Virus record (IMG/VR): IMGVR_UViG_3300021399_000116
Coordinates: 40,796 to 104,795 of that record
Length of the DNA: 64,000 nt
Strand: one strand, 5' to 3'
Origin: a virus
Taxonomy: Duplodnaviria; Heunggongvirae; Uroviricota; Caudoviricetes
Part shown: piece by piece, positions 1 to 64,000 of the stretch
Numbering within the stretch: the first letter of the stretch is position 1
How the letters are laid out: each line of letters starts with the position of its first letter
Notes under the pieces: model-generated
Told to the model about the DNA's origin: nothing
The model's database searches: none
Seen by the model: only the letters and a program-made list of their open reading frames with translations
Position numbers and translations under genes: made by a program

Positions 1-412
1 AGGAAATTCATCTGGACCTCACCTACATTTTCAAGTAGGTAGTGCTTATGGAGAAGCTGCACATGCTAAATATTATACAAATTATGTTAGAAGTGCAAAT
101 GGAGCAGCTGCACAGGCAGGTGTTTCTGGTACTGTTAAAAAAGAGGATAATACTATAGCAGGCAATAGTTCTATGAGTGGTGAAAGGTCTGGTCTAGCTA
201 AAGTAAATACTACTGGACATAGAGCAATTCCTGGTATCGGAGGAGCTGGCAATACTCCTGGAAATACTACAGACCGTATTGTAAACTCTATAGATGGAGT
301 ATCTGTAAAAATTATAAAATACTTAGATGAAATTAGAAAAGAACAAGAAGACCAGAGACAACTTATAAATGCTTTTAGCACTTCTCAACAAAGTATTATA
401 GACTATAGATAA
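1..412 (+). CDS. M23 family metallopeptidase domain protein, C-terminal part (5' end cut by the window edge)
   Basis: Open frame from position 2 to TAA at 410-412. Translation contains GPHLHFQVGSAYG, the HxH zinc site of M23/LytM peptidases. Its position just upstream of the baseplate genes suggests a tape-measure C-terminus or tail-associated lysin. Confidence 0.7.
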   Translation, partial: GNSSGPHLHFQVGSAYGEAAHAKYYTNYVRSANGAAAQAGVSGTVKKEDNTIAGNSSMSGERSGLAKVNTTGHRAIPGIGGAGNTPGNTTDRIVNSIDGVSVKIIKYLDEIRKEQEDQRQLINAFSTSQQSIIDYR

Positions 413-424
413 AGGAGGTAAAAA

Positions 425-1330
425 ATGAGTAGTAGAACAATGTATGTATATACACAATCTGGTAAAGGGTTAAATCTAAGAAGTGCTCCTAGTACTAGTA
501 GTAGAATTATCACTAGCTTTAAAGTGGGTACTGCTTTGCTGGTTGAGACTGATATAAAAGAATTATTAAATCATCCAGGTTGGGTAAAAGTACTACACCC
601 TGCTAGTGGGTACTGTTCTTTACAGTACTTAAAACCTACTAAAATTACTACTTCTACAAAAAGTAATACTAGTTCTAATAAGAGTAATACATACACTTTA
701 AAGAATGTACATCATGGAGATATAATAAACATGCAAAACCAGTCATGGTATGACTGTTGGATAGATAATTTTGTAACTGAAGAACATATAATTTTACCTC
801 AAACTCCAGTAGGTTGGGGAGAAAATTATTCTGCAAATTATGCAAATCAAGAGATAATAGGAAGTAGTAGACCTAGGTTAATGTACACTGGAACTAGCTT
901 AAGAACTATGACTTTTAGTTTACAGAATTTAACCAGAGATTATTTACCTAGTGGATTTGAATCTTTAGTAGAGTACGTTCATAAACTTCAATCACTATGT
1001 TTTCCAGAGTATAGTTCTACTGGTGTAGTTACTGCTCCAGACTGTCACTTACAGATAGGAGACAGAGGTTTTAGAGGAATATTTACTAGTGTAAGTGTTA
1101 GCTGGGGAGATGAAGTTTATAACTCAGGAGATAATTATAAAATTTTAGGTAGCTCTGGGAATACTAGAGGTATCAATAAAAGTGCTACAGGAGCTTACAG
1201 TGGTACAGATAAAAAGAAGTGGAGAATAAAAGGTGGAGAAAGAATAAGATGCAACGTAGAACTTGCTTTTACAAACACAAGACTTGGAGATGAAATTCCT
1301 GGAGCTACTACAATAAGTTTAAAAGGATAG
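425..1330 (+). CDS. Tail/baseplate-associated protein with N-terminal SH3b-like domain
   Basis: RBS AAAGGAGGT 6 nt upstream of the ATG. The N-terminal 70 aa (GLNLRSAPSTSS...GWVKV...GYCSLQYL) match the bacterial SH3 pattern. It sits between the lysin genes and the baseplate genes. Confidence 0.4.
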   Translation: MSSRTMYVYTQSGKGLNLRSAPSTSSRIITSFKVGTALLVETDIKELLNHPGWVKVLHPASGYCSLQYLKPTKITTSTKSNTSSNKSNTYTLKNVHHGDIINMQNQSWYDCWIDNFVTEEHIILPQTPVGWGENYSANYANQEIIGSSRPRLMYTGTSLRTMTFSLQNLTRDYLPSGFESLVEYVHKLQSLCFPEYSSTGVVTAPDCHLQIGDRGFRGIFTSVSVSWGDEVYNSGDNYKILGSSGNTRGINKSATGAYSGTDKKKWRIKGGERIRCNVELAFTNTRLGDEIPGATTISLKG

Positions 1331-1411
1331 CGCTAGGATATAAAATTATATTAGAACAAAATAAAAATGCCTCAGAGGTCATTCTGAGGCTTCCTGAATA
1401 TAAGAAAAGAG

Positions 1412-3889
1412 GTGTTTTATTTGGGAAAAACAGCTGCAGTTCAAGTTTTAGTCACTATAAATGGTAAAACTGTTACTGTTGAAAATAATAAAAAGAATGT
1501 AGTATCTTTAAAAGTAAATAGAGTAATTGGAGACGTAGCCAATAAATTTACACTAGAATTATTTGATGAGACTGCGTGGAAACTAGAATCTGCCTTATAT
1601 AAAACTGGAAGTACTCCTATTTCCATACAGTATGGTGCTACTGGAGAATGGGCTTCTGGTAAATACTGCACATTTTCTGGCTTATGTACTAATTATAATT
1701 TAAGTTTTGTCGGTGCAGCTACTATGCTAAGCATAGAAGGAGTAGTTTATAATACAGCTGGTATAGAAGGGTCTAGTACAGCATCCTATTGGTTTAAAAA
1801 TGATACTATACAATGGGTAAGCACCGAAATAAAAACTCCATCTGAAGAAGATTTAGTAAGTCTTTATGGAAAGACAGAAGGAGAATCTGCTTATGCTCAA
1901 GGCTATAATAGTGCTAAGTTTAGAAAAAATTGTTCTATTGACGGAAGAGGAGTACAGAGTACTAATAATTCTGGAGTAATAATTCATGGTTTTGAAGATA
2001 TAGATAGTGCTACTGGAGATTACTATGATGATATATGTGCTAGAATAGAATGGATTCCTCCAGAAAGAAATGACGGAGTAAACTGGTATTATAGACCTAT
2101 AATAAATCCTACTAATATTTTTAAAAGAATTATTAGAAAATATAATGGAGAAATAGGAAATAATAATGCAACTGAAGCACAAACTCTTGGAAATACTATG
2201 GCGAAAGATGCAGATGTAAAAATAATGGGTAGTATCACTAGTTCTACAGTAGATACTATCAAAAAAGGTACTAAAATTAAAATAATAGAAGAAATAGGAA
2301 CTTACGTTAGAATAGAATATGGAGATAATAAGAAAGGATATGTTAGAAGAAGTACTATTACAGTTAAGAAAACAGCTGTTGGTTCTACTAGTGGTACTGG
2401 AAGATTTCAAATAGACCCTAAGAATGTAGATGATACACTTTGGATAGATGCTTCTGGGTATGGCGGTGTTTTAGGACAAACTGCATGTACAGCAGCAGAC
2501 TTTATAGTAAATACTTTATGTAAGATAGCTGTAAAACCGAAATCTAAATCTGCTGGATTTCATTATTTCTTAAAGAATGGTAAACATTGTTTTAAGGCAA
2601 TAGATTATTCAAAAGTAGATACAGCTAAAAGTATTAAGGCAGGCTATTATGTACAAGATAGTAATGTTATTTCTTTTAGTGTAAATCAGGTGGGTGCTAT
2701 GGTTATGGCTGGCGCAGAGACAGACCCAGAAACAAAAGAAGTACTAGTAGATGTTGCTTCTGTTGATTTATTAACTGGAGAGATAATTACTTCTGAAGGT
2801 TATTTTGCAGAAGGAAATTATATATCTGAAGAAAAAATGAATACTAAAGACAAAAGCAATTCTATAGAATGGAATAATAGAAAAGTGAGTTCTGCTAAAG
2901 TAGTTTCTAGTGGAACTAAGAACTTATTAGACGTCACTTGGAGTGATGTTTTTGATAAAATCTCAGACTTTACTATTTCAGCCTCACTAACCCTATGGGG
3001 AGAATACAACAACACTTACATTCCAGGAAATTACATAGATGTAACTGTAATGACTCCAGATGGACATAAACATTATTCTTCTGGTAATTACTTTATAATT
3101 TCTGCAGACGATAATGTTACTTCAGATGGATATACTACAACTTTAAAATTATTAAAAGGAACAGACAAAAGTAAGAAAACATTTAACTCTGATTTTACAG
3201 CTGAAAAAGTAAAACCAGGAAGCTTTGCTTATGGAGTAAATCCTTATGAAGATACTACAACGACTACAACTTCAATAGCCGGCAAGACTAAAAACTATGA
3301 TTCTCCTCAGTATGTATATACTCAACAGACTCATTTTGATATAAATGACTACAAGAAATTTTTAAGTGGTACAAAGCTATCTAAAGCTAAACAACAGTTT
3401 GTAGTTGATATGGGAGCTTTAGCTAGAAAATATTGGGAACCTTTTCATATTTATCCATCTAGTTTATTAGCTCAAGCTATATGTGAAAGTGCATGGGGAA
3501 CTTCTAACTTTGCTACTAAAAGAAACAACTTCTTTGGTATAGCAGCATTTGATAGTAATCCAGGAGCAGCCTATTCATTCGGTAGTATGGAAGAGTGTGT
3601 AGTTGCTTACTTCTTAAGAACTTATTGGAGTAGTACTGGAGGCGGAAGTAGCAAGATGGGAGAATACTATAACTATAAAGATGTAATAAGTGCTACAAAT
3701 TATTCAAAGCAAGTTAAAGCTATAGGATATTGTGGTTATGCATCTTCTACTAGTTATTATAAAACTTTAAATAGTTTGATAAATACTTATGATTTATACA
3801 AATGGAATGATGGACTACCAGAATTTAAGCCAGATACTAGTAAAAAAGGAAAATATAAGTGGAAAGACTTTTGGCCACCAAAATCATAG
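1412..3889 (+). CDS. Tail-associated peptidoglycan hydrolase with SH3b-like and GH73 glucosaminidase domains
   Basis: 825 aa, GTG start with RBS. Internal SH3b-like segment KIMGSITSSTVDTIKKGTKIKIIEEIGTYVRIEYGDNKKGYV. C-terminal LLAQAICESAWGTSNFATKRNNFFGIAAF matches the FlgJ/GH73 N-acetylglucosaminidase signature. Confidence 0.7.
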   Translation: MFYLGKTAAVQVLVTINGKTVTVENNKKNVVSLKVNRVIGDVANKFTLELFDETAWKLESALYKTGSTPISIQYGATGEWASGKYCTFSGLCTNYNLSFVGAATMLSIEGVVYNTAGIEGSSTASYWFKNDTIQWVSTEIKTPSEEDLVSLYGKTEGESAYAQGYNSAKFRKNCSIDGRGVQSTNNSGVIIHGFEDIDSATGDYYDDICARIEWIPPERNDGVNWYYRPIINPTNIFKRIIRKYNGEIGNNNATEAQTLGNTMAKDADVKIMGSITSSTVDTIKKGTKIKIIEEIGTYVRIEYGDNKKGYVRRSTITVKKTAVGSTSGTGRFQIDPKNVDDTLWIDASGYGGVLGQTACTAADFIVNTLCKIAVKPKSKSAGFHYFLKNGKHCFKAIDYSKVDTAKSIKAGYYVQDSNVISFSVNQVGAMVMAGAETDPETKEVLVDVASVDLLTGEIITSEGYFAEGNYISEEKMNTKDKSNSIEWNNRKVSSAKVVSSGTKNLLDVTWSDVFDKISDFTISASLTLWGEYNNTYIPGNYIDVTVMTPDGHKHYSSGNYFIISADDNVTSDGYTTTLKLLKGTDKSKKTFNSDFTAEKVKPGSFAYGVNPYEDTTTTTTSIAGKTKNYDSPQYVYTQQTHFDINDYKKFLSGTKLSKAKQQFVVDMGALARKYWEPFHIYPSSLLAQAICESAWGTSNFATKRNNFFGIAAFDSNPGAAYSFGSMEECVVAYFLRTYWSSTGGGSSKMGEYYNYKDVISATNYSKQVKAIGYCGYASSTSYYKTLNSLINTYDLYKWNDGLPEFKPDTSKKGKYKWKDFWPPKS

Positions 3890-3898
3890 GAGGTAAAG

Positions 3899-4657
3899 AT
3901 GTTTGATACTAATATAAATAACATACAAGCAGCTAATATGCAAAAGTTTGCGATGGAACATACAAAAGATTTAAGAGAAAAAATAAATTTTAATTCATTT
4001 TTTGTTGCTATAGTAATAGATACTAATGACCCTAATAGATTAGGTAGAGTTAAAATTAGAATACCAGCTATTCATGGTGCTAATAAAACTGAGTCTTATT
4101 ATGTAATTGATGACGGGTTACCTTGGGCTAGACCAGGTGTATTTAGTATGAGTGGTAATGATTATGGGCATTTTGCAATACCTCCTGCAGGAACTAGAGT
4201 ATTCGTGACTTTTGAGTATAATTCTCCAGAAAATCCTATCTATTTTGGAGGTATACCTACTTTAGCTGGTTCTACAGAAAAGCACTTTAATGACAATAGT
4301 AGTGTTTTTAATGGTAATCAAATATTAGTAGTAGACAATGACAGAATAAAATCAAATAGAGACAGTAATGTTTTATACACTGTATTTAAAAGTCCTAAGG
4401 GTACTACTATAGAAATAGATGACAAAGACGGACAAGAAGCAATAAGAATTATTTCAGCAGATGGACAGATTATAGAAATGGGAGTAAACGATGAAGAAAA
4501 AACTCCACTTCATAGAAGAGGTGGAGAAGAAGGTTCAGATAGTCCTACTAGATTTATGAGATTTACTACTGGTTCAGAGTCTATAGAAATAATAGATGGA
4601 GAAATAAATCTAAATGCTAAGAAAATTAAAATAAATGGAGTAGATGTAACTCCTTAG
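3899..4657 (+). CDS. Baseplate spike/assembly protein, gpV-like
   Basis: RBS GGAGGT. Motif RLGRVKIRIPAIHG...LPWARPGVFSMSG...PPAGTRVFVTFEYNSPENPIYFGG resembles the phage gpV/gp45 OB-fold spike, and the position is directly before the gpW-like gene. Confidence 0.55.
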   Translation: MFDTNINNIQAANMQKFAMEHTKDLREKINFNSFFVAIVIDTNDPNRLGRVKIRIPAIHGANKTESYYVIDDGLPWARPGVFSMSGNDYGHFAIPPAGTRVFVTFEYNSPENPIYFGGIPTLAGSTEKHFNDNSSVFNGNQILVVDNDRIKSNRDSNVLYTVFKSPKGTTIEIDDKDGQEAIRIISADGQIIEMGVNDEEKTPLHRRGGEEGSDSPTRFMRFTTGSESIEIIDGEINLNAKKIKINGVDVTP

Positions 4658-4730
4658 TAATAAATTATATTAAGAGCAAATTATAAATGTTTCTAGAGTC
4701 ATTCTGAAGACTTTGAGAAAGGAGATAATA

Positions 4731-5114
4731 ATGGCTTTAACTAAATTAGGAAAAACTTGGTATGATGCTAATATAATAGATAATGTTTTAGAAAATGATG
4801 AAATGGTAGTTACTTCTAGATACTCTACTAAAACTAATCTACTTAGAAAAGACGGAAATACAGTAATTAGAAATCTAAGAACTAGAGATTTTTACATACC
4901 TGAGTCAGATGAAGATACAGTACATAAGATAAAAGCTGGTGAAGAATTTAGACCTGATGTAGTTGCCTTTAATCAGTATGGAGATGCTTCTTTATACTGG
5001 GTAGTTCTATCAGCTAACAAAATGAAAGATATTTTTGAATTTAAGGCAGATAAAGTAATAAGACTTCCTGAAATAACTAGAGTTTATTCAAGCAACGGTG
5101 TTTTAGGAAAATAG
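4731..5114 (+). CDS. Small tail protein, gpX-like (LysM-like fold)
   Basis: The ORF track starts at 4713, but AAAGGAGA precedes the ATG at 4731. The C-terminal half (HKIKAGEEFRPDVVAFNQYGDASLYWVVLSANKM...IRLP) resembles the Phage_tail_X pattern. Assignment is weak. Confidence 0.35.
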   Translation: MALTKLGKTWYDANIIDNVLENDEMVVTSRYSTKTNLLRKDGNTVIRNLRTRDFYIPESDEDTVHKIKAGEEFRPDVVAFNQYGDASLYWVVLSANKMKDIFEFKADKVIRLPEITRVYSSNGVLGK

Positions 5115-5123
5115 AAAGGAGAG

Positions 5124-5543
5124 ATGAAATTGAGTGGTAAAGCTAATTTATACAACTCTTCTGGAATAGCCTTAGTACCTAGATTATTTAGTCCTTCTGG
5201 CGGTTTTAACAAGAAGAAAAATTTAGACAAGATAAATGAAAACATTAGAATTGCATTAATGACATCTAGAGGAACTCAGATAGGAGACCCTAGTTTTGGT
5301 TCTAATTTATATAGAATTTTAGGGTATGGTAAAACTACAGCTACAGCCTCTATGATAAGAACAGAAATACAATCTGTAATGTCAGATAGATTTCCAGAAC
5401 TTTCTTTGAATAGAATAGATGTAGATTTTGATGATGAAGGAGTCATAACTATCTATATAGTTTACTCTATAGAATACTCAAATGTTAATTCAAATGTAAC
5501 TTTAGAATTTATTAAAAATGAAGGAGGTTATACTTATGGCTAA
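5124..5543 (+). CDS. Baseplate wedge protein, gpW/gp25-like
   Basis: 139 aa. The DPSFGSNLYRILG motif is typical of the GPW/gp25 family, and the gene lies between the gpV-like and J-like genes. Confidence 0.65.
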   Translation: MKLSGKANLYNSSGIALVPRLFSPSGGFNKKKNLDKINENIRIALMTSRGTQIGDPSFGSNLYRILGYGKTTATASMIRTEIQSVMSDRFPELSLNRIDVDFDDEGVITIYIVYSIEYSNVNSNVTLEFIKNEGGYTYG

Positions 5544-7749
5544 TACAGTTGATGAAGCTTTAGACTATCAAGAAGAGTTGATTGAAGATATAAAGCATAC
5601 TTTAAGACTTAAAAAGTCCGGTTATTCAGATAATCCTGATGACCCTAATTATAGAAAACCTTATTTAGATGACTATGGAAATATATTAGAAACTCCTAAT
5701 GACTTAGGCAGTGTTTTATCAGTTTTAGATTTTATAGTAGAATATGCTAGGTCTAGAGAGAATGATGAACTTACTACATTAGCTAATGATTTAATAGAAC
5801 AGTGGTATAAAGTTTTTGAAATCAAAGACTCTGACAAAATAAAATTACCTTATAATAGAAAAGATTATTCTACAATTTTAGAGTATTTAAAACTTCAAGC
5901 AAAACAATTATCTAATGGAGAATGGGATGATTTTACAGATTCTGATATAGGAACAGTTTTATTAAAGTTAATGTCATTCTTAGCAGATATGGAGAACTAT
6001 AATGTAGATAAATCTATTGCAGAACTATATTTATCTACCTGTACAGAGAGGTCATCTGCATTACTTCTTTGTAAGTTAATAGGTTATAAGCCAAGACATT
6101 ATATGTCTGCTGTAACTACGATAAATTTAGGACCAGTAGAAGAAACTAATAATGTAGGAGAAATAGCTCCAGCATATATAGAAGATGGAACTATATTCCC
6201 TGCTGGTTCAACTTTTACAACTACTTCAGGACTTACTTTTACTACACTAAGAGATTATGAACTAGTAGAAGGCTACTGTACTTTGAAAGCTTATGAAGGT
6301 ACTTTAAAGACTGAAAGTTTTGCTTTATCAGATGTGTCTGAATTAGGAAGAATAGTACTTCCAGATTATGAAATTGCATTTAATACAGTTAAACTATTTA
6401 TAAATAATGAAGAATACACTCAAGTAGAAGATGTAGTAGTTAATACTGGAGATTTAGAATTTTCGGTACACTGCAATGAAGAAAGAGAAATTTACATACA
6501 ATTACCTAGTTTCTGGTCAGATATTTTAACTACTGCTAGTACTATAAAAGTTACTTATCTTCTAAGTAATGGAAAAGAAGGAAGAGTTGGAGCCGGTAAA
6601 GTAGTAGCATTTAACAGTGCTTGTACTGCTTCATCTTCAATAGAAATAATTTCTAATAGTAACTCAGTTGAAGGATATGACCCAGAAACTATTGCTGAAA
6701 TAAAAAGAAATGCTCCACTTTTTGCTAAAACTATGGATACTATAGTAACTATAAAAGACTTTGAGGATGTAGGCGGATTAGTAGATGGAATATCTGGTAT
6801 AAGAGCTTTAGATTATAATGACCCAGCATCTGGATTAATGCAACCTACGGCTGGACCTGGCGGATATGTAAATGACGCTTATAAAGTCAACATATATGTT
6901 TTACCGGACTGTAATGAGTGGGATGAAAATGAACCAGACAATAATTACTATAGAAATACAATTATAAAACGTAGACAAGATTGGGAATGGGATGATTTAC
7001 AATATGTAGCTGAAGAAGTAGAATATGTTTCACAGTCTCACGTAAATAACAATACTATAGTATTAGAAGGATTAGGAGCTAGCTATACTGACAAAGATGA
7101 CATAGTTTTAGGAGTAGACACTAGTAAAACAGCAACAAGTTTTTTGGCAACTTATGTAGAAGATAGTGATTCTTTGAACTCTGTTATTGGAGTTGCATAT
7201 ACTATAGATATTGTTGCAGATAATATAATAATCACTTTAAATGATAAATGGAGAGAGTATATGCCTACTACAACTTCTAAGTTTGATATATTCTTTAAGC
7301 AAGAACAAATTTTAACAGAAGCTGGTAGAAATCTTAAAAATACTATTACTAAGAAAAGACTACATTCTCTATGGATTACTTACTATGATGTAGATATAAT
7401 ACAACCTGAGATTGTTGTAGAAGTCTATATGGATAGTAGAAATACAGAATTTGAAAATGTAGCAGCTCAAGTAAAAGATTTAATATTAAAGCAATATTCT
7501 AGAGAATACTTAAAAGTAGGAGAACCAATATTTGCTAGTGTAATAGGTTCTAACATTTTAGATAATTTCGATTACATTAGATATGTAGAAGTTGGATTAC
7601 CTACTACTCAAGATGATTTGATAGAAGCTTTACCTAATGAATTTATAGATATAATACCACCTAATGTAAAAGTTTCTGCAATAGATTATAGAAATAAAAC
7701 TGCAGAAGCTGCTAACAGTACATACTACATAAGTTACAATCAAAATTAA
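5518..7749 (+). CDS. Baseplate J-like protein (large, possibly a J/I fusion)
   Basis: 743 aa ORF overlapping the gpW-like gene by 26 nt. It is called from position in the V-W-J order and from its size; no sharp motif was recognised. Confidence 0.5.
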   Translation: MKEVILMANTVDEALDYQEELIEDIKHTLRLKKSGYSDNPDDPNYRKPYLDDYGNILETPNDLGSVLSVLDFIVEYARSRENDELTTLANDLIEQWYKVFEIKDSDKIKLPYNRKDYSTILEYLKLQAKQLSNGEWDDFTDSDIGTVLLKLMSFLADMENYNVDKSIAELYLSTCTERSSALLLCKLIGYKPRHYMSAVTTINLGPVEETNNVGEIAPAYIEDGTIFPAGSTFTTTSGLTFTTLRDYELVEGYCTLKAYEGTLKTESFALSDVSELGRIVLPDYEIAFNTVKLFINNEEYTQVEDVVVNTGDLEFSVHCNEEREIYIQLPSFWSDILTTASTIKVTYLLSNGKEGRVGAGKVVAFNSACTASSSIEIISNSNSVEGYDPETIAEIKRNAPLFAKTMDTIVTIKDFEDVGGLVDGISGIRALDYNDPASGLMQPTAGPGGYVNDAYKVNIYVLPDCNEWDENEPDNNYYRNTIIKRRQDWEWDDLQYVAEEVEYVSQSHVNNNTIVLEGLGASYTDKDDIVLGVDTSKTATSFLATYVEDSDSLNSVIGVAYTIDIVADNIIITLNDKWREYMPTTTSKFDIFFKQEQILTEAGRNLKNTITKKRLHSLWITYYDVDIIQPEIVVEVYMDSRNTEFENVAAQVKDLILKQYSREYLKVGEPIFASVIGSNILDNFDYIRYVEVGLPTTQDDLIEALPNEFIDIIPPNVKVSAIDYRNKTAEAANSTYYISYNQN

Positions 7750-7756
7750 TTTTTTG

Positions 7757-7787
7757 AGACTCTAGAAAATTTTCTAGAGTCTTTTTC
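7757..7787 (+). terminator. Rho-independent terminator after the baseplate module
   Basis: Perfect 26-nt palindrome AGACTCTAGAAAA/TTTTCTAGAGTCT (13-bp arms) followed by TTTTC, 8 nt after the stop of the J-like gene. Confidence 0.65.
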
Positions 7788-7808
7788 ATGTCTTACAATT
7801 TAATTTCA

Positions 7809-7863
7809 TTTAATCTCATTTTAAATTTCTACAGATTTTGTTTAATCTCATTTAATCTCATTT
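7809..7863. repeat. Direct repeats (iterons) TTTAATCTCA x3, plus a partial fourth copy near 7927
   Basis: Copies at 7809-7818, 7841-7850 and 7851-7860, each followed by a T run, with AATCTCAGA at 7927. They lie in a 473-bp non-coding gap upstream of gene 8223. Confidence 0.6.
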
Positions 7864-8222
7864 TTTAAATTTTTGCTCACACTTTTAATTCTGTAAAATC
7901 TGAGAAATGTTATACTAAACCAGCACAATCTCAGACTAACTTTCTTCATTTTCATTTTAAATCAGCGAAGAATAAACCGACCGCCTTAAATTATATTGGG
8001 AGTGTGAATACTTCTCTTAAAATTTTTCGTTGAAAACATTTTATGGTAACATTTATTAACTCAAGTTTTAACTTCTGTTTTTATTTCTCAGTCTGTACGC
8101 GCACGCGCGCGAGTAAAATCTGTGATTTAGAACATTTCGATATAAATTATTTTAGAAGAAAAATCGAAAAACTTACATAATATAATTAAGATATAAGTTA
8201 AAAAGAAAAAGAGGCAATAACT

Positions 8223-9896
8223 ATGAAGAAAATAAAAAAGAAAGGAAATATTCTTTGGTTTGCACTACAATATGCAGAACCTCACTGTGAAATATCTAGA
8301 AATGGTGAAATAGTTGATGGTTATTTATTACAGTTTTATAGCCCTAAAACTTGTAATGAGTGGAATATGTTTGTAGAAAAAGATGAGTATGAGAAAAAAG
8401 AAGCTAAAAGAAGAAAATATAGTAGAGGTGTCTTAGACCGTAGTTCTAGAGAATACAAAGAAAGAGGAGAACAAATAGAAGAGCAAAGAAGAAAAGCTAG
8501 AGCTAAAAAAGCAGAGAAAAGAAGGTTAGCTAAGGAAAGAAGAGAAAGTGTGTCTGAAGAAAAAAGAAAATACTATGCAGATGTTAGAGAAAGATATTTG
8601 TGTAAAAAACTTGGCATTACTTCTTTAAAAGAAAGCAATGAATATTATAGACATGGAAATCATATAAGAAGATATAAAACTAAAAAACACAATGTAAAAG
8701 CTAGAGAAAGATATTATAAAAATAGAAAACCTTCTAATGTGTCTAAGGACTATAGCTTTATAATATCAGACAAACAAGAAGATGGCACTTTAGTCTTTAA
8801 TTCTAAAAAAGCAGAGACATTTGCAAAACAAATAGAATTACAATTTTTATGGAAGAAGACTACTATTAATTTCACTGACACAGATGGTTTAGATAGAATT
8901 GCAAGAGAGCCTAATGACATAGTTCCTCTAATTTTAGAAAACAGAGTAGACTTATCTAAAGGACTTTATTTTTCACAATATATACACATGAATATAAGTA
9001 GAACTAACCCTAAATATTATACTCATGATGACATAGACCTTTATCATGAAGTAAAAAGATATATGAGAAAAGGTTGTAAAGTTATTTTTTACATTAAACA
9101 TAAAGACCAGAAACAAGTTATTTTTGATACTGATAAATTAAGTCTATTTAAGAAAGTAATTGATTGGAATAGAGATGTAAGAGTAATAAGTAAATATCCT
9201 ATTAGAATAAAGTCTAAAAGATGGAACCTAGAAAGAGGTGGAGCTTGGAAGGATTTATCTAGATTAGTTTCTTTAGAACATGCAGAAAAATTCAAAAGTG
9301 AAACTTACTTTAGAAAACCTCTAAAAGATGCAGGAATAGTTAAATCTTGGGTAGACTTAGCTGCCTTTGAAAGAGGAGATAGAGCAGTACACGGCACAAT
9401 AAGAAGATTCAGTAAATTCTCTTATGATAAATGTCAAAAAGCATTAAAAGGAGAAACTATAAAATTAATTCTAAAGAAATTTCCAGATTTAATATTAAAC
9501 ACTACTCCTTCGCTAGAGAAATTTTATAGTTATATAGAAGACTCATTGAGAACATCTAGATTTCAACATAGGCTTACTAAAGTAGTTCAATCTTTTATAG
9601 CTTATATCTATGAAACTATGCTTAAAAATACTGGTATATTTAAGCAATTAACTACTAGAAAAGAGAGTGCTAAAGATTATTTAATGTATCTAAGAGATAC
9701 AGATTATAGTGAAAACGGGCATAACTATATACAAGGAAATAAAAATCCTACTCCAATAACATTTTACAGTTCAATTACTAAGCTTAAGGAAAGAGCTAGA
9801 AATATAAGAAATGGGTATGAGAAGGATATTTATGAAAAGTACATGACTGATAGAAGACTGTGGCATGCTTATGAGAAAGATGAGTGTGAAGCATAA
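8223..9896 (+). CDS. Hypothetical protein with a Lys/Arg-rich N-terminal region (weak candidate replication initiator or DNA-binding protein)
   Basis: 557 aa and the first gene after the iteron region. Residues about 55-170 are very basic (EKKEAKRRKYSRG...RKARAKKAEKRRLAKERRES). No catalytic motif was recognised. Confidence 0.45.
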   Translation: MKKIKKKGNILWFALQYAEPHCEISRNGEIVDGYLLQFYSPKTCNEWNMFVEKDEYEKKEAKRRKYSRGVLDRSSREYKERGEQIEEQRRKARAKKAEKRRLAKERRESVSEEKRKYYADVRERYLCKKLGITSLKESNEYYRHGNHIRRYKTKKHNVKARERYYKNRKPSNVSKDYSFIISDKQEDGTLVFNSKKAETFAKQIELQFLWKKTTINFTDTDGLDRIAREPNDIVPLILENRVDLSKGLYFSQYIHMNISRTNPKYYTHDDIDLYHEVKRYMRKGCKVIFYIKHKDQKQVIFDTDKLSLFKKVIDWNRDVRVISKYPIRIKSKRWNLERGGAWKDLSRLVSLEHAEKFKSETYFRKPLKDAGIVKSWVDLAAFERGDRAVHGTIRRFSKFSYDKCQKALKGETIKLILKKFPDLILNTTPSLEKFYSYIEDSLRTSRFQHRLTKVVQSFIAYIYETMLKNTGIFKQLTTRKESAKDYLMYLRDTDYSENGHNYIQGNKNPTPITFYSSITKLKERARNIRNGYEKDIYEKYMTDRRLWHAYEKDECEA

Positions 9897-9922
9897 TATA
9901 ATTAGGAAAGGAGGAAAGTAGA

Positions 9923-11284
9923 ATGTTGAGTGATAAAGATTTTGAAGAACTTATGAAGCAAAATCCATTTAAAGGAACAGAATATTATCCAATACAAAAT
10001 AAAGTATTGAATGGATTACTCGGCGGTAAAGGATTACCTAAAGGAAGTATACTACACATTGCAGCTGGTTCTGGTACTGGTAAATCTACTTTAGTATTAA
10101 AAGATATTTGTTTAGATTTATTAAGACAAAAACAAGACATAGCTTATATAGATGCAGATAGAGGAGTAAACTCAGAAATTTTAGCATCTACAGGAGTAGC
10201 AGAATTTATAGGAAACAGAGATAGAAGTAAAGGTGGTTGTTTCTTATCTTTTAGAAGAAGTACTTTTAGTGAAGTAAACGAGCTTATTCAAGATTTAGTG
10301 TCTAAAGGAATAACTATTATAGTAATAGACACTATTTCAGTTTTAGACTCTGGAATGTATATGGGAAAAGATGCATATAACATTGAAAATATGAGAGTTG
10401 GCGGAGAAGCTCAGAAATTAAGACAACTTATGAAAAATATGAATGTGTTAGCTGAGCATGATTCTAGAAGAGTAAACTTTATATTATTAAATCATACTGC
10501 AAAAGACATAGGTGGATTTAGTTTTGGAGCTCCTAAAGAAACTCCTAAAGGTGGAGATGCTCCTATACAATACTCAGACATAGTTATACAACTTTATAAA
10601 TATTCAGATAAGTCAGAGACATATAAAGATAAACCGATAGGACAGAAGGTATTTGCTCAGATAGTTAAATCTAGATATATTACAGGAAAAGTTAAAACTC
10701 CATTCTTTATAAGATATGGAAAAGGAATATCTAATCTTTTAACATACAAAGAAATATTTGAGTCTGGTAAAGCTGTAGACGGTTGTTACATAGAAACTAA
10801 AGGTAGAACATATATTTTACATCATCCAGATTTAAAAGAAGAGATTTCTTATGTAGGTAAAGATAATTTAATTCAAACTATAAGAAATAGCTACCCTGTA
10901 ATAGACGCATTATTTTCACCTAAGGACTGGATTATAGATACTTCTGAAGAAGCTGAAGACTTAGATATTGAGTACACTTTAGACAAGTCTAATTTATTAC
11001 CAGATACTTTGAAAAATCAAAAAATAATTACAGTAATGAATGATATAATTTATTTCTTAAAAGGAATAGATATTTATGGACAAAACTATGCTGTATACTA
11101 TAATACTAAAACTAGAAAAACTTATAAAGCGTATAATTCTTCTGAAGTTACTATTCCACCTAGACAAGTGGATAAAGCTATAGAAGAGATAGAAAATTAC
11201 TTAAAAGAGATAGAAGAAACGGAAAATAATAAATCTGTAAAAGACAAACTAGATGAAGTAGACTTATTAGATGACCCAGAATAA
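9923..11284 (+). CDS. RecA-superfamily ATPase (RecA/RadA/DnaB-like core)
   Basis: RBS AGGAAAGGAGGA. Walker A GSGTGKST inside LNGLLGGKGLPKGSILHIAAGSGTGKSTLVL resembles the RecA/RadA L1 region, and IIVIDTISVL is a Walker B-like strand. Confidence 0.5.
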   Translation: MLSDKDFEELMKQNPFKGTEYYPIQNKVLNGLLGGKGLPKGSILHIAAGSGTGKSTLVLKDICLDLLRQKQDIAYIDADRGVNSEILASTGVAEFIGNRDRSKGGCFLSFRRSTFSEVNELIQDLVSKGITIIVIDTISVLDSGMYMGKDAYNIENMRVGGEAQKLRQLMKNMNVLAEHDSRRVNFILLNHTAKDIGGFSFGAPKETPKGGDAPIQYSDIVIQLYKYSDKSETYKDKPIGQKVFAQIVKSRYITGKVKTPFFIRYGKGISNLLTYKEIFESGKAVDGCYIETKGRTYILHHPDLKEEISYVGKDNLIQTIRNSYPVIDALFSPKDWIIDTSEEAEDLDIEYTLDKSNLLPDTLKNQKIITVMNDIIYFLKGIDIYGQNYAVYYNTKTRKTYKAYNSSEVTIPPRQVDKAIEEIENYLKEIEETENNKSVKDKLDEVDLLDDPE

Positions 11285-11311
11285 CATATAATTATTAGAG
11301 GAGGAGTTAAA

Positions 11312-12535
11312 TTGAAAATCTCAGTTCAAAACTATCAAATAATTAAACAAGCAATGCTAGATTTTAACCCAGGACTTACTGTAATAGTAGGTCCCTCTAA
11401 TAATGGTAAGTCTAGTTTATTAAAAGCTCTAAAAGCTGCTATTTATACAGAAGGTGGGACTACACCTATAAGACATGGAGAAAATTCTTACATAGTAGGT
11501 ATACAGAATGATAAACATGTAGTAATATTTCAAAAGAAAGAAGGTTCTTCAAAATATATAGTAGATGGGCAAACATATTCTAAATTTGGTTTATCAACTC
11601 CAGAAGAAGTTTCTAATGCCTTAAATATAAAAGAACTAATTTTAAATGGAAACAAAGTTCAATTAAACTTCTGGAATCAAATGGATAAACCTTTTTTGTT
11701 AGACAAAAGCGCAGGAGAGCTTTTCAAATTTATTGTAGACTCTGGAGAAAATGACCAACTGTCTAATGTTTTAAAATCTATGGTTTCAGATAGACAACAA
11801 ATTAATAGAGATGCAGATACAGTTCAAGGAAGTATTTTATCATCAGAAGGTATGATAAAAGAACAAAATAATTTACTAGAAAAATCTGAAAAAAATTTAC
11901 CTTTAGCTGATAAAATAATAGATTTAAAAGGCAAACATGAAGAATATTCTAAATTAGTTGATTTTACAAATAAATGCAAAGAAAATGATTTAGAAATAGA
12001 AAGAATTAGACCTAAACTTCTAAAAGACTTAAATGAGTTTAATAGATATAATTCTTTGAATTATTTATCTGAAACTTCTATAAAACTTTCTACAGAAATT
12101 CAAAATATTTTAAAGAAGTTAGCAGAAGTAGATGATAGCATTTTTATTTCAAAAACTCTTTTAGATATAAATGAGAAGAAATCTAAATCTTTACAAAACA
12201 TAAAAGTAGAAGAAAGTAAAAATTTAAGACTTTTAGTTAGCAAATATAAAGAATATTTAGAAAAAGAAGAAAATGTCTCTCAAGTCAACCTGAAGTTACA
12301 GAAGGCAATTCCGAGTCAAACTATTATAGATACTTTAAGTATACTTATAGAGTTAGTTAAATTATTTGAAAATTTAAAATCAATTATAGAAAGCATTAAG
12401 AATGCAAAAAATAAAATAAAAGAAATAGAAAATGAAGAAAAAGAATTAGATAAAATTCAAAGTTTAATAAAAGTTTGTCCTTATTGCGGACAAAAGTTAG
12501 GAGGAAATCATGATACTACAGAACATAATAGCTAA
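11312..12535 (+). CDS. SbcC/Rad50-like ATPase, N-terminal piece (Walker A, coiled coil, CxxC hook)
   Basis: N-terminus GLTVIVGPSNNGKSSLLKALKAAIY is an SMC/RecF/SbcC-type Walker A. A long coiled coil follows, and the ORF ends with CPYCGQKLGG, a zinc-hook-like motif. Confidence 0.65.
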   Translation: MKISVQNYQIIKQAMLDFNPGLTVIVGPSNNGKSSLLKALKAAIYTEGGTTPIRHGENSYIVGIQNDKHVVIFQKKEGSSKYIVDGQTYSKFGLSTPEEVSNALNIKELILNGNKVQLNFWNQMDKPFLLDKSAGELFKFIVDSGENDQLSNVLKSMVSDRQQINRDADTVQGSILSSEGMIKEQNNLLEKSEKNLPLADKIIDLKGKHEEYSKLVDFTNKCKENDLEIERIRPKLLKDLNEFNRYNSLNYLSETSIKLSTEIQNILKKLAEVDDSIFISKTLLDINEKKSKSLQNIKVEESKNLRLLVSKYKEYLEKEENVSQVNLKLQKAIPSQTIIDTLSILIELVKLFENLKSIIESIKNAKNKIKEIENEEKELDKIQSLIKVCPYCGQKLGGNHDTTEHNS

Positions 12536-12812
12536 AGATGATAAAACGATAGAAGAAAAGTTTAACAATCTTTCAGCAGAACAACAAATAGAGTTGTTAA
12601 ATGAAATTCAATCTCAAAGAGATTCATTTAAAGAATCTAAGATTGTAGCAGAGACACAAATTAAATCTTTACAAGACTCAAGAGATAAAATATTAGAGAC
12701 ATTGAAGAAAGACTATAATTTAGATAGTATTGAAGCAGCTGAGAAGAAGATAGCTGAATTAAATGATGAGATAGTTTCAGCTCTTACTGAATTTGCTGAG
12801 TCTCAAACTTAA
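12510..12812 (+). CDS. Coiled-coil protein, possible middle piece of the split SbcC-like locus
   Basis: Own RBS AGGAGGA 7 nt before the ATG. It overlaps the upstream ORF by 26 nt and the downstream ORF by ATGA-type overlap. The 100-aa helical sequence is in a different frame from its neighbours. Confidence 0.35.
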   Translation: MILQNIIAKDDKTIEEKFNNLSAEQQIELLNEIQSQRDSFKESKIVAETQIKSLQDSRDKILETLKKDYNLDSIEAAEKKIAELNDEIVSALTEFAESQT

Positions 12813-13861
12813 TGTTTCTTTATGAAAATGAACAGAGTGAGTCTAGATTTAATAATCTTTCTCATCAAAAAATACAATTTGAGAAGAATAGTACTAAAAG
12901 TATGAAAAGATACTTAATAAAATGGATTAAATACACTAACAATTCTTCAGCCTTAAGAAGTTATATAGATGACTATATGAAAAAAGTGTCTAATGATTTA
13001 AAAGTTCCAGCTTTTAGTAGATGGTATAAATCTAGAAAATCAGAAGCCTGGTATTTAACTATATTTATAGGTGATAGAAAAAGAAAACTTAGACTAGCAA
13101 ATCATGATACTATAGATGATAGTGGTTTTGATGAATATCTATGGCTATACGAGTATAAAAGTATGAAAGGTGTATACAAAGGCATATTAAGATTTATAGA
13201 TAATTTTATTTTAGAATGGAGAAAAAGAGTGACTATTGATAATTTTGAAACATATTTTAATTTAGCACTTAAGAAAAGACAAGAGCATGAAACAATATTA
13301 CAAACAAAGAAAATGATGGAAGAGAGAAAATTGGAGTATGAAGAAAAACTAAAAGAGTTATTAAATACTCATAAAATATATGAAGACTCCATTGATTACT
13401 TAAAAGAAATCATAGAGTTAATAAGTAGACAACATATAGAACATATAGAGAAGTTACTAAATTCAGCGGTTAAAACTATTTTCTATGACAGAGATTATTC
13501 TATAAAGTTAGAGATAGCTGAGTTTAGAAATAGTAATTGTCTTAATATTCTTTTGATAGAAAACACAGATGAGGGAGAGATAATTACAGATATTAAAAAT
13601 AATGGCTTTGGAATACAGAGTATAGTTGGCTTTATTCTTCAAGTATATTTTATAATGTATCATAAACTAGAACCAATTCTATTTATGGATGAAGCAATGT
13701 CTACTCTAAGTAGTCAATATATTCCATATTTTAAAGAACTAGTAGATGCTCTTGCAAATCAATATAATTTTCATTTTGTATTAGTAGCTCATGATGTTCG
13801 TTTTATAGACATAGCAGATTATAAGTATGAAGTAAAAGATGGAGAAGTTAGAAAAGTATGA
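12812..13861 (+). CDS. SbcC/Rad50-like ATPase, C-terminal piece (signature-like, Walker B, D-loop)
   Basis: C-terminus NNGFGIQSIVGF...ILFMDEAMSTLSSQYIPYFKELVDALANQYNFHFVLVAHD matches the ABC/SMC signature, Walker B and H-loop. It is in the same frame as the 11312 ORF. Confidence 0.55.
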   Translation: MFLYENEQSESRFNNLSHQKIQFEKNSTKSMKRYLIKWIKYTNNSSALRSYIDDYMKKVSNDLKVPAFSRWYKSRKSEAWYLTIFIGDRKRKLRLANHDTIDDSGFDEYLWLYEYKSMKGVYKGILRFIDNFILEWRKRVTIDNFETYFNLALKKRQEHETILQTKKMMEERKLEYEEKLKELLNTHKIYEDSIDYLKEIIELISRQHIEHIEKLLNSAVKTIFYDRDYSIKLEIAEFRNSNCLNILLIENTDEGEIITDIKNNGFGIQSIVGFILQVYFIMYHKLEPILFMDEAMSTLSSQYIPYFKELVDALANQYNFHFVLVAHDVRFIDIADYKYEVKDGEVRKV

Positions 13862-14283
13862 AAAGAAGCTTAAATGAAATAAAGAAAGATAATTTTATGT
13901 ATCAGATTGAAAAGCAAATTTTATTATTACATATTGACTGTGATGTAGTAGCATCTCCTTGGGATTATGATAAGACTGTAGAGTGGTATAAAAAAGAGTA
14001 TGACACAGATGAGGTAGAAGTATCTTATGTAGATATAAAACATGAATGTATGTTAGAAGAATTGAGTGAAGATGACTCAGATTATGATACTCTTCAATAT
14101 TTATACTATTTAGATGATTTTAGAGAATTAATTAGAGGAGATATACATGAAAAGAAAGGAAACATAGTATTTTTTGACGGAGAATTACATAAATATGTAA
14201 CTTTTGAAGACTATTGTGATAGGTATTTAAAATCAGGAAGACTTATGAGTATACCTGAGGTAATAGCTAGCACTGAGATTTAG
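13858..14283 (+). CDS. Hypothetical acidic protein
   Basis: 141 aa with ATGA overlap onto the upstream gene. No motif recognised. Confidence 0.35.
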   Translation: MKRSLNEIKKDNFMYQIEKQILLLHIDCDVVASPWDYDKTVEWYKKEYDTDEVEVSYVDIKHECMLEELSEDDSDYDTLQYLYYLDDFRELIRGDIHEKKGNIVFFDGELHKYVTFEDYCDRYLKSGRLMSIPEVIASTEI

Positions 14284-14292
14284 GAGGAGAGT

Positions 14293-14997
14293 ATGATTTT
14301 ATTAGACCCTTGTATAGAAGTTGAATCTTTCAATGGAAAAGAAATAATGAAGAAATTAGAAAAAGCATGCAGAACATGTTATCGTTCTGAAGGAAATATT
14401 ACAGAAGATAGTTATAAAAATTTACTTAAGAATTGTATAAACAGAGGACATGAATCAGTGTTAGAGCATGAAAAAATTACAATAACAATGATTTGTGATA
14501 TTGGAGTATACAAAGATTTAACAAGACATAGATTAGCAAGTTATTCAATTGAAAGCACAAGATATTGTAACTATAGTAAAGATAAATTTGACAATCAAAT
14601 TAAATTTATAAAACCAATATTTTATAAAGACTGGAAAAATGAAGACTTAAATGAAGTAATTAAAGACAAAGATTTATACAAGTGTTATTTATGGGAAAAT
14701 TGTATGCAAAATATAGAGCAAGACTACAATGCAATGTCTGAAGTTGGAGCATTACCTGATGAAATGAGAATGCTACTTCCTCATAGTACAGCAGCTAAAG
14801 TTACAATGACAGCTAACATAAGAGAATGGAAACACATTTTATCACTAAGATGTAGTAATCACGCTCATCCAGCAATACAACAATTATTAATACCATTTTT
14901 ATTAAAACTTAAAGAAGAAATGCCTGAAATTTTTAATGATGTAGACTACAATGAAAATTTTCCAGAAGAAAAATATGCAAAATTAGTTATTTTATAG
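14293..14997 (+). CDS. thyX: Flavin-dependent thymidylate synthase ThyX
   Basis: LTRHRLASYSIESTRYCNY matches the ThyX RHRxxSxxxxSxRY signature. Length is 234 aa. Confidence 0.8.
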   Translation: MILLDPCIEVESFNGKEIMKKLEKACRTCYRSEGNITEDSYKNLLKNCINRGHESVLEHEKITITMICDIGVYKDLTRHRLASYSIESTRYCNYSKDKFDNQIKFIKPIFYKDWKNEDLNEVIKDKDLYKCYLWENCMQNIEQDYNAMSEVGALPDEMRMLLPHSTAAKVTMTANIREWKHILSLRCSNHAHPAIQQLLIPFLLKLKEEMPEIFNDVDYNENFPEEKYAKLVIL

Positions 14998-15007
14998 GAG
15001 GAATAAG

Positions 15008-15205
15008 ATGAAAGATAAATATAGATTCATATTATATCTTATAAGGTGGCAACTAAGTACTCCAATTTTAGCTTTATGTCTTAATCTACTACACTTTAAT
15101 ATTTTAGTGAATACTATAATAGCTAACTTAATTGGAGGTATAATATTTTATTGGGTAGACAAATATATTTTTAATAAGGAGAGAAAAAATGATAGAGAAG
15201 AATGA
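15008..15205 (+). CDS. Small membrane protein (hypothetical)
   Basis: 65 aa with RBS GGAGGAATAAG, hydrophobic. Confidence 0.3.
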   Translation: MKDKYRFILYLIRWQLSTPILALCLNLLHFNILVNTIIANLIGGIIFYWVDKYIFNKERKNDREE

Positions 15206-15401
15206 TTTAGAAAAACTAGCAACTTTAATTAGTGAAAAACTACCTGCAGGATATGGATTTTGTTTATTAACTTTTCCATTTTATAGAGAGGGAGACGAAA
15301 GATTACAATATGTATCTAGCGGAAGAAGAGATGATATAGTAAACGTTATGGAAGAATGGATAGAAAAAGTTAAAAATGAAAATTTTGGAAAGGATGTATA
15401 A
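15189..15401 (+). CDS. Hypothetical protein
   Basis: 70 aa, overlaps the upstream ORF. Confidence 0.3.
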   Translation: MIEKNDLEKLATLISEKLPAGYGFCLLTFPFYREGDERLQYVSSGRRDDIVNVMEEWIEKVKNENFGKDV

Positions 15402-15403
15402 TT

Positions 15404-16720
15404 ATGGAAGAAAAAATGAGTTATGATGAATGGTTAGACTCTAGAACTTACGAATACTTTATTGATTTAGAGAAAAAAAGACAGGATGAAAATATTGAAC
15501 TAATAGCAAGTGAGAATTTTCCAAGTGAAAGGATTCTAAATGCTGCAGGAAGTATACTCACAAATAAATACTCTGAAGGTTATCCTGGAAAGAGATATTA
15601 CGGAGGATGTTATCATATAGATGAAATAGAACAAAAAGCTATAAATGATGCTTGTAAATTATTTCATGCTAATTTTGCAAATGTACAACCTCATTGTGGA
15701 AGTTCAGCAAATCAAGCTGTATATAGAGCATTATTAGAACATGGAGACACAGTTTTAGGGATGGACTTAGGAGCTGGAGGACATTTAACACATGGACATA
15801 AGATGAGTTTTTCAGGACAAGACTATAACATAGTTTCTTATGGTGTAAATGAGGAAGGTTATATTGACTTAGAAGACTTTACTAAGAAGTTATATGAGTA
15901 TGAACCTAAGATGGTAATTGTAGGAGCTAGTTCATATTCTAGACTAATTGATTATGAAATATTTTTAAATATACTATATAACTTTGAGAAAGATAAAGGA
16001 TGGAGACCATATTATATGGTAGATATGGCACATGTTGCAGGACTAGTAGCTGGAGGAGTTCATCCTAATCCAGTAAATTATGCAGATGTAGTAACTTCTA
16101 CTACTCATAAAACATTAAGAGGACCTAGAGGTGGACTTATTCTTTGGAATAGTAATGAATTAACAAAAAAGATAAATTCTGCTGTATTTCCTGGAATACA
16201 AGGTGGTCCATTAGAGCATATTATTTGTGCAAAAGGAATATGTTTTGAAGAAGCAATGAGACCGGAATTTGAAAGATATGCTAATCAAGTAATAGCAAAT
16301 TCAAAAGTATTTGCTAATAAGTTTATAGAAAATGGGTGGAAAGTGGTTTCTAATGGAACTGATAATCACATGTTTGTTTTAAACGTTATGGACTCAATTG
16401 GATTAACAGGAAAAGAAGTAGAGACAGAATTAGATAAAATAAACATAACAGTAAATAAGAATCAAACTCCTAATGACCCATTACCTCCATTAAAATCTTC
16501 TGGAGTAAGAATTGGAACTGCAGCAATGACTACAAAAGGCTGGTTAGAAGAAGATTTTGAAGAATTAGCTCAGACTATAATGACTTTTCTAGATGAAGTT
16601 GCTATGGAAGCAAATGGAGAAGCTAGAGGAATCTCAGTAGATTATGATGAATATAAAGAAAGAGTAAAATCTCTTTCAAATAAAGTTAAAGAAAGAAATA
16701 ATCACAAAAAAGAGGTATAA
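15404..16720 (+). CDS. glyA: Serine hydroxymethyltransferase
   Basis: Near-textbook SHMT motifs: IELIASENF, YSEGYPGKRYYGGC, VQPHCGSSANQAV and the PLP-lysine segment VVTSTTHKTLRGPRGG. Confidence 0.95.
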   Translation: MEEKMSYDEWLDSRTYEYFIDLEKKRQDENIELIASENFPSERILNAAGSILTNKYSEGYPGKRYYGGCYHIDEIEQKAINDACKLFHANFANVQPHCGSSANQAVYRALLEHGDTVLGMDLGAGGHLTHGHKMSFSGQDYNIVSYGVNEEGYIDLEDFTKKLYEYEPKMVIVGASSYSRLIDYEIFLNILYNFEKDKGWRPYYMVDMAHVAGLVAGGVHPNPVNYADVVTSTTHKTLRGPRGGLILWNSNELTKKINSAVFPGIQGGPLEHIICAKGICFEEAMRPEFERYANQVIANSKVFANKFIENGWKVVSNGTDNHMFVLNVMDSIGLTGKEVETELDKINITVNKNQTPNDPLPPLKSSGVRIGTAAMTTKGWLEEDFEELAQTIMTFLDEVAMEANGEARGISVDYDEYKERVKSLSNKVKERNNHKKEV

Positions 16721-16722
16721 TA

Positions 16723-17403
16723 ATGAATAGAAATGATTTAAGAAGATTAGAAAAAGCAGCTAGAGAGAAAGATAAAAAGTATTTAGCCGAGTGGGCAGAT
16801 GATTTTGAAAATCAGTTAAGATATTTAATGAGAAAAGAGTATGAAGCTAGATATCAAGATGAAATAGAGAGTTCAATTGAAAACTTTTTATTAGCTACAG
16901 CTTATACTGCAGTGTTTAGTGAGTCAACTAATCTTCTTAAGTCTGGTAATCTTCCAGATTTTATGGAAGATTTATTTGTTACTATTGACTTATTTAGAAC
17001 TGGAGAGTATAAACCTAAAGAATATGAAGAAATATTAAAAGAAAATGGTTTTGAAATGGATAAAATGAAATATAAGCCTAGAGAACATAAAGTTATTACA
17101 CTGTGTGGAAGTACTAAATTCAAGGAAGATTTTCTAAGAAAGCAAGAAGAACTTACTCTAAAAGGTTATATTGTTTTATCTGTAGGTGTATTTGTTCATG
17201 ATGATAACATAGAGGTAACTGAAGAGCAAAAAGTAGAGTTAGATAAAATACATAAAGATAAAATAAGAATGTCTGATGCAATTTATGTAATAAATAAAGA
17301 TAATTACATAGGAGAGTCTACTAAATCAGAAATTGAATTTGCTAAAGAATTAAATAAAACAGTGATGTATATGGAGGAAGAGGAAAAGTATGGAAAGAAT
17401 TGA
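16723..17403 (+). CDS. Hypothetical protein with a C-terminal nucleoside 2-deoxyribosyltransferase-like (DUF4406-type) region
   Basis: C-terminal VITLCGSTKF...LTLKGYIVLSV...DAIYVINKDNYIGESTKSEIEFAKELNKTV fits the Rossmann pattern of the Ndt/DNPH1-like superfamily. Assignment is from memory of the family consensus only. Confidence 0.35.
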   Translation: MNRNDLRRLEKAAREKDKKYLAEWADDFENQLRYLMRKEYEARYQDEIESSIENFLLATAYTAVFSESTNLLKSGNLPDFMEDLFVTIDLFRTGEYKPKEYEEILKENGFEMDKMKYKPREHKVITLCGSTKFKEDFLRKQEELTLKGYIVLSVGVFVHDDNIEVTEEQKVELDKIHKDKIRMSDAIYVINKDNYIGESTKSEIEFAKELNKTVMYMEEEEKYGKN

Positions 17404-17869
17404 TAAAATAAACTACTACTTGAATATCGCTGAGTCTGTCTCAGAAAGAAGCACTTGTTTAAAGAAACATTGGGGTTCTATAATTGTTAAAAATGATGAA
17501 ATAATATCTACTGGCTTTAATGGAGCTCCTAGAGGAGTTAAAAGTTGCTTAGAATGTAATAAGTGTAATAGAGAAAATTCTGAAAGAGGTTCAGATTATA
17601 ATCAATGTTTGGCTGTACATTCAGAGCAAAATGCGATAATACATGCTAGTAGAAATCAAATGCTGGAATCAGACATGTACTTAGTAGGAGTAGATTTTAC
17701 AAATAACAATAAATATGTAGAAAACGCAGCTCCTTGCGCTTTATGCAAAAGAATGATAATAAATGCAGGCATTAAAAGAGTAATAGTTAGAGACAATAAA
17801 CTAGAGTATAGAACACTGAATGTAGATGACTGGGTAAAAGATTCTAATATTCTATTAGGAGGTTATTAA
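17390..17869 (+). CDS. dCMP deaminase (ComEB-type)
   Basis: The zinc-ligand motifs HSEQNAIIHA and PCALCKRMIINAGI are spaced as in the cytidine/dCMP deaminase fold. Confidence 0.85.
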   Translation: MERIDKINYYLNIAESVSERSTCLKKHWGSIIVKNDEIISTGFNGAPRGVKSCLECNKCNRENSERGSDYNQCLAVHSEQNAIIHASRNQMLESDMYLVGVDFTNNNKYVENAAPCALCKRMIINAGIKRVIVRDNKLEYRTLNVDDWVKDSNILLGGY

Positions 17870-17870
17870 A

Positions 17871-18182
17871 ATGGCTAAAGTAACTTATGAATTTAATGAG
17901 AGTGAAGAAGATAGAGACATAGAACTAGTAAATGCTAGATATAAGATGATAAATGCTTTAAATGAGTTACAGAATTTTAGAAGAAAACTATACAAAGGTT
18001 GGCTAAGTAGTGAAGATATGATAAATGTAAAAGATAATAAAGTTCTTACAAAAGAAGATTATGACAAGCTACATGAAGAAGGAAAACTATACTTTGAAGG
18101 CACTAAGAGATATATTAGTTATGATTATGTAGAACAGAAAATAGACTATATCCTTAATGATATATCATTTTTGATAGACTAA
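17871..18182 (+). CDS. Hypothetical protein
   Basis: 103 aa with RBS GGAGGTTATTAAA. Confidence 0.35.
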   Translation: MAKVTYEFNESEEDRDIELVNARYKMINALNELQNFRRKLYKGWLSSEDMINVKDNKVLTKEDYDKLHEEGKLYFEGTKRYISYDYVEQKIDYILNDISFLID

Positions 18183-18209
18183 TATACATTATATTAGGAG
18201 GTACAACTA

Positions 18210-18461
18210 ATGATTATAGATGCCGCGATTTTAAAAGATAGTACCATCTACTCAGGAAGAAGGCATTTTATTATTATAAATAATGCTGAAAAAGGATTTT
18301 TTGAAGAAAATAGTGTTCAAGGCTTTATCACAGACTCAGGAGAGTTCTTAGATAGAGAACAAGCTTTAGAACATGCATATAAGTGTAATCAAATTTCAAA
18401 GGCACTTTATAAAGAAAGAGTAAAATATAGTAAAGAATTATTCTCAGAAGATTTATGGTAA
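18210..18461 (+). CDS. Hypothetical protein
   Basis: 83 aa with RBS AGGAGGT. Confidence 0.35.
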   Translation: MIIDAAILKDSTIYSGRRHFIIINNAEKGFFEENSVQGFITDSGEFLDREQALEHAYKCNQISKALYKERVKYSKELFSEDLW

Positions 18462-18476
18462 TTTAGGAGGAAATAA

Positions 18477-19439
18477 GTGAAAGCTATTGATGAAAATTAT
18501 ATAATTGAAAGATATGAAGAAAATAATAAAACACCAGTATTTATAGATTTATCAAATGTTGCTTATAGAAGTGCGTTTGTATTTACTCCAGATAAATTTA
18601 AAACTTCACAAGGAATACCTAATGGTCATCTTTTTGGAGTTTGCCAAGTTATAAAAACTTTATTAAACTTAAATTATGAGGTATACTTATGCAGAGATTT
18701 ACAATCTAATTTTAGAAAGAAACTAAATGAAAACTATAAAGCAAATAGACAAACTGAAGATTCAGGAATCAGTGTTCATAGTTTATTAAATAGAGCAATA
18801 AATCCTTTAATAAGTGAACTTCAAAATGTACATGTACTATCTAAAACTAATTTTGAAGCTGACGACATAATGTTTTCAGCTTCAAAGTGCTGTAGTTACC
18901 ATAATATTAAATGTTGGATAATGTCTACAGATAAAGACTTGTGTCAAGCTTTAGACAATAATATATCTATAGCTCATAAATTTACTATTAAGGGTCCTCA
19001 AGAAATAGTTACTACAGAAAGTGAATATTATATAAAAAATTTTGGAGATATAGAACCTAGATGTTTACCACTTTATAGAGCATTTAAAGGAGATGCTTCA
19101 GATAATTTGGAGGCTCCTGTGAAAAGATTTCCGAAAGATTTGTTAGAAGAACTGTGTAAAGATTATGCAGATAAAAACTACTCAGATGAAATAGCAGTTC
19201 TTTTATTGAGTCATAAATGTAGTAAGAAATCACATGAAAAATGGATGAAACAACTAACTACTGATAGAGATATATTTATTCAACTGTATAATAACTATAG
19301 AATTATGAAATTAAATCCAATTCCGATAGAAGTAGAAGATGAACCTTTAGTAGAAAATGCATTTAATATAATAACAGACGAGTTTGAACTATGGGGATTC
19401 AAAAAGTTTGTGAAAGAATATAATTTAGGAGGTAACTAG
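18477..19439 (+). CDS. 5'-3' exonuclease / flap endonuclease (PIN-like, T4 RNase H / Pol I 5'-exo family)
   Basis: N-terminal VFIDLSNVAYRSAFVF matches LIDGNSLAYRAFFA. Acidic clusters fit a FEN-type metal site. 320 aa. Confidence 0.7.
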   Translation: MKAIDENYIIERYEENNKTPVFIDLSNVAYRSAFVFTPDKFKTSQGIPNGHLFGVCQVIKTLLNLNYEVYLCRDLQSNFRKKLNENYKANRQTEDSGISVHSLLNRAINPLISELQNVHVLSKTNFEADDIMFSASKCCSYHNIKCWIMSTDKDLCQALDNNISIAHKFTIKGPQEIVTTESEYYIKNFGDIEPRCLPLYRAFKGDASDNLEAPVKRFPKDLLEELCKDYADKNYSDEIAVLLLSHKCSKKSHEKWMKQLTTDRDIFIQLYNNYRIMKLNPIPIEVEDEPLVENAFNIITDEFELWGFKKFVKEYNLGGN

Positions 19440-19769
19440 ATGCACCAGAATGACTCAGAATTAAATAAAAATAATGAACAATGGAATTATATATCTGTAA
19501 TATTTGAAAATGTACATTATCCATTTGATTATCCGAAAGTACTAAATGATAGTTCTTTTAGAAATGAAATTTATGGAAGAGCTATAAAATACACTTATAA
19601 AGTTAAAGACGGAAAGATTCCTAATTTGGTAGAGGGTAGAATACTTTCAATAAATAATAGGGATAGAATTTCTAGAGTTTTAGTAACTAATATAGGACTA
19701 AAAGAATCAGATATAACTTTTCCTATAGATAAAATTAAAGAACTTCCATTGTATAAAGGAGAGAAATAA
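19440..19769 (+). CDS. Hypothetical protein
   Basis: 109 aa. Confidence 0.3.
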   Translation: MHQNDSELNKNNEQWNYISVIFENVHYPFDYPKVLNDSSFRNEIYGRAIKYTYKVKDGKIPNLVEGRILSINNRDRISRVLVTNIGLKESDITFPIDKIKELPLYKGEK

Positions 19770-20059
19770 TGTATATTCAAACAAAGTATAATATAGGAGA
19801 TAGAATTTGGGTAGTTTATGAACAAATGCTTTACACTGAACATTACAGAGGTCCAGCTGGAGAAGTTACAGTATATTCAACAAAAATAGTAGATATATTA
19901 TTCCCTAAAAGTGGGAAAATAGAGTACGGAACAGACACAGAAGGAGGAGATTCTATCTTAGAAGAAGATATAATTTTGTATGATGATTTAGATTTATTAG
20001 CTAAAAGAGTAAAAGAATTGGATGATAAAATAAGAAAAAGAGAGGAGAATGAGGAATGA
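19769..20059 (+). CDS. Hypothetical protein
   Basis: 96 aa, ATGA overlap downstream. Confidence 0.3.
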   Translation: MYIQTKYNIGDRIWVVYEQMLYTEHYRGPAGEVTVYSTKIVDILFPKSGKIEYGTDTEGGDSILEEDIILYDDLDLLAKRVKELDDKIRKREENEE

Positions 20060-21090
20060 AATTAGTATTTGTGGGAGATACTCATTTAACTCCAGTGTCT
20101 CCGTCTTCTCGTAAAGAGACAAATGAAGAATATAGAGATTTAGAGTTTAAAAAGCTAAAATATATTTATGAAAATATAGCTTCAGAAAAGAATGATAAGG
20201 TTATAATTACAGGAGATGTTTTTCATTCTTCTTCATTATCCATGATGGCTGGAACTCCTAAGTTTTATAACGACATAATAGACTTAATGAGTACAAGAGA
20301 GACATACTCTATTATTGGAAATCATGATATGTATTATAGAAATGAAGATAGTGAAAATTCTACTATTTTAGCAAATTTATTTAAAACTAGCGTACAACAC
20401 TTAGACAAAGTAGAATTTAATACACAATCTTATAGGTATGATAGTAACTTTGGAGTAAATCAAGTATTTAATAGAACAATAAGACTTTATGGTGTAGATT
20501 ATATGAAAGACTTCCCTAAGTTACATTTTGTAGATGATGCATATAATATTATAGTAACACATTCATTTTTTGAAGATAATTTTTATGGAGCTAAAGGTAA
20601 TGAAAACCTAACAATAGAAGCAATACAAAATATTTTAGGAAAATATGATGCAGTAGTTTTAGGACATGACCATTCACCATATCCAATTATAGATATAGAT
20701 AATACTCTTACACATAATAGTAAGACTAAAATTATTAGACCTGGAAGTTTGATGAGAGGAACTTCTCATACTTGTCAAGTAAACAGAATACCTCAGGTTG
20801 CAGTATTTGATACAAACACTTTAAATTGGGAATATGTTCAAATTCCAGTAGCTCCAGGACAAGAAGTATTTAAAGAGAAAGTAATTTTAGAAAAAGAATT
20901 AGATGTAAATATGGAAACTATTTTAAAAAATATAGATAGCTATGATAAATCAGTTGGCATTTATAACTTTATAAAATCTCAAGAGACTAGAGGTAAAGAA
21001 GTATTCGGAGATAGATATTATGACATAATAAATTTAATAAAGCAGTATCTAAATAGCTTTGGCTTTATAGAAAATGGAGGGAATAAATGA
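20056..21090 (+). CDS. sbcD: SbcD/Mre11-like nuclease (calcineurin-like phosphoesterase)
   Basis: Phosphoesterase motifs I-V are present: LVFVGDTHL, ITGDVFH, IGNHDM, THSFFE and GHDHSPY. Confidence 0.8.
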   Translation: MKLVFVGDTHLTPVSPSSRKETNEEYRDLEFKKLKYIYENIASEKNDKVIITGDVFHSSSLSMMAGTPKFYNDIIDLMSTRETYSIIGNHDMYYRNEDSENSTILANLFKTSVQHLDKVEFNTQSYRYDSNFGVNQVFNRTIRLYGVDYMKDFPKLHFVDDAYNIIVTHSFFEDNFYGAKGNENLTIEAIQNILGKYDAVVLGHDHSPYPIIDIDNTLTHNSKTKIIRPGSLMRGTSHTCQVNRIPQVAVFDTNTLNWEYVQIPVAPGQEVFKEKVILEKELDVNMETILKNIDSYDKSVGIYNFIKSQETRGKEVFGDRYYDIINLIKQYLNSFGFIENGGNK

Positions 21091-21404
21091 CACTTCAAAA
21101 CTTGAAAGATGAAATTACTGAAAAAGGTGAAATTCCTATGTATGGTATGAAATTTAGACTTCTAGATGATGATTTAGTTAGGATTTTTATTTCTAATAAT
21201 AAATTTGAAATGAGATATGATAAATTTGTAGGTACATCAGACCTAGGTTTTTCAACTAATATTATGAAGACAGAGTTAACTAAATTAACTATAGAGAAAG
21301 ATGAAAAACTTCCTCATAAGATGATTTTAGTAATTGATTTAAGACCTAAGAAAAAGAAGAAAGTAATTGATACAGGAATAAATGCAAGAATGAAATTAAA
21401 TTGA
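21087..21404 (+). CDS. Hypothetical protein
   Basis: 105 aa. Confidence 0.3.
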   Translation: MTLQNLKDEITEKGEIPMYGMKFRLLDDDLVRIFISNNKFEMRYDKFVGTSDLGFSTNIMKTELTKLTIEKDEKLPHKMILVIDLRPKKKKKVIDTGINARMKLN

Positions 21405-21418
21405 TTGGAGGTAATATT

Positions 21419-22585
21419 ATGAAAGCTTTGGCAATGTATATATTTTGTGGAAGCTTAGGAATAGGAATAATGCAAGCAGGTTTTAAGATAGATAAAGTAT
21501 TAGAAATAACTGATGAAATGTTGGAAGAAAATTCTAAACACTTTATTCATAACTATCCAGATATTCCCGTAATAAAGCCTTCATTATGGAATAATACTAT
21601 TTATAAGAATGAATTATTCAAAGAAAATTATGATTTATTAGCAGGTAATCCACCTTGTTCTGGACTATCTCAAATAAATAGACATGCTTCTTCAGACAAT
21701 CTTACAAATCAATATATGTATAATTTTATAGATACAGTATCTTATGTACAACCTAAAACATTCCTAATGGAGAATGCTCCAACTTTAATTAGTAGAGGCA
21801 AAGTAATTTTAGACTATATGGTATCAATTCTTAGCAGTGATTACTACATATACATAATAAGAGACTATGCTGGAAATCATAAAGTTCCAATGAAAAGACA
21901 AAGAACAATAGTACTTGGTTTTAGGAAAAATTTCTTTGAAGGAGTTCCAGTCTTAAAAGATTATGAAGAAGTTACAGGTGAAATTACTGCTGGTGAAGTT
22001 TTATCAGAGATTTCTGAAAATTCTCCTAATATGTATTTAGAAGAGAATAGAAGTTGTAAAGATTTAGAGAAATATTTAGAATATATACAAGTAAATAAGT
22101 CAATAATGCATTCTTTATCAGAATTTTCTGAAGATTTCATAAATAATTTAGATATATCTGAAAAAAGAAAGAAAAATATTTTAACTTTAAAAAGAAAGAT
22201 GAATGCTGGTAAAGGAGTATTTGATAAAACACCGTTTAAACTTGATAAAAATTTGGTAGCTCCTAGTATGACATCTTTATCAGAATTTATAAATCCAGTA
22301 TATGACAGACATTTATACATAAGAGAATATGCAAAACTTATGGGATATCCAGATGATTTTGAATTTGTAAAAGATGCAAAAGTTCCATACATTCAGTCTA
22401 TAGCTCAGGGAGTTCCGGTGAATTTTGCAAAATGGGCAGCTATGAATGTAAAAGATGCTCTAGAGAAGAAGTCTAAATTTTTAAAAGACATAGATATTGT
22501 AGTAGAAAATAGATGTAATCCTAAGAAGATAAAAACAATGTTTTATTCTAAGGAGAAATTTTTCAATACTGATAATATATGCTAA
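21419..22585 (+). CDS. DNA (cytosine-5)-methyltransferase-like protein
   Basis: The track begins at 21401, but RBS GGAGGT precedes the ATG at 21419. Motif I-like MYIFCGSLGIG, motif IV NPPCSGLS (PC catalytic Cys) and ENAP (ENV-like). Confidence 0.65.
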   Translation: MKALAMYIFCGSLGIGIMQAGFKIDKVLEITDEMLEENSKHFIHNYPDIPVIKPSLWNNTIYKNELFKENYDLLAGNPPCSGLSQINRHASSDNLTNQYMYNFIDTVSYVQPKTFLMENAPTLISRGKVILDYMVSILSSDYYIYIIRDYAGNHKVPMKRQRTIVLGFRKNFFEGVPVLKDYEEVTGEITAGEVLSEISENSPNMYLEENRSCKDLEKYLEYIQVNKSIMHSLSEFSEDFINNLDISEKRKKNILTLKRKMNAGKGVFDKTPFKLDKNLVAPSMTSLSEFINPVYDRHLYIREYAKLMGYPDDFEFVKDAKVPYIQSIAQGVPVNFAKWAAMNVKDALEKKSKFLKDIDIVVENRCNPKKIKTMFYSKEKFFNTDNIC

Positions 22586-22628
22586 AAGCATATTATTATA
22601 TATAAAATATTTAAAAGGAGGAACCATT

Positions 22629-22907
22629 ATGGATAAAATGGGAAAAACAGAATTTATTGATGCTGTTGCTAACAGAGCAGGAGTTACAAAGAAAGATACT
22701 TATGCAGTATATGAAGCAATAGTTTCAGAAATTACTGAACAATTAGCTAACAGAAGAAAGGTTTCACTAGTTGGTTTTGGTAACTTTGAAGTAAGACATA
22801 GAAGCGCTAGACGCGGTGTAAATCCAACAACTAAAGAGAAAATAGATATTCCTGAGAAGGATGTTCCTAAATTTAGCTTTAGCTCAGCTATAAAGAACTC
22901 AATCTAA
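22629..22907 (+). CDS. hup: HU/IHF-family DNA-binding protein
   Basis: 92 aa. TEFIDAVANRAGVTKKDT...LVGFGNFEVRHRSARRGVNPTTKEKIDIPEKDVPKFSFSSAIK aligns along its whole length with bacterial HU. Confidence 0.9.
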   Translation: MDKMGKTEFIDAVANRAGVTKKDTYAVYEAIVSEITEQLANRRKVSLVGFGNFEVRHRSARRGVNPTTKEKIDIPEKDVPKFSFSSAIKNSI

Positions 22908-22924
22908 TTTAGAGAAAATTCAAG

Positions 22925-22965
22925 ATAGTGACATATTATATAATAAGATATGTCACTATTTTTGT
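22925..22965 (+). terminator. Rho-independent terminator after the HU gene
   Basis: 12-bp stem ATAGTGACATAT/ATATGTCACTAT with an 11-nt loop, followed by TTTTTG. Confidence 0.65.
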
Positions 22966-22982
22966 GAAGAAAGGAGGTAAAT

Positions 22983-24089
22983 ATGGAGGACTTAAATTAT
23001 TTAAGAACAGAATATAATTCTATAGTCTTAGAGAAAGATGAGCTTATAAAAACGTTAAACTTAGTTTCTAAAGTTTCTCATACTAATTCATCTTCTATAG
23101 AGTGTAGTTGTTTAACATTTATCCCAGACTGGAAAAGAAAGACTTTAACTTTAACAGTAACAAATGATTTAACATATTTTAAAAATAATGTAGAATTGTT
23201 AGGAGAAAGTGATAAAGCTCTTACAGATACATTTTCAATAAAAATAGAAACTCTTAATAAGATAAAGCAATTCTTTAGAAACAAGGTTCTAATTTATAAG
23301 AAAGAATCAGAATTTTATATTAGACTTTTAGATGGGGACTTATTAATACACACAGCAACTCCTAATATGCAGAGACTTTATTTTACTTCATCTATTAATT
23401 CTTTAGTTTATGAAGCAAATGTAGAAGATTTTTGTAATATTTTATCAATATATGGTAATATGTCAGATGATTATTCAGATAAATGGCTATCGTTTGATAC
23501 GGATAAAATAAGTTTGTGTGGTACAACTTTTTATGCAGAAACAAAAATTAAAACACCTCTTATGTGTCTACTTATGTCAGATATAGAGTTAATAATAAAA
23601 TTATCTCAGTATTACTCTTCAGACACTATACAAATTTTTTCAACAGATTCAGTAAATTCTATACCTAGGTTACAAATAAAAGTCGCAAACATAGAGATAG
23701 AAGTGTTAAACGTACTATCAAGCATTAATAAAACTACAATTAGTACTTTAACAACTTTTGTAGAAGAACCAACACACATAATAGAAACAGAAGCTGTGAA
23801 AAGAGTTATAAATATTGCTATGAGTTTAGTAGATATAGAAAAAGATTTAAGAATTAAAATTTCTGATAAAGGTATAGTAATTATATTAAGAAGTTCTAAG
23901 GGTGACTCAGAATTTAACCTGAATACACAGAAGTTAAAAGAAAGTAGCAAAAAAGAAGTAGTTTTAAGTGTAAATACATTAAATAAAATAATAGGTTCTA
24001 TAAATTCAGAGAAAATAGGAATTTGTTTAGGCAAAGTTTATACTAGCATTTCTTCTGAAAATACTAGAGCTATAATATTAAATAAGTAG
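22983..24089 (+). CDS. Putative DNA polymerase sliding clamp (beta-clamp-like)
   Basis: 368 aa, beta-clamp sized. The N-terminal pattern is DnaN-like, and a clamp loader gene lies 1.3 kb downstream. The assignment rests mainly on context. Confidence 0.4.
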   Translation: MEDLNYLRTEYNSIVLEKDELIKTLNLVSKVSHTNSSSIECSCLTFIPDWKRKTLTLTVTNDLTYFKNNVELLGESDKALTDTFSIKIETLNKIKQFFRNKVLIYKKESEFYIRLLDGDLLIHTATPNMQRLYFTSSINSLVYEANVEDFCNILSIYGNMSDDYSDKWLSFDTDKISLCGTTFYAETKIKTPLMCLLMSDIELIIKLSQYYSSDTIQIFSTDSVNSIPRLQIKVANIEIEVLNVLSSINKTTISTLTTFVEEPTHIIETEAVKRVINIAMSLVDIEKDLRIKISDKGIVIILRSSKGDSEFNLNTQKLKESSKKEVVLSVNTLNKIIGSINSEKIGICLGKVYTSISSENTRAIILNK

Positions 24090-24094
24090 AGAGG

Positions 24095-24457
24095 GTGAAG
24101 TATAGAATGAGTATGCCTTTAAGTGAAGAAGAAAAAGAAAAACTTAAACTAATTAGAAAAAAGTTTAATAAAAATATTGATTCAAATCTAACTACAGAAT
24201 TTATTGATAAAGTTATAGCAAATAAGATTATGTATGGAGCAAATATTTTAGATTATAATGAAGCAATCAATTTTTGTAAAGAAAAAGACTTAAATGCAAA
24301 TATTTTTAAAGCAATTTTATGTTATTCTATTAAAGGAGAGCCTAAAGTTTCTCAAAGTACGATAGGTAATTGGTTTAATGAAACTTCAGCATTAGGAGAT
24401 AAAGTAAGATATATGGTAACTAAATACTATGATGATATAATGAGGAGTAGAAAATGA
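24095..24457 (+). CDS. Hypothetical protein
   Basis: 120 aa. Confidence 0.3.
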   Translation: MKYRMSMPLSEEEKEKLKLIRKKFNKNIDSNLTTEFIDKVIANKIMYGANILDYNEAINFCKEKDLNANIFKAILCYSIKGEPKVSQSTIGNWFNETSALGDKVRYMVTKYYDDIMRSRK

Positions 24458-25138
24458 CTAAACATGAAACTTATAAAGCAATATTTGAATTGGGTAGACC
24501 TATAATAGAAGATTCCAGACATCCATATTTACATCTAGCATATAAACTAAAACTTAATAATTACAGAGTAATTACTGATGGAGAGCTGATGGTGAAAGGA
24601 AAAGATTTAGAAATTCCAGAATATATGAAAGAGTTTTTAAGATTTCATGGAGAAGCTTTAATGATAGCTAATATAATTAGTGAAAAAGTAATTTCTATAG
24701 TTCTTAGAAGTATAAATACTAAAAAAGAGTTTCAAAAAGTAGGAGTAATGAAGAATATGCTATACGGTTTGGGACAACTTTCAGACAATTTTAAGTTTCG
24801 GACAACCTATATTATTAGTAGAAGGACATTTAGATAGAGATACAATGTCTGAATTTTATCCTAATGTTTTAGCTCTTACAACAAATAAAATATCTAACAC
24901 TCAAAGAGATATTCTTAAATCTTTAAGCAATAAATTTATTTTAATGTTAGACAATGATGAAGCTGGCAGAATAGGAACTAAAGATGCTTATTATAAACTT
25001 AAAGGATGTAAAATTCAAGAGTTAAAGCATTTAGCTAATATGAAGGATGCTGGTGACTTAAACAAATTAGAATTTACTAATAAATCAGAGTATGATTGGG
25101 TAACTACTAACTATAAAATGCAGATTGAAATGTTTTAA
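24454..25138 (+). CDS. Toprim-domain protein (DnaG/OLD-type), interrupted by a +1 frame change at CGG 24799-24801
   Basis: Frame 1 (24454-24837) ends at TAG 24835-24837. Frame 2, open from 24752, reads GQPILLVEGHLDRDT...FILMLDNDEAGRIGT, which is Toprim motif 1 (conserved Glu) and motif 2 (DxDxAG) with canonical spacing. The only join is a +1 shift at the in-frame CGG codon (ttt CGG aca becomes ttt c GGA CAA). Confidence 0.6.
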
Positions 25139-25175
25139 AAACTTGCATACTATATAATAAGTAAAGGAGTTAATT

Positions 25176-25358
25176 ATGAAGACAGGAGATAATGTATTGT
25201 TCTATTATAAAAATAGAGCATACTCTGGAGAAATCACTAGTATAAATTTACAAATTCAAAACACTATTGTTTATAATGTAAGATGCGGTGTATCTAATGA
25301 ATTTGAAATTTGGAAAAATAAACTTACTGGAGAAATAGTTGATATTAAGAAATTATAA
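25176..25358 (+). CDS. Hypothetical protein
   Basis: 60 aa with RBS AAAGGAG. Confidence 0.3.
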   Translation: MKTGDNVLFYYKNRAYSGEITSINLQIQNTIVYNVRCGVSNEFEIWKNKLTGEIVDIKKL

Positions 25359-25376
25359 GAAGGAGAGAAGTAGATA

Positions 25377-26414
25377 ATGATTACACAAGAATGTAGACCT
25401 AAAACATTTAAAGAAGTAAGTGGACAGACTATTCCTAAGTCTGTTCTACAAGCAATTTGTAAATCACCGTCTACTTCACCTAGAACTATAATTTTAGAGG
25501 GAGAGTATGGCACAGGTAAGACTAGTTGTGCTAGAATATTTGCAAAAGCATTAAACTGTAAACATAGAACAAAAACTGGAGATGCTTGTGGAAAGTGTGA
25601 TAATTGTTTATGTGACATAGATAAATCTATGTTTTACGCAGAGTATGACTCTTCTGTAATTGGTAATATAACAGACATAAAAGAGCTTAAAGATACATTT
25701 TATTTTAATGAGTCTTTAGGATATAAAGTAGTTGTTTTAGATGAAGCTCATTTAATAACACCTCAAGCTCAGTCGACTCTTTTAAAATTATTTGAAGAAG
25801 GTGTAGAAGGAGTATTTTTTGTTCTTTGTACTACTAATTCTTCTAAAATTTTAAATACTATACGTTCTAGAGCTTTATCTTTAAGATTTGACTTGTTGAG
25901 TACTGAAGAAGTTGAAAAAAACTTAAAAAATATTTGTGAAAATAGTTTACAAATTGAAATAGAAAGTGATATAATCCAATTAATAGCAGAACAAAGTAAA
26001 GGTCATTTAAGAAATGCACACATGTTATTAGAACAATACAGACTGTTAGGTAGAGAAGAATTTACTAATTTATATAGAAGTTGTTCAGAGTTATATAAAA
26101 CATTTCTATATTTAGTGGTTACTAATAAATCTGAGCATTTACCAAGAGTAATTGAACTTTTACTAAGACATAAGTTAGCAGATTTAAAATCAGAATATGA
26201 GTTATTTGTATTAAATATAATAAAGATTTACTATAATAAAACACAGGTTGAAGATAAACAACTAAATTTAGTTTTGAATATATATAAAAATAGAAAAAAT
26301 AGTTTTATAGATGTATTAAATAATTATAGAAATTATGACATGTTTAACTCAGATACAAGATTTGCTTCACTTATGTGGCTATTAGCAGACAGACTACGAC
26401 AACTAATTTTGTAG
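25377..26414 (+). CDS. dnaX: Clamp loader ATPase, DNA polymerase III gamma/tau-like
   Basis: RPKTFKEVSGQ...LEGEYGTGKTSCARIFAKALNC...GDACGKCDNC...VVVLDEAHLIT...ILNTIRSRA matches the DnaX Walker A, zinc module, DExx box and sensor motif. Confidence 0.8.
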   Translation: MITQECRPKTFKEVSGQTIPKSVLQAICKSPSTSPRTIILEGEYGTGKTSCARIFAKALNCKHRTKTGDACGKCDNCLCDIDKSMFYAEYDSSVIGNITDIKELKDTFYFNESLGYKVVVLDEAHLITPQAQSTLLKLFEEGVEGVFFVLCTTNSSKILNTIRSRALSLRFDLLSTEEVEKNLKNICENSLQIEIESDIIQLIAEQSKGHLRNAHMLLEQYRLLGREEFTNLYRSCSELYKTFLYLVVTNKSEHLPRVIELLLRHKLADLKSEYELFVLNIIKIYYNKTQVEDKQLNLVLNIYKNRKNSFIDVLNNYRNYDMFNSDTRFASLMWLLADRLRQLIL

Positions 26415-26427
26415 GAGGAAGTAATGA

Positions 26428-26997
26428 ATGGTTTATTCATCTGTTGAAGGATTAATAGACAACATAGTAGAAGTAGTTCAAAAAATGTTTTTCTTTTATG
26501 TGTATGATGAGGACACTATAAATGATTTAAAGCAAGAAGGCTACTTAATGGCTTATGAATTATTAGCTAAAGGAGAGTATGACCCTAGTAGAAGTCTTAG
26601 AAATTATCTTTTTACTGGTGTAAGAAATGCAATGACAAACTTTATGTATAAAAAGAATAAAACTAAGAAAGATATTTCACATGACACTTTAGAATCAGCA
26701 GAATTTCAAGATTTCATGAATGTTACTGGAAATGATTATTATGTAGGAAAAGTTTACACTAGAATAGAATATCAAATAGGGAGTGATATTACAGTTGATG
26801 ATTTAAAAGAAGTTACAGATAAATACAAGAATTATGGCAAAAATCTTTTGGATAAATCAGAGAAAAAACTATCAGACAAACTAAATTTAGAAATTACAGA
26901 AGAAATAAAAATAGATGGAGAGGATGATACATTACCTATTGTGTATAATGTGATAATGGGAGAGGTTATATGGAACAAAGTAATGAGTTTGATATAA
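26428..26997 (+). CDS. Putative phage sigma factor-like protein (sigma-70 region 2-like)
   Basis: DLKQEGYLMAYELLAKGEYDPSRSLRNYLFTGVRNAMTNFMYKK resembles sigma-70 regions 2.1-2.4. No clear region 4 was seen. Confidence 0.45.
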   Translation: MVYSSVEGLIDNIVEVVQKMFFFYVYDEDTINDLKQEGYLMAYELLAKGEYDPSRSLRNYLFTGVRNAMTNFMYKKNKTKKDISHDTLESAEFQDFMNVTGNDYYVGKVYTRIEYQIGSDITVDDLKEVTDKYKNYGKNLLDKSEKKLSDKLNLEITEEIKIDGEDDTLPIVYNVIMGEVIWNKVMSLI

Positions 26998-27069
26998 GAG
27001 ATGAAAATCTTATACCTAGTGAGATAATAGAGAAGAAAATGATAAAGGGAGATAAAGAGAAAAAAGAAT

Positions 27070-27561
27070 ATGAGCCACGGCAGTTTAGTACTCTTTAGAA
27101 AGATGACACCAGAACAATATGATATATTTATACAACAACTTTCAGACTCAGTAGGCTACAAACTTGATTTACTTAAAAAAATAATATCTAATAGCATAAA
27201 AAGAGGAGAAGATGATAATATTTTATTCTTAAGAATATTGGACGCTTTTGCAGGAACAAGTATAAGCTTTCCTAAGAGAAGACAATCTTTTCAATATTTA
27301 GATAAAACTTTTATGTATACTAAGGCCAAGAACCATAATTTTACAGAAGATATTTATAATAGTATTGCAAAACATCATGATGAAAAATTAGCTGTAGTTA
27401 AAAATAGAGTTTTAAGAATTTCTAAGTTATTAGATGATGAAGAATATACTACTTTAGTTAGAGAACAAGATAAACTTAAGAAAAAGAGAAGAGAAGCTAG
27501 AGAAGAAAAAAGAAAACTAAGAGAGGCAAAAGAAAGAAAAGATAATGAAGAAAGTACATAG
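27070..27561 (+). CDS. Hypothetical protein with a basic coiled-coil C-terminus
   Basis: 163 aa. The C-terminus KKKRREAREEKRKLREAKERK is Lys/Arg-rich. Confidence 0.35.
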   Translation: MSHGSLVLFRKMTPEQYDIFIQQLSDSVGYKLDLLKKIISNSIKRGEDDNILFLRILDAFAGTSISFPKRRQSFQYLDKTFMYTKAKNHNFTEDIYNSIAKHHDEKLAVVKNRVLRISKLLDDEEYTTLVREQDKLKKKRREAREEKRKLREAKERKDNEEST

Positions 27562-27584
27562 TAATATATAAAGGAGGTAGAAAT

Positions 27585-28088
27585 ATGATAGTTTGTTTAG
27601 AAGGACCAGATGGCTCAGGAAAAAGTACTTTAGTAAGATATCTTCAAGAAAAATATAATATGAAAATGAAACATTCAAGTTCTGAAACTAAAAATGATTT
27701 TCAATATCATTTAGATTTATTAGAAGAAGACAATGTAGTCTTAGATAGAGCTAATCTTGGAGAAATAGTATATCCAGAAGTATATGGTAGAAATCCTAAA
27801 ATGACTTGGGATAATCAAATAGATTTTATGAATGCTTGCATGGACAAAGGTGTAATTTATATAATCTTTTACGCATCAGACTTTAATACTTTAAAAGAAA
27901 GATTATTTAAAAGAGGAGATACTCAACAAGTGCTAGAAAATGCAGAGAAAATAAATTTAGTATTTAAAACTTTAGCACACATGTTTTCAGAACTTTATCC
28001 TAATGTGTATGCATTAGATATTTCTAAGGAGTCAGACCAGATTAAATTTTTCGAAGATATTTTAAAGGAGAAAACAGATGGAGAATGA
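27585..28088 (+). CDS. Deoxynucleoside monophosphate kinase (thymidylate kinase-like P-loop kinase)
   Basis: MIVCLEGPDGSGKST is the Tmk/dNMP-kinase P-loop. 167 aa, sitting in the nucleotide-metabolism cluster. Confidence 0.6.
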   Translation: MIVCLEGPDGSGKSTLVRYLQEKYNMKMKHSSSETKNDFQYHLDLLEEDNVVLDRANLGEIVYPEVYGRNPKMTWDNQIDFMNACMDKGVIYIIFYASDFNTLKERLFKRGDTQQVLENAEKINLVFKTLAHMFSELYPNVYALDISKESDQIKFFEDILKEKTDGE

Positions 28089-28317
28089 GTTTTATGAACA
28101 TTTAGTAATTTCTGGGAGAGATGAGAATTTTCAAAACGATTTAACTAAAGCTTCTATAGCAGGTTGGGAAACAGTTCATATAAATTCTTTTCCAGTAGAA
28201 AAGCCAGATATGCTAAAACATGGCTATACTATAGAATTAATCTATACAGCAGTTTTAAGAAGATTAAGAAGCAGAGAGGAGTTAAAAGATGATAACAGAA
28301 AACTTGAAACAACATAG
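28078..28317 (+). CDS. Hypothetical protein
   Basis: 79 aa overlapping both neighbours. Confidence 0.3.
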   Translation: MENEFYEHLVISGRDENFQNDLTKASIAGWETVHINSFPVEKPDMLKHGYTIELIYTAVLRRLRSREELKDDNRKLETT

Positions 28318-29302
28318 AGAAGAACAGTGGACAGAACAATATTATAAAGAATCAAAAGAAATAATACAAAATAAAGATATACTTCCGATTGTTGTTCCAT
28401 CGTATAGAAGAGGATATGCTGCTTCTACTTTACAGGCTTTGAAAGATTTTCCTGAGTTAAAAGTAGTAGTATTTATATATGAAGAAGAGTTTGATTTATA
28501 TAGACATTTATTTGAAACATATCCTCATATACAATATCAACTATGCTCAGGATTTAGAGGAATTGCTCCTAAAAGAAAGTATATTACTGAAAGAATGGTA
28601 CAATTAGGAATGCCAGAATTTTTTGAGATAGATGATGATGCAACAGCATTTTTCTATACAAAACATGGTAGTATGAAAAAAGACCCTACAAAGTACAAAG
28701 CAGAGAAGACCCAGATTGACATACAAGACTTTTTCAGAATGTTCCAATATATTATTAAATATAAAGCGCTAGAAAAAATAGACTTATGCGGAATAATTTT
28801 TGATAACGGAGCTTGGGCTCAAGATTTAAGAACTTTACCTGATATTATTTATATCGGCGGACAAGCTTTTTGCTTTTATTTAGATGCAAAGGCTTGCTTA
28901 GACAAAGGATTGAACTATTATGTAGAAGATAAAATTTGGGAAGATTTTGATTTTTCAATGCAAGTAATAAATGCAGGGTTAAACTCTTGTCAAATAAGAT
29001 ATTTAACTGCTTCTACACCTACTATGACTCCCGGAGATTCAGTCGCTACTGCAGCTGGTTCACCTTGGGCACAGAAATCAGTAAATCTATATAAAAGATG
29101 GGGAGACTTGATTAGGTTTAAACCTATGAAGGGTGAGTTGAATGCTAAAATAAAATGGACTACTATTAGAAATCAACTTAAGAAAGACGGTCATTTAACT
29201 ATCACTTATAATCCAGTTTATATGGAGTTTATAAATAGAAATGATTATGATGGATTAACACATTATATAGAACAAGAAAAGAATAAAAATGAGGAGGTAT
29301 AA
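28289..29302 (+). CDS. Putative GT-A fold glycosyltransferase
   Basis: LPIVVPSYRRGYAASTLQAL resembles the GT2 N-terminal motif (IIPxYN), and EIDDDA is a DxD-like motif. The gene is adjacent to the dCMP hydroxymethylase. Assignment is weak. Confidence 0.4.
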   Translation: MITENLKQHREEQWTEQYYKESKEIIQNKDILPIVVPSYRRGYAASTLQALKDFPELKVVVFIYEEEFDLYRHLFETYPHIQYQLCSGFRGIAPKRKYITERMVQLGMPEFFEIDDDATAFFYTKHGSMKKDPTKYKAEKTQIDIQDFFRMFQYIIKYKALEKIDLCGIIFDNGAWAQDLRTLPDIIYIGGQAFCFYLDAKACLDKGLNYYVEDKIWEDFDFSMQVINAGLNSCQIRYLTASTPTMTPGDSVATAAGSPWAQKSVNLYKRWGDLIRFKPMKGELNAKIKWTTIRNQLKKDGHLTITYNPVYMEFINRNDYDGLTHYIEQEKNKNEEV

Positions 29303-29304
29303 TT

Positions 29305-36914: not shown

Positions 36915-38903
36915 ATGGCAAATAGATTTGGAAGAAGAAATAAAAAAGAAGATATAAAACCTGAAAATACTTCTCATACAGCTGAGTATTTATTAGAAAG
37001 TGACCAATCAGCTACAATTAATGGTCATCAAGCTTATAATTTCTTACAAGGTATAAGAAGTGTAGATGGCAATTACATAAACAATGATTTACTAATGGAT
37101 AAGATGTGTCAGGATTCAGTCATATCTGCAGCTTTAGATATATGGACAGAAGATGCTCTTCAAAAAGACCCTTTTACTGGTGAAATGTTTATTGTAGATG
37201 TAGATACAGTAGAAGATGACCCTGTAGCTAAAAAACTTTCAGATGGTTTATCTAAAAGACTAAATCATTTATTGAAGAAAGATTTAAGAGCAGAAAAATA
37301 TCTAGCTACTTGGTGTAAAAGAGTGTTAAAGTATGGTAATTGTTATTTAAAATTAGATTTTGCAGATAAGTTAACTGATGAAAAACTTAAACTTAAAGAA
37401 TCTGTATCTGATAAAGAAAGATTTGAAAAAATAGCTATTAAAACTATAGCTATGATGACTAACAATGAAGATTCTAAATTAGATTATGCTTTTGATAATC
37501 CTCAAAAAATGTTGCCTAAAGGGAAACTAAATGAAGCATATAAAGTAGATTATGAGTCTATGATGAGAAATAATATAAGTGTACCTAAAGAAGAAAAATT
37601 TACAACTGAAGTACTAAAAGAAGATGTTTTAACTAGTAAACAGGAAGAAAAGACAGTTAGAGGTAGATGGTATACTGAAATTTTAGGACATGGAACTAAT
37701 ATTTATGAATTATCTAGTAAACAGAAAGTAGTTGCTTACATAGATAGAGATGCTCCTAATAAATTTATAAAACCTGACAATATAATAAATTTTGCTAATA
37801 ATACAGGAAAACATAGAGTATCTTTTGAAGTTGGAGATGTATCTGATAAAGTAAATCAAAAAGAGTATTATTCTTTAGAAAGAGGAGAAGGTTTCTTAGA
37901 AAATGCTATGGTTGCGTGGCAAGTTCTTTCAGCCTTAGAAGATATTTTATTACTTACTAGAATGACTCGTTCTATACTATACAGAATATTTTCTATAGAG
38001 GTAGGTAACAAAGGAAATAAAGAAACAGCTCAGATTCTAGATAGATTAAAAAATAGATTAAAAATGGAAGAAACTATAGATATAAGAAGTAGAATATATA
38101 ATAGTACTTTAACTCAAGTTCCTTTAGCTGATTCAGTATTTATTCCAACACATAATGGTGTAGGTGTAACTGATGTTAAAACTGTTGGAGGAGATGTAAA
38201 TCTTAGAGATGCTATAGATTTAGACTATTTTAGAGACAAATTACATTCAGCTTTAAGAATCCCAGCTCCATACCTATCATACACAGAATCTTTACCTGGA
38301 GGAATAGGAGATAGTTCTTTAACTAGAATGGACATTAGATATTCTAGAACAGTTGCTAGAATTAAAGCAATTTTAGCAGAAGGACTAAAAGATATTTGTA
38401 TAAGATATTTACAGTTAACTATAGGAGATAGAGCTTTCGAAGAATTACCTGATTTTAGAATTAAGTTTGCTAGCACTAACTCAGCAGAAGATATATCTAG
38501 AGCTAATTTACAACAAACTTTTATGGAGACATTACAAAAGTCTTTAAACACATTGAAAGAATTAGGTATAGATATAGCTACAAATCCAGAAGGATATAAG
38601 AAGACTAGAGAAACTTTAATTAATGAATATTTTGGTAATACTTTAGCTGAAGCTATAAAAGCAGATGAAAGACTTACTTCAGTAACAGCTCCTACAGAGT
38701 TAGCAAATGATAAAACTGGAGGAAATAGTGGACCTTCTGATATGGGACCAGACACAGAGATAAACATAGACAGTGGACCTAGCGGAATGGGACCAGAAGC
38801 TCCAGAAGAAGGAGAAATACCTGAAGAAGATTTAGATAATGTAGAAGTAGGACCAGAGACTGGACCAGCTCCAGACACAGAAACAACTAATGAATTATCT
38901 TAG
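36915..38903 (+). CDS. Putative portal protein
   Basis: 662 aa ORF immediately downstream of terL, with an acidic Gly/Pro-repeat C-terminal tail. Called from synteny and size only. Confidence 0.5.
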   Translation: MANRFGRRNKKEDIKPENTSHTAEYLLESDQSATINGHQAYNFLQGIRSVDGNYINNDLLMDKMCQDSVISAALDIWTEDALQKDPFTGEMFIVDVDTVEDDPVAKKLSDGLSKRLNHLLKKDLRAEKYLATWCKRVLKYGNCYLKLDFADKLTDEKLKLKESVSDKERFEKIAIKTIAMMTNNEDSKLDYAFDNPQKMLPKGKLNEAYKVDYESMMRNNISVPKEEKFTTEVLKEDVLTSKQEEKTVRGRWYTEILGHGTNIYELSSKQKVVAYIDRDAPNKFIKPDNIINFANNTGKHRVSFEVGDVSDKVNQKEYYSLERGEGFLENAMVAWQVLSALEDILLLTRMTRSILYRIFSIEVGNKGNKETAQILDRLKNRLKMEETIDIRSRIYNSTLTQVPLADSVFIPTHNGVGVTDVKTVGGDVNLRDAIDLDYFRDKLHSALRIPAPYLSYTESLPGGIGDSSLTRMDIRYSRTVARIKAILAEGLKDICIRYLQLTIGDRAFEELPDFRIKFASTNSAEDISRANLQQTFMETLQKSLNTLKELGIDIATNPEGYKKTRETLINEYFGNTLAEAIKADERLTSVTAPTELANDKTGGNSGPSDMGPDTEINIDSGPSGMGPEAPEEGEIPEEDLDNVEVGPETGPAPDTETTNELS

Positions 38904-38914
38904 GAGGATAGCTT

Positions 38915-39124
38915 ATGGATATTCCAAGTTATGAAGAAACTTTATGTCCATGCTGTAAAAATAGAGAAATTTGTAATCATAATAAGTATACAGAAAAAAT
39001 TAGACATACTACAGATTTTACAGGAGACATGAAAGTGTCTAAGTGTAAATACTATGTATATAATAAGGAGAGACAAAATGAAATTAATAGAAGAGAAAGT
39101 ATTTTCTTTATTGGACAAGACTGA
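38915..39124 (+). CDS. Small Cys-rich hypothetical protein
   Basis: 69 aa with CPCCKNREICNH, possibly zinc-binding. Confidence 0.3.
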   Translation: MDIPSYEETLCPCCKNREICNHNKYTEKIRHTTDFTGDMKVSKCKYYVYNKERQNEINRRESIFFIGQD

Positions 39125-39929
39125 AAGAGAGACTCCTAAATTAGCAGGTAGAGCAGATTTTATCTATCCTAAATATATAGGACTAAGTAAGAAAGGAATT
39201 TTTCATTTTAAAACTAATTCTCAGAGTAGACCAGGATATTCTTGGTATCAAACTATAGAGATTAAAAATATGAGAACTTTAGCTCTTACTACAGATGAAA
39301 TTACTGCTGATACAATAAAGAGATGGTTTGAAATAGCAGATGTAAATATATATTGTTCTGATGAATCATATTTGTATTACGCATTTCAATATATGGGAAC
39401 TCAAAGAGATTACAATGACCCAGAACAACCAGAAACTAGAGCTCCTAAAAGAAACAATACTAAATTAGCAGGTGGTCTTTGTAAACACTTAGTTTCTATA
39501 ATAGAACACTTGCAAATAGGTGAGTTTTATGAACAAATGGCAAAAGATGTTAATAACTGGAAACAGTACACATTAGGAAATGCATATAGGTCATTTAATA
39601 GAGGAAGAAATATGGGACAATATAACAAAAGAGAGAAAGAAATTGACTGGAAGAAGATTGATAGCTTTGTTGATGAGGCTCTTTGGGCAAGACATAATTT
39701 TGCTCAGTTCTTACGTTCAAACAATATAAAGAAAGATATGTATGCGGAGATAAATAGACTACAACAAGCTGGAGAAGATATGACTCTAGATGATTTCTTA
39801 GAAGATGAGTTCGGACTTACTCTTCAAGATTTAGCATCAGAAATAGGGGTAGAAGAAAAAGCTTTAGATGATTATTTTAAACAAACATACGGATTAACAA
39901 ATACACAGGGTATAGGAAATTTAAGTTAA
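39078..39929 (+). CDS. Hypothetical head-module protein
   Basis: The track begins at 39054, but RBS AAGGAGAG precedes the ATG at 39078. Confidence 0.4.
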   Translation: MKLIEEKVFSLLDKTERETPKLAGRADFIYPKYIGLSKKGIFHFKTNSQSRPGYSWYQTIEIKNMRTLALTTDEITADTIKRWFEIADVNIYCSDESYLYYAFQYMGTQRDYNDPEQPETRAPKRNNTKLAGGLCKHLVSIIEHLQIGEFYEQMAKDVNNWKQYTLGNAYRSFNRGRNMGQYNKREKEIDWKKIDSFVDEALWARHNFAQFLRSNNIKKDMYAEINRLQQAGEDMTLDDFLEDEFGLTLQDLASEIGVEEKALDDYFKQTYGLTNTQGIGNLS

Positions 39930-39944
39930 AGGAGGTAGACATAA

Positions 39945-40859
39945 ATGCCATTATTTACTAATTATGGAAAACCTAAAGGACTTATAGTAAATTTCATGAA
40001 AGATATAGAACAAAGATATATACCAGCTCTCAACCAGCAGCTAGATACAAATATAAATAACTATCCATCTCTTACTAGAGAGACTTATGCGGTATATCAA
40101 GATGAAGAACAAGGAGTGTCAATAGAAATATCTAGTAATCATAGAGATATAGAAAATAGAGGAGACTTATTCGTAGCTGTATCTTATGATGGAATGAAAG
40201 AAGATGCTGGTATAATAGATTTAGACAATTTACAAGATGCTGTAAATATCACTCAATATTCTCTTCAAGAATTAGGCTTTAAAACACCTGAAGATAAGAA
40301 AAATGATGAAGCTGATGCAGAAGCTAAAGCAATGCAAGATAAAATAAACAAAGACTTAGAGGATAGAAAGAAAGCTGAAAGAAGAGATGAAATACTAAGA
40401 CAAGCAGAAGAAAGAAATCGAGGGACAGAAAACCAGTCTGACATAGAGACAGAACCTGAAGAAGACAATTATGAAGAAGAAAAAGATGAGTATGTTTCAG
40501 AGTTAAACAAAAAACTAACTTTTTTAAGTAAAGAAGCAGAAGGTGCTGTTGCAGAATTAGAATGGCTTACTCTTCCTGATAATATTCAAGGAAATTCTGC
40601 TGAATTTATACATATAGAGATGAATTTTACTCATGTGTCTGGTGAAAACTTTTTAATAGAAACTAAAAGAATAAATCCTAAAATACAGACTATTTGTAAT
40701 ATTCAAGATTGTATTGGATATGCAAATAAAGTGTCTGACAAACTTAAAGTAACTCCAACTATTATAATGAAGGATGAAAGAGGAAGAGATTTAGAACTTC
40801 CTAAGAATATGAAGGAACCTGAGGATGACTCAGATGATGATTTTTCAATTAATATATAA
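39945..40859 (+). CDS. Hypothetical acidic coiled-coil protein (scaffold-like?)
   Basis: 304 aa with RBS AAGGAGGT. The central region EADAEAKAMQDKINKDLEDRKKAERRDEILRQAEERN is charged and helical. Confidence 0.4.
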   Translation: MPLFTNYGKPKGLIVNFMKDIEQRYIPALNQQLDTNINNYPSLTRETYAVYQDEEQGVSIEISSNHRDIENRGDLFVAVSYDGMKEDAGIIDLDNLQDAVNITQYSLQELGFKTPEDKKNDEADAEAKAMQDKINKDLEDRKKAERRDEILRQAEERNRGTENQSDIETEPEEDNYEEEKDEYVSELNKKLTFLSKEAEGAVAELEWLTLPDNIQGNSAEFIHIEMNFTHVSGENFLIETKRINPKIQTICNIQDCIGYANKVSDKLKVTPTIIMKDERGRDLELPKNMKEPEDDSDDDFSINI

Positions 40860-41024
40860 AATTTATTGTTTACTATTTAAAAGTGTCTTAGAATTTACTC
40901 TGAAAAATAGAAAGTAGGTGTAAAAGATTGAATAACATAGAAATTTATAAGCGGATTTCAAAACATAGCAGATAGAACTTTTCAAGAGTTCAGAAGAAAA
41001 ATATATGATTATTTAAAATATACT

Positions 41025-41891
41025 TTGTCAACTGTTATGACTGAAGACGACTTAGATGTAGTTGTAAAGCTGATAACTGAGATTTTCGGTGATTTATACA
41101 TGAGAACAGGATTAATGCCTTGGCAAATAGATACAGCCAAGTGTCCAGAATCTCAACTAGAAGCTCTTAGTTATTTGATAGGGTATGATTGGAATCCTAA
41201 TTTAACCGCAGACCAACAAAGAATGGGAATAGACTTATATTGTTTAATTAGAAGAAATAGAGGTACTATTTTTGGACTAGAGAATTTAATTAGAACTTTC
41301 GGACAAACAGTGAAAGAATTTTATTCTAGTTCAGATTTAAGAGGTGTAGAAGTAATAGAGTATGGTTCTGGCGGTCCAGAGACTTTAGAGCCTAATATGT
41401 TTCCTGGAGATATAATAGTTAGAGCTCCAGATTTCTCTAGTATACTTAGAGATAGTATTTTCGATACTAAATTAGCTGGCACAAGATTATTCTTTGAGTA
41501 TTATATTTTCTTAGGAATATTTCATTTATCTATTACTACAGATTTTGGATGGGTAATAAGAATAACACCTGACATGTTAATACAAGGTTATGACCCTACA
41601 ATAGATGAATTTGCAGCGGGTTGGAATGTAACTTTAGGGCAATTACTGGAGCATCAACTAACTCATGGAATTAGAGGAAATATTGCTAATAGTGTAACTA
41701 AAGTTGGACATAATCAAAACTCATTGCATGGAGAACATCATGGAAATTTAGTAGCTGGAATACAAGTATTAACTTACTATAAAGCTCCGTGGGTAAATGG
41801 ATTTATTCTAAATGTTCCAGGGCTTACTAATTATAGAGGATTTGTACAACCTACAGAACATATTGAAACTGAAGAAATACTTTACAAATAA
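41025..41891 (+). CDS. Hypothetical structural-module protein
   Basis: 288 aa. The start is uncertain: TTG at 41025 or ATG at 41037. Confidence 0.4.
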   Translation: MSTVMTEDDLDVVVKLITEIFGDLYMRTGLMPWQIDTAKCPESQLEALSYLIGYDWNPNLTADQQRMGIDLYCLIRRNRGTIFGLENLIRTFGQTVKEFYSSSDLRGVEVIEYGSGGPETLEPNMFPGDIIVRAPDFSSILRDSIFDTKLAGTRLFFEYYIFLGIFHLSITTDFGWVIRITPDMLIQGYDPTIDEFAAGWNVTLGQLLEHQLTHGIRGNIANSVTKVGHNQNSLHGEHHGNLVAGIQVLTYYKAPWVNGFILNVPGLTNYRGFVQPTEHIETEEILYK

Positions 41892-41918
41892 ATTACTAGT
41901 ATAAATTTTAAAAAACTA

Positions 41919-41947
41919 TTTACAAACTTAAAATAATATGATATAAT
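41919..41947 (+). promoter_or_regulatory. Sigma-A-type promoter (TTTACA-N17-TGaTATAAT), near-duplicate of 32824-32852
   Basis: TTTACA at 41919-41924, a 17-nt spacer, then TGATATAAT at 41939-41947. The flanking sequence CTATTTACAAA.TTAAAATAATATG is shared with the 32821 copy. Confidence 0.5.
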
Positions 41948-41977
41948 TATAATAAGAACGAGGTTATTTTAAAGGAG

Positions 41978-42178
41978 GTGAAAAACATGGATGATAAAAT
42001 TAGAGAATATATTTCAAATGAAATAATAAACATAATGAACACATATAAAGATACAGACGTATCTTGGTCACACCTTTTAGAATTAATACATGAAGTAGTT
42101 ACTGATTATGAAAATGCAACATCTCCTACAGTACCATCAGACATTAAATCATTTTTAAATAATTGGACTACAGACTAA
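41978..42178 (+). CDS. Hypothetical protein
   Basis: 66 aa with RBS AAGGAGGTG. Confidence 0.35.
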   Translation: MKNMDDKIREYISNEIINIMNTYKDTDVSWSHLLELIHEVVTDYENATSPTVPSDIKSFLNNWTTD

Positions 42179-42274
42179 TAATAGAATTTTAAAAATTTTT
42201 TAAAAGAGTAGAGTAAAATCTACTCTTTTACATAGTATAAATATAGAAATTTTATAGAAAGAAGGTAGAAATTT

Positions 42275-42820
42275 ATGGAAGAAAATTTAGATGTAAAACT
42301 TACAGGTTTTAATGGAGAAGAAGTATCTAAAGAGGAGTTTGTAGACCAGGTAGTAAATGCTATAAAAGAAGATATGGCTCCATCAGATAGAGAAACTCTA
42401 GAAGCAATTCCTTTAGTGGAAATAGACAATACAGAACAAGATATTACTGATACTTTATTAGAGAAATATACTGAGTTAGACTTAGAAATATCTAAAGTAG
42501 TTTTAGAACAAGAACAATATAGAAAAGAACATAAAGAAGTCTTTGATAAAATGAAAGAGTATGAAGACAAGATTGCAAAAATAGAGCAACAACAAGAAGC
42601 TGTTAAAGGTGACTTAAAGACTAAAATGAGAGAATTGAATAAGAAAGAAATAATAGGCATAAGATTTACAGCAAAATACACAGCTCCATATACTAGAAAG
42701 AAATTTGATACAGACCAATTTTATAAAGATTATGCAGAAGATACAGCTATGTATAAGAAATATGTAAGTACTACTAATGTATCTGAAAGTATTAAAATTT
42801 CTGAGACTAAGAAGAAATAG
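42275..42820 (+). CDS. Hypothetical acidic protein
   Basis: 181 aa. Confidence 0.4.
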   Translation: MEENLDVKLTGFNGEEVSKEEFVDQVVNAIKEDMAPSDRETLEAIPLVEIDNTEQDITDTLLEKYTELDLEISKVVLEQEQYRKEHKEVFDKMKEYEDKIAKIEQQQEAVKGDLKTKMRELNKKEIIGIRFTAKYTAPYTRKKFDTDQFYKDYAEDTAMYKKYVSTTNVSESIKISETKKK

Positions 42821-42829
42821 GAGGATTTT

Positions 42830-43219
42830 ATGAAGAAGATAGTTACAGATAATACTACAATTTTTGTAAATCATATTAAATTTATACGAATTATGGAAGC
42901 TGGAGTAAGTCAAACTAAAGAGAAAAGATATACAGTAACAGCAGTTTTAGAAGATTGTACTGATATAGATATTGATAATATAAATTGCATAATATTAAAT
43001 TATGATGAAAACGGAGAGTTACAGAAAACTAGAGAAGAAGCTCAATTATTTAAAGATTTTTTAGAAAGAAAACTAGATAATCAATGGGAGACTATATTTA
43101 CTTTAGATGTATTAAAAGAAGTAAATGACTATATAAACTATAGTAAACAAGAGCATAAATCTACGATGGTAGATATTAGTAAATTAAAATTAAATGAAAA
43201 AGGAGAAGTTGTACGATGA
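42830..43219 (+). CDS. Hypothetical protein
   Basis: 129 aa with RBS AGGAGGA. Confidence 0.4.
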   Translation: MKKIVTDNTTIFVNHIKFIRIMEAGVSQTKEKRYTVTAVLEDCTDIDIDNINCIILNYDENGELQKTREEAQLFKDFLERKLDNQWETIFTLDVLKEVNDYINYSKQEHKSTMVDISKLKLNEKGEVVR

Positions 43220-44589
43220 AGATTTTATCAGAAAGAGACCCTTTAGAAGTATTTTCAGAAGCTTCTAAAATATTAAACAATGCAGTAGAGCATACTTTAG
43301 GTCCGGATGGAACTAATACTGCAGTTCACTTTCAAAATTTTTACAACATAATAAACGATGGAAAATCTATAGTAGAGCAATTAACATCTTTAGACCCAGA
43401 AATAGCTCCTGCTATGGAAACTTTAAAGCAATCAGCTTTTGAAACTAATAGAAAAGCAGGAGATGGAACTACAAGTACTATAATTATAATGAACCAACTA
43501 ATACAAGGAGCTAAAAAATACTTAGAAGAAAATCCTAAGAAAAGTCAAGTACAAGTAGCTAAAAGAATTTTAGATGTAGAAAAAAGATTACAAGATTTAA
43601 TTCTAAAGCAAAAAATAGAGATAGATAATAAATTATATGAGAAAGTCGCTAAAGTGTCTCTAGGGTCATCCTCATATTCACAGATGCTATCAGAAGCTTT
43701 TACTTTTTTGAATGGAGAAGGAGTTCCAGCTTTAGTTAAATCAGACATACCCGGAGTAGAATTAGAAAAGATAGATGGAGTAAATCTAACTAAAACTAGT
43801 GTGGTAAGCTCAATGTTTATAGATTTATTACCTAGTAAAGAACTTAAAGATGTTCAAGTTATTACTTTATTTCAAGTAATAGATAGATTTGAAGAAATGT
43901 TTCAACTAGTAAAATTGTTAAATCAAAATAAAGAAAAATATACAGTCTTATTATATAATGAAATAAGTTCTTCAGCTTTAGAAAATTTATTGTTTAATCT
44001 TTCACAAGATAAAAGTAAGATAGTTCCTATATGTATGAAAGACTATGGAAAAGACATGAATAATATGTTAGATGAAATAGCTAAATATACTGAAACAGAG
44101 ATTATAGATGGAGGAAGCTTAAAAACTACAGATATTTCTAAGATAAAAATAGGAAAAGTAGATAAGGCTATACTTTCTCAAAATTCTTTAGTTTTAATCA
44201 AAGATGAAGTTCCAGAGTTTGAGTATAAACTTATTTCTAGAAAAGCTTGTTTGATTAGAGCAGGAGGAGCTACTAAAATAGACATGGAAGACACTTATAG
44301 AAGACTAGAAGATGCTATTTATTCTCTTGCAGGAGCTATTAAAAACGGAGCATTTTTTGGTGGCTATGGTGTACCTTATAGAAGCTTAGCAGATGATGTA
44401 GATGATGTAGATGTTCCTAAGTTTATAGTAGACTCTCTAAAGTACATAAATCTTAGTATTTTTGATGAAAATGCAGACTCAGATGCAGTAGACTCTGCTT
44501 TAGTAATTTCAGAGGTAATTCGTAATTCTTTCTTTACTGCAGCACAAGTAATTACTACAAATGCACTAATCTATGACAATATAAGATAA
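43216..44589 (+). CDS. Chaperonin Cpn60/GroEL-family homologue (short, 457 aa)
   Basis: ASKILNNAVEHTLGPDGTNTAV...DGKSIVEQL...AGDGTTSTIIIMNQLIQGAKKYL is collinear with the GroEL equatorial domain (VKVTLGPKGRNVVL...DGVTVAKEI...AGDGTTTATVLAQAI), including the GDGTT nucleotide-binding loop. Confidence 0.75.
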   Translation: MKILSERDPLEVFSEASKILNNAVEHTLGPDGTNTAVHFQNFYNIINDGKSIVEQLTSLDPEIAPAMETLKQSAFETNRKAGDGTTSTIIIMNQLIQGAKKYLEENPKKSQVQVAKRILDVEKRLQDLILKQKIEIDNKLYEKVAKVSLGSSSYSQMLSEAFTFLNGEGVPALVKSDIPGVELEKIDGVNLTKTSVVSSMFIDLLPSKELKDVQVITLFQVIDRFEEMFQLVKLLNQNKEKYTVLLYNEISSSALENLLFNLSQDKSKIVPICMKDYGKDMNNMLDEIAKYTETEIIDGGSLKTTDISKIKIGKVDKAILSQNSLVLIKDEVPEFEYKLISRKACLIRAGGATKIDMEDTYRRLEDAIYSLAGAIKNGAFFGGYGVPYRSLADDVDDVDVPKFIVDSLKYINLSIFDENADSDAVDSALVISEVIRNSFFTAAQVITTNALIYDNIR

Positions 44590-44905
44590 AAATATAAAAG
44601 TTAACTGAGACTAACCTTAAAAGGTTAGTCTTTTTTCATGTCTCTAATCCTAGTTTAAATAATTAGTTTACACTTTTATCTCAAAAAAATTTTTCATTTA
44701 GAGTCTTTTAACTTTGAATTAGTTTTTGAAAAGATTATGGAAAATTGACTATTTACAAATTCAAAATTTTGTGATATTAATAGGTTAGAAAGGAGGAAAG
44801 AGAGTATAAAATCTATATGAAACGGACTGGAGAGAAAGCTAACTTAAAGTAAATTTAACTCTCATACTTGAAGCAGCTTTAAAGAGAAATTTTGGAGGGA
44901 TTATT

Positions 44906-45793
44906 ATGAAAAAGAAGGTTATTAATACCGCTTATGACAAGTGGTTAAAAAATTTAGTTGGAGAAAGAGAGTTATTTGAAGAACTAACAGATGAAGAAGT
45001 TTATAAGATAATTTTAAAAGTATCAGAAATTAGTTTTATTCGTAATTCAGTTATAGATAATTTTTATACCTATGAAGATATAGCTAATGAAATTTTTAAA
45101 AGCTATTTAATCAGAGATTGGGAGAAAGATTTGAAAAACTTCTCTGATGTTAAAACTGAAGAATTTCCATTTTATGATGAAAAAACAGGTAAATATTTTA
45201 GTTCTTGGAGACCTAGAACAGAGAAAAAAGGTTTTGAAAGAATGAAAGCTAGAAAGATGACTATAGAGCACTTTAGTAATCTTATCTACAATGAAGTAAA
45301 GAATTATGTTGCTGGTTATATGAGAAATAAGAAGTTTAAAGAGATGGTGAGAGAAGCAATTTCTTTAGATTTAGACTCAGGGAGTGTTGATGAAGGTATT
45401 GCATTCATAGAAACAGTAGAAGATTCAAGACAAACTTTTAATAGCAATAATGTTATAAGTGAAAATACTTTAGAGAATACTTCTAAAAACTTAGAAGATA
45501 TAAACTTAGAGTATAATTATAGTATAGAAATAGATAGAGAAGTTAAAGTACTATCTTATGGAAATTTGTTAGAGTTGTATAAATATTTAGACTCTGGAAA
45601 AAGAGTAACATCAAAAGAAGTTTTAGAACATATTATATATAAAGGAAGCAAAGTTATTTCTGCAGAAAATAAAAGATTTGTAGAAGAATTTATTGCTAAC
45701 TTTAGAAAATATCTATTAGAAAACAAGATAGTTTCAGTTACAAAATACATAAATAATAGAGGAAAGGAGAAAAATAGTTATGCTTTTGAATAA
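44906..45793 (+). CDS. Hypothetical protein
   Basis: 295 aa with RBS GGAGGG. Confidence 0.4.
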   Translation: MKKKVINTAYDKWLKNLVGERELFEELTDEEVYKIILKVSEISFIRNSVIDNFYTYEDIANEIFKSYLIRDWEKDLKNFSDVKTEEFPFYDEKTGKYFSSWRPRTEKKGFERMKARKMTIEHFSNLIYNEVKNYVAGYMRNKKFKEMVREAISLDLDSGSVDEGIAFIETVEDSRQTFNSNNVISENTLENTSKNLEDINLEYNYSIEIDREVKVLSYGNLLELYKYLDSGKRVTSKEVLEHIIYKGSKVISAENKRFVEEFIANFRKYLLENKIVSVTKYINNRGKEKNSYAFE

Positions 45794-46097
45794 TTATATT
45801 AAGGTAAAAGAATTAACAGATAATATGATGGTTGATGATATGTTAGAGAAGTATGATGATACTTCTCCATACATGTTTTGTAGAATTTTAGACATAGATG
45901 CTAAAGCTTTAGAAAAATTGTCTAATGAAACAGATATACATGGTAACAAACTTGAAATTCATAAACTTTTCAATGAATCTGTCTTAGTAGTTAAAAGAGT
46001 TACTAAGATTAGAGGATTTAAGGGATTATACATTCAAGTGTCAGACATTATAGAAATAATTCCTAAAGATGAATATCAAAAATATGTTTACAAATAA
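45780..46097 (+). CDS. Hypothetical protein
   Basis: 105 aa. Confidence 0.35.
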   Translation: MLLNNYIKVKELTDNMMVDDMLEKYDDTSPYMFCRILDIDAKALEKLSNETDIHGNKLEIHKLFNESVLVVKRVTKIRGFKGLYIQVSDIIEIIPKDEYQKYVYK

Positions 46098-46130
46098 AGC
46101 ATAATATATTATATAAGGAGGTGAGAAGAG

Positions 46131-46748
46131 ATGGGAGAAGTTGTAGATTTTCAAAAGGCTAAAGAAGAAATAACAGAAAATAAAACTAATGAGAATGTAA
46201 ATACTCTAAAACAACAAATAGCAGATAACATGATGCTTCAAAAGTGTATAAAAGTAATTTCTAATATTCCACTTTATGATGTAGACCCTGAAACTAATGA
46301 AGTAGTAGATAAAGATTATGATTATCCTGCATTGTTAGAAGAGTATAAGGCAAATGTTTTAGCTAATAAAGAAAAGTTTGAATCTTTGGGTAAACCGTCA
46401 GAAGCACAGACTAGTTTTTATTATCAACTATTTCAGATGGGATATAGAACTTTTGGAGCTAAATTCTTTAAACAGATGTGTATGAATGAAGTAAACTGTG
46501 TTCAAATGTTTATTGGTATATGGAGTATTATAGCTGGATTAGAGGAGATGTCTAACGCAACTGTAGATATGGATAATGAGCTTAGAGCTTATAAATCTAT
46601 TAAATTGACTGATGAGCAAAAAGAAAAATTAGCTGAAGAATTAAAGAAAACACCTGAAGAATATATGCAAGAAATGATGCAAACTGTAGAAGAACTAGAA
46701 AAAAGTCCAGAAGCAGAACAAGCTTCTGAAGATAAAGTAGAAGAATAA
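46131..46748 (+). CDS. Hypothetical acidic protein
   Basis: 205 aa with RBS AAGGAGGTG. Confidence 0.4.
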   Translation: MGEVVDFQKAKEEITENKTNENVNTLKQQIADNMMLQKCIKVISNIPLYDVDPETNEVVDKDYDYPALLEEYKANVLANKEKFESLGKPSEAQTSFYYQLFQMGYRTFGAKFFKQMCMNEVNCVQMFIGIWSIIAGLEEMSNATVDMDNELRAYKSIKLTDEQKEKLAEELKKTPEEYMQEMMQTVEELEKSPEAEQASEDKVEE

Positions 46749-46817
46749 ACATATTATTTATTAAGAAAGCCGATAGCATAGCGATAGGCAAATTTAAAAT
46801 TTTAGGAGGAATTTAAA

Positions 46818-47921
46818 ATGGGAGAAAATGATTTAGATTTAGAACAACAATTAGCAACATTAGGAGTAAGCTTAGGAGGAATTACTTCATCTAAAGATGA
46901 AATACCTGTACCTAAAACTACAGTAGCTACTCCATACACACCAGAAAATCCAACAAATGCAGGAGTAGTAACTAATAGTATAGTACAACCTGCACAAACA
47001 GTGCAACAAACAGTTCAACAACAAGTAAATGAACAAGCACAGGCTCAAGTAGTTCAACAAACTACGACAAATCCTCAAGCAGGAGTATCATATACTACAG
47101 TTCAACAAACAGTTAGTAAGCCAGTAGCAAAGCCTCAACTTCAGCCTCAACAAGATGAAGAATTAGTATTTATAGATTTAGCTCATGCAGTAAATACTCA
47201 AAAAACACCTTGGCTAAGATTAAAAGATAATGAATACTCAAGAGTTTTATTTTTAGGACTAGATAAAATACTACCTCAAAAAATGCACTATATTAAAGGT
47301 CTAGGCTGGTGTAAATGTCTTTCTACTTATAATGAAGATGGTTGGTTAGAAACACCTGCTCAATGTTGTAAGAAACTAGTAAATACACCTACTGGTCCAA
47401 TGTTGTTCCCTAGATTAGATGAAGAAGGAAACGAATTAAAGGCTAAAAGTAGATTTTTAATACCAGTTATAGAATACCCAGTAGATAAATCTAATGCTAA
47501 TAAAATAGTTCCCGGACAATTACCTAAGTTGAAAATGTGGAATATGAATGCTGTAGAATGGGGAGAATTAAGAGAAGGTGTTCAAGCAATTTCTGAAAAT
47601 CCTGATGATTTATCTACTGCAGATTTATCAAATGTAGATTTTATATTACATAAAGATACTACAGGTAGATTTAAAACTATTAGTGTAAAAGTAACACCTA
47701 AGTGTTTAAGAGAAAATTATAAAGATGCTATAAATGCAGAAATAGCAAAAGCTGATAGAGATTTTTATATAACAGCTGTAAAGGAAGCAAGAAAAGTAGT
47801 TTCAGAGGAAACTATGGCTCAAACTTTAGATTCTTTAGAGGCTGCTACAGAAGCAGTGAATAATGCAGTAAATCAAGTTATAGAGAATAACACAATGGGA
47901 AATCAAATGTTAGATATTTAA
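46818..47921 (+). CDS. Hypothetical protein with a Gln/Val-rich N-terminal linker
   Basis: 367 aa with RBS TAGGAGGA. The N-terminal 100 aa are low complexity (QQTVQQQVNEQAQAQVVQQ). Confidence 0.4.
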   Translation: MGENDLDLEQQLATLGVSLGGITSSKDEIPVPKTTVATPYTPENPTNAGVVTNSIVQPAQTVQQTVQQQVNEQAQAQVVQQTTTNPQAGVSYTTVQQTVSKPVAKPQLQPQQDEELVFIDLAHAVNTQKTPWLRLKDNEYSRVLFLGLDKILPQKMHYIKGLGWCKCLSTYNEDGWLETPAQCCKKLVNTPTGPMLFPRLDEEGNELKAKSRFLIPVIEYPVDKSNANKIVPGQLPKLKMWNMNAVEWGELREGVQAISENPDDLSTADLSNVDFILHKDTTGRFKTISVKVTPKCLRENYKDAINAEIAKADRDFYITAVKEARKVVSEETMAQTLDSLEAATEAVNNAVNQVIENNTMGNQMLDI

Positions 47922-47974
47922 GAGAGGAACTTCTTCCTCTCTAATTTTATAAAAAGGGGAGGTAAATAAAATAG

Positions 47975-48514
47975 ATGGATGTAAAAGTACTTTTATGGAT
48001 AACAGTTGTAATATTATTAATTGCAATTTTTATTTCAGAGAAATTACAGAGAGCTCAAAAGAAGAGACTTGATGCACTTAATAAATTAGTAAGAGATAAA
48101 GAGCTAGAAATAGAAAGAAATAAAGCTGATATCTGGAAAAGAAATCAAGAGATACAAAGTTTGAAGAATAAAGTTGCAGATATTAAGAAAAATGAGAATT
48201 TTGCACTTGATATGTTTTCTTCAGATAAAGAAGACTTAGAAAAAATTCTAAGAACAATAGAAAGAGATTATTCTATAACTATAGCTTCTAAAAAGTACTT
48301 AATAAAATTACTAGCATTCTTTCTAATAACTAATCATTCTATGTTATCTATTGAAGATTTAAAAACTAATAAAAAGACTTTAATAGATAATACTAAAACT
48401 CTTAGAAAATATATAATATATGGAAATACAGCCAGCAGTAATAAAGAAAGATTAGAAATAGGTAATGCACTTCTATCTCTAATACTTTATAATAAGAGGA
48501 GTAAGACTAAATGA
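47975..48514 (+). CDS. Hypothetical membrane-anchored coiled-coil protein
   Basis: 179 aa with an N-terminal TM helix. Confidence 0.4.
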   Translation: MDVKVLLWITVVILLIAIFISEKLQRAQKKRLDALNKLVRDKELEIERNKADIWKRNQEIQSLKNKVADIKKNENFALDMFSSDKEDLEKILRTIERDYSITIASKKYLIKLLAFFLITNHSMLSIEDLKTNKKTLIDNTKTLRKYIIYGNTASSNKERLEIGNALLSLILYNKRSKTK

Positions 48515-48868
48515 CAAATCAAGACATAGTAGAAATGTATTACTTAGCTTTATCTAGTAGGCAATGCTTAGATAAAAGATATAATCATAGCTTAGATAAT
48601 TATGTAAATGATAGATGTATGAAATTTTGTAAAAAGCATAAAATAAACATTACTCATCGGAAGTGCATATAGAGAGCTTTGGCATAAATTCAATTATTAT
48701 AAGATTAAAAATATAAGAGCTATAATAGAAAATGGTGTAGATTTATATGGGCTAAGAGCAAATAAATGCATATCAGATAAAGAAATAGTAGATAGACTTA
48801 TAAAAATTAAATCTCAAGAAAAATTATACATAATGAATGGAAAGATAGGTAATTTTAATAAAAAGTAA
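48511..48868 (+). CDS. Hypothetical protein needing a +1 shift at CGG 48658
   Basis: RBS AAGAGGAG before the ATG at 48511. The zero frame stops at TAG 48670-48672, four codons after the in-frame CGG. The +1 frame (GSAYRELWHKFNYYKIKNIR...) runs on to TAA 48866-48868. Neither piece is in the ORF track. Confidence 0.45.
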
Positions 48869-48930
48869 ACATCAGAATTAATTCTAAGACATTTTTATAA
48901 TTAACCAATATAATTTAATATACTAGCGCT

Positions 48931-48962
48931 AGTGTAGGTTCTAATTTTACCTACACTTTTTA
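48931..48962 (+). terminator. Rho-independent terminator
   Basis: Stem AGTGTAGGT/ACCTACACT with a 9-nt loop, followed by TTTTT. Confidence 0.6.
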
Positions 48963-49015
48963 AATGATTATAATATATTATATTAAGAGAACTAAAAGAA
49001 AGGAGATACAGAGAT

Positions 49016-50077
49016 ATGTCATTACCTACAATTACTTTTATGTATATAACAGCTGGGCAAGGGAACACTGGTACTTCTGGACAACAATTAGCAGATTATT
49101 GGACAGCTAACTTTGATTTAATAAAGAGGCTGTTAGTTTCTTTAGATGAAGATTTACAACATAAAGTATCTTCAGATGATATTATTTCATTGAAAGTAGA
49201 AGATAATGTTGCTTACTATACAACTGATGGTACTAATTGGATTTCTTTAGGACCTTCTTTTGCTAACTTATCTGGAGCTGTAGAAGATAATGCAGCTTTA
49301 AATGAGAAGTTTTCAAAATATGTAACTATTGCAAATTATAATAATGCAGTTACTAGAATTTCTACTTTAGAGTCAAATGTTTCTATTATTACAACTACTT
49401 TAGAAGACTTGGAAGATACTGTAAATACTCTAAATACTCAAATGAATGATAGTACTAATGGTGTATTGGTAAGATTAACTAACATGGAAAATAGTTTAGA
49501 GCATAAAATTTCTAGTACATCTGTAGCAGAAATTAGACAGACCTCAAATACATACATAGTAGATGGACAAGAAGTTACTGAGTATTTCTTACAATATAGA
49601 TTAAATGGTTCTTCTGAATGGGTAGATATAACTGGAGCTAATACAATAGAATGGTCTAACATTATCGGAGACATCACAGAAAATGCAGCTTTAATGAATC
49701 AATTTGACATGGTTAATGATGCTATAAGTGATAACACTGATTCTATAAATGAAGTAAGTGGAAATTTAGCTATAGCTCAAGCAGATATAGAAGCATTACA
49801 AGCAGCTCTGAACAATTATGCAACTGTATCAGCATTAAATTCTGCTATATCAGCTATACAGAATCAGATAGATGATATTGCTGGAGATGTTACTACTTTA
49901 CAAACCAGTTTGGGTGAGTTACAAACTACAGTTTCAAATATGAATACTTCTTTTACTGATAGAATGGATGTAATAGAGAGTGAGATAAATGTAGTTTCTA
50001 TTGAAGCGCAAGACTATGAAGCTATAACAACACCAGAGACCAATACTATTTATATGGTTACTGATGTATATCAATAA
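49016..50077 (+). CDS. Coiled-coil structural protein (fibre or whisker-like)
   Basis: 353 aa with RBS AAAGGAGA. Long heptad-like Ser/Thr/Asn-rich segments. Confidence 0.4.
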   Translation: MSLPTITFMYITAGQGNTGTSGQQLADYWTANFDLIKRLLVSLDEDLQHKVSSDDIISLKVEDNVAYYTTDGTNWISLGPSFANLSGAVEDNAALNEKFSKYVTIANYNNAVTRISTLESNVSIITTTLEDLEDTVNTLNTQMNDSTNGVLVRLTNMENSLEHKISSTSVAEIRQTSNTYIVDGQEVTEYFLQYRLNGSSEWVDITGANTIEWSNIIGDITENAALMNQFDMVNDAISDNTDSINEVSGNLAIAQADIEALQAALNNYATVSALNSAISAIQNQIDDIAGDVTTLQTSLGELQTTVSNMNTSFTDRMDVIESEINVVSIEAQDYEAITTPETNTIYMVTDVYQ

Positions 50078-50281
50078 TTAGAATAAATTTTGGAGGTAAA
50101 GTTAAATGATAAATCAAATAGGAAGATTTAAAGCAGACTCTAGTGGAGTCATTCACATTACTAATAAAGAAGATGAAATAGAAATAATGAGTGAAATAGA
50201 TAACATGTCTACCAAGATGTGGAAAGACTTACCTTTAGTAAATTTAGAATATAAAACTGATAAGAAAGGAGATAGATAGAC

Positions 50282-50845
50282 ATGGCTTTAGGAAAAGTTA
50301 CATTAGCAGCTAGACAAAGACAAATGCTTGAATTTATGGATAACTCTAAAAACTATAGGTTTATAGGATTAGGTAAAAGAACACCTTGGCCAGTAGAGGA
50401 AGAACCACCAGAGCCAGATGAAACTATGACAGACTTAGAAGAAATAATAGGACTTCAAAGAGTAGATTATTATAAATATGCTAAACTGATAAAGAATCCG
50501 ACTACTTTACAAAAAAGAACTGGTGTTTATTATAAAGGTCTTTATTATTCTGTAACTCAAGACTCAGAAGTAGCCATAAATGACGGATATACAGATGTAA
50601 TAATAGGAATAACATTTGATAGAGATACTATAGCAGCTATTCCTATAGATGTATCTTTTAGACAAGTAGGTCTTTTTGATACTGTAAATGCTACTTCTAG
50701 TGAGATTCAATATGGTATTTCAGCAGATGCTTGGAACAATAAATCTACGGCAGATAAAGGAATGTTAGTAGCTGTAGAAAATAGAGCTCCAGTTACAAGA
50801 CAAGATGACCAGACAGAGCAAGTAATAATGCTTGTATCGTTTTAA
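50282..50845 (+). CDS. Hypothetical protein
   Basis: 187 aa. Confidence 0.35.
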   Translation: MALGKVTLAARQRQMLEFMDNSKNYRFIGLGKRTPWPVEEEPPEPDETMTDLEEIIGLQRVDYYKYAKLIKNPTTLQKRTGVYYKGLYYSVTQDSEVAINDGYTDVIIGITFDRDTIAAIPIDVSFRQVGLFDTVNATSSEIQYGISADAWNNKSTADKGMLVAVENRAPVTRQDDQTEQVIMLVSF

Positions 50846-50872
50846 ATAAAGTAGAAAAGAAAGGAGAAAAAC

Positions 50873-53143
50873 ATGCAAACTTGGGAAAAACTTTTAATTA
50901 ATACAACTACTCGTGAATTAATAGAGAAGTTTAACATTAATGCTACTAGCTCAGAGTTTATAGATAAAACTCTAGGTAGTGTAATGAGTAACGGTTTATT
51001 ATTCACAGGAACAGAAACTATTGATGAAGAAATCATCAATCCATTTACACCAGTTCCTATCAGTGGAGTAGTTAATTCAAATACTATTTTCGATAATTTT
51101 AGAATGTATTTTAGAGAGACAAATAATGTAGTAGAAACTAATCAACTTCCAGTTGATTTAACTAATTTTAATGATGCTAAGCCTCACTTTTTATATTTTA
51201 AAGAAGATTTTACATACAGAGTTTCTGATTATATGTTTGGTCAATCTGATGAAGTTCTAATTTGTAGATTTGTAATAAATGAAGATAGTACTTGGAATCA
51301 AATTTATATTATGGCTCAAAGAGCAGGAACTCCAGCTTATGATGCAGGAGATGAATTTTATTCTATAGATGGAATAAATGTAAAGAGTCCTGGAGGATTG
51401 AAGTTATCTCACTTAGATGGAATAGTAAGACGTTCTGGAATAGAATTTACAGATAGATTTTCACCAGATTTATATAGATGCTTTGCAAATTCTAACACAG
51501 CTGTTCCTATAAGATATACTAATTTACAGAATGAAGTAGACTATACAGCAGACCCAGTACAGAATGTTGACCCTAATCACTATATGACTTATGATTCTAA
51601 TTCTAAGCTTAAAAATAATGCTTCAGAAAGAATTAGAAATTTATACAATTTAATTTATGGAGTAGATGAGTATGCAGAAGTACTAGCTAAAGCTTTATCA
51701 GATGATATTACATCTGCAGCTGGACAGTCCGAGTATAGAAAAATAGTAGATATATTTGTTGCTCACATGAATAGTATCTATGTAATGGTTGGAGAATTAG
51801 CAGATTATTTATCAGACTCATATTTTAGTACTATAGATTTAACAAACCTAAATAATAACATAACAGCATACATGACATTTTCTAATGATAATTTCGGAGA
51901 TACAGTTCCTATAACATTTGATACTGTAGACGCTATTAGAAATGCAGTTTATTATTTATTACCTGGAAAGAGTGAAATCTGTGATATTCCTATGGAAGAT
52001 GTTTTAGGAGTCTTATATACAGCAATAAATGAACTATCTATAACTTCTGGGACTTTGAAAAACGTAACTACAGATTACTATACTCTTCAAAGAGTTTTAT
52101 GGGATATATATGAAGATAAATTAATAGTACAATATGGAGATAGAGAATTTGAAGACTTAGAAAGTGCTTCAGATGCAATCTCTTCTATGACTTATCCAGT
52201 TCCTTTTGGAAGATTGATGTATATTCCTTTAGCAGTAATAGTGTTAAAACAGGGAGAAACAGACTTAGCTACTAGTACAGAGTCTATTATAATAACTAAA
52301 CAATACATATATGCAGATTCTGAACAAGAAGGTTTTGCAGATTATGTTGCAAGAGCTTTAGCCAATAAAGGACTTGCATATATACAACAGATTTTAGATG
52401 GTTCTTTACCAGTAGGAAAAGCTAAAACATTAGCCTATAATAACAATGGTGTAGACACTTATGTAAGTGGTGATTTTTATCTAAATTATGATAATTTAAG
52501 AAATGCAGTAAAAGTAATAAACAATCTAACTTCTAGTACTTATAATAGTAAAGAAGCTTTATCTGCATATCAAGGATATTTATTAAATCAAAATAAGTTA
52601 AATAGAGACGGAAGTAACAGTATAACTGGAAATTTATTACCAGATACTACTAATACTAAGGACTTAGGAAGTACAGATAAAAGATTTAGAAATATCTATA
52701 CTAACCAACTTAATACTTCTGGAAATATAACTTCTGGAGGAAATATTTTACCTAGTGCAAATGAGTCTAAAGATTTAGGAAGTAGTTCAGCTAAGTGGAA
52801 TAATTTATATGTTAAAGCTATTTCTGGAGTAACTTCTATTTCTACAGCTTCTATTACTACTTCTGGTAATGCTTCTATAGGTGGAAATTTAGGTGTTACT
52901 GGTTCAACTACTTTGAAAGGTACTACAGTTCAAGGAAATTTAAGAGTTGCTGGAACCGCAACTATAAATGGACTTACTCTTGCTCTTAAGCCTACTTTCG
53001 ATAGTGCAGATAAAGGTGGATTTGTATTATCTAGAGGTGAAAGTGGTGGAGGAATAACTGTAGAGTTTTTAGAAGCTGCTTCTGGCAAAAACTCTGGTAA
53101 TTTAGGATATTTTGCTAACAAATCTGTAGTAGTAAGTTGGTAG
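50873..53143 (+). CDS. Tail fibre protein
   Basis: 756 aa. The C-terminal third carries tail-fibre repeats (GNLLPDTTNTKDLGSTDKRFRNIYT / GNILPSANESKDLGSSSAKWNNLYV / GNLGVTGSTTLKGTTVQGNLRVAGTATINGLTL). Confidence 0.65.
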   Translation: MQTWEKLLINTTTRELIEKFNINATSSEFIDKTLGSVMSNGLLFTGTETIDEEIINPFTPVPISGVVNSNTIFDNFRMYFRETNNVVETNQLPVDLTNFNDAKPHFLYFKEDFTYRVSDYMFGQSDEVLICRFVINEDSTWNQIYIMAQRAGTPAYDAGDEFYSIDGINVKSPGGLKLSHLDGIVRRSGIEFTDRFSPDLYRCFANSNTAVPIRYTNLQNEVDYTADPVQNVDPNHYMTYDSNSKLKNNASERIRNLYNLIYGVDEYAEVLAKALSDDITSAAGQSEYRKIVDIFVAHMNSIYVMVGELADYLSDSYFSTIDLTNLNNNITAYMTFSNDNFGDTVPITFDTVDAIRNAVYYLLPGKSEICDIPMEDVLGVLYTAINELSITSGTLKNVTTDYYTLQRVLWDIYEDKLIVQYGDREFEDLESASDAISSMTYPVPFGRLMYIPLAVIVLKQGETDLATSTESIIITKQYIYADSEQEGFADYVARALANKGLAYIQQILDGSLPVGKAKTLAYNNNGVDTYVSGDFYLNYDNLRNAVKVINNLTSSTYNSKEALSAYQGYLLNQNKLNRDGSNSITGNLLPDTTNTKDLGSTDKRFRNIYTNQLNTSGNITSGGNILPSANESKDLGSSSAKWNNLYVKAISGVTSISTASITTSGNASIGGNLGVTGSTTLKGTTVQGNLRVAGTATINGLTLALKPTFDSADKGGFVLSRGESGGGITVEFLEAASGKNSGNLGYFANKSVVVSW

Positions 53144-53155
53144 GAGGTGTAGAGT

Positions 53156-54142
53156 ATGGCGACAGTAACATATACAGTTTCAGGTACACAGATGCACTCA
53201 AGAAAGCCTAAAATAAAAAATGATTTAACAATTAAAGTTACTAGAAAGAATAAACAAACAAAAAAAGTTACTATTTCTATCACTGGAACTATTACTCCTG
53301 CTGCTAGTACAGAATTTTATAGAGGACCATTTTCTAATCCTCAAACAGGTTTCTATTTTTCAACTCATAAAGGTACAGATGGTAGACATGGAAATTATTA
53401 TAATTTAAGATATGGTACTGATACTGATATAGATGTAAGTTGGAGTGAAGAATGGACTAGTGGCACTTTAAAGATATATAGTCACTGCGGTTTCGGAGAC
53501 TCAGGAGACCATTCTATTCATTGTTCTTATGATTATGATAATATATTACTTAAATCTATAGATATTTCAAAGTTACCTTATGAAGAATATATTGACCCCA
53601 CTAACTTTACTAGTGGTAAAGTATTTAACCAAAATGGAGTACAGAATGGAAATGAAAAGCCAGATAGATGCATTAAAGTAACTTGGTCTGGAGAAAAACC
53701 TGGGAGTTATAGCTTTGATAGATATAGTATAGATTTATTCAAAGTTTCTGGGCATTATGATGATGGTACGTATAGAATTGGTTCATTTAACAATGTATCT
53801 AAAAACACTTTATACGATTTAGATAATATTTCATATAATGGAGACTATAGAGACTTAAATAATCGTCATGTTAGACCAGGAGATACTTTGTATGTATGTA
53901 TCAGAGCTCATAGCACTAAAGGAGATGGAGGTAGTTGGTTACCTAGATATTATGTAGGAACGATAAAATTATATAAAGATGGAAAGATATTGTATAAACA
54001 GTCTAATGGTACTGGAGTAGAATGTACTAAACTATATTATAAGCAGTCTAATGGTACAGTACAAAAAGGAAGATATGCTTTTTATAAACAAAATAACAGT
54101 ACTGTAAAAGTCATAGATATGTATACATATTGTTATGAATAA
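53156..54142 (+). CDS. Hypothetical fibre-associated protein
   Basis: 328 aa with RBS TAGGAGGTG, directly downstream of the tail fibre gene. Confidence 0.4.
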   Translation: MATVTYTVSGTQMHSRKPKIKNDLTIKVTRKNKQTKKVTISITGTITPAASTEFYRGPFSNPQTGFYFSTHKGTDGRHGNYYNLRYGTDTDIDVSWSEEWTSGTLKIYSHCGFGDSGDHSIHCSYDYDNILLKSIDISKLPYEEYIDPTNFTSGKVFNQNGVQNGNEKPDRCIKVTWSGEKPGSYSFDRYSIDLFKVSGHYDDGTYRIGSFNNVSKNTLYDLDNISYNGDYRDLNNRHVRPGDTLYVCIRAHSTKGDGGSWLPRYYVGTIKLYKDGKILYKQSNGTGVECTKLYYKQSNGTVQKGRYAFYKQNNSTVKVIDMYTYCYE

Positions 54143-54162
54143 TAAACAGGAGGTTCACAGAA

Positions 54163-54585
54163 ATGCTCAGAATAAACACAGAGATAATTTTAGATAATGG
54201 AATAGTAATTAATTGGCTTCTTTTAAATCTTGTCTCTATAAGGAAATCTGAATTGGAGTTAACTTTTGATACATTCACTTCTAAAGATTTATTAGTAAAG
54301 TCAGTTGAAAGAAAAATAAAAATAAAAGAAAATTTAGAATTAGCTGCAAAGTTTAAAGATATGGTTGATAATAAAACTTCTACTGATAAAGATGAACTAA
54401 ATGAGCTACAAAATAAAATTAATAAATTATCAGATGAGGTAGATAATCTTCCAGATTATAATGAAGTAGTTATATCTAATTTTTCAGTTACTATTCCATA
54501 TTCTCATAAAGAAAAAATAACTAAAGATTTCATAGTAGAAAAGTTAAAAGAAAAGAATTTATTTAAGATAGAAAAGTATGAATAG
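54163..54585 (+). CDS. Hypothetical protein
   Basis: 140 aa with RBS ACAGGAGGT. Confidence 0.35.
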   Translation: MLRINTEIILDNGIVINWLLLNLVSIRKSELELTFDTFTSKDLLVKSVERKIKIKENLELAAKFKDMVDNKTSTDKDELNELQNKINKLSDEVDNLPDYNEVVISNFSVTIPYSHKEKITKDFIVEKLKEKNLFKIEKYE

Positions 54586-54602
54586 AAAGGAGATTAGATA
54601 AT

Positions 54603-55343
54603 ATGATACAAATGCTTGGTAGTTCTAGACTACTTAATAAGGCTATTCAAGAGAATGTTAATTCTACGAATACTAATAGAATTATAGAACTATATGGTAT
54701 AAGTTCTATTGATGAATTGACTGATGTTCCATTATTAGTTAAATCTTCTGTATCTGGCACAAGTGCTACTACTTATATTGAGATAACTAGCAGCGGAACA
54801 ACTATAGATACAGTAGAACTTAATGTTTATAACAATGGTGCAATAGATGTACCATTTTCAAACTGGGTTATAGCAAACCAATTGTACTTTTTAGTATATG
54901 ATTTTGATAATAGTTGCTTTAACGCTTTTCCAGTAGGTAGCGGAGAATCAGCTGCTCCCCCTCCTAGTACTTTAATGGCCTTATCAGATGATATCTTGAC
55001 TTTAACAAATTCTTCTACAGCTTCTGAGATTGAAACAGCCTTTGGAGATGTTGACAGTGAAGAGACTTTTATGGATTGGGTTAGCAGTATGTCTGGTCAA
55101 TTAGTTATTTTTGATTTAGATTATAGTATTGTAAATTATATAACAATAAATAACTATAGAATGTCTAGTGATGGACTACACTACTCAATTTATTTTAATA
55201 CTTATAATGTTAATAGCAACAATACTTTAGAATTAGTTTACAAAGTTATGACTTTTAATAAAACTGCAACTGCTGATACTATATTTAGTTCAGTATCAGT
55301 GAAAGAAACTACTATATCTGATGGAAATGGGGTGGCATACTAA
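54603..55343 (+). CDS. Hypothetical protein
   Basis: 246 aa. Confidence 0.35.
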   Translation: MIQMLGSSRLLNKAIQENVNSTNTNRIIELYGISSIDELTDVPLLVKSSVSGTSATTYIEITSSGTTIDTVELNVYNNGAIDVPFSNWVIANQLYFLVYDFDNSCFNAFPVGSGESAAPPPSTLMALSDDILTLTNSSTASEIETAFGDVDSEETFMDWVSSMSGQLVIFDLDYSIVNYITINNYRMSSDGLHYSIYFNTYNVNSNNTLELVYKVMTFNKTATADTIFSSVSVKETTISDGNGVAY

Positions 55344-56374
55344 TGGGACAAGTTTATGTAGATGAAAATAGTTTAAGTTCAATAGGAAATGCAATCAGAA
55401 ACATAACTAACACAACTAATAATTTTTATCCTAATCAAATGGGACCAGCTATAGAAAATATCAGTATGGGTCCAGAAATTACAGATGCTAGTTACTTATT
55501 TTATCATGGAGCTAGAATGTCTCAGTATATAGATTTAATAAACTGTATATCTCCTAATGTACATTACACTTCAGAAATGTTTTCAGGACTTAATTTTTCA
55601 AATTACCCATTTGAAATCCCTATTTTTAATACAAGTAATGTAGTACAAGCTTCCAATATGTTTTTTAATTATATAATGCTAAGAAATGCTCCTGCATTTA
55701 ATTTTAGCAGTCTTACACAGGCTCAATATATGTTTTCTAACTGTACTAACTTAACAGATATTCCTAATTTTACTACTAGTGATAGGTTACAAAATTTGTG
55801 CGGTATTTTTAGATATTGTTATAGTATGACGAATACCAGTAATATAAGTTATTGGAATACAGAAAATGTTACTAACATAGACCAGATGTTTCTATTTTGT
55901 AATCACATATCAACAATTAATGATTTGAATTTCCCTAAAGTTACTAATTTAAGAACTTTTTGTGGTGGTTGTCATTCACTTGTTTCATTAAATAATTGCA
56001 ATTTTAGTAATGCACAGAACTTGTGGCAATCTTTTAGTCAGTGCTGGAATTTACAAGCTATACCAGAAATTCATTCAGACAATATTATTAATATGTGTGA
56101 AGCCTTTGTAAGTTGTTCTAATTTAACAGAAGTTATACAATATAATACTTTAAAAGTAAAAGATATGTGTAGAACTTTTCAGTTCTGTAATAATTTAAGT
56201 AATGCAAGTATACAGAATATAATTAATATGTGTTTAAATAGTAATATAACAACTGCTAGTTATAAAAATCTAACAGTTAATAATGGTAATAGCCCACTTT
56301 ATCAGACTAAATTTAATAATTCATACTATCAAGATAGATGGCAAGAACTTACAGATGCTGGTTGGACATATTAG
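55343..56374 (+). CDS. BspA-type leucine-rich repeat (LRR_5) protein
   Basis: Tandem ~23-aa repeats of the pattern NxxxMFxxCxxLxxIP (for example FSNCTNLTDIPNFTTS, FLFCNHISTINDLNF, FVSCSNLTEVIQYN). The last 20 codons are nearly identical at DNA level to 63940-64000. Confidence 0.55.
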   Translation: MGQVYVDENSLSSIGNAIRNITNTTNNFYPNQMGPAIENISMGPEITDASYLFYHGARMSQYIDLINCISPNVHYTSEMFSGLNFSNYPFEIPIFNTSNVVQASNMFFNYIMLRNAPAFNFSSLTQAQYMFSNCTNLTDIPNFTTSDRLQNLCGIFRYCYSMTNTSNISYWNTENVTNIDQMFLFCNHISTINDLNFPKVTNLRTFCGGCHSLVSLNNCNFSNAQNLWQSFSQCWNLQAIPEIHSDNIINMCEAFVSCSNLTEVIQYNTLKVKDMCRTFQFCNNLSNASIQNIINMCLNSNITTASYKNLTVNNGNSPLYQTKFNNSYYQDRWQELTDAGWTY

Positions 56375-56403
56375 AAGCATAATATTTAATAGGAGGAATT
56401 TTC

Positions 56404-56814
56404 ATGGCATTTTTAAAAGAGAGGAAATTAAAAAATGGAGTTATAACTACCTATCATAGAATTAAATCTGTAAACTATAATTTTTTAGAAGGACAGACTT
56501 TAGTAGAGATAGATAGTTATACTTCTAAAGAATACAGAGAAAAAGAGAAGAAAATAGATGAACTAAATAAAACAATTAATGTTCTTTATAATCAGTATAG
56601 AACTTCTATAGAAAAAGGAGAAAAACAGTTAGCAGATTCTATAAGAGAGAAAATGAATGAACTTCAAGAGATTCAAGATGATTTATCTTCTAAAAACTTT
56701 ATAGCTGATACTTCTGTAGTTACTATAGATTCTATACCTGAAGATATAACTATTTCATCTATCTATAAATTACTCAGTACTTTAGAAGAATATTCTGATG
56801 CGAAAGAGGTGTAA
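56404..56814 (+). CDS. Hypothetical protein
   Basis: 136 aa with RBS TAGGAGGAA. Confidence 0.35.
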   Translation: MAFLKERKLKNGVITTYHRIKSVNYNFLEGQTLVEIDSYTSKEYREKEKKIDELNKTINVLYNQYRTSIEKGEKQLADSIREKMNELQEIQDDLSSKNFIADTSVVTIDSIPEDITISSIYKLLSTLEEYSDAKEV

Positions 56815-56816
56815 AA

Positions 56817-57455
56817 ATGAAAGAAAGATTGCAAGTTCCAATAAATGGTTTAGTTAATACTAACCAAAGCTTTTTAAGAGCTGATATAGATACAGTTTAC
56901 ATAGGAAAGAAAAGATATCTAAATATATTAGCTTCTGTAGAATTAAAGCCTGATATAGGAAAAGCCAGTACTTCTACTTTAGAGACTTTTGAACTTAGAA
57001 TATCTCTAGATGATAATCTCATAAAGAGAGAAACTATAGAAATAGATTTATTAGAAGGAAAAGACTATCAGATAGAGACTGATGTAGAACTTCATAATGT
57101 ACAGTATGAAACTAGATTATTAAACGTTGAGATGTGTAACTTTAGAAATAATATTATAGAATATACAGCAATAAAAGAAATGATAAATATAGAACCTATA
57201 AAAGAAAGTAAAACTTTTATAAGAGTAGATTACTATCAAGACAAAGACTTAGTTCATAACTTTAGTTATTATACTAATAAATCAACAAATAGAATTTTTA
57301 TGAAGATGAACAATAATAATTGGAAAGAAATTTTTAGTGGTTTCAGTTTAAAAAATGAAGAATTAGAAGGAAAAGTAAATTACCTTCAACTTTACACTAC
57401 AGATGAAGAAAATAACAAAATCTATTCAAATGTTATCAGATTTATAAAAACTTAA
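56817..57455 (+). CDS. Hypothetical protein
   Basis: 212 aa. The stop is followed immediately by the repeated ACATCAGAATGA element. Confidence 0.35.
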   Translation: MKERLQVPINGLVNTNQSFLRADIDTVYIGKKRYLNILASVELKPDIGKASTSTLETFELRISLDDNLIKRETIEIDLLEGKDYQIETDVELHNVQYETRLLNVEMCNFRNNIIEYTAIKEMINIEPIKESKTFIRVDYYQDKDLVHNFSYYTNKSTNRIFMKMNNNNWKEIFSGFSLKNEELEGKVNYLQLYTTDEENNKIYSNVIRFIKT

Positions 57456-57674
57456 ACATCAGAATGACTTTAGAGACATTTTAAAAACTATCTAATATAA
57501 ATTATATTAAGAAGAATAAGTAACCTGCTTAGCTTATTCTTCTTTTCTTTTGTATAAATAATCTCATCAATATTTAATGCTTTATAATATATTATATTAA
57601 GAAGAAATTTAGAAGCAATTATATCGATTGATAACCTATCATCATAAGTTTAATAAATTATAGGAGGAAAGAGT

Positions 57675-64000: not shown

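Follow-up and report, generated by a model that had tools for sequence, protein, structure and literature searches.

A conserved control region between the baseplate and recombination/replication modules of a T4-like gut phage, tentatively read as a replication origin

Why does a large phage keep 473 bp of non-coding DNA (positions 7750-8222) between its baseplate genes and its recombination/replication genes? To our knowledge, neither origins nor early control regions are known for large uncultured T4-like phages of gut Firmicutes. We analyzed this gap within a window of 64,000 nucleotides, i.e. the whole stretch of DNA under study, in which all genes lie on one strand. The gap is bounded by a baseplate-wedge gene (5518-7749; phrog_219) and an open reading frame starting at 8223, with the recombination/replication module beyond it, just as a preliminary description of the sequence had placed it. 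Judging from its gene set, the phage is T4-like: it encodes Portal_T4, a clamp loader, a UvsX-like RecA, gp46/47-like proteins and a region-2-only sigma factor. It also encodes a C5-cytosine methyltransferase, whose specificity could not be deduced from its PDB relatives, and a TET-associated glycosyltransferase. Among cultured phages, the portal protein found only distant members of the T4 superfamily (<36% identity), and nucleotide and protein searches returned no match to the gap region or the 8223 protein; searches of IMG/VR with single proteins likewise gave no matches. The source is an uncultured, distant T4-like myovirus of the ruminant and human gut.

Comparison with related genomes (lineages designated by L numbers) revealed a layout that recurs across 11 lineages. 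It begins with an invariant GTAACA box, which mostly forms the 3' arm of a hairpin, and continues with ~60-85 nt of T-rich A/T sequence and an alternating purine/pyrimidine tract; the start of a clade-specific basic ORFan comes ~130-215 nt later. The module occupies the same position in 11 of 11 lineages, with the baseplate-wedge gene preceding it and the ORFan, a UvsX-like RecA and a gp46-like ATPase following it, and the 64 kb of the window contain a single copy. The gap is a cis-acting control region heading the recombination/replication module, conserved, single-copy and functionally constrained at its junction with the baseplate genes. This clade-conserved core of GTAACA box, A/T tract and alternating tract had not been seen as such in the preliminary description.

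GTAACA is the sole hexamer that occurs once in the gap of every lineage examined. Over the nine gaps analyzed this amounts to a 20-fold enrichment, with GTAACAC being absent from the flanks, and two later gaps also contain the hexamer once. In nine of the 11 lineages GTAACA forms the 3' arm of a hairpin whose 5' arms, loops and registers vary, with all pairs shown being Watson-Crick and DNA-fold z-scores of -1.3 to -6.3, whereas in the window and L001 lineages it lies outside any hairpin (z -0.7 and +0.1). The A/T tract of the relatives spans 62-84 nt with 1-6% G; in L088, L089, L090 and L096, nothing within ~6 kb on each side is less stable, nor is any A/T-only run there longer. In the window and L001, by contrast, only 44-46 nt of ordinary composition (~25% G+C) separate GTAACA from the CG run, and A/T-only runs in the gap of the window stay below 20 nt. 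Those parts of the module that most resemble an origin, namely the hairpin and the extreme A/T tract, are degenerate in the window. A small open reading frame at 8043-8180 is not conserved, as its ATG reads CTG in L001.

Table 1 Features of the gap and its downstream gene, in window coordinates.
Feature	Position	Strand	Basis
Intrinsic terminator of the baseplate operon	7757-7787	+	Perfect 13+13 palindrome (7757-7782), then TTTTT
Four direct TTTAATYTCA repeats, iteron-like or operator-like boxes	7799-7860	+	Clustering, strain conservation
AATCTCAGACTA, fifth AATCTCA box	7927-7938	+	Block identical in L001 lineage
GACCGCCTTA block	7979-7988	+	Conserved between window and L001 lineages
TGGTAACAT with GTAACA (8046-8051)	8044-8052	+	Each lineage examined has the hexamer once in its gap
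T-rich spacer, short degenerate counterpart of the relatives' A/T tract	8052-8095	+	55% T, 25% G+C
Alternating purine/pyrimidine CpG-rich tract	8094-8113 (alternation 8094-8111)	+	Block TACGCGCACGCGCGCGAG (8096-8113) identical in L001
Promoter region	8140-8188	+	L001-identical 23-mer (8140-8162) and 19-mer (8170-8188)
Ribosome-binding site (AAGAGG) and ATG of gene 8223	8208-8225	+	
Gene 8223, 557-aa basic protein (pI 9.7), ORFan family confined to the clade	8223-9896	+	

Two comparisons illustrate how the gap evolves. Between the window and L006, positions 7913-8222 carry 3 changes in 310 nt compared to 4-5% in the flanking genes, so that this part evolves ~4 times more slowly than the adjoining coding DNA. 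Between the window and L001 lineages, the gap and gene 8223 are 58% and 67% identical, respectively, compared to 85-88% in the flanks; this joint fast divergence suggests the behavior of a matched pair of cis-site and protein. Although the gap as a whole is only 58% identical here, the CG tract is conserved to 100%. Moreover, a (CG)2 indel distinguishes L090 from L102 and a (TTA)3 indel L104 from L105, whose flanks are otherwise identical. Both indels suggest that the composition of the module outweighs its exact sequence, which would fit T4, where the unwinding element of an origin can be replaced by a heterologous one (PMC3016281).

The alternating tract, TGTACGCGCACGCGCGCG, occupies exactly 8094-8111, is unique in the window and constitutes its longest alternating purine/pyrimidine run. 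CGCGCG is found nowhere else in the window and in none of 100 shuffles, and four of the six CGCG occurrences in 64 kb fall inside the tract, in a genome whose CpG observed/expected ratio is 0.25. The preliminary description had considered such a tract unusual for this base composition, a view that these counts bear out. The tract is also the most stable 40-bp duplex of the window. With 18 bp of perfect alternation and seven CpG steps it resembles Z-DNA-forming (CG)n/(CA)n tracts, for which CpG-rich alternation over at least ~12 bp is expected, and is predicted to be Z-prone. Alternation is kept in eight of 11 lineages with differing sequences, i.e. (CG)n, CACG and TACACGTACACGTA, equivalent tracts being present in L090, L102, L091 and L104 (16-22 bp) and also in L097 and L096. 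We know of no phage origin or promoter in which a (CG)n/(CA)n alternating tract plays a defined part. The AT-rich flanks that were thought able to unwind exist on one side: the 80 bp downstream of the tract (8125-8205) rank among the 0.7% least stable windows, with at least 12 other places being less stable, while the 44 nt upstream are of ordinary composition. Further upstream, 7797-7916 lies at the 5th percentile of instability.

The gap opens with a terminator and closes with a promoter. The terminator (7756-7787) lies directly after the stop codon at 7749, and its palindrome arms, AGACTCTAGAAAA and TTTTCTAGAGTCT, form a stem of 12-13 bp with four G-C pairs. A G+C-containing stem-loop, a T-run and a location at the end of an operon are what characterizes a rho-independent terminator, and a terminator scan found no other such site in 7000-9000. 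Hairpin and T-run occupy the same place in L001 and L006, and hairpins follow the baseplate gene in other relatives. The perfect 26-nt palindrome and its T-run had been taken for a strong, bidirectional-looking terminator; both are there, but the site is an ordinary one acting on one strand only, because the 5' flank is also a T-run and minus-strand RNA would thus carry an A-run after the stem.

At the other end, the conserved 19-mer includes the box CATAATATAA (8176-8185), which lacks a -35 element. This box recurs 30-47 nt before four start codons (8223, 9923, 30397 and 30757), a one-mismatch version precedes 36915 and 46131, and a gp55-like sigma factor gene is located at 26428-26997. Judging from these recurrences, the last 80 bp of the gap are a putative promoter of a recurrent phage type, and the box is predicted to drive gene 8223. 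In L088, L089, L090, L091, L094, L095 and L104, boxes of this type precede the module by 40-100 nt. In the window, only weak and poorly conserved candidates for transcription into the module were identified, namely TGtTATACT (7908) and TTGGGA-16-TAAAAT (7996). We also considered a sigma-70 discriminator-type promoter starting at the CG tract and rejected it, as it is absent from the window and L001 and relatives yield no more hits than A/T-only DNA would by chance.

Gene 8223 is found in synteny in those relatives whose sequence extends over this position. Its product showed no match in Pfam, PHROGs or the PDB, and no initiator, helicase, primase or other family was recognized; a profile built from 12 family members did not match the PDB or Pfam either. 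Among 1.8 billion proteins, no more than 11 belong to the family, and an AF2 model of the 8223 protein was unusable (pLDDT 46). The preliminary description saw in this large basic protein a potential cognate initiator. Its basic character is confirmed, similarity to any known initiator is not, and the protein may be a cognate binding protein by inference only.

As to the direct repeats, three or four copies spaced 10 and 32 bp apart had been described. We find four, starting at 7799 (one mismatch), 7809, 7841 and 7851, with spacings of 10, 32 and 10, in addition to the AATCTCA box at 7927; alternatively, the array can be parsed as two copies of a 24-nt unit 42 bp apart. Allowing one mismatch, the 10-mer is not over-represented across the window (15 found, 24 expected). 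The AATCTCA core, however, occurs four times in the gap as opposed to ten times in the other 63.5 kb (P ~1e-6), always on the + strand, and the gap harbors the sole such cluster in 64 kb. Between the window and L006, none of 40 repeat positions but 13 of 71 spacer positions have changed (p=0.004). AATCTC cores are clustered only in window/L006, L001 and L094, with a single copy in L089 and none in the remaining lineages, and the clusters of the other two lineages sit at positions that cannot be aligned with the window. Being lineage-specific, the repeats cannot be the conserved heart of the element. They had been called typical initiator iterons. A same-strand cluster adjoining an AT-rich segment and a replication-module gene, kept between close strains and with a core recurring in some related genomes, is reminiscent of oriE and of plasmid and lambdoid iteron origins. 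What sets it apart are its four 10-nt or two 24-nt units, compared to the three to five regularly phased direct repeats of ~12-22 bp of iterons, its occurrence in 3 of 11 lineages and an adjacent protein dissimilar to known initiators. In T4 itself, oriE carries 12-nt direct repeats (iterons) of unproven role (PMC3016281).

Thus, all three sequence features of the preliminary description, i.e. palindrome, repeats and alternating tract, are present where it had located them, and its proposal of an origin is supported in part. A control region at the module junction is retained, and an origin is the best reading of it; the repeats as its core and the two-way terminator are not upheld. As the single most plausible reading of the sequence we tentatively favor an origin resembling T4 oriF and oriG, i.e. 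one that consists of a promoter and an unwinding element. The T4 origins oriF (uvsY) and oriG (34) are R-loop origins built from a promoter and a downstream A+T-rich unwinding element (Kreuzer and Brister 2010, PMC3016281). The present phages share with T4 the set of replication and recombination genes, the location of the element at a transcription-unit boundary beside recombination genes, the succession of a promoter and, within ~100 nt, a locally least stable A+T-rich tract in the relatives, and a constraint on composition rather than exact sequence. They differ in that the promoter is not a MotA-type middle promoter and that the A/T tract has an alternating CG tract on one side and, on the other, an invariant GTAACA box or hairpin; neither is mentioned for T4 (PMC3016281). 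Moreover, the module is conserved clade-wide here, the A/T tract of the window is short and ordinary, and the element is a sequence prediction. We know of no T4 equivalent of a GTAACA box or hairpin and a CG tract flanking an A/T tract, nor of any motif common to the T4 origins, and an origin conserved in sequence across a whole clade would be unusual for this type of phage.

As an oriF/oriG-like origin, the module would act at the DNA level through a promoter and an easily melted unwinding element downstream of it. Transcription entering or leaving the region may supply RNA, negative supercoiling or both, upon which the A/T tract would open. The + strand of this tract is T-rich and G-poor, and an R-loop formed from + strand RNA would be a weak rU:dA hybrid. 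Once the strands are single, the GTAACA hairpin could form and mark the site for a protein, with the very stable, Z-prone CG tract limiting the melted stretch on its downstream side. The AATCTCA repeats might serve as accessory sites for a lineage-specific protein, a candidate being the fast-evolving basic product of gene 8223. In the window lineage, the repeats and the AT-rich promoter segment (8125-8205) may replace the decayed hairpin and A/T tract. Counted in favor of an origin were the single copy of the module, its fixed position, the invariance of GTAACA, the hairpin, A/T and alternating tracts of the relatives, the weight of composition over exact sequence, the upstream promoter boxes, the constraint, the joint divergence of gap and gene 8223, the CpG-poor context and the T4-like gene set. 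Counted against it were the unpaired GTAACA and the short and ordinary tract in the window and L001, the skews of the window without sign change and the presence in the window of at least 12 places less stable than any part of the gap. To these were added repeat clusters limited to 3 of 11 lineages with units shorter than classical iterons, the lack of a family match for the 8223 protein, the weak rU:dA hybrid and the probable transcription of the element. Cumulative GC skew, which the preliminary description had suggested as a check, was calculated within the window; it is monotonic and uninformative: the genes occupy a single strand, and neither GC nor AT skew changes sign, the former staying positive over the whole window.

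The element is probably transcribed and could also act as RNA, given its fixed orientation, its near-constant distance to the ATG (127-215 nt from GTAACA in 11 lineages) and its location downstream of promoters. The module would then be the long 5' UTR of the ORFan mRNA, a translational operator with the hairpin for nucleation and a U/A-rich site for cooperative binding of a repressor, perhaps the basic 8223 protein itself, much as T4 gp32 represses its own mRNA. We regard this as a serious contender, albeit an unlikely one. The operator of T4 gene 32 consists of a folded 5' element of ~28 nt followed by >40 nt of less structured A/U sequence (PMC535899). Its layout is matched here by a folded element that precedes >40 nt of A/U-rich RNA devoid of structure, with a gene of the replication/recombination module downstream. 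Hairpin arms of only 5-8 bp suit single-stranded RNA better than cruciform extrusion and covary while the 3' arm is fixed in sequence; promoter boxes precede the module in most relatives, and none intervenes between module and ribosome-binding site in L088, L089, L090, L094 and L095. However, such a box does intervene in six lineages (window, L001, L097, L091, L096 and L104), so that the proximal mRNA would lack the module. Unlike in the gene 32 operator, the A/U tract ends 35-130 nt short of the ribosome-binding site; a GC tract and, in many cases, a further promoter come after it. A pseudoknot is likewise missing, and the regulated protein is not a recognizable SSB, having been identified neither as ssDNA-binding nor as RNA-binding. 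The CG tracts share their purine/pyrimidine alternation rather than a common RNA fold. Furthermore, RNA folds of 7900-8125 are no better than shuffles in the window (z -0.39) and L001 (z +0.12), and the covariation term of their consensus fold is a negligible -0.99. In Rfam 15, the window matched only the tRNA family at two sites outside the gap, nothing in the gap exceeded 19 bits, and nine relatives gave no match.

Other explanations keep the element at the DNA level but remove it from replication. Hairpin, A/T tract and Z-prone tract, all three responsive to supercoiling, may control transcription or topology as a torsional buffer, insulator or UP-like element between the terminated baseplate operon and the next module's promoter, with the AATCTCA boxes being operators through which a phage transcription factor sets the timing of the module. 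We consider this a further serious contender, though a rather improbable one. It would be in line with the location of the element, which has a conserved terminator directly on one side and a conserved promoter on the other, a constraint on composition but not length (SSR-like indels), alternation kept with different sequences, repeats conserved between strains while spacers drift, and a phage with its own sigma factor and a promoter class lacking the -35 element. In several relatives, transcription from -10-like hexamers would begin close to where the A/T tract ends; yet such hits are at chance level in A/T-only sequence and none is present in the window or L001. A general device should also recur, but no other promoter in 64 kb has such a module, and the persistence of alternation may partly reflect transition-biased mutation and decay of an ancestral (CG)n rather than selection. 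That the gap is a genome terminus or packaging signal, with concatemers being cut at or around the GC-rich tract, is highly unlikely. GC-rich cohesive ends occur in other phages, and two assemblies do end in the gap, namely a 129-kb IMG/VR contig behind L102 and a 12-kb contig behind L004. We rejected the idea because most contigs read through: at least ten others of 19-133 kb cross the gap, and two 132.5-kb goat contigs (JAFQXM010000001.1 and JAFRAK010000039.1) break elsewhere, at different places. The L102 contig ends within a duplicated promoter box, which is a typical assembly break, no terminase gene was identified beside the gap, whose immediate neighbors are the baseplate-wedge gene and the ORFan, and phages with a T4-type portal package by a headful mechanism. 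We give equally little credence to a mostly non-functional spacer, in which repeats and simple-sequence tracts are slippage products next to a terminator and a promoter. The A/T and CG tracts do behave as microsatellites between strains, and the window's hairpin and A/T tract decayed without apparent harm. Against this stand the persistence of the CG tract in place across lineages at a CpG frequency of 0.25 of expectation, an identical 18-mer in a gap of 58% identity, the invariant GTAACA in 11 lineages and the ~4-fold slower evolution of 7913-8222.

Returning to the oriF/oriG-like origin, a bolder and quite doubtful version of it would have the hairpin, the melting tract and the Z-prone CG tract form a three-part non-B-DNA module that acts as a clade-wide initiation switch. 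Here, (CG)n would be retained in a CpG-purged genome, cytosine modification would gate opening, and the ORFan would be a new initiator reading the GTAACA hairpin and the AATCTCA repeats. Cytosine modification favors Z-DNA, and with a C5-cytosine methyltransferase and a TET-associated glycosyltransferase among the phage gene products, modification of the tract could gate the opening of an origin. The module would thus permit testing the physiological role of alternating CG tracts, Z-prone and here possibly hypermodified, in a bacterial virus. Short, recognizable by sequence and tied to one fixed site throughout a clade, it would help to find where replication initiates in phage genomes from metagenomes and to work out what an abundant ORFan family does; if it is an RNA leader or a promoter insulator instead, it would be a more ordinary regulatory region, still well defined. 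The exact 18-mer of the tract also occurs at 78 loci in IMG/VR, which we set aside as irrelevant because none lies in a low-GC relative. According to reading-frame analysis, these are mostly Y-A-H-A-R-E codons in high-GC phages, which we take to be a conserved small-terminase motif.

The 473-bp non-coding gap at 7750-8222 is flanked by a 743-aa baseplate-wedge gene (phrog_219) and the 557-aa ORF 8223-9896. Our sequence check confirmed the palindrome, repeats and alternating purine-pyrimidine (Pu/Py) tract of the preliminary description. The palindrome, the sole terminator-like site reported by a scan of 7000-9000, had been taken as bidirectional-looking; since its 5' flank is T-rich as well, we conclude that it terminates + strand transcription only. 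All ORFs of 80 aa or more, counted where no larger + strand ORF overlaps, lie on the + strand, save two short unannotated ones near the window ends. The 10-mer TTTAATYTCA is not over-represented across the whole 64-kb window, while its core AATCTCA is clustered, with four copies in the 473-nt gap, all on the + strand, versus ten in 63.5 kb (P about 1e-6).

At the other end of the gap, the conserved 19-mer holds the box CATAATATAA (8176-8185), which is also present in the relatives' gaps. Of its five exact + strand copies, four are 30-47 nt upstream of start codons (8223, 9923, 30397 and 30757) and the fifth (33552) precedes the tRNA region; copies with one mismatch stand before the portal gene and ORF 46131. 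A -35 element is absent at every box copy in the window. The sigma factor at 26428-26997 (189 aa, gp55-like), which adjoins the clamp loader, matches region 2 only. The arrangement resembles that of T4 late promoters, and we infer that the box is probably the clade's equivalent of them. The recurrent box, with the consensus (A/G)CATAATATA(A/T)T, stands before start codons of replication and structural genes alike; a classical TTTACA-17-TATAAT promoter lies at 41919-41950. The ends of the gap are accounted for by terminator and promoter, both ordinary. Between them lies a cis element that is real, conserved and present once, best classed as a control or origin region of a phage clade not described before.

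Searches of 50,697 deposited phage genomes gave no match to the nucleotide sequence or to the 8223 protein. For that protein, a set of 5.8 billion proteins contained only two close clusters, and one of 1.8 billion contained 11 representatives; nine further lineages were reached via the neighbouring RecA-like protein, and our comparison covers eleven lineages. All eleven share the gene order gp25-like, baseplate-wedge, gap (265-500 bp), homologue of gene 8223, RecA-like and gp46-like, with one or more small ORFs sometimes sitting before the RecA-like gene. The gap of L001, the lineage next to the window (8223 protein 61% identical), aligns at 58% identity with four perfect blocks; the four repeat copies themselves cannot be aligned. 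AATCTC boxes occur in the gaps of L001 (its own cluster of three, P about 1e-4), L094 (two) and L089 (one).

In a k-mer enrichment over nine lineages, GTAACA occurred once in every gap (20-fold enriched), and GTAACAC in six gaps and never in flanks. Two later-added lineages also carry GTAACA, which lies 127-215 nt from the ATG in 11/11. In nine lineages it forms the 3' arm of a local hairpin, whose 5' arm, loop and even pairing register differ while the stem pairs are Watson-Crick (DNA-fold z-scores -1.3 to -6.3). It is followed 3' by a T-rich A/T tract of 62-84 nt with 1-6% G; in four relatives (L088, L089, L090, L096), no A/T-only run within ~6 kb either side is longer and no 80 bp there is less stable. 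In eight of the eleven lineages, an alternating Pu/Py run closes this tract; merely a 7-nt ATATACG is left in L094. Between strains, the A/T and alternating tracts behave as simple-sequence repeats: L090 and L102 differ by a (CG)2 indel, L104 and L105 by a (TTA)3 indel within 3.4 kb of identical flanks, and a transition in L092 retains alternation. Constraint thus falls on composition and alternation, not on exact length. As transitions keep alternation automatically, an ancestral (CG)n tract decaying by mutation could have left part of this pattern.

Another short hairpin, G+C-containing and with a loop of GAA or GAAG type, lies between the GTAACA hairpin and the promoter box upstream of it in several relatives; its window counterpart is only the unpaired CAGCGAAG. 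The loop in L095 resembles the GCGAAGC mini-hairpin, which is described as unusually stable. In L088 and L097, islands full of perfect hairpins such as GTGAGCGCTAGCGCTCAC are inserted into the homologous gap directly behind the terminator; by eye, their G+C content greatly exceeds the 27% of the two genomes. They have no match in Rfam and may represent either a miniature mobile element or a structured RNA of small size.

Coordinates and forms of the features discussed
Feature	Locus	Position	Sequence or form	Length
Terminator (terminator scan, + strand)	window	7757-7782	perfect 13+13 palindrome + TTTTT	
Direct repeats	window	starts 7799, 7809, 7841, 7851	TTTAATYTCA	
Perfect block, window vs L001	window	7927-7938	AATCTCAGACTA	12 nt
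Perfect block, window vs L001	window	8096-8113	CG 18-mer	18 nt
Perfect block, window vs L001	window	8140-8162	conserved 23-mer	23 nt
Perfect block, window vs L001	window	8170-8188	conserved 19-mer	19 nt
GAA-loop hairpin counterpart	window	7964-7971	CAGCGAAG	
GAA/GAAG-loop hairpin	L095	4065-4081	GAGCGAAGCTC	
GAA/GAAG-loop hairpin	L091	4205-4221	GAGCAAAGCTC	
GAA/GAAG-loop hairpin	L090	2711-2727	TCCGAAGGA	
GTAACA hairpin forms			GTGTTA-N3/4-TAACAC; GTTAC-N5/11-GTAAC; GTTACCG-AAA-CGGTAAC	
GTAACA hairpin form			CTGTTACC, 27-nt insert, then GGTAACAG	
Alternating tract	window	exactly 8094-8111	TGTACGCGCACGCGCGCG	
Alternating tract	window, L001		the 18-mer	18 nt
Alternating tract	L090		TATACGCGCGCGCGCGTGCACG	22 nt
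Alternating tract	L102		as L090, less (CG)2	18 nt
Alternating tract	L091		TACGCGCGCACATATA	16 nt
Alternating tract	L104		ATATACACGTACACGTA	17 nt
Alternating tract	L097		CGCGCGCG	8 nt
Alternating tract	L096		shorter remnant	
G+C-rich islands	L088; L097	3716-3770; 1885-1990		
Promoter boxes	window	8176, 9892, 30352, 30727, 33552, 36870, 46100		
Predicted modified-pyrimidine gene set	window	14293-14997, 15404-16720, 17390-17869, 21401-22585, 27585-28088, 28289-29302, 29650-30348, 30757-31209, 32901-33206		
Unusual cargo genes	window	31259-32752, 43216-44589, 59713-61101, 55343-56374		

The window's own copy of this module is atypical. Its GTAACA is unpaired (z -0.7), the tract behind it measures 44 nt with 25% G+C, and no exceptional A/T run exists in the gap, whose least stable part is the promoter segment 8125-8205 (top 0.7% of the window, not its top). 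The window and L001 have 120-220 additional nt, in which AATCTCA boxes are found along with the blocks GACCGCCTTA and TGGGA; this part folds as RNA no better than shuffles and shows negligible covariation between the two. Most unusually, an alternating CpG tract is conserved in an otherwise CpG-avoiding genome that encodes cytosine-modifying enzymes. CpG is strongly depleted (obs/exp 0.25). No alternating Pu/Py run in the window is longer than the tract, which contains the window's only CGCGCG (0/100 shuffles) and four of the genome's six CGCG tetramers, and lies in the most stable 40-bp duplex of the 64 kb.

Several palindromes are likewise avoided across 1-64000 (GATC 1 vs about 160 expected, TCGA 14 vs 160, ACGT 26 vs 160), and AGCT is enriched (363 vs 160); the avoidance of CpG and palindromes suggests restriction avoidance or methylation-driven mutation bias. 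The 18-mer TACGCGCACGCGCGCGAG also occurs in 78 unrelated, mostly high-GC IMG/VR phage contigs (L010-L087). We rejected these matches as homologues of the tract: they are coincidental, in most cases in-frame codons for Y-A-H-A-R-E, which we take to be a conserved small-terminase motif.

Against the close strain L006, whose flanking genes diverge by 4-5%, none of 40 repeat positions changed versus 13 of 71 surrounding positions (p=0.004), and 7913-8222 has three changes in 310 nt. This indicates purifying selection on the gap at short range, and a neutral spacer is very improbable. In the more distant comparison with L001, the gap diverges together with gene 8223 (67% nucleotide identity), both much faster than their neighbours (85-88%). 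This co-divergence argues for an origin-type element acting at the DNA level, as do its uniqueness in the window, its position at the head of the replication/recombination module, the compositional nature of the constraint, the protected direct repeats, and the combination of upstream promoter, hairpin, melting-prone tract and very stable boundary. T4 oriE offers a precedent for such direct repeats, their role there being still unknown (PMC3016281). The origin interpretation of the preliminary description is partly supported, and we hold it tentatively, at somewhat below an even chance. GC skew, which that description had proposed as a check over the complete genome, gave no evidence for an origin within the window. 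Further points against an origin are that the window's own copy of the module is decayed, that no recognisable initiator is present, and that a T-rich non-template strand would give a weak rU:dA R-loop.

An RNA leader would explain the module's fixed orientation and its distance to the ATG just as well, and the T4 gene 32 operator is similarly laid out, its folded element preceding an A/U tract that lacks structure (PMC535899). In contrast to that operator, the module's A/T tract stops short of the RBS; moreover, a promoter intervenes in six lineages and the CG tracts lack a common RNA fold, leaving an RNA leader unlikely, though worth keeping in view. Control of transcription or topology, by a torsional buffer or an operator region for transcription timing, we consider rather doubtful. 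Two assemblies end inside the homologous gap (L102 1-20, IMGVR_UViG_3300045988_110271, 129 kb; L004, position 1), as a terminus or pac site might produce. However, most long contigs read through the gap, and the 129-kb L102 contig has its end within the second copy of a duplicated promoter box, where the assembly probably broke at the repeat; we therefore rejected such a site as highly unlikely.

The genes suggest a distant T4-like myovirus: the window encodes a T4-type portal, a clamp loader, a UvsX-like RecA and gp46/gp47-like proteins, together with a 5'-3' exonuclease, a Toprim fragment and the region-2-only sigma factor. ThyX, SHMT, dCMP deaminase, dUTPase, a ThyA-like enzyme, a dNMP kinase, a MazG-like protein, a C5-cytosine methyltransferase and a TET-associated glycosyltransferase (TAGT) together suggest that the phage DNA contains a modified pyrimidine. 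The ORFs scanned included no TET/JBP domain, and the methyltransferase's PDB relatives did not reveal its target sequence. The relatives come from rumen, goat-gut and human-gut assemblies, two contigs being binned as 'Bacilli'; a dockerin-bearing tail protein in one relative (L090 1-2454) hints at a cellulosome-producing Firmicute host. ARAGORN reported only a tRNA-Thr (34077-34151) and missed a second tRNA-like gene at 34597-34660 (Rfam, 47 bits), both within the 1.35-kb non-coding stretch 33567-34916. Unusual phage cargo comprises an SPFH/flotillin-like protein, a Cpn60/TCP-1-type chaperonin, and kelch-repeat and DUF285 proteins. A 114-aa protein (29305-29649) has a strong Tad2-like (Thoeris anti-defence 2) domain (E=3e-21), which in L094 is fused to SHMT. 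The SHMT gene, intact in the window (15404-16720), is split in L001 (17239-19106) and L093 (6968-8255); a GIY-YIG homing-endonuclease ORF lies just upstream of the split in L001, and the split genes point to mobile-endonuclease or intron activity in the clade.

Follow-up and report, generated by a model that had tools for sequence, protein, structure and literature searches.

A serine hydroxymethyltransferase gene between ThyX and dCMP deaminase in a gut-metagenome phage: part of a probable pyrimidine deoxynucleotide supply unit

Results

The window analyzed here comprises 64 kb of the ~132-kb genome of a myovirus-like gut-metagenome phage, and the 10 kb of structural genes upstream were covered as well. 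Within its replication/recombination module lies a block of four plus-strand ORFs for ThyX, a full-length serine hydroxymethyltransferase (SHMT), a 226-aa two-domain protein (16723-17403) and a dCMP deaminase, with two small ORFs between the first two (Table 1). The ORFs of the block are either separated by 2-10 nt or overlap, by 14 nt in the case of the 226-aa ORF and the deaminase gene, and a Shine-Dalgarno-like sequence precedes every start, that upstream of ThyX being a strong one (TAGGAGGAG). The block and the window as a whole do not differ in GC content (0.292 and 0.291, respectively), which argues that the block is neither a foreign insert nor an assembly chimera. Family searches gave no significant match for the 65-aa ORF. 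In the related locus L091, a 70-aa ORF likewise lies between ThyX and a homologue of the 226-aa ORF, resembling its counterpart here in size and place.

Table 1. Features of the SHMT block and of the hydroxymethylase region (window coordinates)
Feature	Coordinates	Strand	Basis
ThyX, flavin-dependent thymidylate synthase	14293..14997	+	PF02511, TIGR02170, motif RHRLASYSIESTR
65-aa hydrophobic small ORF	15008..15205	+	gene call on ENA contig
70-aa small ORF	15189..15401	+	phrog_35296 (unknown function), E=8.5e-6
SHMT (predicted)	15404..16720	+	PF00464, NF000586, E. coli GlyA 1dfo alignment
226-aa ORF, N-terminal helical domain, aa 1-118	16723..17076	+	
226-aa ORF, C-terminal domain, aa ~122-220, nucleoside 2-deoxyribosyltransferase/DNPH1/MilB-like fold	17086..17382	+	
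dCMP deaminase (predicted)	17390..17869	+	PF00383, phrog_174, HSE and PCALC motifs
dNMP/thymidylate-kinase-like P-loop kinase, candidate hm-dCMP kinase	27585..28088	+	PF02223, PF13238
TAGT-family DNA glycosyltransferase	28289..29302	+	PF20691 E=7.1e-12
Tad2-like/DUF2829 protein, abuts hydroxymethylase gene	29305..29649	+	PF11195 E=2.9e-21
T4 gp42-type dCMP hydroxymethylase (dCH) (predicted)	29650..30348	+	PDB 1b49 E=1e-54
Trimeric-type dUTPase	30757..31209	+	PF00692 E=9.1e-18

The gene identities proposed in the first-pass annotation were borne out by profile scores, motifs and coordinates alike. ThyX matches PF02511 (E=4e-41) and exceeds the cut-off of the TIGR02170 equivalog model (111 bits vs 87.9), and it carries the ThyX motif, RHRxxSxxxxSxR. 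ThyX converts dUMP and CH2-THF to dTMP and THF. The last gene of the block encodes a predicted dCMP deaminase (dCMP -> dUMP), as indicated by its matches to PF00383 (E=5.6e-16; 58.7 bits vs a cut-off of 25) and to the dCMP deaminase family phrog_174 (E=8.6e-35) and by the zinc-binding H-x-E and P-C-x-x-C motifs, present as VHSEQNA and PCALC; with the NCBIfam models for ComEB and for anti-phage dCTP deaminase, it scores far under both cut-offs.

The SHMT gene is predicted to encode an intact, full-length enzyme catalyzing serine + THF -> glycine + CH2-THF. Its product covers positions 11-399 of the 399 in PF00464 (E=1.5e-143; 478.6 bits vs a cut-off of 27), scores 529.9 bits against NF000586 (cut-off 335) and shares 56% identity with E. 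coli GlyA (1dfo). Residue-by-residue alignment to 1dfo places the PLP lysine at K236 (E. coli K229), within the motif TTHKTLRGPRGG, and TTHK, GGHLTHG, RYYGG, VDMAHVAGL and SG[VI]R[VI]GT are all found. The active-site columns are invariant across 20 phage homologues, among about 190 invariant columns, and intact homologues at 65-89% identity occur on many 100-135-kb contigs; such conservation across 30% divergence points to purifying selection. As initially remarked, SHMT is uncommon in phages: tblastn located it in 50 of 50,697 GenBank phage records, while a scan of IMG/VR found relatives on at least 566 of 2.9 million contigs. It is not new, having been on record since the 2006 report of ORF008c in Aeromonas phage 44RR2.8t (PMC1524935) and being annotated in Biquartavirus genomes, and the SHMT observation alone is a modest one. 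Acquisition from a Clostridia host, which had been raised as a possible origin, is not supported, since SHMTs from two Clostridia MAGs (54-55% identity) are as distant as E. coli GlyA.

The product of the gene at 29650 is a predicted T4 gp42-type dCH (dCMP + CH2-THF + H2O -> 5-hm-dCMP + THF). In the alignment to 1b49, the pairs HDFICT/SDFMCT and YDNDWAF/FRNDYAW are matched, INSNYGW is identical, and the equivalents of Cys148, Asp145, the cytosine-specifying Asp179, Ser94 and Tyr96 are kept, residues whose roles in dCH have been described (PMC6400193). Because these residues are kept, the connection originally drawn between SHMT and this hydroxymethylase stands. In relatives, the Tad2-like gene adjoins SHMT (L093) or is fused to it (L094, P0240). 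The region further includes the candidate hm-dCMP kinase, which falls under the cut-off of TIGR00041 and whose homologues adjoin dCH-type genes in IMG/VR loci, the glycosyltransferase, which matches phrog_842 (beta-glucosyl-HMC-alpha-glucosyltransferase; E=2.2e-19), and the dUTPase, which exceeds the cut-off of TIGR00576 (105.4 vs 102.55 bits). The window also encodes a C5-cytosine DNA methyltransferase at 21401, with which a complete replacement of cytosine is hard to reconcile.

The sole uncharacterized part of the block is the DNPH1-like neighbor gene of SHMT, encoding the 226-aa protein, which belongs to a family of more than 1000 homologues. Its C-terminal domain has the flavodoxin-like fold of nucleoside 2-deoxyribosyltransferases (NDT), DNPH1 and MilB, in agreement with the fold first suggested for it, and its N-terminal domain has no match to a known fold. 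Membership of the C-terminal domain in PF05014, PF15891 or PF14359 was considered and rejected. The sole family match, seen in 12 of the 27 members, was to DUF4406, and its 18-20.4 bits fell short of the cut-off (22); there was no PDB sequence match, and hhalign probabilities were 1.8% against DNPH1 and 0.6% against phage NDTs. An invariant Cys-Gly-Ser loop is identical to the CGS tripeptide of DNPH1, and the near-invariant E203 begins the helix at whose start the nucleophile sits in DNPH1, NDT and MilB, its pairing with DNPH1 E104 deriving from a single low-confidence hhalign segment and from by-eye secondary-structure anchoring. Also by eye, DNPH1 Tyr24 and Asp80 correspond to T126 and H178/K181 (Thr and His/Lys). 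In 10 of 80 loci, a stand-alone C-domain directly precedes an Asp-type hydroxymethylase; elsewhere, such domains are found amid genes for NrdD/G, NDT, uracil/xanthine permease, dUTPase and dNMP kinase. No deaminase lies within 10 kb of the dCH-adjacent copies.

The block is kept, with its gene order shuffled, across a clade of ~110-135-kb phages. SHMT, the homologue of the 226-aa ORF and the deaminase cluster with ThyX in L091 and L103 and with the Tad2-like gene in L093 and L094, no ThyX being located within 8 kb of SHMT in the latter two. In the larger relatives L004 and L005, FolD, another source of CH2-THF, fills the place upstream of ThyX. In L162, which belongs to an independent lineage, three such genes are consecutive: dCH-type, SHMT and dCMP deaminase. 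The longest contigs of dCH homologues and of SHMTs have the same sizes (132,507 and 52,786 bp), which suggests that both genes reside on the same contigs. Unrelated viral lineages repeatedly place SHMT directly beside ThyA, ThyX, a dCH-type gene, dCMP deaminase or dUTPase.

Discussion

The block is likely a phage pyrimidine deoxynucleotide supply unit, in a phage whose DNA probably contains (glycosylated) 5-hydroxymethylcytosine in place of cytosine. If its genes are expressed and their products are active as predicted, dCMP would be divided between the gp42-type hydroxymethylase, yielding hm-dCMP, and the dCMP deaminase, yielding dUMP, which ThyX would convert to dTMP. Both carbon-adding enzymes would use 5,10-methylene-THF, and THF rather than DHF would come out. 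ThyX is known to yield THF, and most ThyX organisms are without DHFR (PMC6294363); dCH also yields THF, which is recycled by SHMT (PMC6400193). Since neither enzyme returns DHF, SHMT alone can close the folate loop, and the phage enzyme may regenerate the cofactor from serine by itself in a two-step, DHFR-independent cycle. The ORFs annotated in the 64-kb window of this ~132-kb genome include neither DHFR nor ThyA. The logic of the one-carbon to pyrimidine supply line sketched in the first-pass annotation, in which SHMT recharges the THF released by ThyX, holds and extends to dCH (PMC6294363, PMC6400193). The role of SHMT would presumably be that of a flux booster keeping the folate one-carbon carrier charged, and if cytosine were fully replaced and thymine made de novo, one folate-carried carbon would be needed per base pair of phage DNA. 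Should this model be true, a gut-phage clade supplies the carbon-adding enzymes for both pyrimidines together with the folate reloader, such that the infected cell needs only serine and THF, with no dependence upon DHFR. It would provide a concrete example of DNA hypermodification for which a virus encodes the whole cofactor-recycling loop, and account for the recurrence of SHMT, ThyX/ThyA, dCH and dCMP deaminase as neighbors in unrelated viral lineages.

One could alternatively regard SHMT as a general auxiliary metabolic gene that boosts the interconversion of glycine and serine or one-carbon supply at large (purines, fMet, methionine) and lies beside ThyX incidentally. Among the best 81 IMG/VR SHMT loci, 50 have no thymidylate-synthase-type, deaminase or dUTPase neighbor within 10 kb, as is also true for 23 of the 46 that are at least 15 kb long; the SHMT of L092 is found amid unrelated genes and N6/N4 methyltransferases, and that of the Aeromonas phages adjoins a topoisomerase gene instead of nucleotide enzymes. 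We nevertheless consider such a role unlikely, given that SHMT in this clade always lies within the ThyX/226-aa ORF/dCMP deaminase block, that in 31 of the 81 loci a gene for ThyA, ThyX, dCH, deaminase or dUTPase lies no more than 10 kb away, in most cases directly adjacent and in several unrelated lineages, and that the SHMT-bearing Aeromonas phages have a dCH too. It is quite improbable that SHMT is a dispensable passenger or decaying gene contributing little in this phage, as the window gene is intact, full length and equipped with every catalytic motif, like its conserved homologues on many other contigs. However, the P0017 sublineage (L003, L176-L180) carries an SHMT pseudogene disrupted by three frameshifts of 1 nt each and by a stop within GGHLTHG, whether or not an HNH endonuclease has been inserted as well. 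Identical breaks are present in five independent assemblies. ThyX and the dCMP hydroxymethylase are retained there, and the deaminase position is occupied only by a 69-aa DUF7695 ORF. A pseudogenized SHMT in related phages, which the first-pass annotation held would speak against its proposal, is thus present in one sublineage that keeps the hydroxymethylase, the window copy being intact. A lineage retaining ThyX and hydroxymethylase beside the pseudogene implies that the host enzyme can suffice, and the reproducibility of that pseudogene marks SHMT as a dispensable booster within the supply unit, auxiliary rather than essential or necessary.

An accessory role in nucleotide handling is the most likely one for the 226-aa protein. 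Our best guess is a candidate DNPH1/MilB-type dNMP N-glycosidase that removes an unwanted pyrimidine dNMP such as hm-dUMP, which would be formed if the deaminase acted on hm-dCMP. The earlier proposal that it depletes a canonical nucleotide is pure conjecture, there being no reliable residue-level alignment to DNPH1. Unlike DNPH1 (a 5-hydroxymethyl-dUMP N-hydrolase), MilB (a hydroxymethyl-CMP N-glycosidase) and the NDTs, to which it has no significant sequence or profile match, the C-domain has its catalytic Tyr and Asp replaced (by eye) and carries a novel helical domain as its fusion partner. It is conceivable, although we would not favor it, that the protein is no hydrolase at all, acting instead as a nucleotide-binding regulatory or scaffold subunit of the ThyX/deaminase/SHMT machinery, or as a base-swapping deoxyribosyltransferase. 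Consistent with this, the helical N-terminal domain is more strongly conserved than the rest of the protein and can also stand alone, being all that is retained beside the deaminase in L099, L100 and L103; the C-domain is degenerate in one subclade, where the CGS motif and sometimes the Glu are missing; the canonical Tyr and Asp are, by eye, not conserved; and stand-alone C-domains adjoin a bona fide NDT in 15 of 80 loci. Conversely, the CGS loop and the near-invariant Glu at the putative nucleophile position speak against this alternative, and the strong conservation of the stand-alone copies (~60% identity) is what one would expect of an enzyme. A further-reaching reading, which we hold to be doubtful, is that the family constitutes an unrecognized viral dNMP N-hydrolase policing the hydroxymethyl-pyrimidine pool, the phage counterpart of human DNPH1, and that ThyX, dCH and SHMT (or FolD) form a complete, DHFR-free, virus-encoded pathway with proofreading. 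The family is abundant and unannotated inside the nucleotide-metabolism clusters of many large phages, and may represent a new nucleotide-sanitizing enzyme.

The supply unit resembles the hmC/dNTP pathway of T4 in its gp42-type dCH, whose catalytic signatures are the same, and in the presence of a dCMP deaminase, a DNA glycosyltransferase, a dNMP-kinase-like gene and an enzyme of the dUTPase family. The T4 set consists of gp42 dCH, cd deaminase, gp1 kinase, td ThyA, frd DHFR, gp56 dCTPase and alpha/beta-glucosyltransferases. Here, ThyX takes the place of ThyA, DHFR was not detected in the 64-kb window, the glycosyltransferase is of the TAGT type, unlike those of T4, and a trimeric dUTPase is found instead of the all-alpha gp56. 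Moreover, T4 leaves SHMT to its host, whereas this phage has its own. The Aeromonas T4-like phages (44RR2.8t ORF008c, phage 31, Biquartavirus; PHROG 9968) are similarly large myoviruses encoding a full-length SHMT and a dCH. Their SHMT is only 51% identical to that of the window, neither being closer to the other than to E. coli GlyA, which indicates independent acquisition, and it adjoins topoisomerase gp60, whereas the window SHMT belongs to a ThyX/deaminase block. In the ThyX-SHMT cycle of ThyX-dependent bacteria, such as Helicobacter pylori, THF is likewise returned, which lets SHMT complete the cycle by itself, and most often there is no DHFR (PMC6294363); unlike the bacterial cycle, the one predicted here is carried by a virus and would be shared by a second THF-returning enzyme, dCH.

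Results

The first-pass annotation had described a glyA gene, encoding serine hydroxymethyltransferase (SHMT), between thyX and a dCMP deaminase gene as a one-carbon supply line. ORFs with family or motif matches were found for ThyX, SHMT and the deaminase, along with an ORF for the two-domain protein referred to here as ORF16723, each where it had been placed (see table). The SHMT is 56% identical to E. coli GlyA and keeps the PLP lysine as well as every active-site motif. Genes of the block are separated by 2-10 nt or overlap (by 14 nt for ORF16723 and the deaminase gene), a Shine-Dalgarno-like sequence accompanies every start, and block GC equals that of the AT-rich window (0.29). Together, these spacings, ribosome-binding sequences and matching GC confirm the observation and mark the block as the phage's own. 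Between 11000 and 20000, promoter-like sites were fewer than in shuffled controls, and the sole + strand terminator-like match falls within ORF16723.

Coordinates of features in the window and in related loci (L numbers)
Feature	Sequence	Coordinates	Strand	Match or remark
ThyX	window	14293-14997	+	PF02511 E=4e-41; TIGR02170 above cut-off; motif RHRLASYSIESTR
Two small ORFs	window	15008-15205, 15189-15401	+	between ThyX and SHMT
SHMT	window	15404-16720	+	PF00464 E=1.5e-143; NF000586 529.9 bits (cut-off 335)
ORF16723	window	16723-17403	+	226 aa
dCMP deaminase	window	17390-17869	+	PF00383 E=5.6e-16; HSE and PCALC motifs
C5-cytosine DNA methyltransferase	window	21401-22585		PF00145 E=3.8e-27; dcm superfamily
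dNMP-kinase-like gene	window	27585		same run as dCH
TAGT-type glycosyltransferase	window	28289		also phrog_842 'beta-glucosyl-HMC-alpha-glucosyltransferase'
Tad2-like/DUF2829 gene	window	29305-29649		ends one base ahead of dCH start codon
dCMP hydroxymethylase (dCH)	window	29650-30348		1b49, E=1e-54
Trimeric dUTPase	window	30757		same run as dCH
SPFH/flotillin protein	window	31259-32752
tRNA	window	34077-34151		Rfam; ARAGORN tRNA-Thr(UGU)
tRNA	window	34597-34660		Rfam, 47 bits
GroEL/Cpn60-like chaperonin	window	43216-44589
DUF285 ('Mycoplasma') repeat protein	window	55343-56374
Kelch-repeat protein	window	59713-61101
Broken SHMT	L003	4572-6786		P0017 sublineage
FolD	L004	6115-7023		upstream of ThyX
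FolD	L005	5498-6394		upstream of ThyX
ThyX with intein	L005	6391-7983
ThyX with intein	L091	10209-11855
ThyX with intein	L177	2986-4584
ThyX with intein	L181	708-2306
Tad2-like gene	L093	9272-9532		directly after SHMT
SHMT::Tad2-like fusion	L094	8001-9533		P0240, 510 aa; domain at SHMT C-terminus
Proteasome-like gene	L094	10128-10709		PF00227
C-domain/TS-family pairs	L013, L018, L021, L026, L036, L050, L067, L083	about 10000-11200

The dCH is a close structural homologue of the T4 gp42 enzyme and retains the nucleophilic Cys and an Asp that precedes it by three residues, together with the equivalent of the cytosine-specifying Asp179 and the Ser94/Tyr96 pair; the roles of these residues have been described (PMC6400193). 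With the genes around it, dCH makes up the repertoire of a phage whose hydroxymethylcytosine is glycosylated, a modification that the gene content predicts. The phage encodes a C5-cytosine methyltransferase besides dCH, and this is also kept in the relatives L002, L093 and L094. Were cytosine wholly replaced by hydroxymethylcytosine, the methyltransferase would find nothing to act on in phage DNA; it may target host DNA, replacement may be partial, or the enzyme may have some other activity. The recurrent link of the Tad2-like domain with folate-dependent enzymes, including its fusion to SHMT, is unlike what would be predicted for an anti-Thoeris sponge.

SHMT homologues of 65-89% identity are present on many contigs of 100-135 kb, and ~190 columns are invariant in an alignment of 20 sequences. 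Among these relatives the block genes remain clustered in shuffled order: SHMT, HAD, DUF1599, intein-containing ThyX, a 70-aa ORF, an ORF16723 homologue and deaminase in L091; SHMT, ThyX, an N-domain protein and deaminase in L103; SHMT, Tad2-like, ORF16723 homologue and deaminase in L093; and the SHMT fusion, ORF16723 homologue, proteasome-like gene and deaminase in L094. In two larger relatives (L004 and L005, 183 and 213 kb) the order is FolD, ThyX and ORF16723 homologue, with FolD, a bifunctional methylene-THF dehydrogenase/cyclohydrolase, occupying the SHMT position as another route to methylene-THF. ThyX is intein-free in sister contigs with the same neighbour genes as the intein-containing copies. 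The longest contigs are equal in size for dCH and SHMT homologues (132,507 and 52,786 bp), which suggests that both lie on the same contigs.

Outside this clade, viral SHMTs form at least three groups, ~50-60% identical among themselves and to cellular enzymes. Among the best 81 IMG/VR SHMT loci, 31 encode at least one of ThyA, ThyX, a dCH-type enzyme, dCMP deaminase and dUTPase no more than 10 kb away, in most cases directly next to SHMT; the order in L162 is dCH-type, SHMT, deaminase. A second viral lineage (L104-L111; 54-61% identity, IMG/VR contigs of 60-127 kb) has dUTPase immediately adjoining SHMT in 7 of its 8 loci and 4 kb off in L110, and a third, apparently aquatic lineage (~52%) carries canonical ThyA directly upstream (L136, L139, L140, L151).

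In one sister group, the P0017 sublineage (L003, L176-L180), the same broken SHMT recurs in five independent metagenome assemblies. By tblastn, it contains three single-nucleotide frameshifts and a stop within GGHLTHG; an HNH/NUMOD homing endonuclease insertion is present in some copies and absent in others. Interruption by an intron was considered for L003, where Rfam gave no group I intron in the split gene at E<=0.01, and was ruled out by the 1-nt frameshifts and in-motif stop, which identify a pseudogene. The sublineage retains ThyX and an ORF16723 homologue, carries nothing but a 69-aa DUF7695 ORF where the deaminase would lie, and shares its longest contig size (118,664 bp) with a dCH homologue.

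Over 1000 homologues of ORF16723 were found, and Pfam assigns none of them to a family; the protein matched nothing in PHROG, NCBIfam or PADLOC. It is composed of two modules, each of which is also found as a stand-alone protein. In canonical C-domains (aa ~122-220), T126, C128-G129-S130, H178, K181 and N191 are invariant and E203 is nearly so, and the CGS tripeptide is identical to that in the LYFCGSIRGG segment of DNPH1 (sequence verified against PDB). Stand-alone C-domains (361 IMG/VR matches) neighbour NrdD/G, bona fide nucleoside 2-deoxyribosyltransferase (NDT), xanthine/uracil permease, dUTPase, dNMP kinase and SAM methyltransferase. In 10 of 80 loci the gene directly downstream of one encodes a TS-family hydroxymethylase of the Asp-type, cytosine-specific class. 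Constant pairing of stand-alone C-domains with a deaminase is refuted, since none of these 10 loci has one within 10 kb. In the eight loci of the table, and in L062 and L082, NDT/DNPH1-like C-domain proteins adjoin TS-family enzymes with the hydroxymethylase Asp signatures, flanked by dNMP kinase, SAM methyltransferase and dUTPase; this has the look of a separate cassette for cytosine modification, as yet uncharacterised.

Discussion

The product of ThyX is THF rather than DHF, and most organisms with ThyX lack DHFR (PMC6294363); dCH likewise gives THF, which SHMT turns back into methylene-THF (PMC6400193). Neither DHFR nor ThyA was found among the annotated ORFs of the 64-kb window. ThyX and dCH would both add a carbon and return THF, and SHMT by itself would close the cofactor loop. 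Full replacement of cytosine, with thymine made from dUMP, would require one folate-carried carbon per base pair, or ~132,000 per genome copy as judged from the ~132-kb contig. The core of the first-pass interpretation, in which SHMT recharges THF for ThyX and dCH, is sound. Pseudogenisation in related phages, which was to count against it, does occur in the P0017 sublineage and shows SHMT to be dispensable, a booster gene rather than a required component.

Phage SHMT as such is already on record, and its coupling to thymidylate and hydroxymethylcytosine synthesis is a known type of system. Nolan et al., 2006 (PMC1524935) gave 44RR ORF008c as SHMT, SHMT is annotated in Biquartavirus genomes, and PHROG 9968, labelled 'methyltransferase', includes phage SHMT. 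Like the window phage, T4-like Aeromonas phages with SHMT also encode dCH. The present analysis adds the proposed DHFR-free ThyX/dCH/SHMT loop; its conservation throughout the clade, where FolD can stand in place of SHMT; a documented loss in a sister lineage; and a large uncharacterised DNPH1-like protein family that merits enzymology.

For ORF16723 itself, the best single guess, a tentative one, is a dNMP N-glycosidase with a (hydroxymethyl)pyrimidine nucleotide as its substrate. E203 pairs with the DNPH1 nucleophile E104 in a single low-confidence hhalign segment combined with by-eye secondary-structure anchoring, and by the same reading the positions of DNPH1 Tyr24 and Asp80 are Thr and His/Lys in the C-domain. 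The adjacency of C-domain and hydroxymethylase is similar to that of MilA and MilB. About equally likely is a non-catalytic nucleotide-binding or scaffold protein: in one subclade the CGS motif is gone, in some members along with the Glu, and some relatives retain the N-domain alone. Comparisons of the C-domain with human DNPH1 and with 15 phage NDTs by hhalign were both insignificant, as were a profile search of PDB sequences and a Pfam search of 27 members. PADLOC defence models gave no match, so nothing points to a TIR-like function in defence or anti-defence. Depletion of a canonical nucleotide, as first hinted, is conjecture that these results neither support nor contradict.

Acquisition of SHMT from a Clostridia host had also been raised initially; a recent Clostridia origin is not supported, the protein being as distant from two Clostridia MAG SHMTs (54-55%) as from E. 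coli GlyA (56%). A GTDB donor search with query-specific peptides returned three loci only, the best of which (L090, 67%) has ThyX adjacent and may be a phage contig inside a MAG; cluster names yielded nothing beyond 'Bacilli bacterium' MAG labels.

A 131,896-bp gut-type metagenome contig in ENA carries the 16723 gene and its surroundings in identical form. Megablast of region 12000-32000 found no match among 50,697 phage records, and hence no close cultured relative. All window genes are on the + strand and include a T4-like portal, a baseplate/lysozyme module, a RecA/UvsX-like recombinase, SbcC/SbcD-like proteins, a clamp loader, a sigma factor and a GroEL-like protein; the 10 kb looked at upstream contain only tail and baseplate genes. 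The second, weaker Rfam tRNA match, which ARAGORN does not report, could be a decayed or atypical tRNA. The DUF285 protein is a hint that the host may be low-GC and Bacillota/Mollicutes-like, in agreement with the MAG labels on related contigs.

Follow-up and report, generated by a model that had tools for sequence, protein, structure and literature searches.

A compact GroEL-like chaperonin of ~110-130-kb phages and its probable GroES-fold partner, cryptic at the sequence level

Here we describe a compact, GroEL-like chaperonin encoded by a phage, together with a small GroES-fold protein, encoded two genes further downstream, that is its probable co-chaperonin. Both genes lie in the window, by which we mean the whole stretch of 64,000 nucleotides that was analysed. 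We consider it fairly probable that the two proteins constitute a two-part chaperonin, in which a compact and probably single ring is closed by a lid, the 105-aa GroES-fold protein, and which folds or holds phage proteins. This reading builds on the observed family membership, three-domain fold, catalytic conservation, purifying selection, deletion map, GroES fold and strict synteny, and from these we infer the ATPase activity, the ring number, the physical pairing of the two proteins and encapsulation. The features of the chaperonin gene are as follows:

43216..44589, + strand: compact chaperonin of the Cpn60/GroEL superfamily with an ATG start, 457 aa, assigned by PF00118, PHROG 5725, AlphaFold2 (AF2), Foldseek and hhalign
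43456..43476, + strand: AGDGTTS nucleotide-binding loop, residues 81-87, corresponding to GroEL 85-91, with D83, G84 and T85 invariant
44200..44241, + strand: short coil linker that replaces apical helices K and L, residues ~329-342, GroEL 336-362 being absent
44440..44490, + strand: equatorial deletion site, residues ~409-425 of the query, GroEL 449-466 and 470-484 being absent

The gene is preceded by an AAGGAG ribosome-binding site located 9-10 nt 5' of the ATG. Its product matches the Pfam family PF00118 (Cpn60_TCP1) over residues 20-396 (E=1.7e-22, 80.3 bits, curated gathering threshold 34.3), and the 457-aa ORF is also matched by PHROG 5725, "chaperonin groEL", with E=6e-41. Sequence matches in the PDB include GroEL2 of M. 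tuberculosis (E=2.6e-22) and E. coli GroEL (~1e-14), and the group II chaperonins in the PDB align with no more than the first ~150-200 residues of the phage protein. When a profile built from 44 relatives was aligned with E. coli GroEL by hhalign, the alignment spanned GroEL residues 1-526 with a probability of 99.6-99.9%. The identity to GroEL is only 17-20%, and all the NCBIfam GroEL cut-offs were missed: the equivalog model TIGR02348 gave 91.3 bits versus a cut-off of 582.1, and the top-scoring GroEL subfamily model, NF009487, gave 107.2 bits versus 352. The thermosome/CCT models scored at most 47 bits versus cut-offs of 400-800, compared with 91-107 bits for the GroEL models. In addition, both the alignment and the AF2 model show that the apical domain, which is smaller than that of GroEL, does not contain the helical protrusion that forms the built-in lid of group II chaperonins. 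Based on these low scores and the missing protrusion, a group II (thermosome-like) origin was rejected. The protein thus belongs to the Cpn60/TCP-1 superfamily and is nearer to group I than to group II, and the name GroEL should be avoided for it in favour of GroEL-like chaperonin. A sequence-only reading of this DNA had proposed a short-form GroEL-family chaperonin encoded by a phage, and this proposal is borne out by sequence, profile and fold. The similarity to the GroEL N-terminus and its GDGTT loop, on which that reading was based, is far above chance, and its estimate of about 90 missing residues agrees with the actual difference of 91 (457 versus 548 aa for E. coli GroEL).

The AF2 model, built from a 44-sequence alignment, has a mean pLDDT of 89.1, a pTM of 0.71 and zero disordered segments. 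Foldseek searches against the PDB retrieved E. coli GroEL 1KP8 (1kp8_A) with E=4e-30 and a query-normalised TM score of 0.84. The TM scores are 0.80-0.85 for closed or apo forms of GroEL and mtHsp60 versus ~0.6 for GroES-bound open states, and the model therefore corresponds to a three-domain subunit in the closed conformation. The equatorial domain comprises residues ~1-135 and 378-457, the intermediate domain ~136-186 and 344-377, and the apical domain ~187-343. Fold prediction, which the sequence-only reading had named as the test that could refute it, thus recovered the chaperonin architecture with all three domains present.

GroEL residues were mapped onto the phage protein using hhalign with E. 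coli GroEL, and invariance was scored over 44 family sequences. Besides the residues of the nucleotide-binding loop listed above, the invariant ATP-site residues are (GroEL numbers in brackets) T27/G29/P30 (T30/G32/P33), D48 (D52) and D366 (D398); G382/G385 (G414/G416) and D426 (D495) are invariant as well, and so are, in 44/44 sequences, the equivalents of GroEL G53 and of the hinge glycines G192 and G410. The ATP-site motifs TLGP, DG, GDGTT, EDA and GxG and the D495 equivalent are hence common to GroEL and the phage chaperonin. The position of GroEL K51 is occupied by an invariant Asn in the family. The helix H/I positions are still hydrophobic (F229, V232, L255, L259 and F260). Y199 is not conserved, and the E386 position is mostly Lys, so that the R197-E386 salt bridge is lost. 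The stem-loop and the terminal strands, which build the ring in GroEL, are kept. It is fairly probable, as is the two-part reading as a whole, that the protein is an ATP-hydrolysing, functional chaperonin of the GroEL (group I-like) lineage.

According to the hhalign residue map, five GroEL segments are without counterpart (336-362, 428-432, 449-466, 470-484 and 527-548), and overall the phage protein has lost about 17% of the sequence of GroEL. The 27-residue gap at GroEL 336-362, which we take to be helix K and the loop that follows it, is present in every alignment. DSSP analysis of the AF2 model assigned no helix between strands 325-328 and 343-349, and the 13 leftover residues form coil in the model, so that practically nothing remains of helices K and L. 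The equatorial deletions remove R452, E461, S463 and V464, which we take to be ring-to-ring contact residues of GroEL, and N479-A481, a hairpin that presumably contacts the nucleotide. The single-ring GroEL mutant SR1 is R452E/E461A/S463A/V464A; i.e., the SR1 positions are exactly those lost here by natural deletion. Since the GroEL inter-ring segment is deleted, the chaperonin probably assembles as a single heptameric ring. The Gly-Gly-Met tail (GroEL 527-548) is also absent, and the phage protein ends at an invariant residue, R457. A second tier of relatives (490-502 aa, ~30% identity) likewise has neither helices K/L nor the tail, but its equatorial segment is less reduced. This makes the apical deletion the older, shared one, and the equatorial trimming is most advanced in the subfamily to which the protein of the window belongs.

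The compact chaperonins make up a conserved family. Among 5.8 billion proteins searched, 546 matched, and nearly all of the best 120 of these 546 are 452-494 aa long and show 38-84% identity; many of these 120 homologues come from contigs of 107-132 kb. When 1.84 billion cluster representatives were searched exhaustively with an HMM, three score levels emerged: a compact core of ~7 clusters (50% identity) of 457-494 aa scoring >470 bits, a second tier at ~330 bits (475-502 aa), and, below it, generic GroEL-like proteins near 200 bits. Both termini of the chaperonin are conserved in the relatives (M1, L4, I452, I456 and the invariant C-terminal R457), and dN/dS values versus close relatives are 0.15-0.27, which means that purifying selection on the gene is strong. 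The dozens of homologues of 452-494 aa, the conserved termini and the dN/dS values rule out that the protein is a truncation or a mis-called ORF. In public sources, the family members are unnamed, hypothetical, or automatically annotated as "chaperonin GroEL". None of the INPHARED cultured phages encodes a protein closer than ~25% identity to the chaperonin, and DNA searches of the phage collection with the chaperonin gene and with a 24-kb stretch gave zero matches; the phage is therefore without a close cultured relative in that collection. The GroEL-like viral models in BFVD are all 511-609 aa. Two records, "Staphylococcus phage SA 1306 Kay" and a faecal "Bacteriophage sp.", were considered as further short forms and rejected: the records are unverified, and their GroELs are 538-540 aa, which is full length, and are therefore not short forms.

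The genes surrounding the chaperonin gene form a conserved block. Comparison with three distant relatives showed that a 181-aa gene, the chaperonin gene, and then genes of 295, 105, 205 and 367 aa are conserved. The features outside the chaperonin gene are:

42275..42820, + strand: conserved 181-aa gene upstream, syntenic, with homologues in loci L005, L006 and L007; matches phrog_6244 of unknown function
44607..44632, + strand: terminator-like hairpin with an 11-bp stem, a 4-nt loop and a T-run, 18 nt past the chaperonin stop
44906..45793, + strand: conserved 295-aa gene between the chaperonin gene and the Cpn10-fold gene, with homologues at the same position in L005 and L007
45780..46097, + strand: Cpn10/GroES-fold protein of 105 aa, probable co-chaperonin, with a candidate mobile loop at ~13-30
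46131..47921, + strand: two conserved syntenic genes of 205 aa and 367 aa, the latter Cys-rich

The hairpin is a consensus match only, four of which were found in the scanned region versus 1.3 expected. The chaperonin gene is followed by a gap of 317 nt, after which the end of the 295-aa gene overlaps the Cpn10-fold gene by 14 nt; each of these two genes has a strong Shine-Dalgarno site. Considering the hairpin and the gap, the two subunits may be encoded by adjacent transcription units, not by a tight operon. Pfam, PHROG, NCBIfam and the PDB gave no assignment for the 295-aa gene, its PDB sequence matches being marginal or due to chance; at all the other loci its position is taken by a gene of 228-270 aa, a candidate homologue. 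The 205-aa and 367-aa genes have no informative family or PDB match, those of the 367-aa protein again being marginal or due to chance. The stop codon of a 129-aa ORF immediately upstream (42830..43219) overlaps the start codon of the chaperonin gene in the sequence ATGA. This ORF was considered as a coupled co-factor and rejected, having neither a positional homologue in the relatives nor a family match.

The sequence-only reading had placed the chaperonin in a head/structural module. This is only loosely right, in so far as a T4-type portal gene (36915..38903) lies 4.3 kb upstream, and baseplate-like genes are present on either side, a Tail_P2_I-like gene at 41025 and a baseplate-wedge-like gene at 50282. 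However, besides these and other structural genes (a tail lysin and a baseplate wedge), the window contains genes for replication and recombination (a UvsX-like recombinase, an SbcCD-like nuclease and a clamp loader), and the chaperonin module of the relatives adjoins genes for a RecA-like protein, a PIF1 helicase, SAM synthetase or thymidine kinase. Because of this mixture and these nucleotide-metabolism and replication neighbours, "head module" is too specific. Methyltransferases, a thymidylate-synthase-like enzyme and a glucosyltransferase are also encoded in the window. Pfam and PHROG searches of its large unassigned ORFs found neither a major capsid protein nor an obvious client.

The case for a co-chaperonin comes from structure and synteny. 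The 105-aa protein has the GroES beta-barrel fold, and its top structural matches are true co-chaperonins specifically; from rank 6 onward, the matches show that the GroES fold also occurs in proteins that are not co-chaperonins. The strand order (6-12, a loop, 31-39, a variable region, 67-72, 77-79, 82-86 and 90-95) corresponds, as we take it, one for one to the GroES topology, with loop 13-30 at the position of the mobile loop. In this loop, positions 16-18 and 21-22 are hydrophobic, G20 is present in 55 of 60 sequences, and the tip has a conserved hydrophobic-[D/N]-G-hydrophobic pattern. In the key motif of GroES, as described in PMC5649160, small hydrophobic residues come after a conserved glycine. 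It should be noted that the loop forms an ordered hairpin in the model and that its alignment to the GroES IVL tripeptide has no fixed register. With a profile of the 105-aa family, the gene was detected two genes downstream of the chaperonin gene, and in the same orientation, in 12/12 short-chaperonin loci (11 of them independent) whose chaperonins show 39-84% identity. The same profile gave zero matches in the control loci (E. coli, an AR9-like phage, cr108_1, the TM7 phage and Calle_1). At L020, a locus of the second tier, we found no convincing candidate for a Cpn10-fold gene near the chaperonin gene, only a weak match (E=2e-5) to a 214-aa ORF 5 kb upstream.

Sequence searches, in contrast, did not reveal this protein. 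The 105-aa ORF has zero matches in Pfam (including PF00166), NCBIfam and PHROG, and Pfam detected no Cpn10 among 10 neighbours of the chaperonin gene. A phmmer search with E. coli GroES against the 181 ORFs of the window gave a best E-value of 0.15, and 5.4 for the 105-aa ORF; hhalign and HMM comparisons of the 105-aa family with GroES and a phage Cpn10 gave no signal (probability <1%), and a sequence search of the PDB with the family returned zero matches. The Cpn10 of Cellulophaga phage Calle_1, used as a positive control, was detected by Pfam with E=2e-6, and the 105-aa protein is therefore far more divergent. Sequence searches alone would thus wrongly have pointed to a lid-less system. The sequence-only reading had referred to phage chaperonins that work without a co-chaperonin; this background probably does not apply here, given that every relative examined has the conserved Cpn10-fold gene two genes downstream.

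On the reading that we favour, this phage lineage would have pared a GroEL-lineage chaperonin down to ~455-490 residues. The ATP-driven compact ring, probably a single heptamer, would bind a non-native phage protein on the hydrophobic H/I groove, and the 105-aa lid would cap the ring, its Gly-hydrophobic hairpin docking in the groove in the manner of the GroES mobile loop. At least one phage protein would in this way be folded or held during infection, in a single-ring cycle resembling that of mitochondrial Hsp60/Hsp10, and the loss of helices K/L and of the tails would alter the wall and the floor of the chamber. A bolder version, which we put forward tentatively, is a naturally minimised, obligately single-ring cage, formed by a ~455-aa Cpn60 without helices K/L, inter-ring interface and floor tails, a cryptic GroES-fold lid and, possibly as a third component or dedicated client, the product of the 230-295-aa gene. 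If true, this cage would represent a chaperonin subgroup of its own, with a cavity of changed geometry and an allosteric cycle that runs without ring-ring communication, and it would hint that other "lid-less" phage chaperonins have lids that went undetected.

Other explanations should be weighed against the two-part reading. The three phage chaperonins that have been studied biochemically, EL gp146, OBP gp246 and AR9 gp228, all work without a co-chaperonin, and two of them are single-ring heptamers (PMC9598537, PMC7185714). The present protein might be a lid-less holdase or aggregation preventer of this kind, releasing its clients in an ATP-dependent manner without encapsulation, and the 105-aa protein would then be unrelated to it; the terminator-like hairpin that follows the chaperonin gene fits such an arrangement, as does the fact that the GroES fold is not exclusive to co-chaperonins. 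We regard this as rather unlikely in view of the synteny of the 105-aa gene in all 12 loci over such a range of chaperonin identity, the co-chaperonins at the top of its structural matches and the Gly-hydrophobic loop at the mobile-loop position. Moreover, the identity of the present protein to the AR9-type chaperonin of phage Goe21 (20-23.5%) is no closer than that to bacterial GroEL, and Foldseek scores AR9 the same as any other GroEL.

A hybrid machine, in which the phage gives only the large subunit and GroES of the host serves as the lid, is an option that has been raised for viral GroEL-only contigs (PMC5649160), and it would agree with the still hydrophobic H/I groove and with the zero sequence-detectable Cpn10 proteins in the 64-kb window. 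It seems improbable here, though: the loss of Y199 and the deletion of helices K/L mean that the apical domain has been reshaped, GroES is not bound by EL gp146 (PMC7185714), and a conserved phage gene for a GroES-fold protein is adjacent. We give very little credence to the view that the protein is a repurposed or decaying homologue with a non-folding role, such as a decoy, a scaffold or an anti-defence factor, whose deletions reflect lost chaperonin function. The extent of these deletions, which include the nucleotide-contacting N479-A481, the scores far under the curated GroEL cut-offs and the conserved neighbours without known function might be taken in its favour, but the catalytic and Mg/phosphate-binding residues are invariant, purifying selection is strong, the three-domain model is confident with zero disorder, and the deletions are clean and conserved throughout a deep family.

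Comparison with known systems shows what the phage pair shares with them and what sets it apart. With GroEL/GroES (1KP8/1AON) it has in common the three-domain fold (TM 0.84), the hydrophobic H/I groove and a gene for a GroES-fold partner; the differences are that the phage chaperonin is without helices K/L, inter-ring segment, N479-A481 hairpin and GGM tail, and that its partner is invisible to Cpn10 profiles and separated from it by another gene. EL gp146, OBP gp246 and AR9 gp228 are likewise phage-encoded, highly divergent GroEL homologues without a GGM-type tail, and single-ring states have been documented for them (heptamers of the OBP and AR9 proteins, and splitting of the EL protein into single rings with ATP). 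However, they have the full length of ~550-563 aa, still contain helices K/L, whose position in AR9 is unusual, belong to jumbo phages and are without an identified co-chaperonin, whereas the present chaperonin is ~100 residues shorter, occurs in ~130-kb phages and has a conserved GroES-fold neighbour. The Bacillus subtilis phage AR9 infects a Firmicute, and its gp228 has been described as a full-length single-ring heptamer (PMC9598537). The suggestion of the sequence-only reading that a 457-aa version in a Firmicutes phage had not been described thus needs qualifying: a full-length chaperonin of such a phage has been described, and other shortened phage chaperonins have been deposited, but none of the latter has been characterised.

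The marine viral GroEL>GroES operons (Marine et al. 2017, PMC5649160; Calle_1) also consist of a phage large subunit and a small one, with the large one upstream, and mobile-loop variants have been described in them (PMC5649160). In those operons, GroEL is ~520 aa and Cpn10 is visible to Pfam. The present phage has a trimmed large subunit and a small one that sequence models do not recognise, and their genes are separated by a conserved gene of 230-295 aa. The phage co-chaperonins T4 gp31 and RB49 CocO differ in another way: gp31 uses the host GroEL and T4 has no large subunit, while here the phage encodes both. Mitochondrial Hsp60/Hsp10 and the engineered SR1 are models of a folding cycle by a single ring and a lid; both are full length with helices K/L, and the single ring is inferred in the present case. 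The chaperonins of the crAss-like phage cr108_1 (494 aa) and the TM7 phage DolZOral124_53_65 (480 aa) resemble the present one in C-terminal equatorial trimming and lack of the tail, but they are only 21-22% identical to it, keep the helix K/L region at least partly and have no homologue of the 105-aa protein at their loci.

Phage chaperonins are used in arguments on the origin of encapsulation and of ring-ring allostery. The family described here keeps the ATP site but has dropped precisely what GroEL uses to join its rings, to wall its cavity (helices K/L) and to floor it (the tail), and in this sense is a natural minimal chaperonin. Our searches of open-access papers and preprints found none on a shortened phage chaperonin of this kind or on its small partner. 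Phage GroEL homologues, a chaperonin of a Firmicutes phage (AR9), gp31/CocO and viral GroEL>GroES pairs were already known (PMC9598537, PMC7185714, PMC5649160); the novelty lies in the conserved combination of deletions and in a GroES-fold partner that sequence models miss, in a phage lineage of ~110-130 kb. Given the known phage GroELs, GroES-like proteins and pairs, the finding is incremental and not surprising. It does show that the apparent lack of a co-chaperonin in a phage genome can be an artefact of annotation, and it gives a concrete reason for a structure-based re-look at EL/OBP/AR9-type phages. The ~100-aa family to which the 105-aa protein belongs, whose 83 members were previously unannotated, is now open to labelling, and a compact single-ring chaperonin and lid pair could serve as a co-expression tool.

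As for the host, a Firmicute is plausible, on indirect evidence. The window, all of whose genes are on the + strand, has a GC content of ~29%, the Shine-Dalgarno sites are strong, and SpoVS genes are present in relatives of the phage. Relatives occur in IMG/VR, on a viral contig 128,933 bp long, and in "Bacilli bacterium" MAGs from goat duodenum, on contigs of 132.5 kb, and one fragment carries a Romboutsia label. The source phage itself is a gut phage of ~130 kb, and the closest relatives in its lineage of ~110-130 kb come from the ruminant gut.

Conserved genes lie downstream of that of the compact chaperonin, a 457-aa GroEL-like protein:

Window 44906..45793, a conserved 295-aa gene between the chaperonin gene and the Cpn10-fold gene, which encodes the probable co-chaperonin (lid protein)
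Window 46818..47921, a gene for a 367-aa protein that every relative compared keeps in synteny with the chaperonin module

The 295-aa gene is translationally coupled to the Cpn10-fold gene via a 14-nt overlap, and homologues occupy the identical position in L005 and L007, loci of distant relatives carrying a short chaperonin; all other relatives have a 228-270-aa gene there, matched by position only. No assignment was obtained for its product, whose sole PDB match, marginal at E=8.5e-4, is to a protein of the peptidyl-arginine deiminase family; the product might act as a third component or instead be a client. The N-terminal third of the 367-aa protein is rich in Q, T and V, and the protein contains a Cys cluster, 'WCKC...CC'; family and PDB searches returned no match. 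That it is a zinc-binding single-stranded-DNA-binding protein would be pure conjecture.

Further upstream in the window are genes putatively related to DNA modification and a possible anti-defence gene:

Window 15404..16720, a methyltransferase (phrog_9968, E=3.5e-162)
Window 21401..22585, a second DNA methyltransferase
Window 28289..30348, a glucosyltransferase-like gene (phrog_842, 'beta-glucosyl-HMC-alpha-glucosyltransferase', E=2e-19) and a thymidylate-synthase-family gene (phrog_160, E=4e-48), separated by one small ORF
Window 29305..29649, a 114-aa ORF with 71% identity to an L007 protein (7272..7718)

The pairing of the glucosyltransferase-like gene with one of the thymidylate synthase family suggests that a hydroxymethyl-pyrimidine is made and then glucosylated, giving hypermodified phage DNA. 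The phrog_9968 match is exceptionally strong, and the rest of the genome is very divergent. The L007 counterpart of the 114-aa ORF, located immediately upstream of the chaperonin in that locus, has a Pfam domain of the Tad2-like (anti-Thoeris) kind, PF11195; the 114-aa ORF is a possible anti-defence gene.

Two other features were found in this part of the window:

Window 31259..32752, a 497-aa protein with SPFH/Band 7 (E=7e-22) and flotillin (E=8e-9) domains
Window 34077..34151, a single tRNA-Thr (anticodon TGT)

The 497-aa product is of the membrane-scaffold type, which is uncommon among phages. The tRNA gene is located in a stretch of ~1.3 kb (33567..34916) without a listed ORF of at least 90 aa, and the portal region is downstream.

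Full-length GroEL genes (538-540 aa) are present in two 'phage' records of the phage collection, L008 (OR844996.1) and L011 (MT835992.1); both are flagged UNVERIFIED, lack annotation and may be bacterial sequence. Other features concern related phage loci:

L020 79..723 (146-kb contig), a 214-aa ORF weakly matching the Cpn10-fold family profile (E=2e-5, 16 bits)
L005 1..567 (CAYDCR010000056.1), an IS605 OrfB / Cas12f-like TnpB gene

The 214-aa ORF, ~5 kb upstream of the 502-aa chaperonin of this second-tier relative, might encode a longer or fused lid protein, or the match might be due to chance. SpoVS homologues are absent from the window and present in L005 and in L006, another short-chaperonin locus. 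The TnpB gene, ~7 kb upstream of the L005 chaperonin, resides within a related phage genome.
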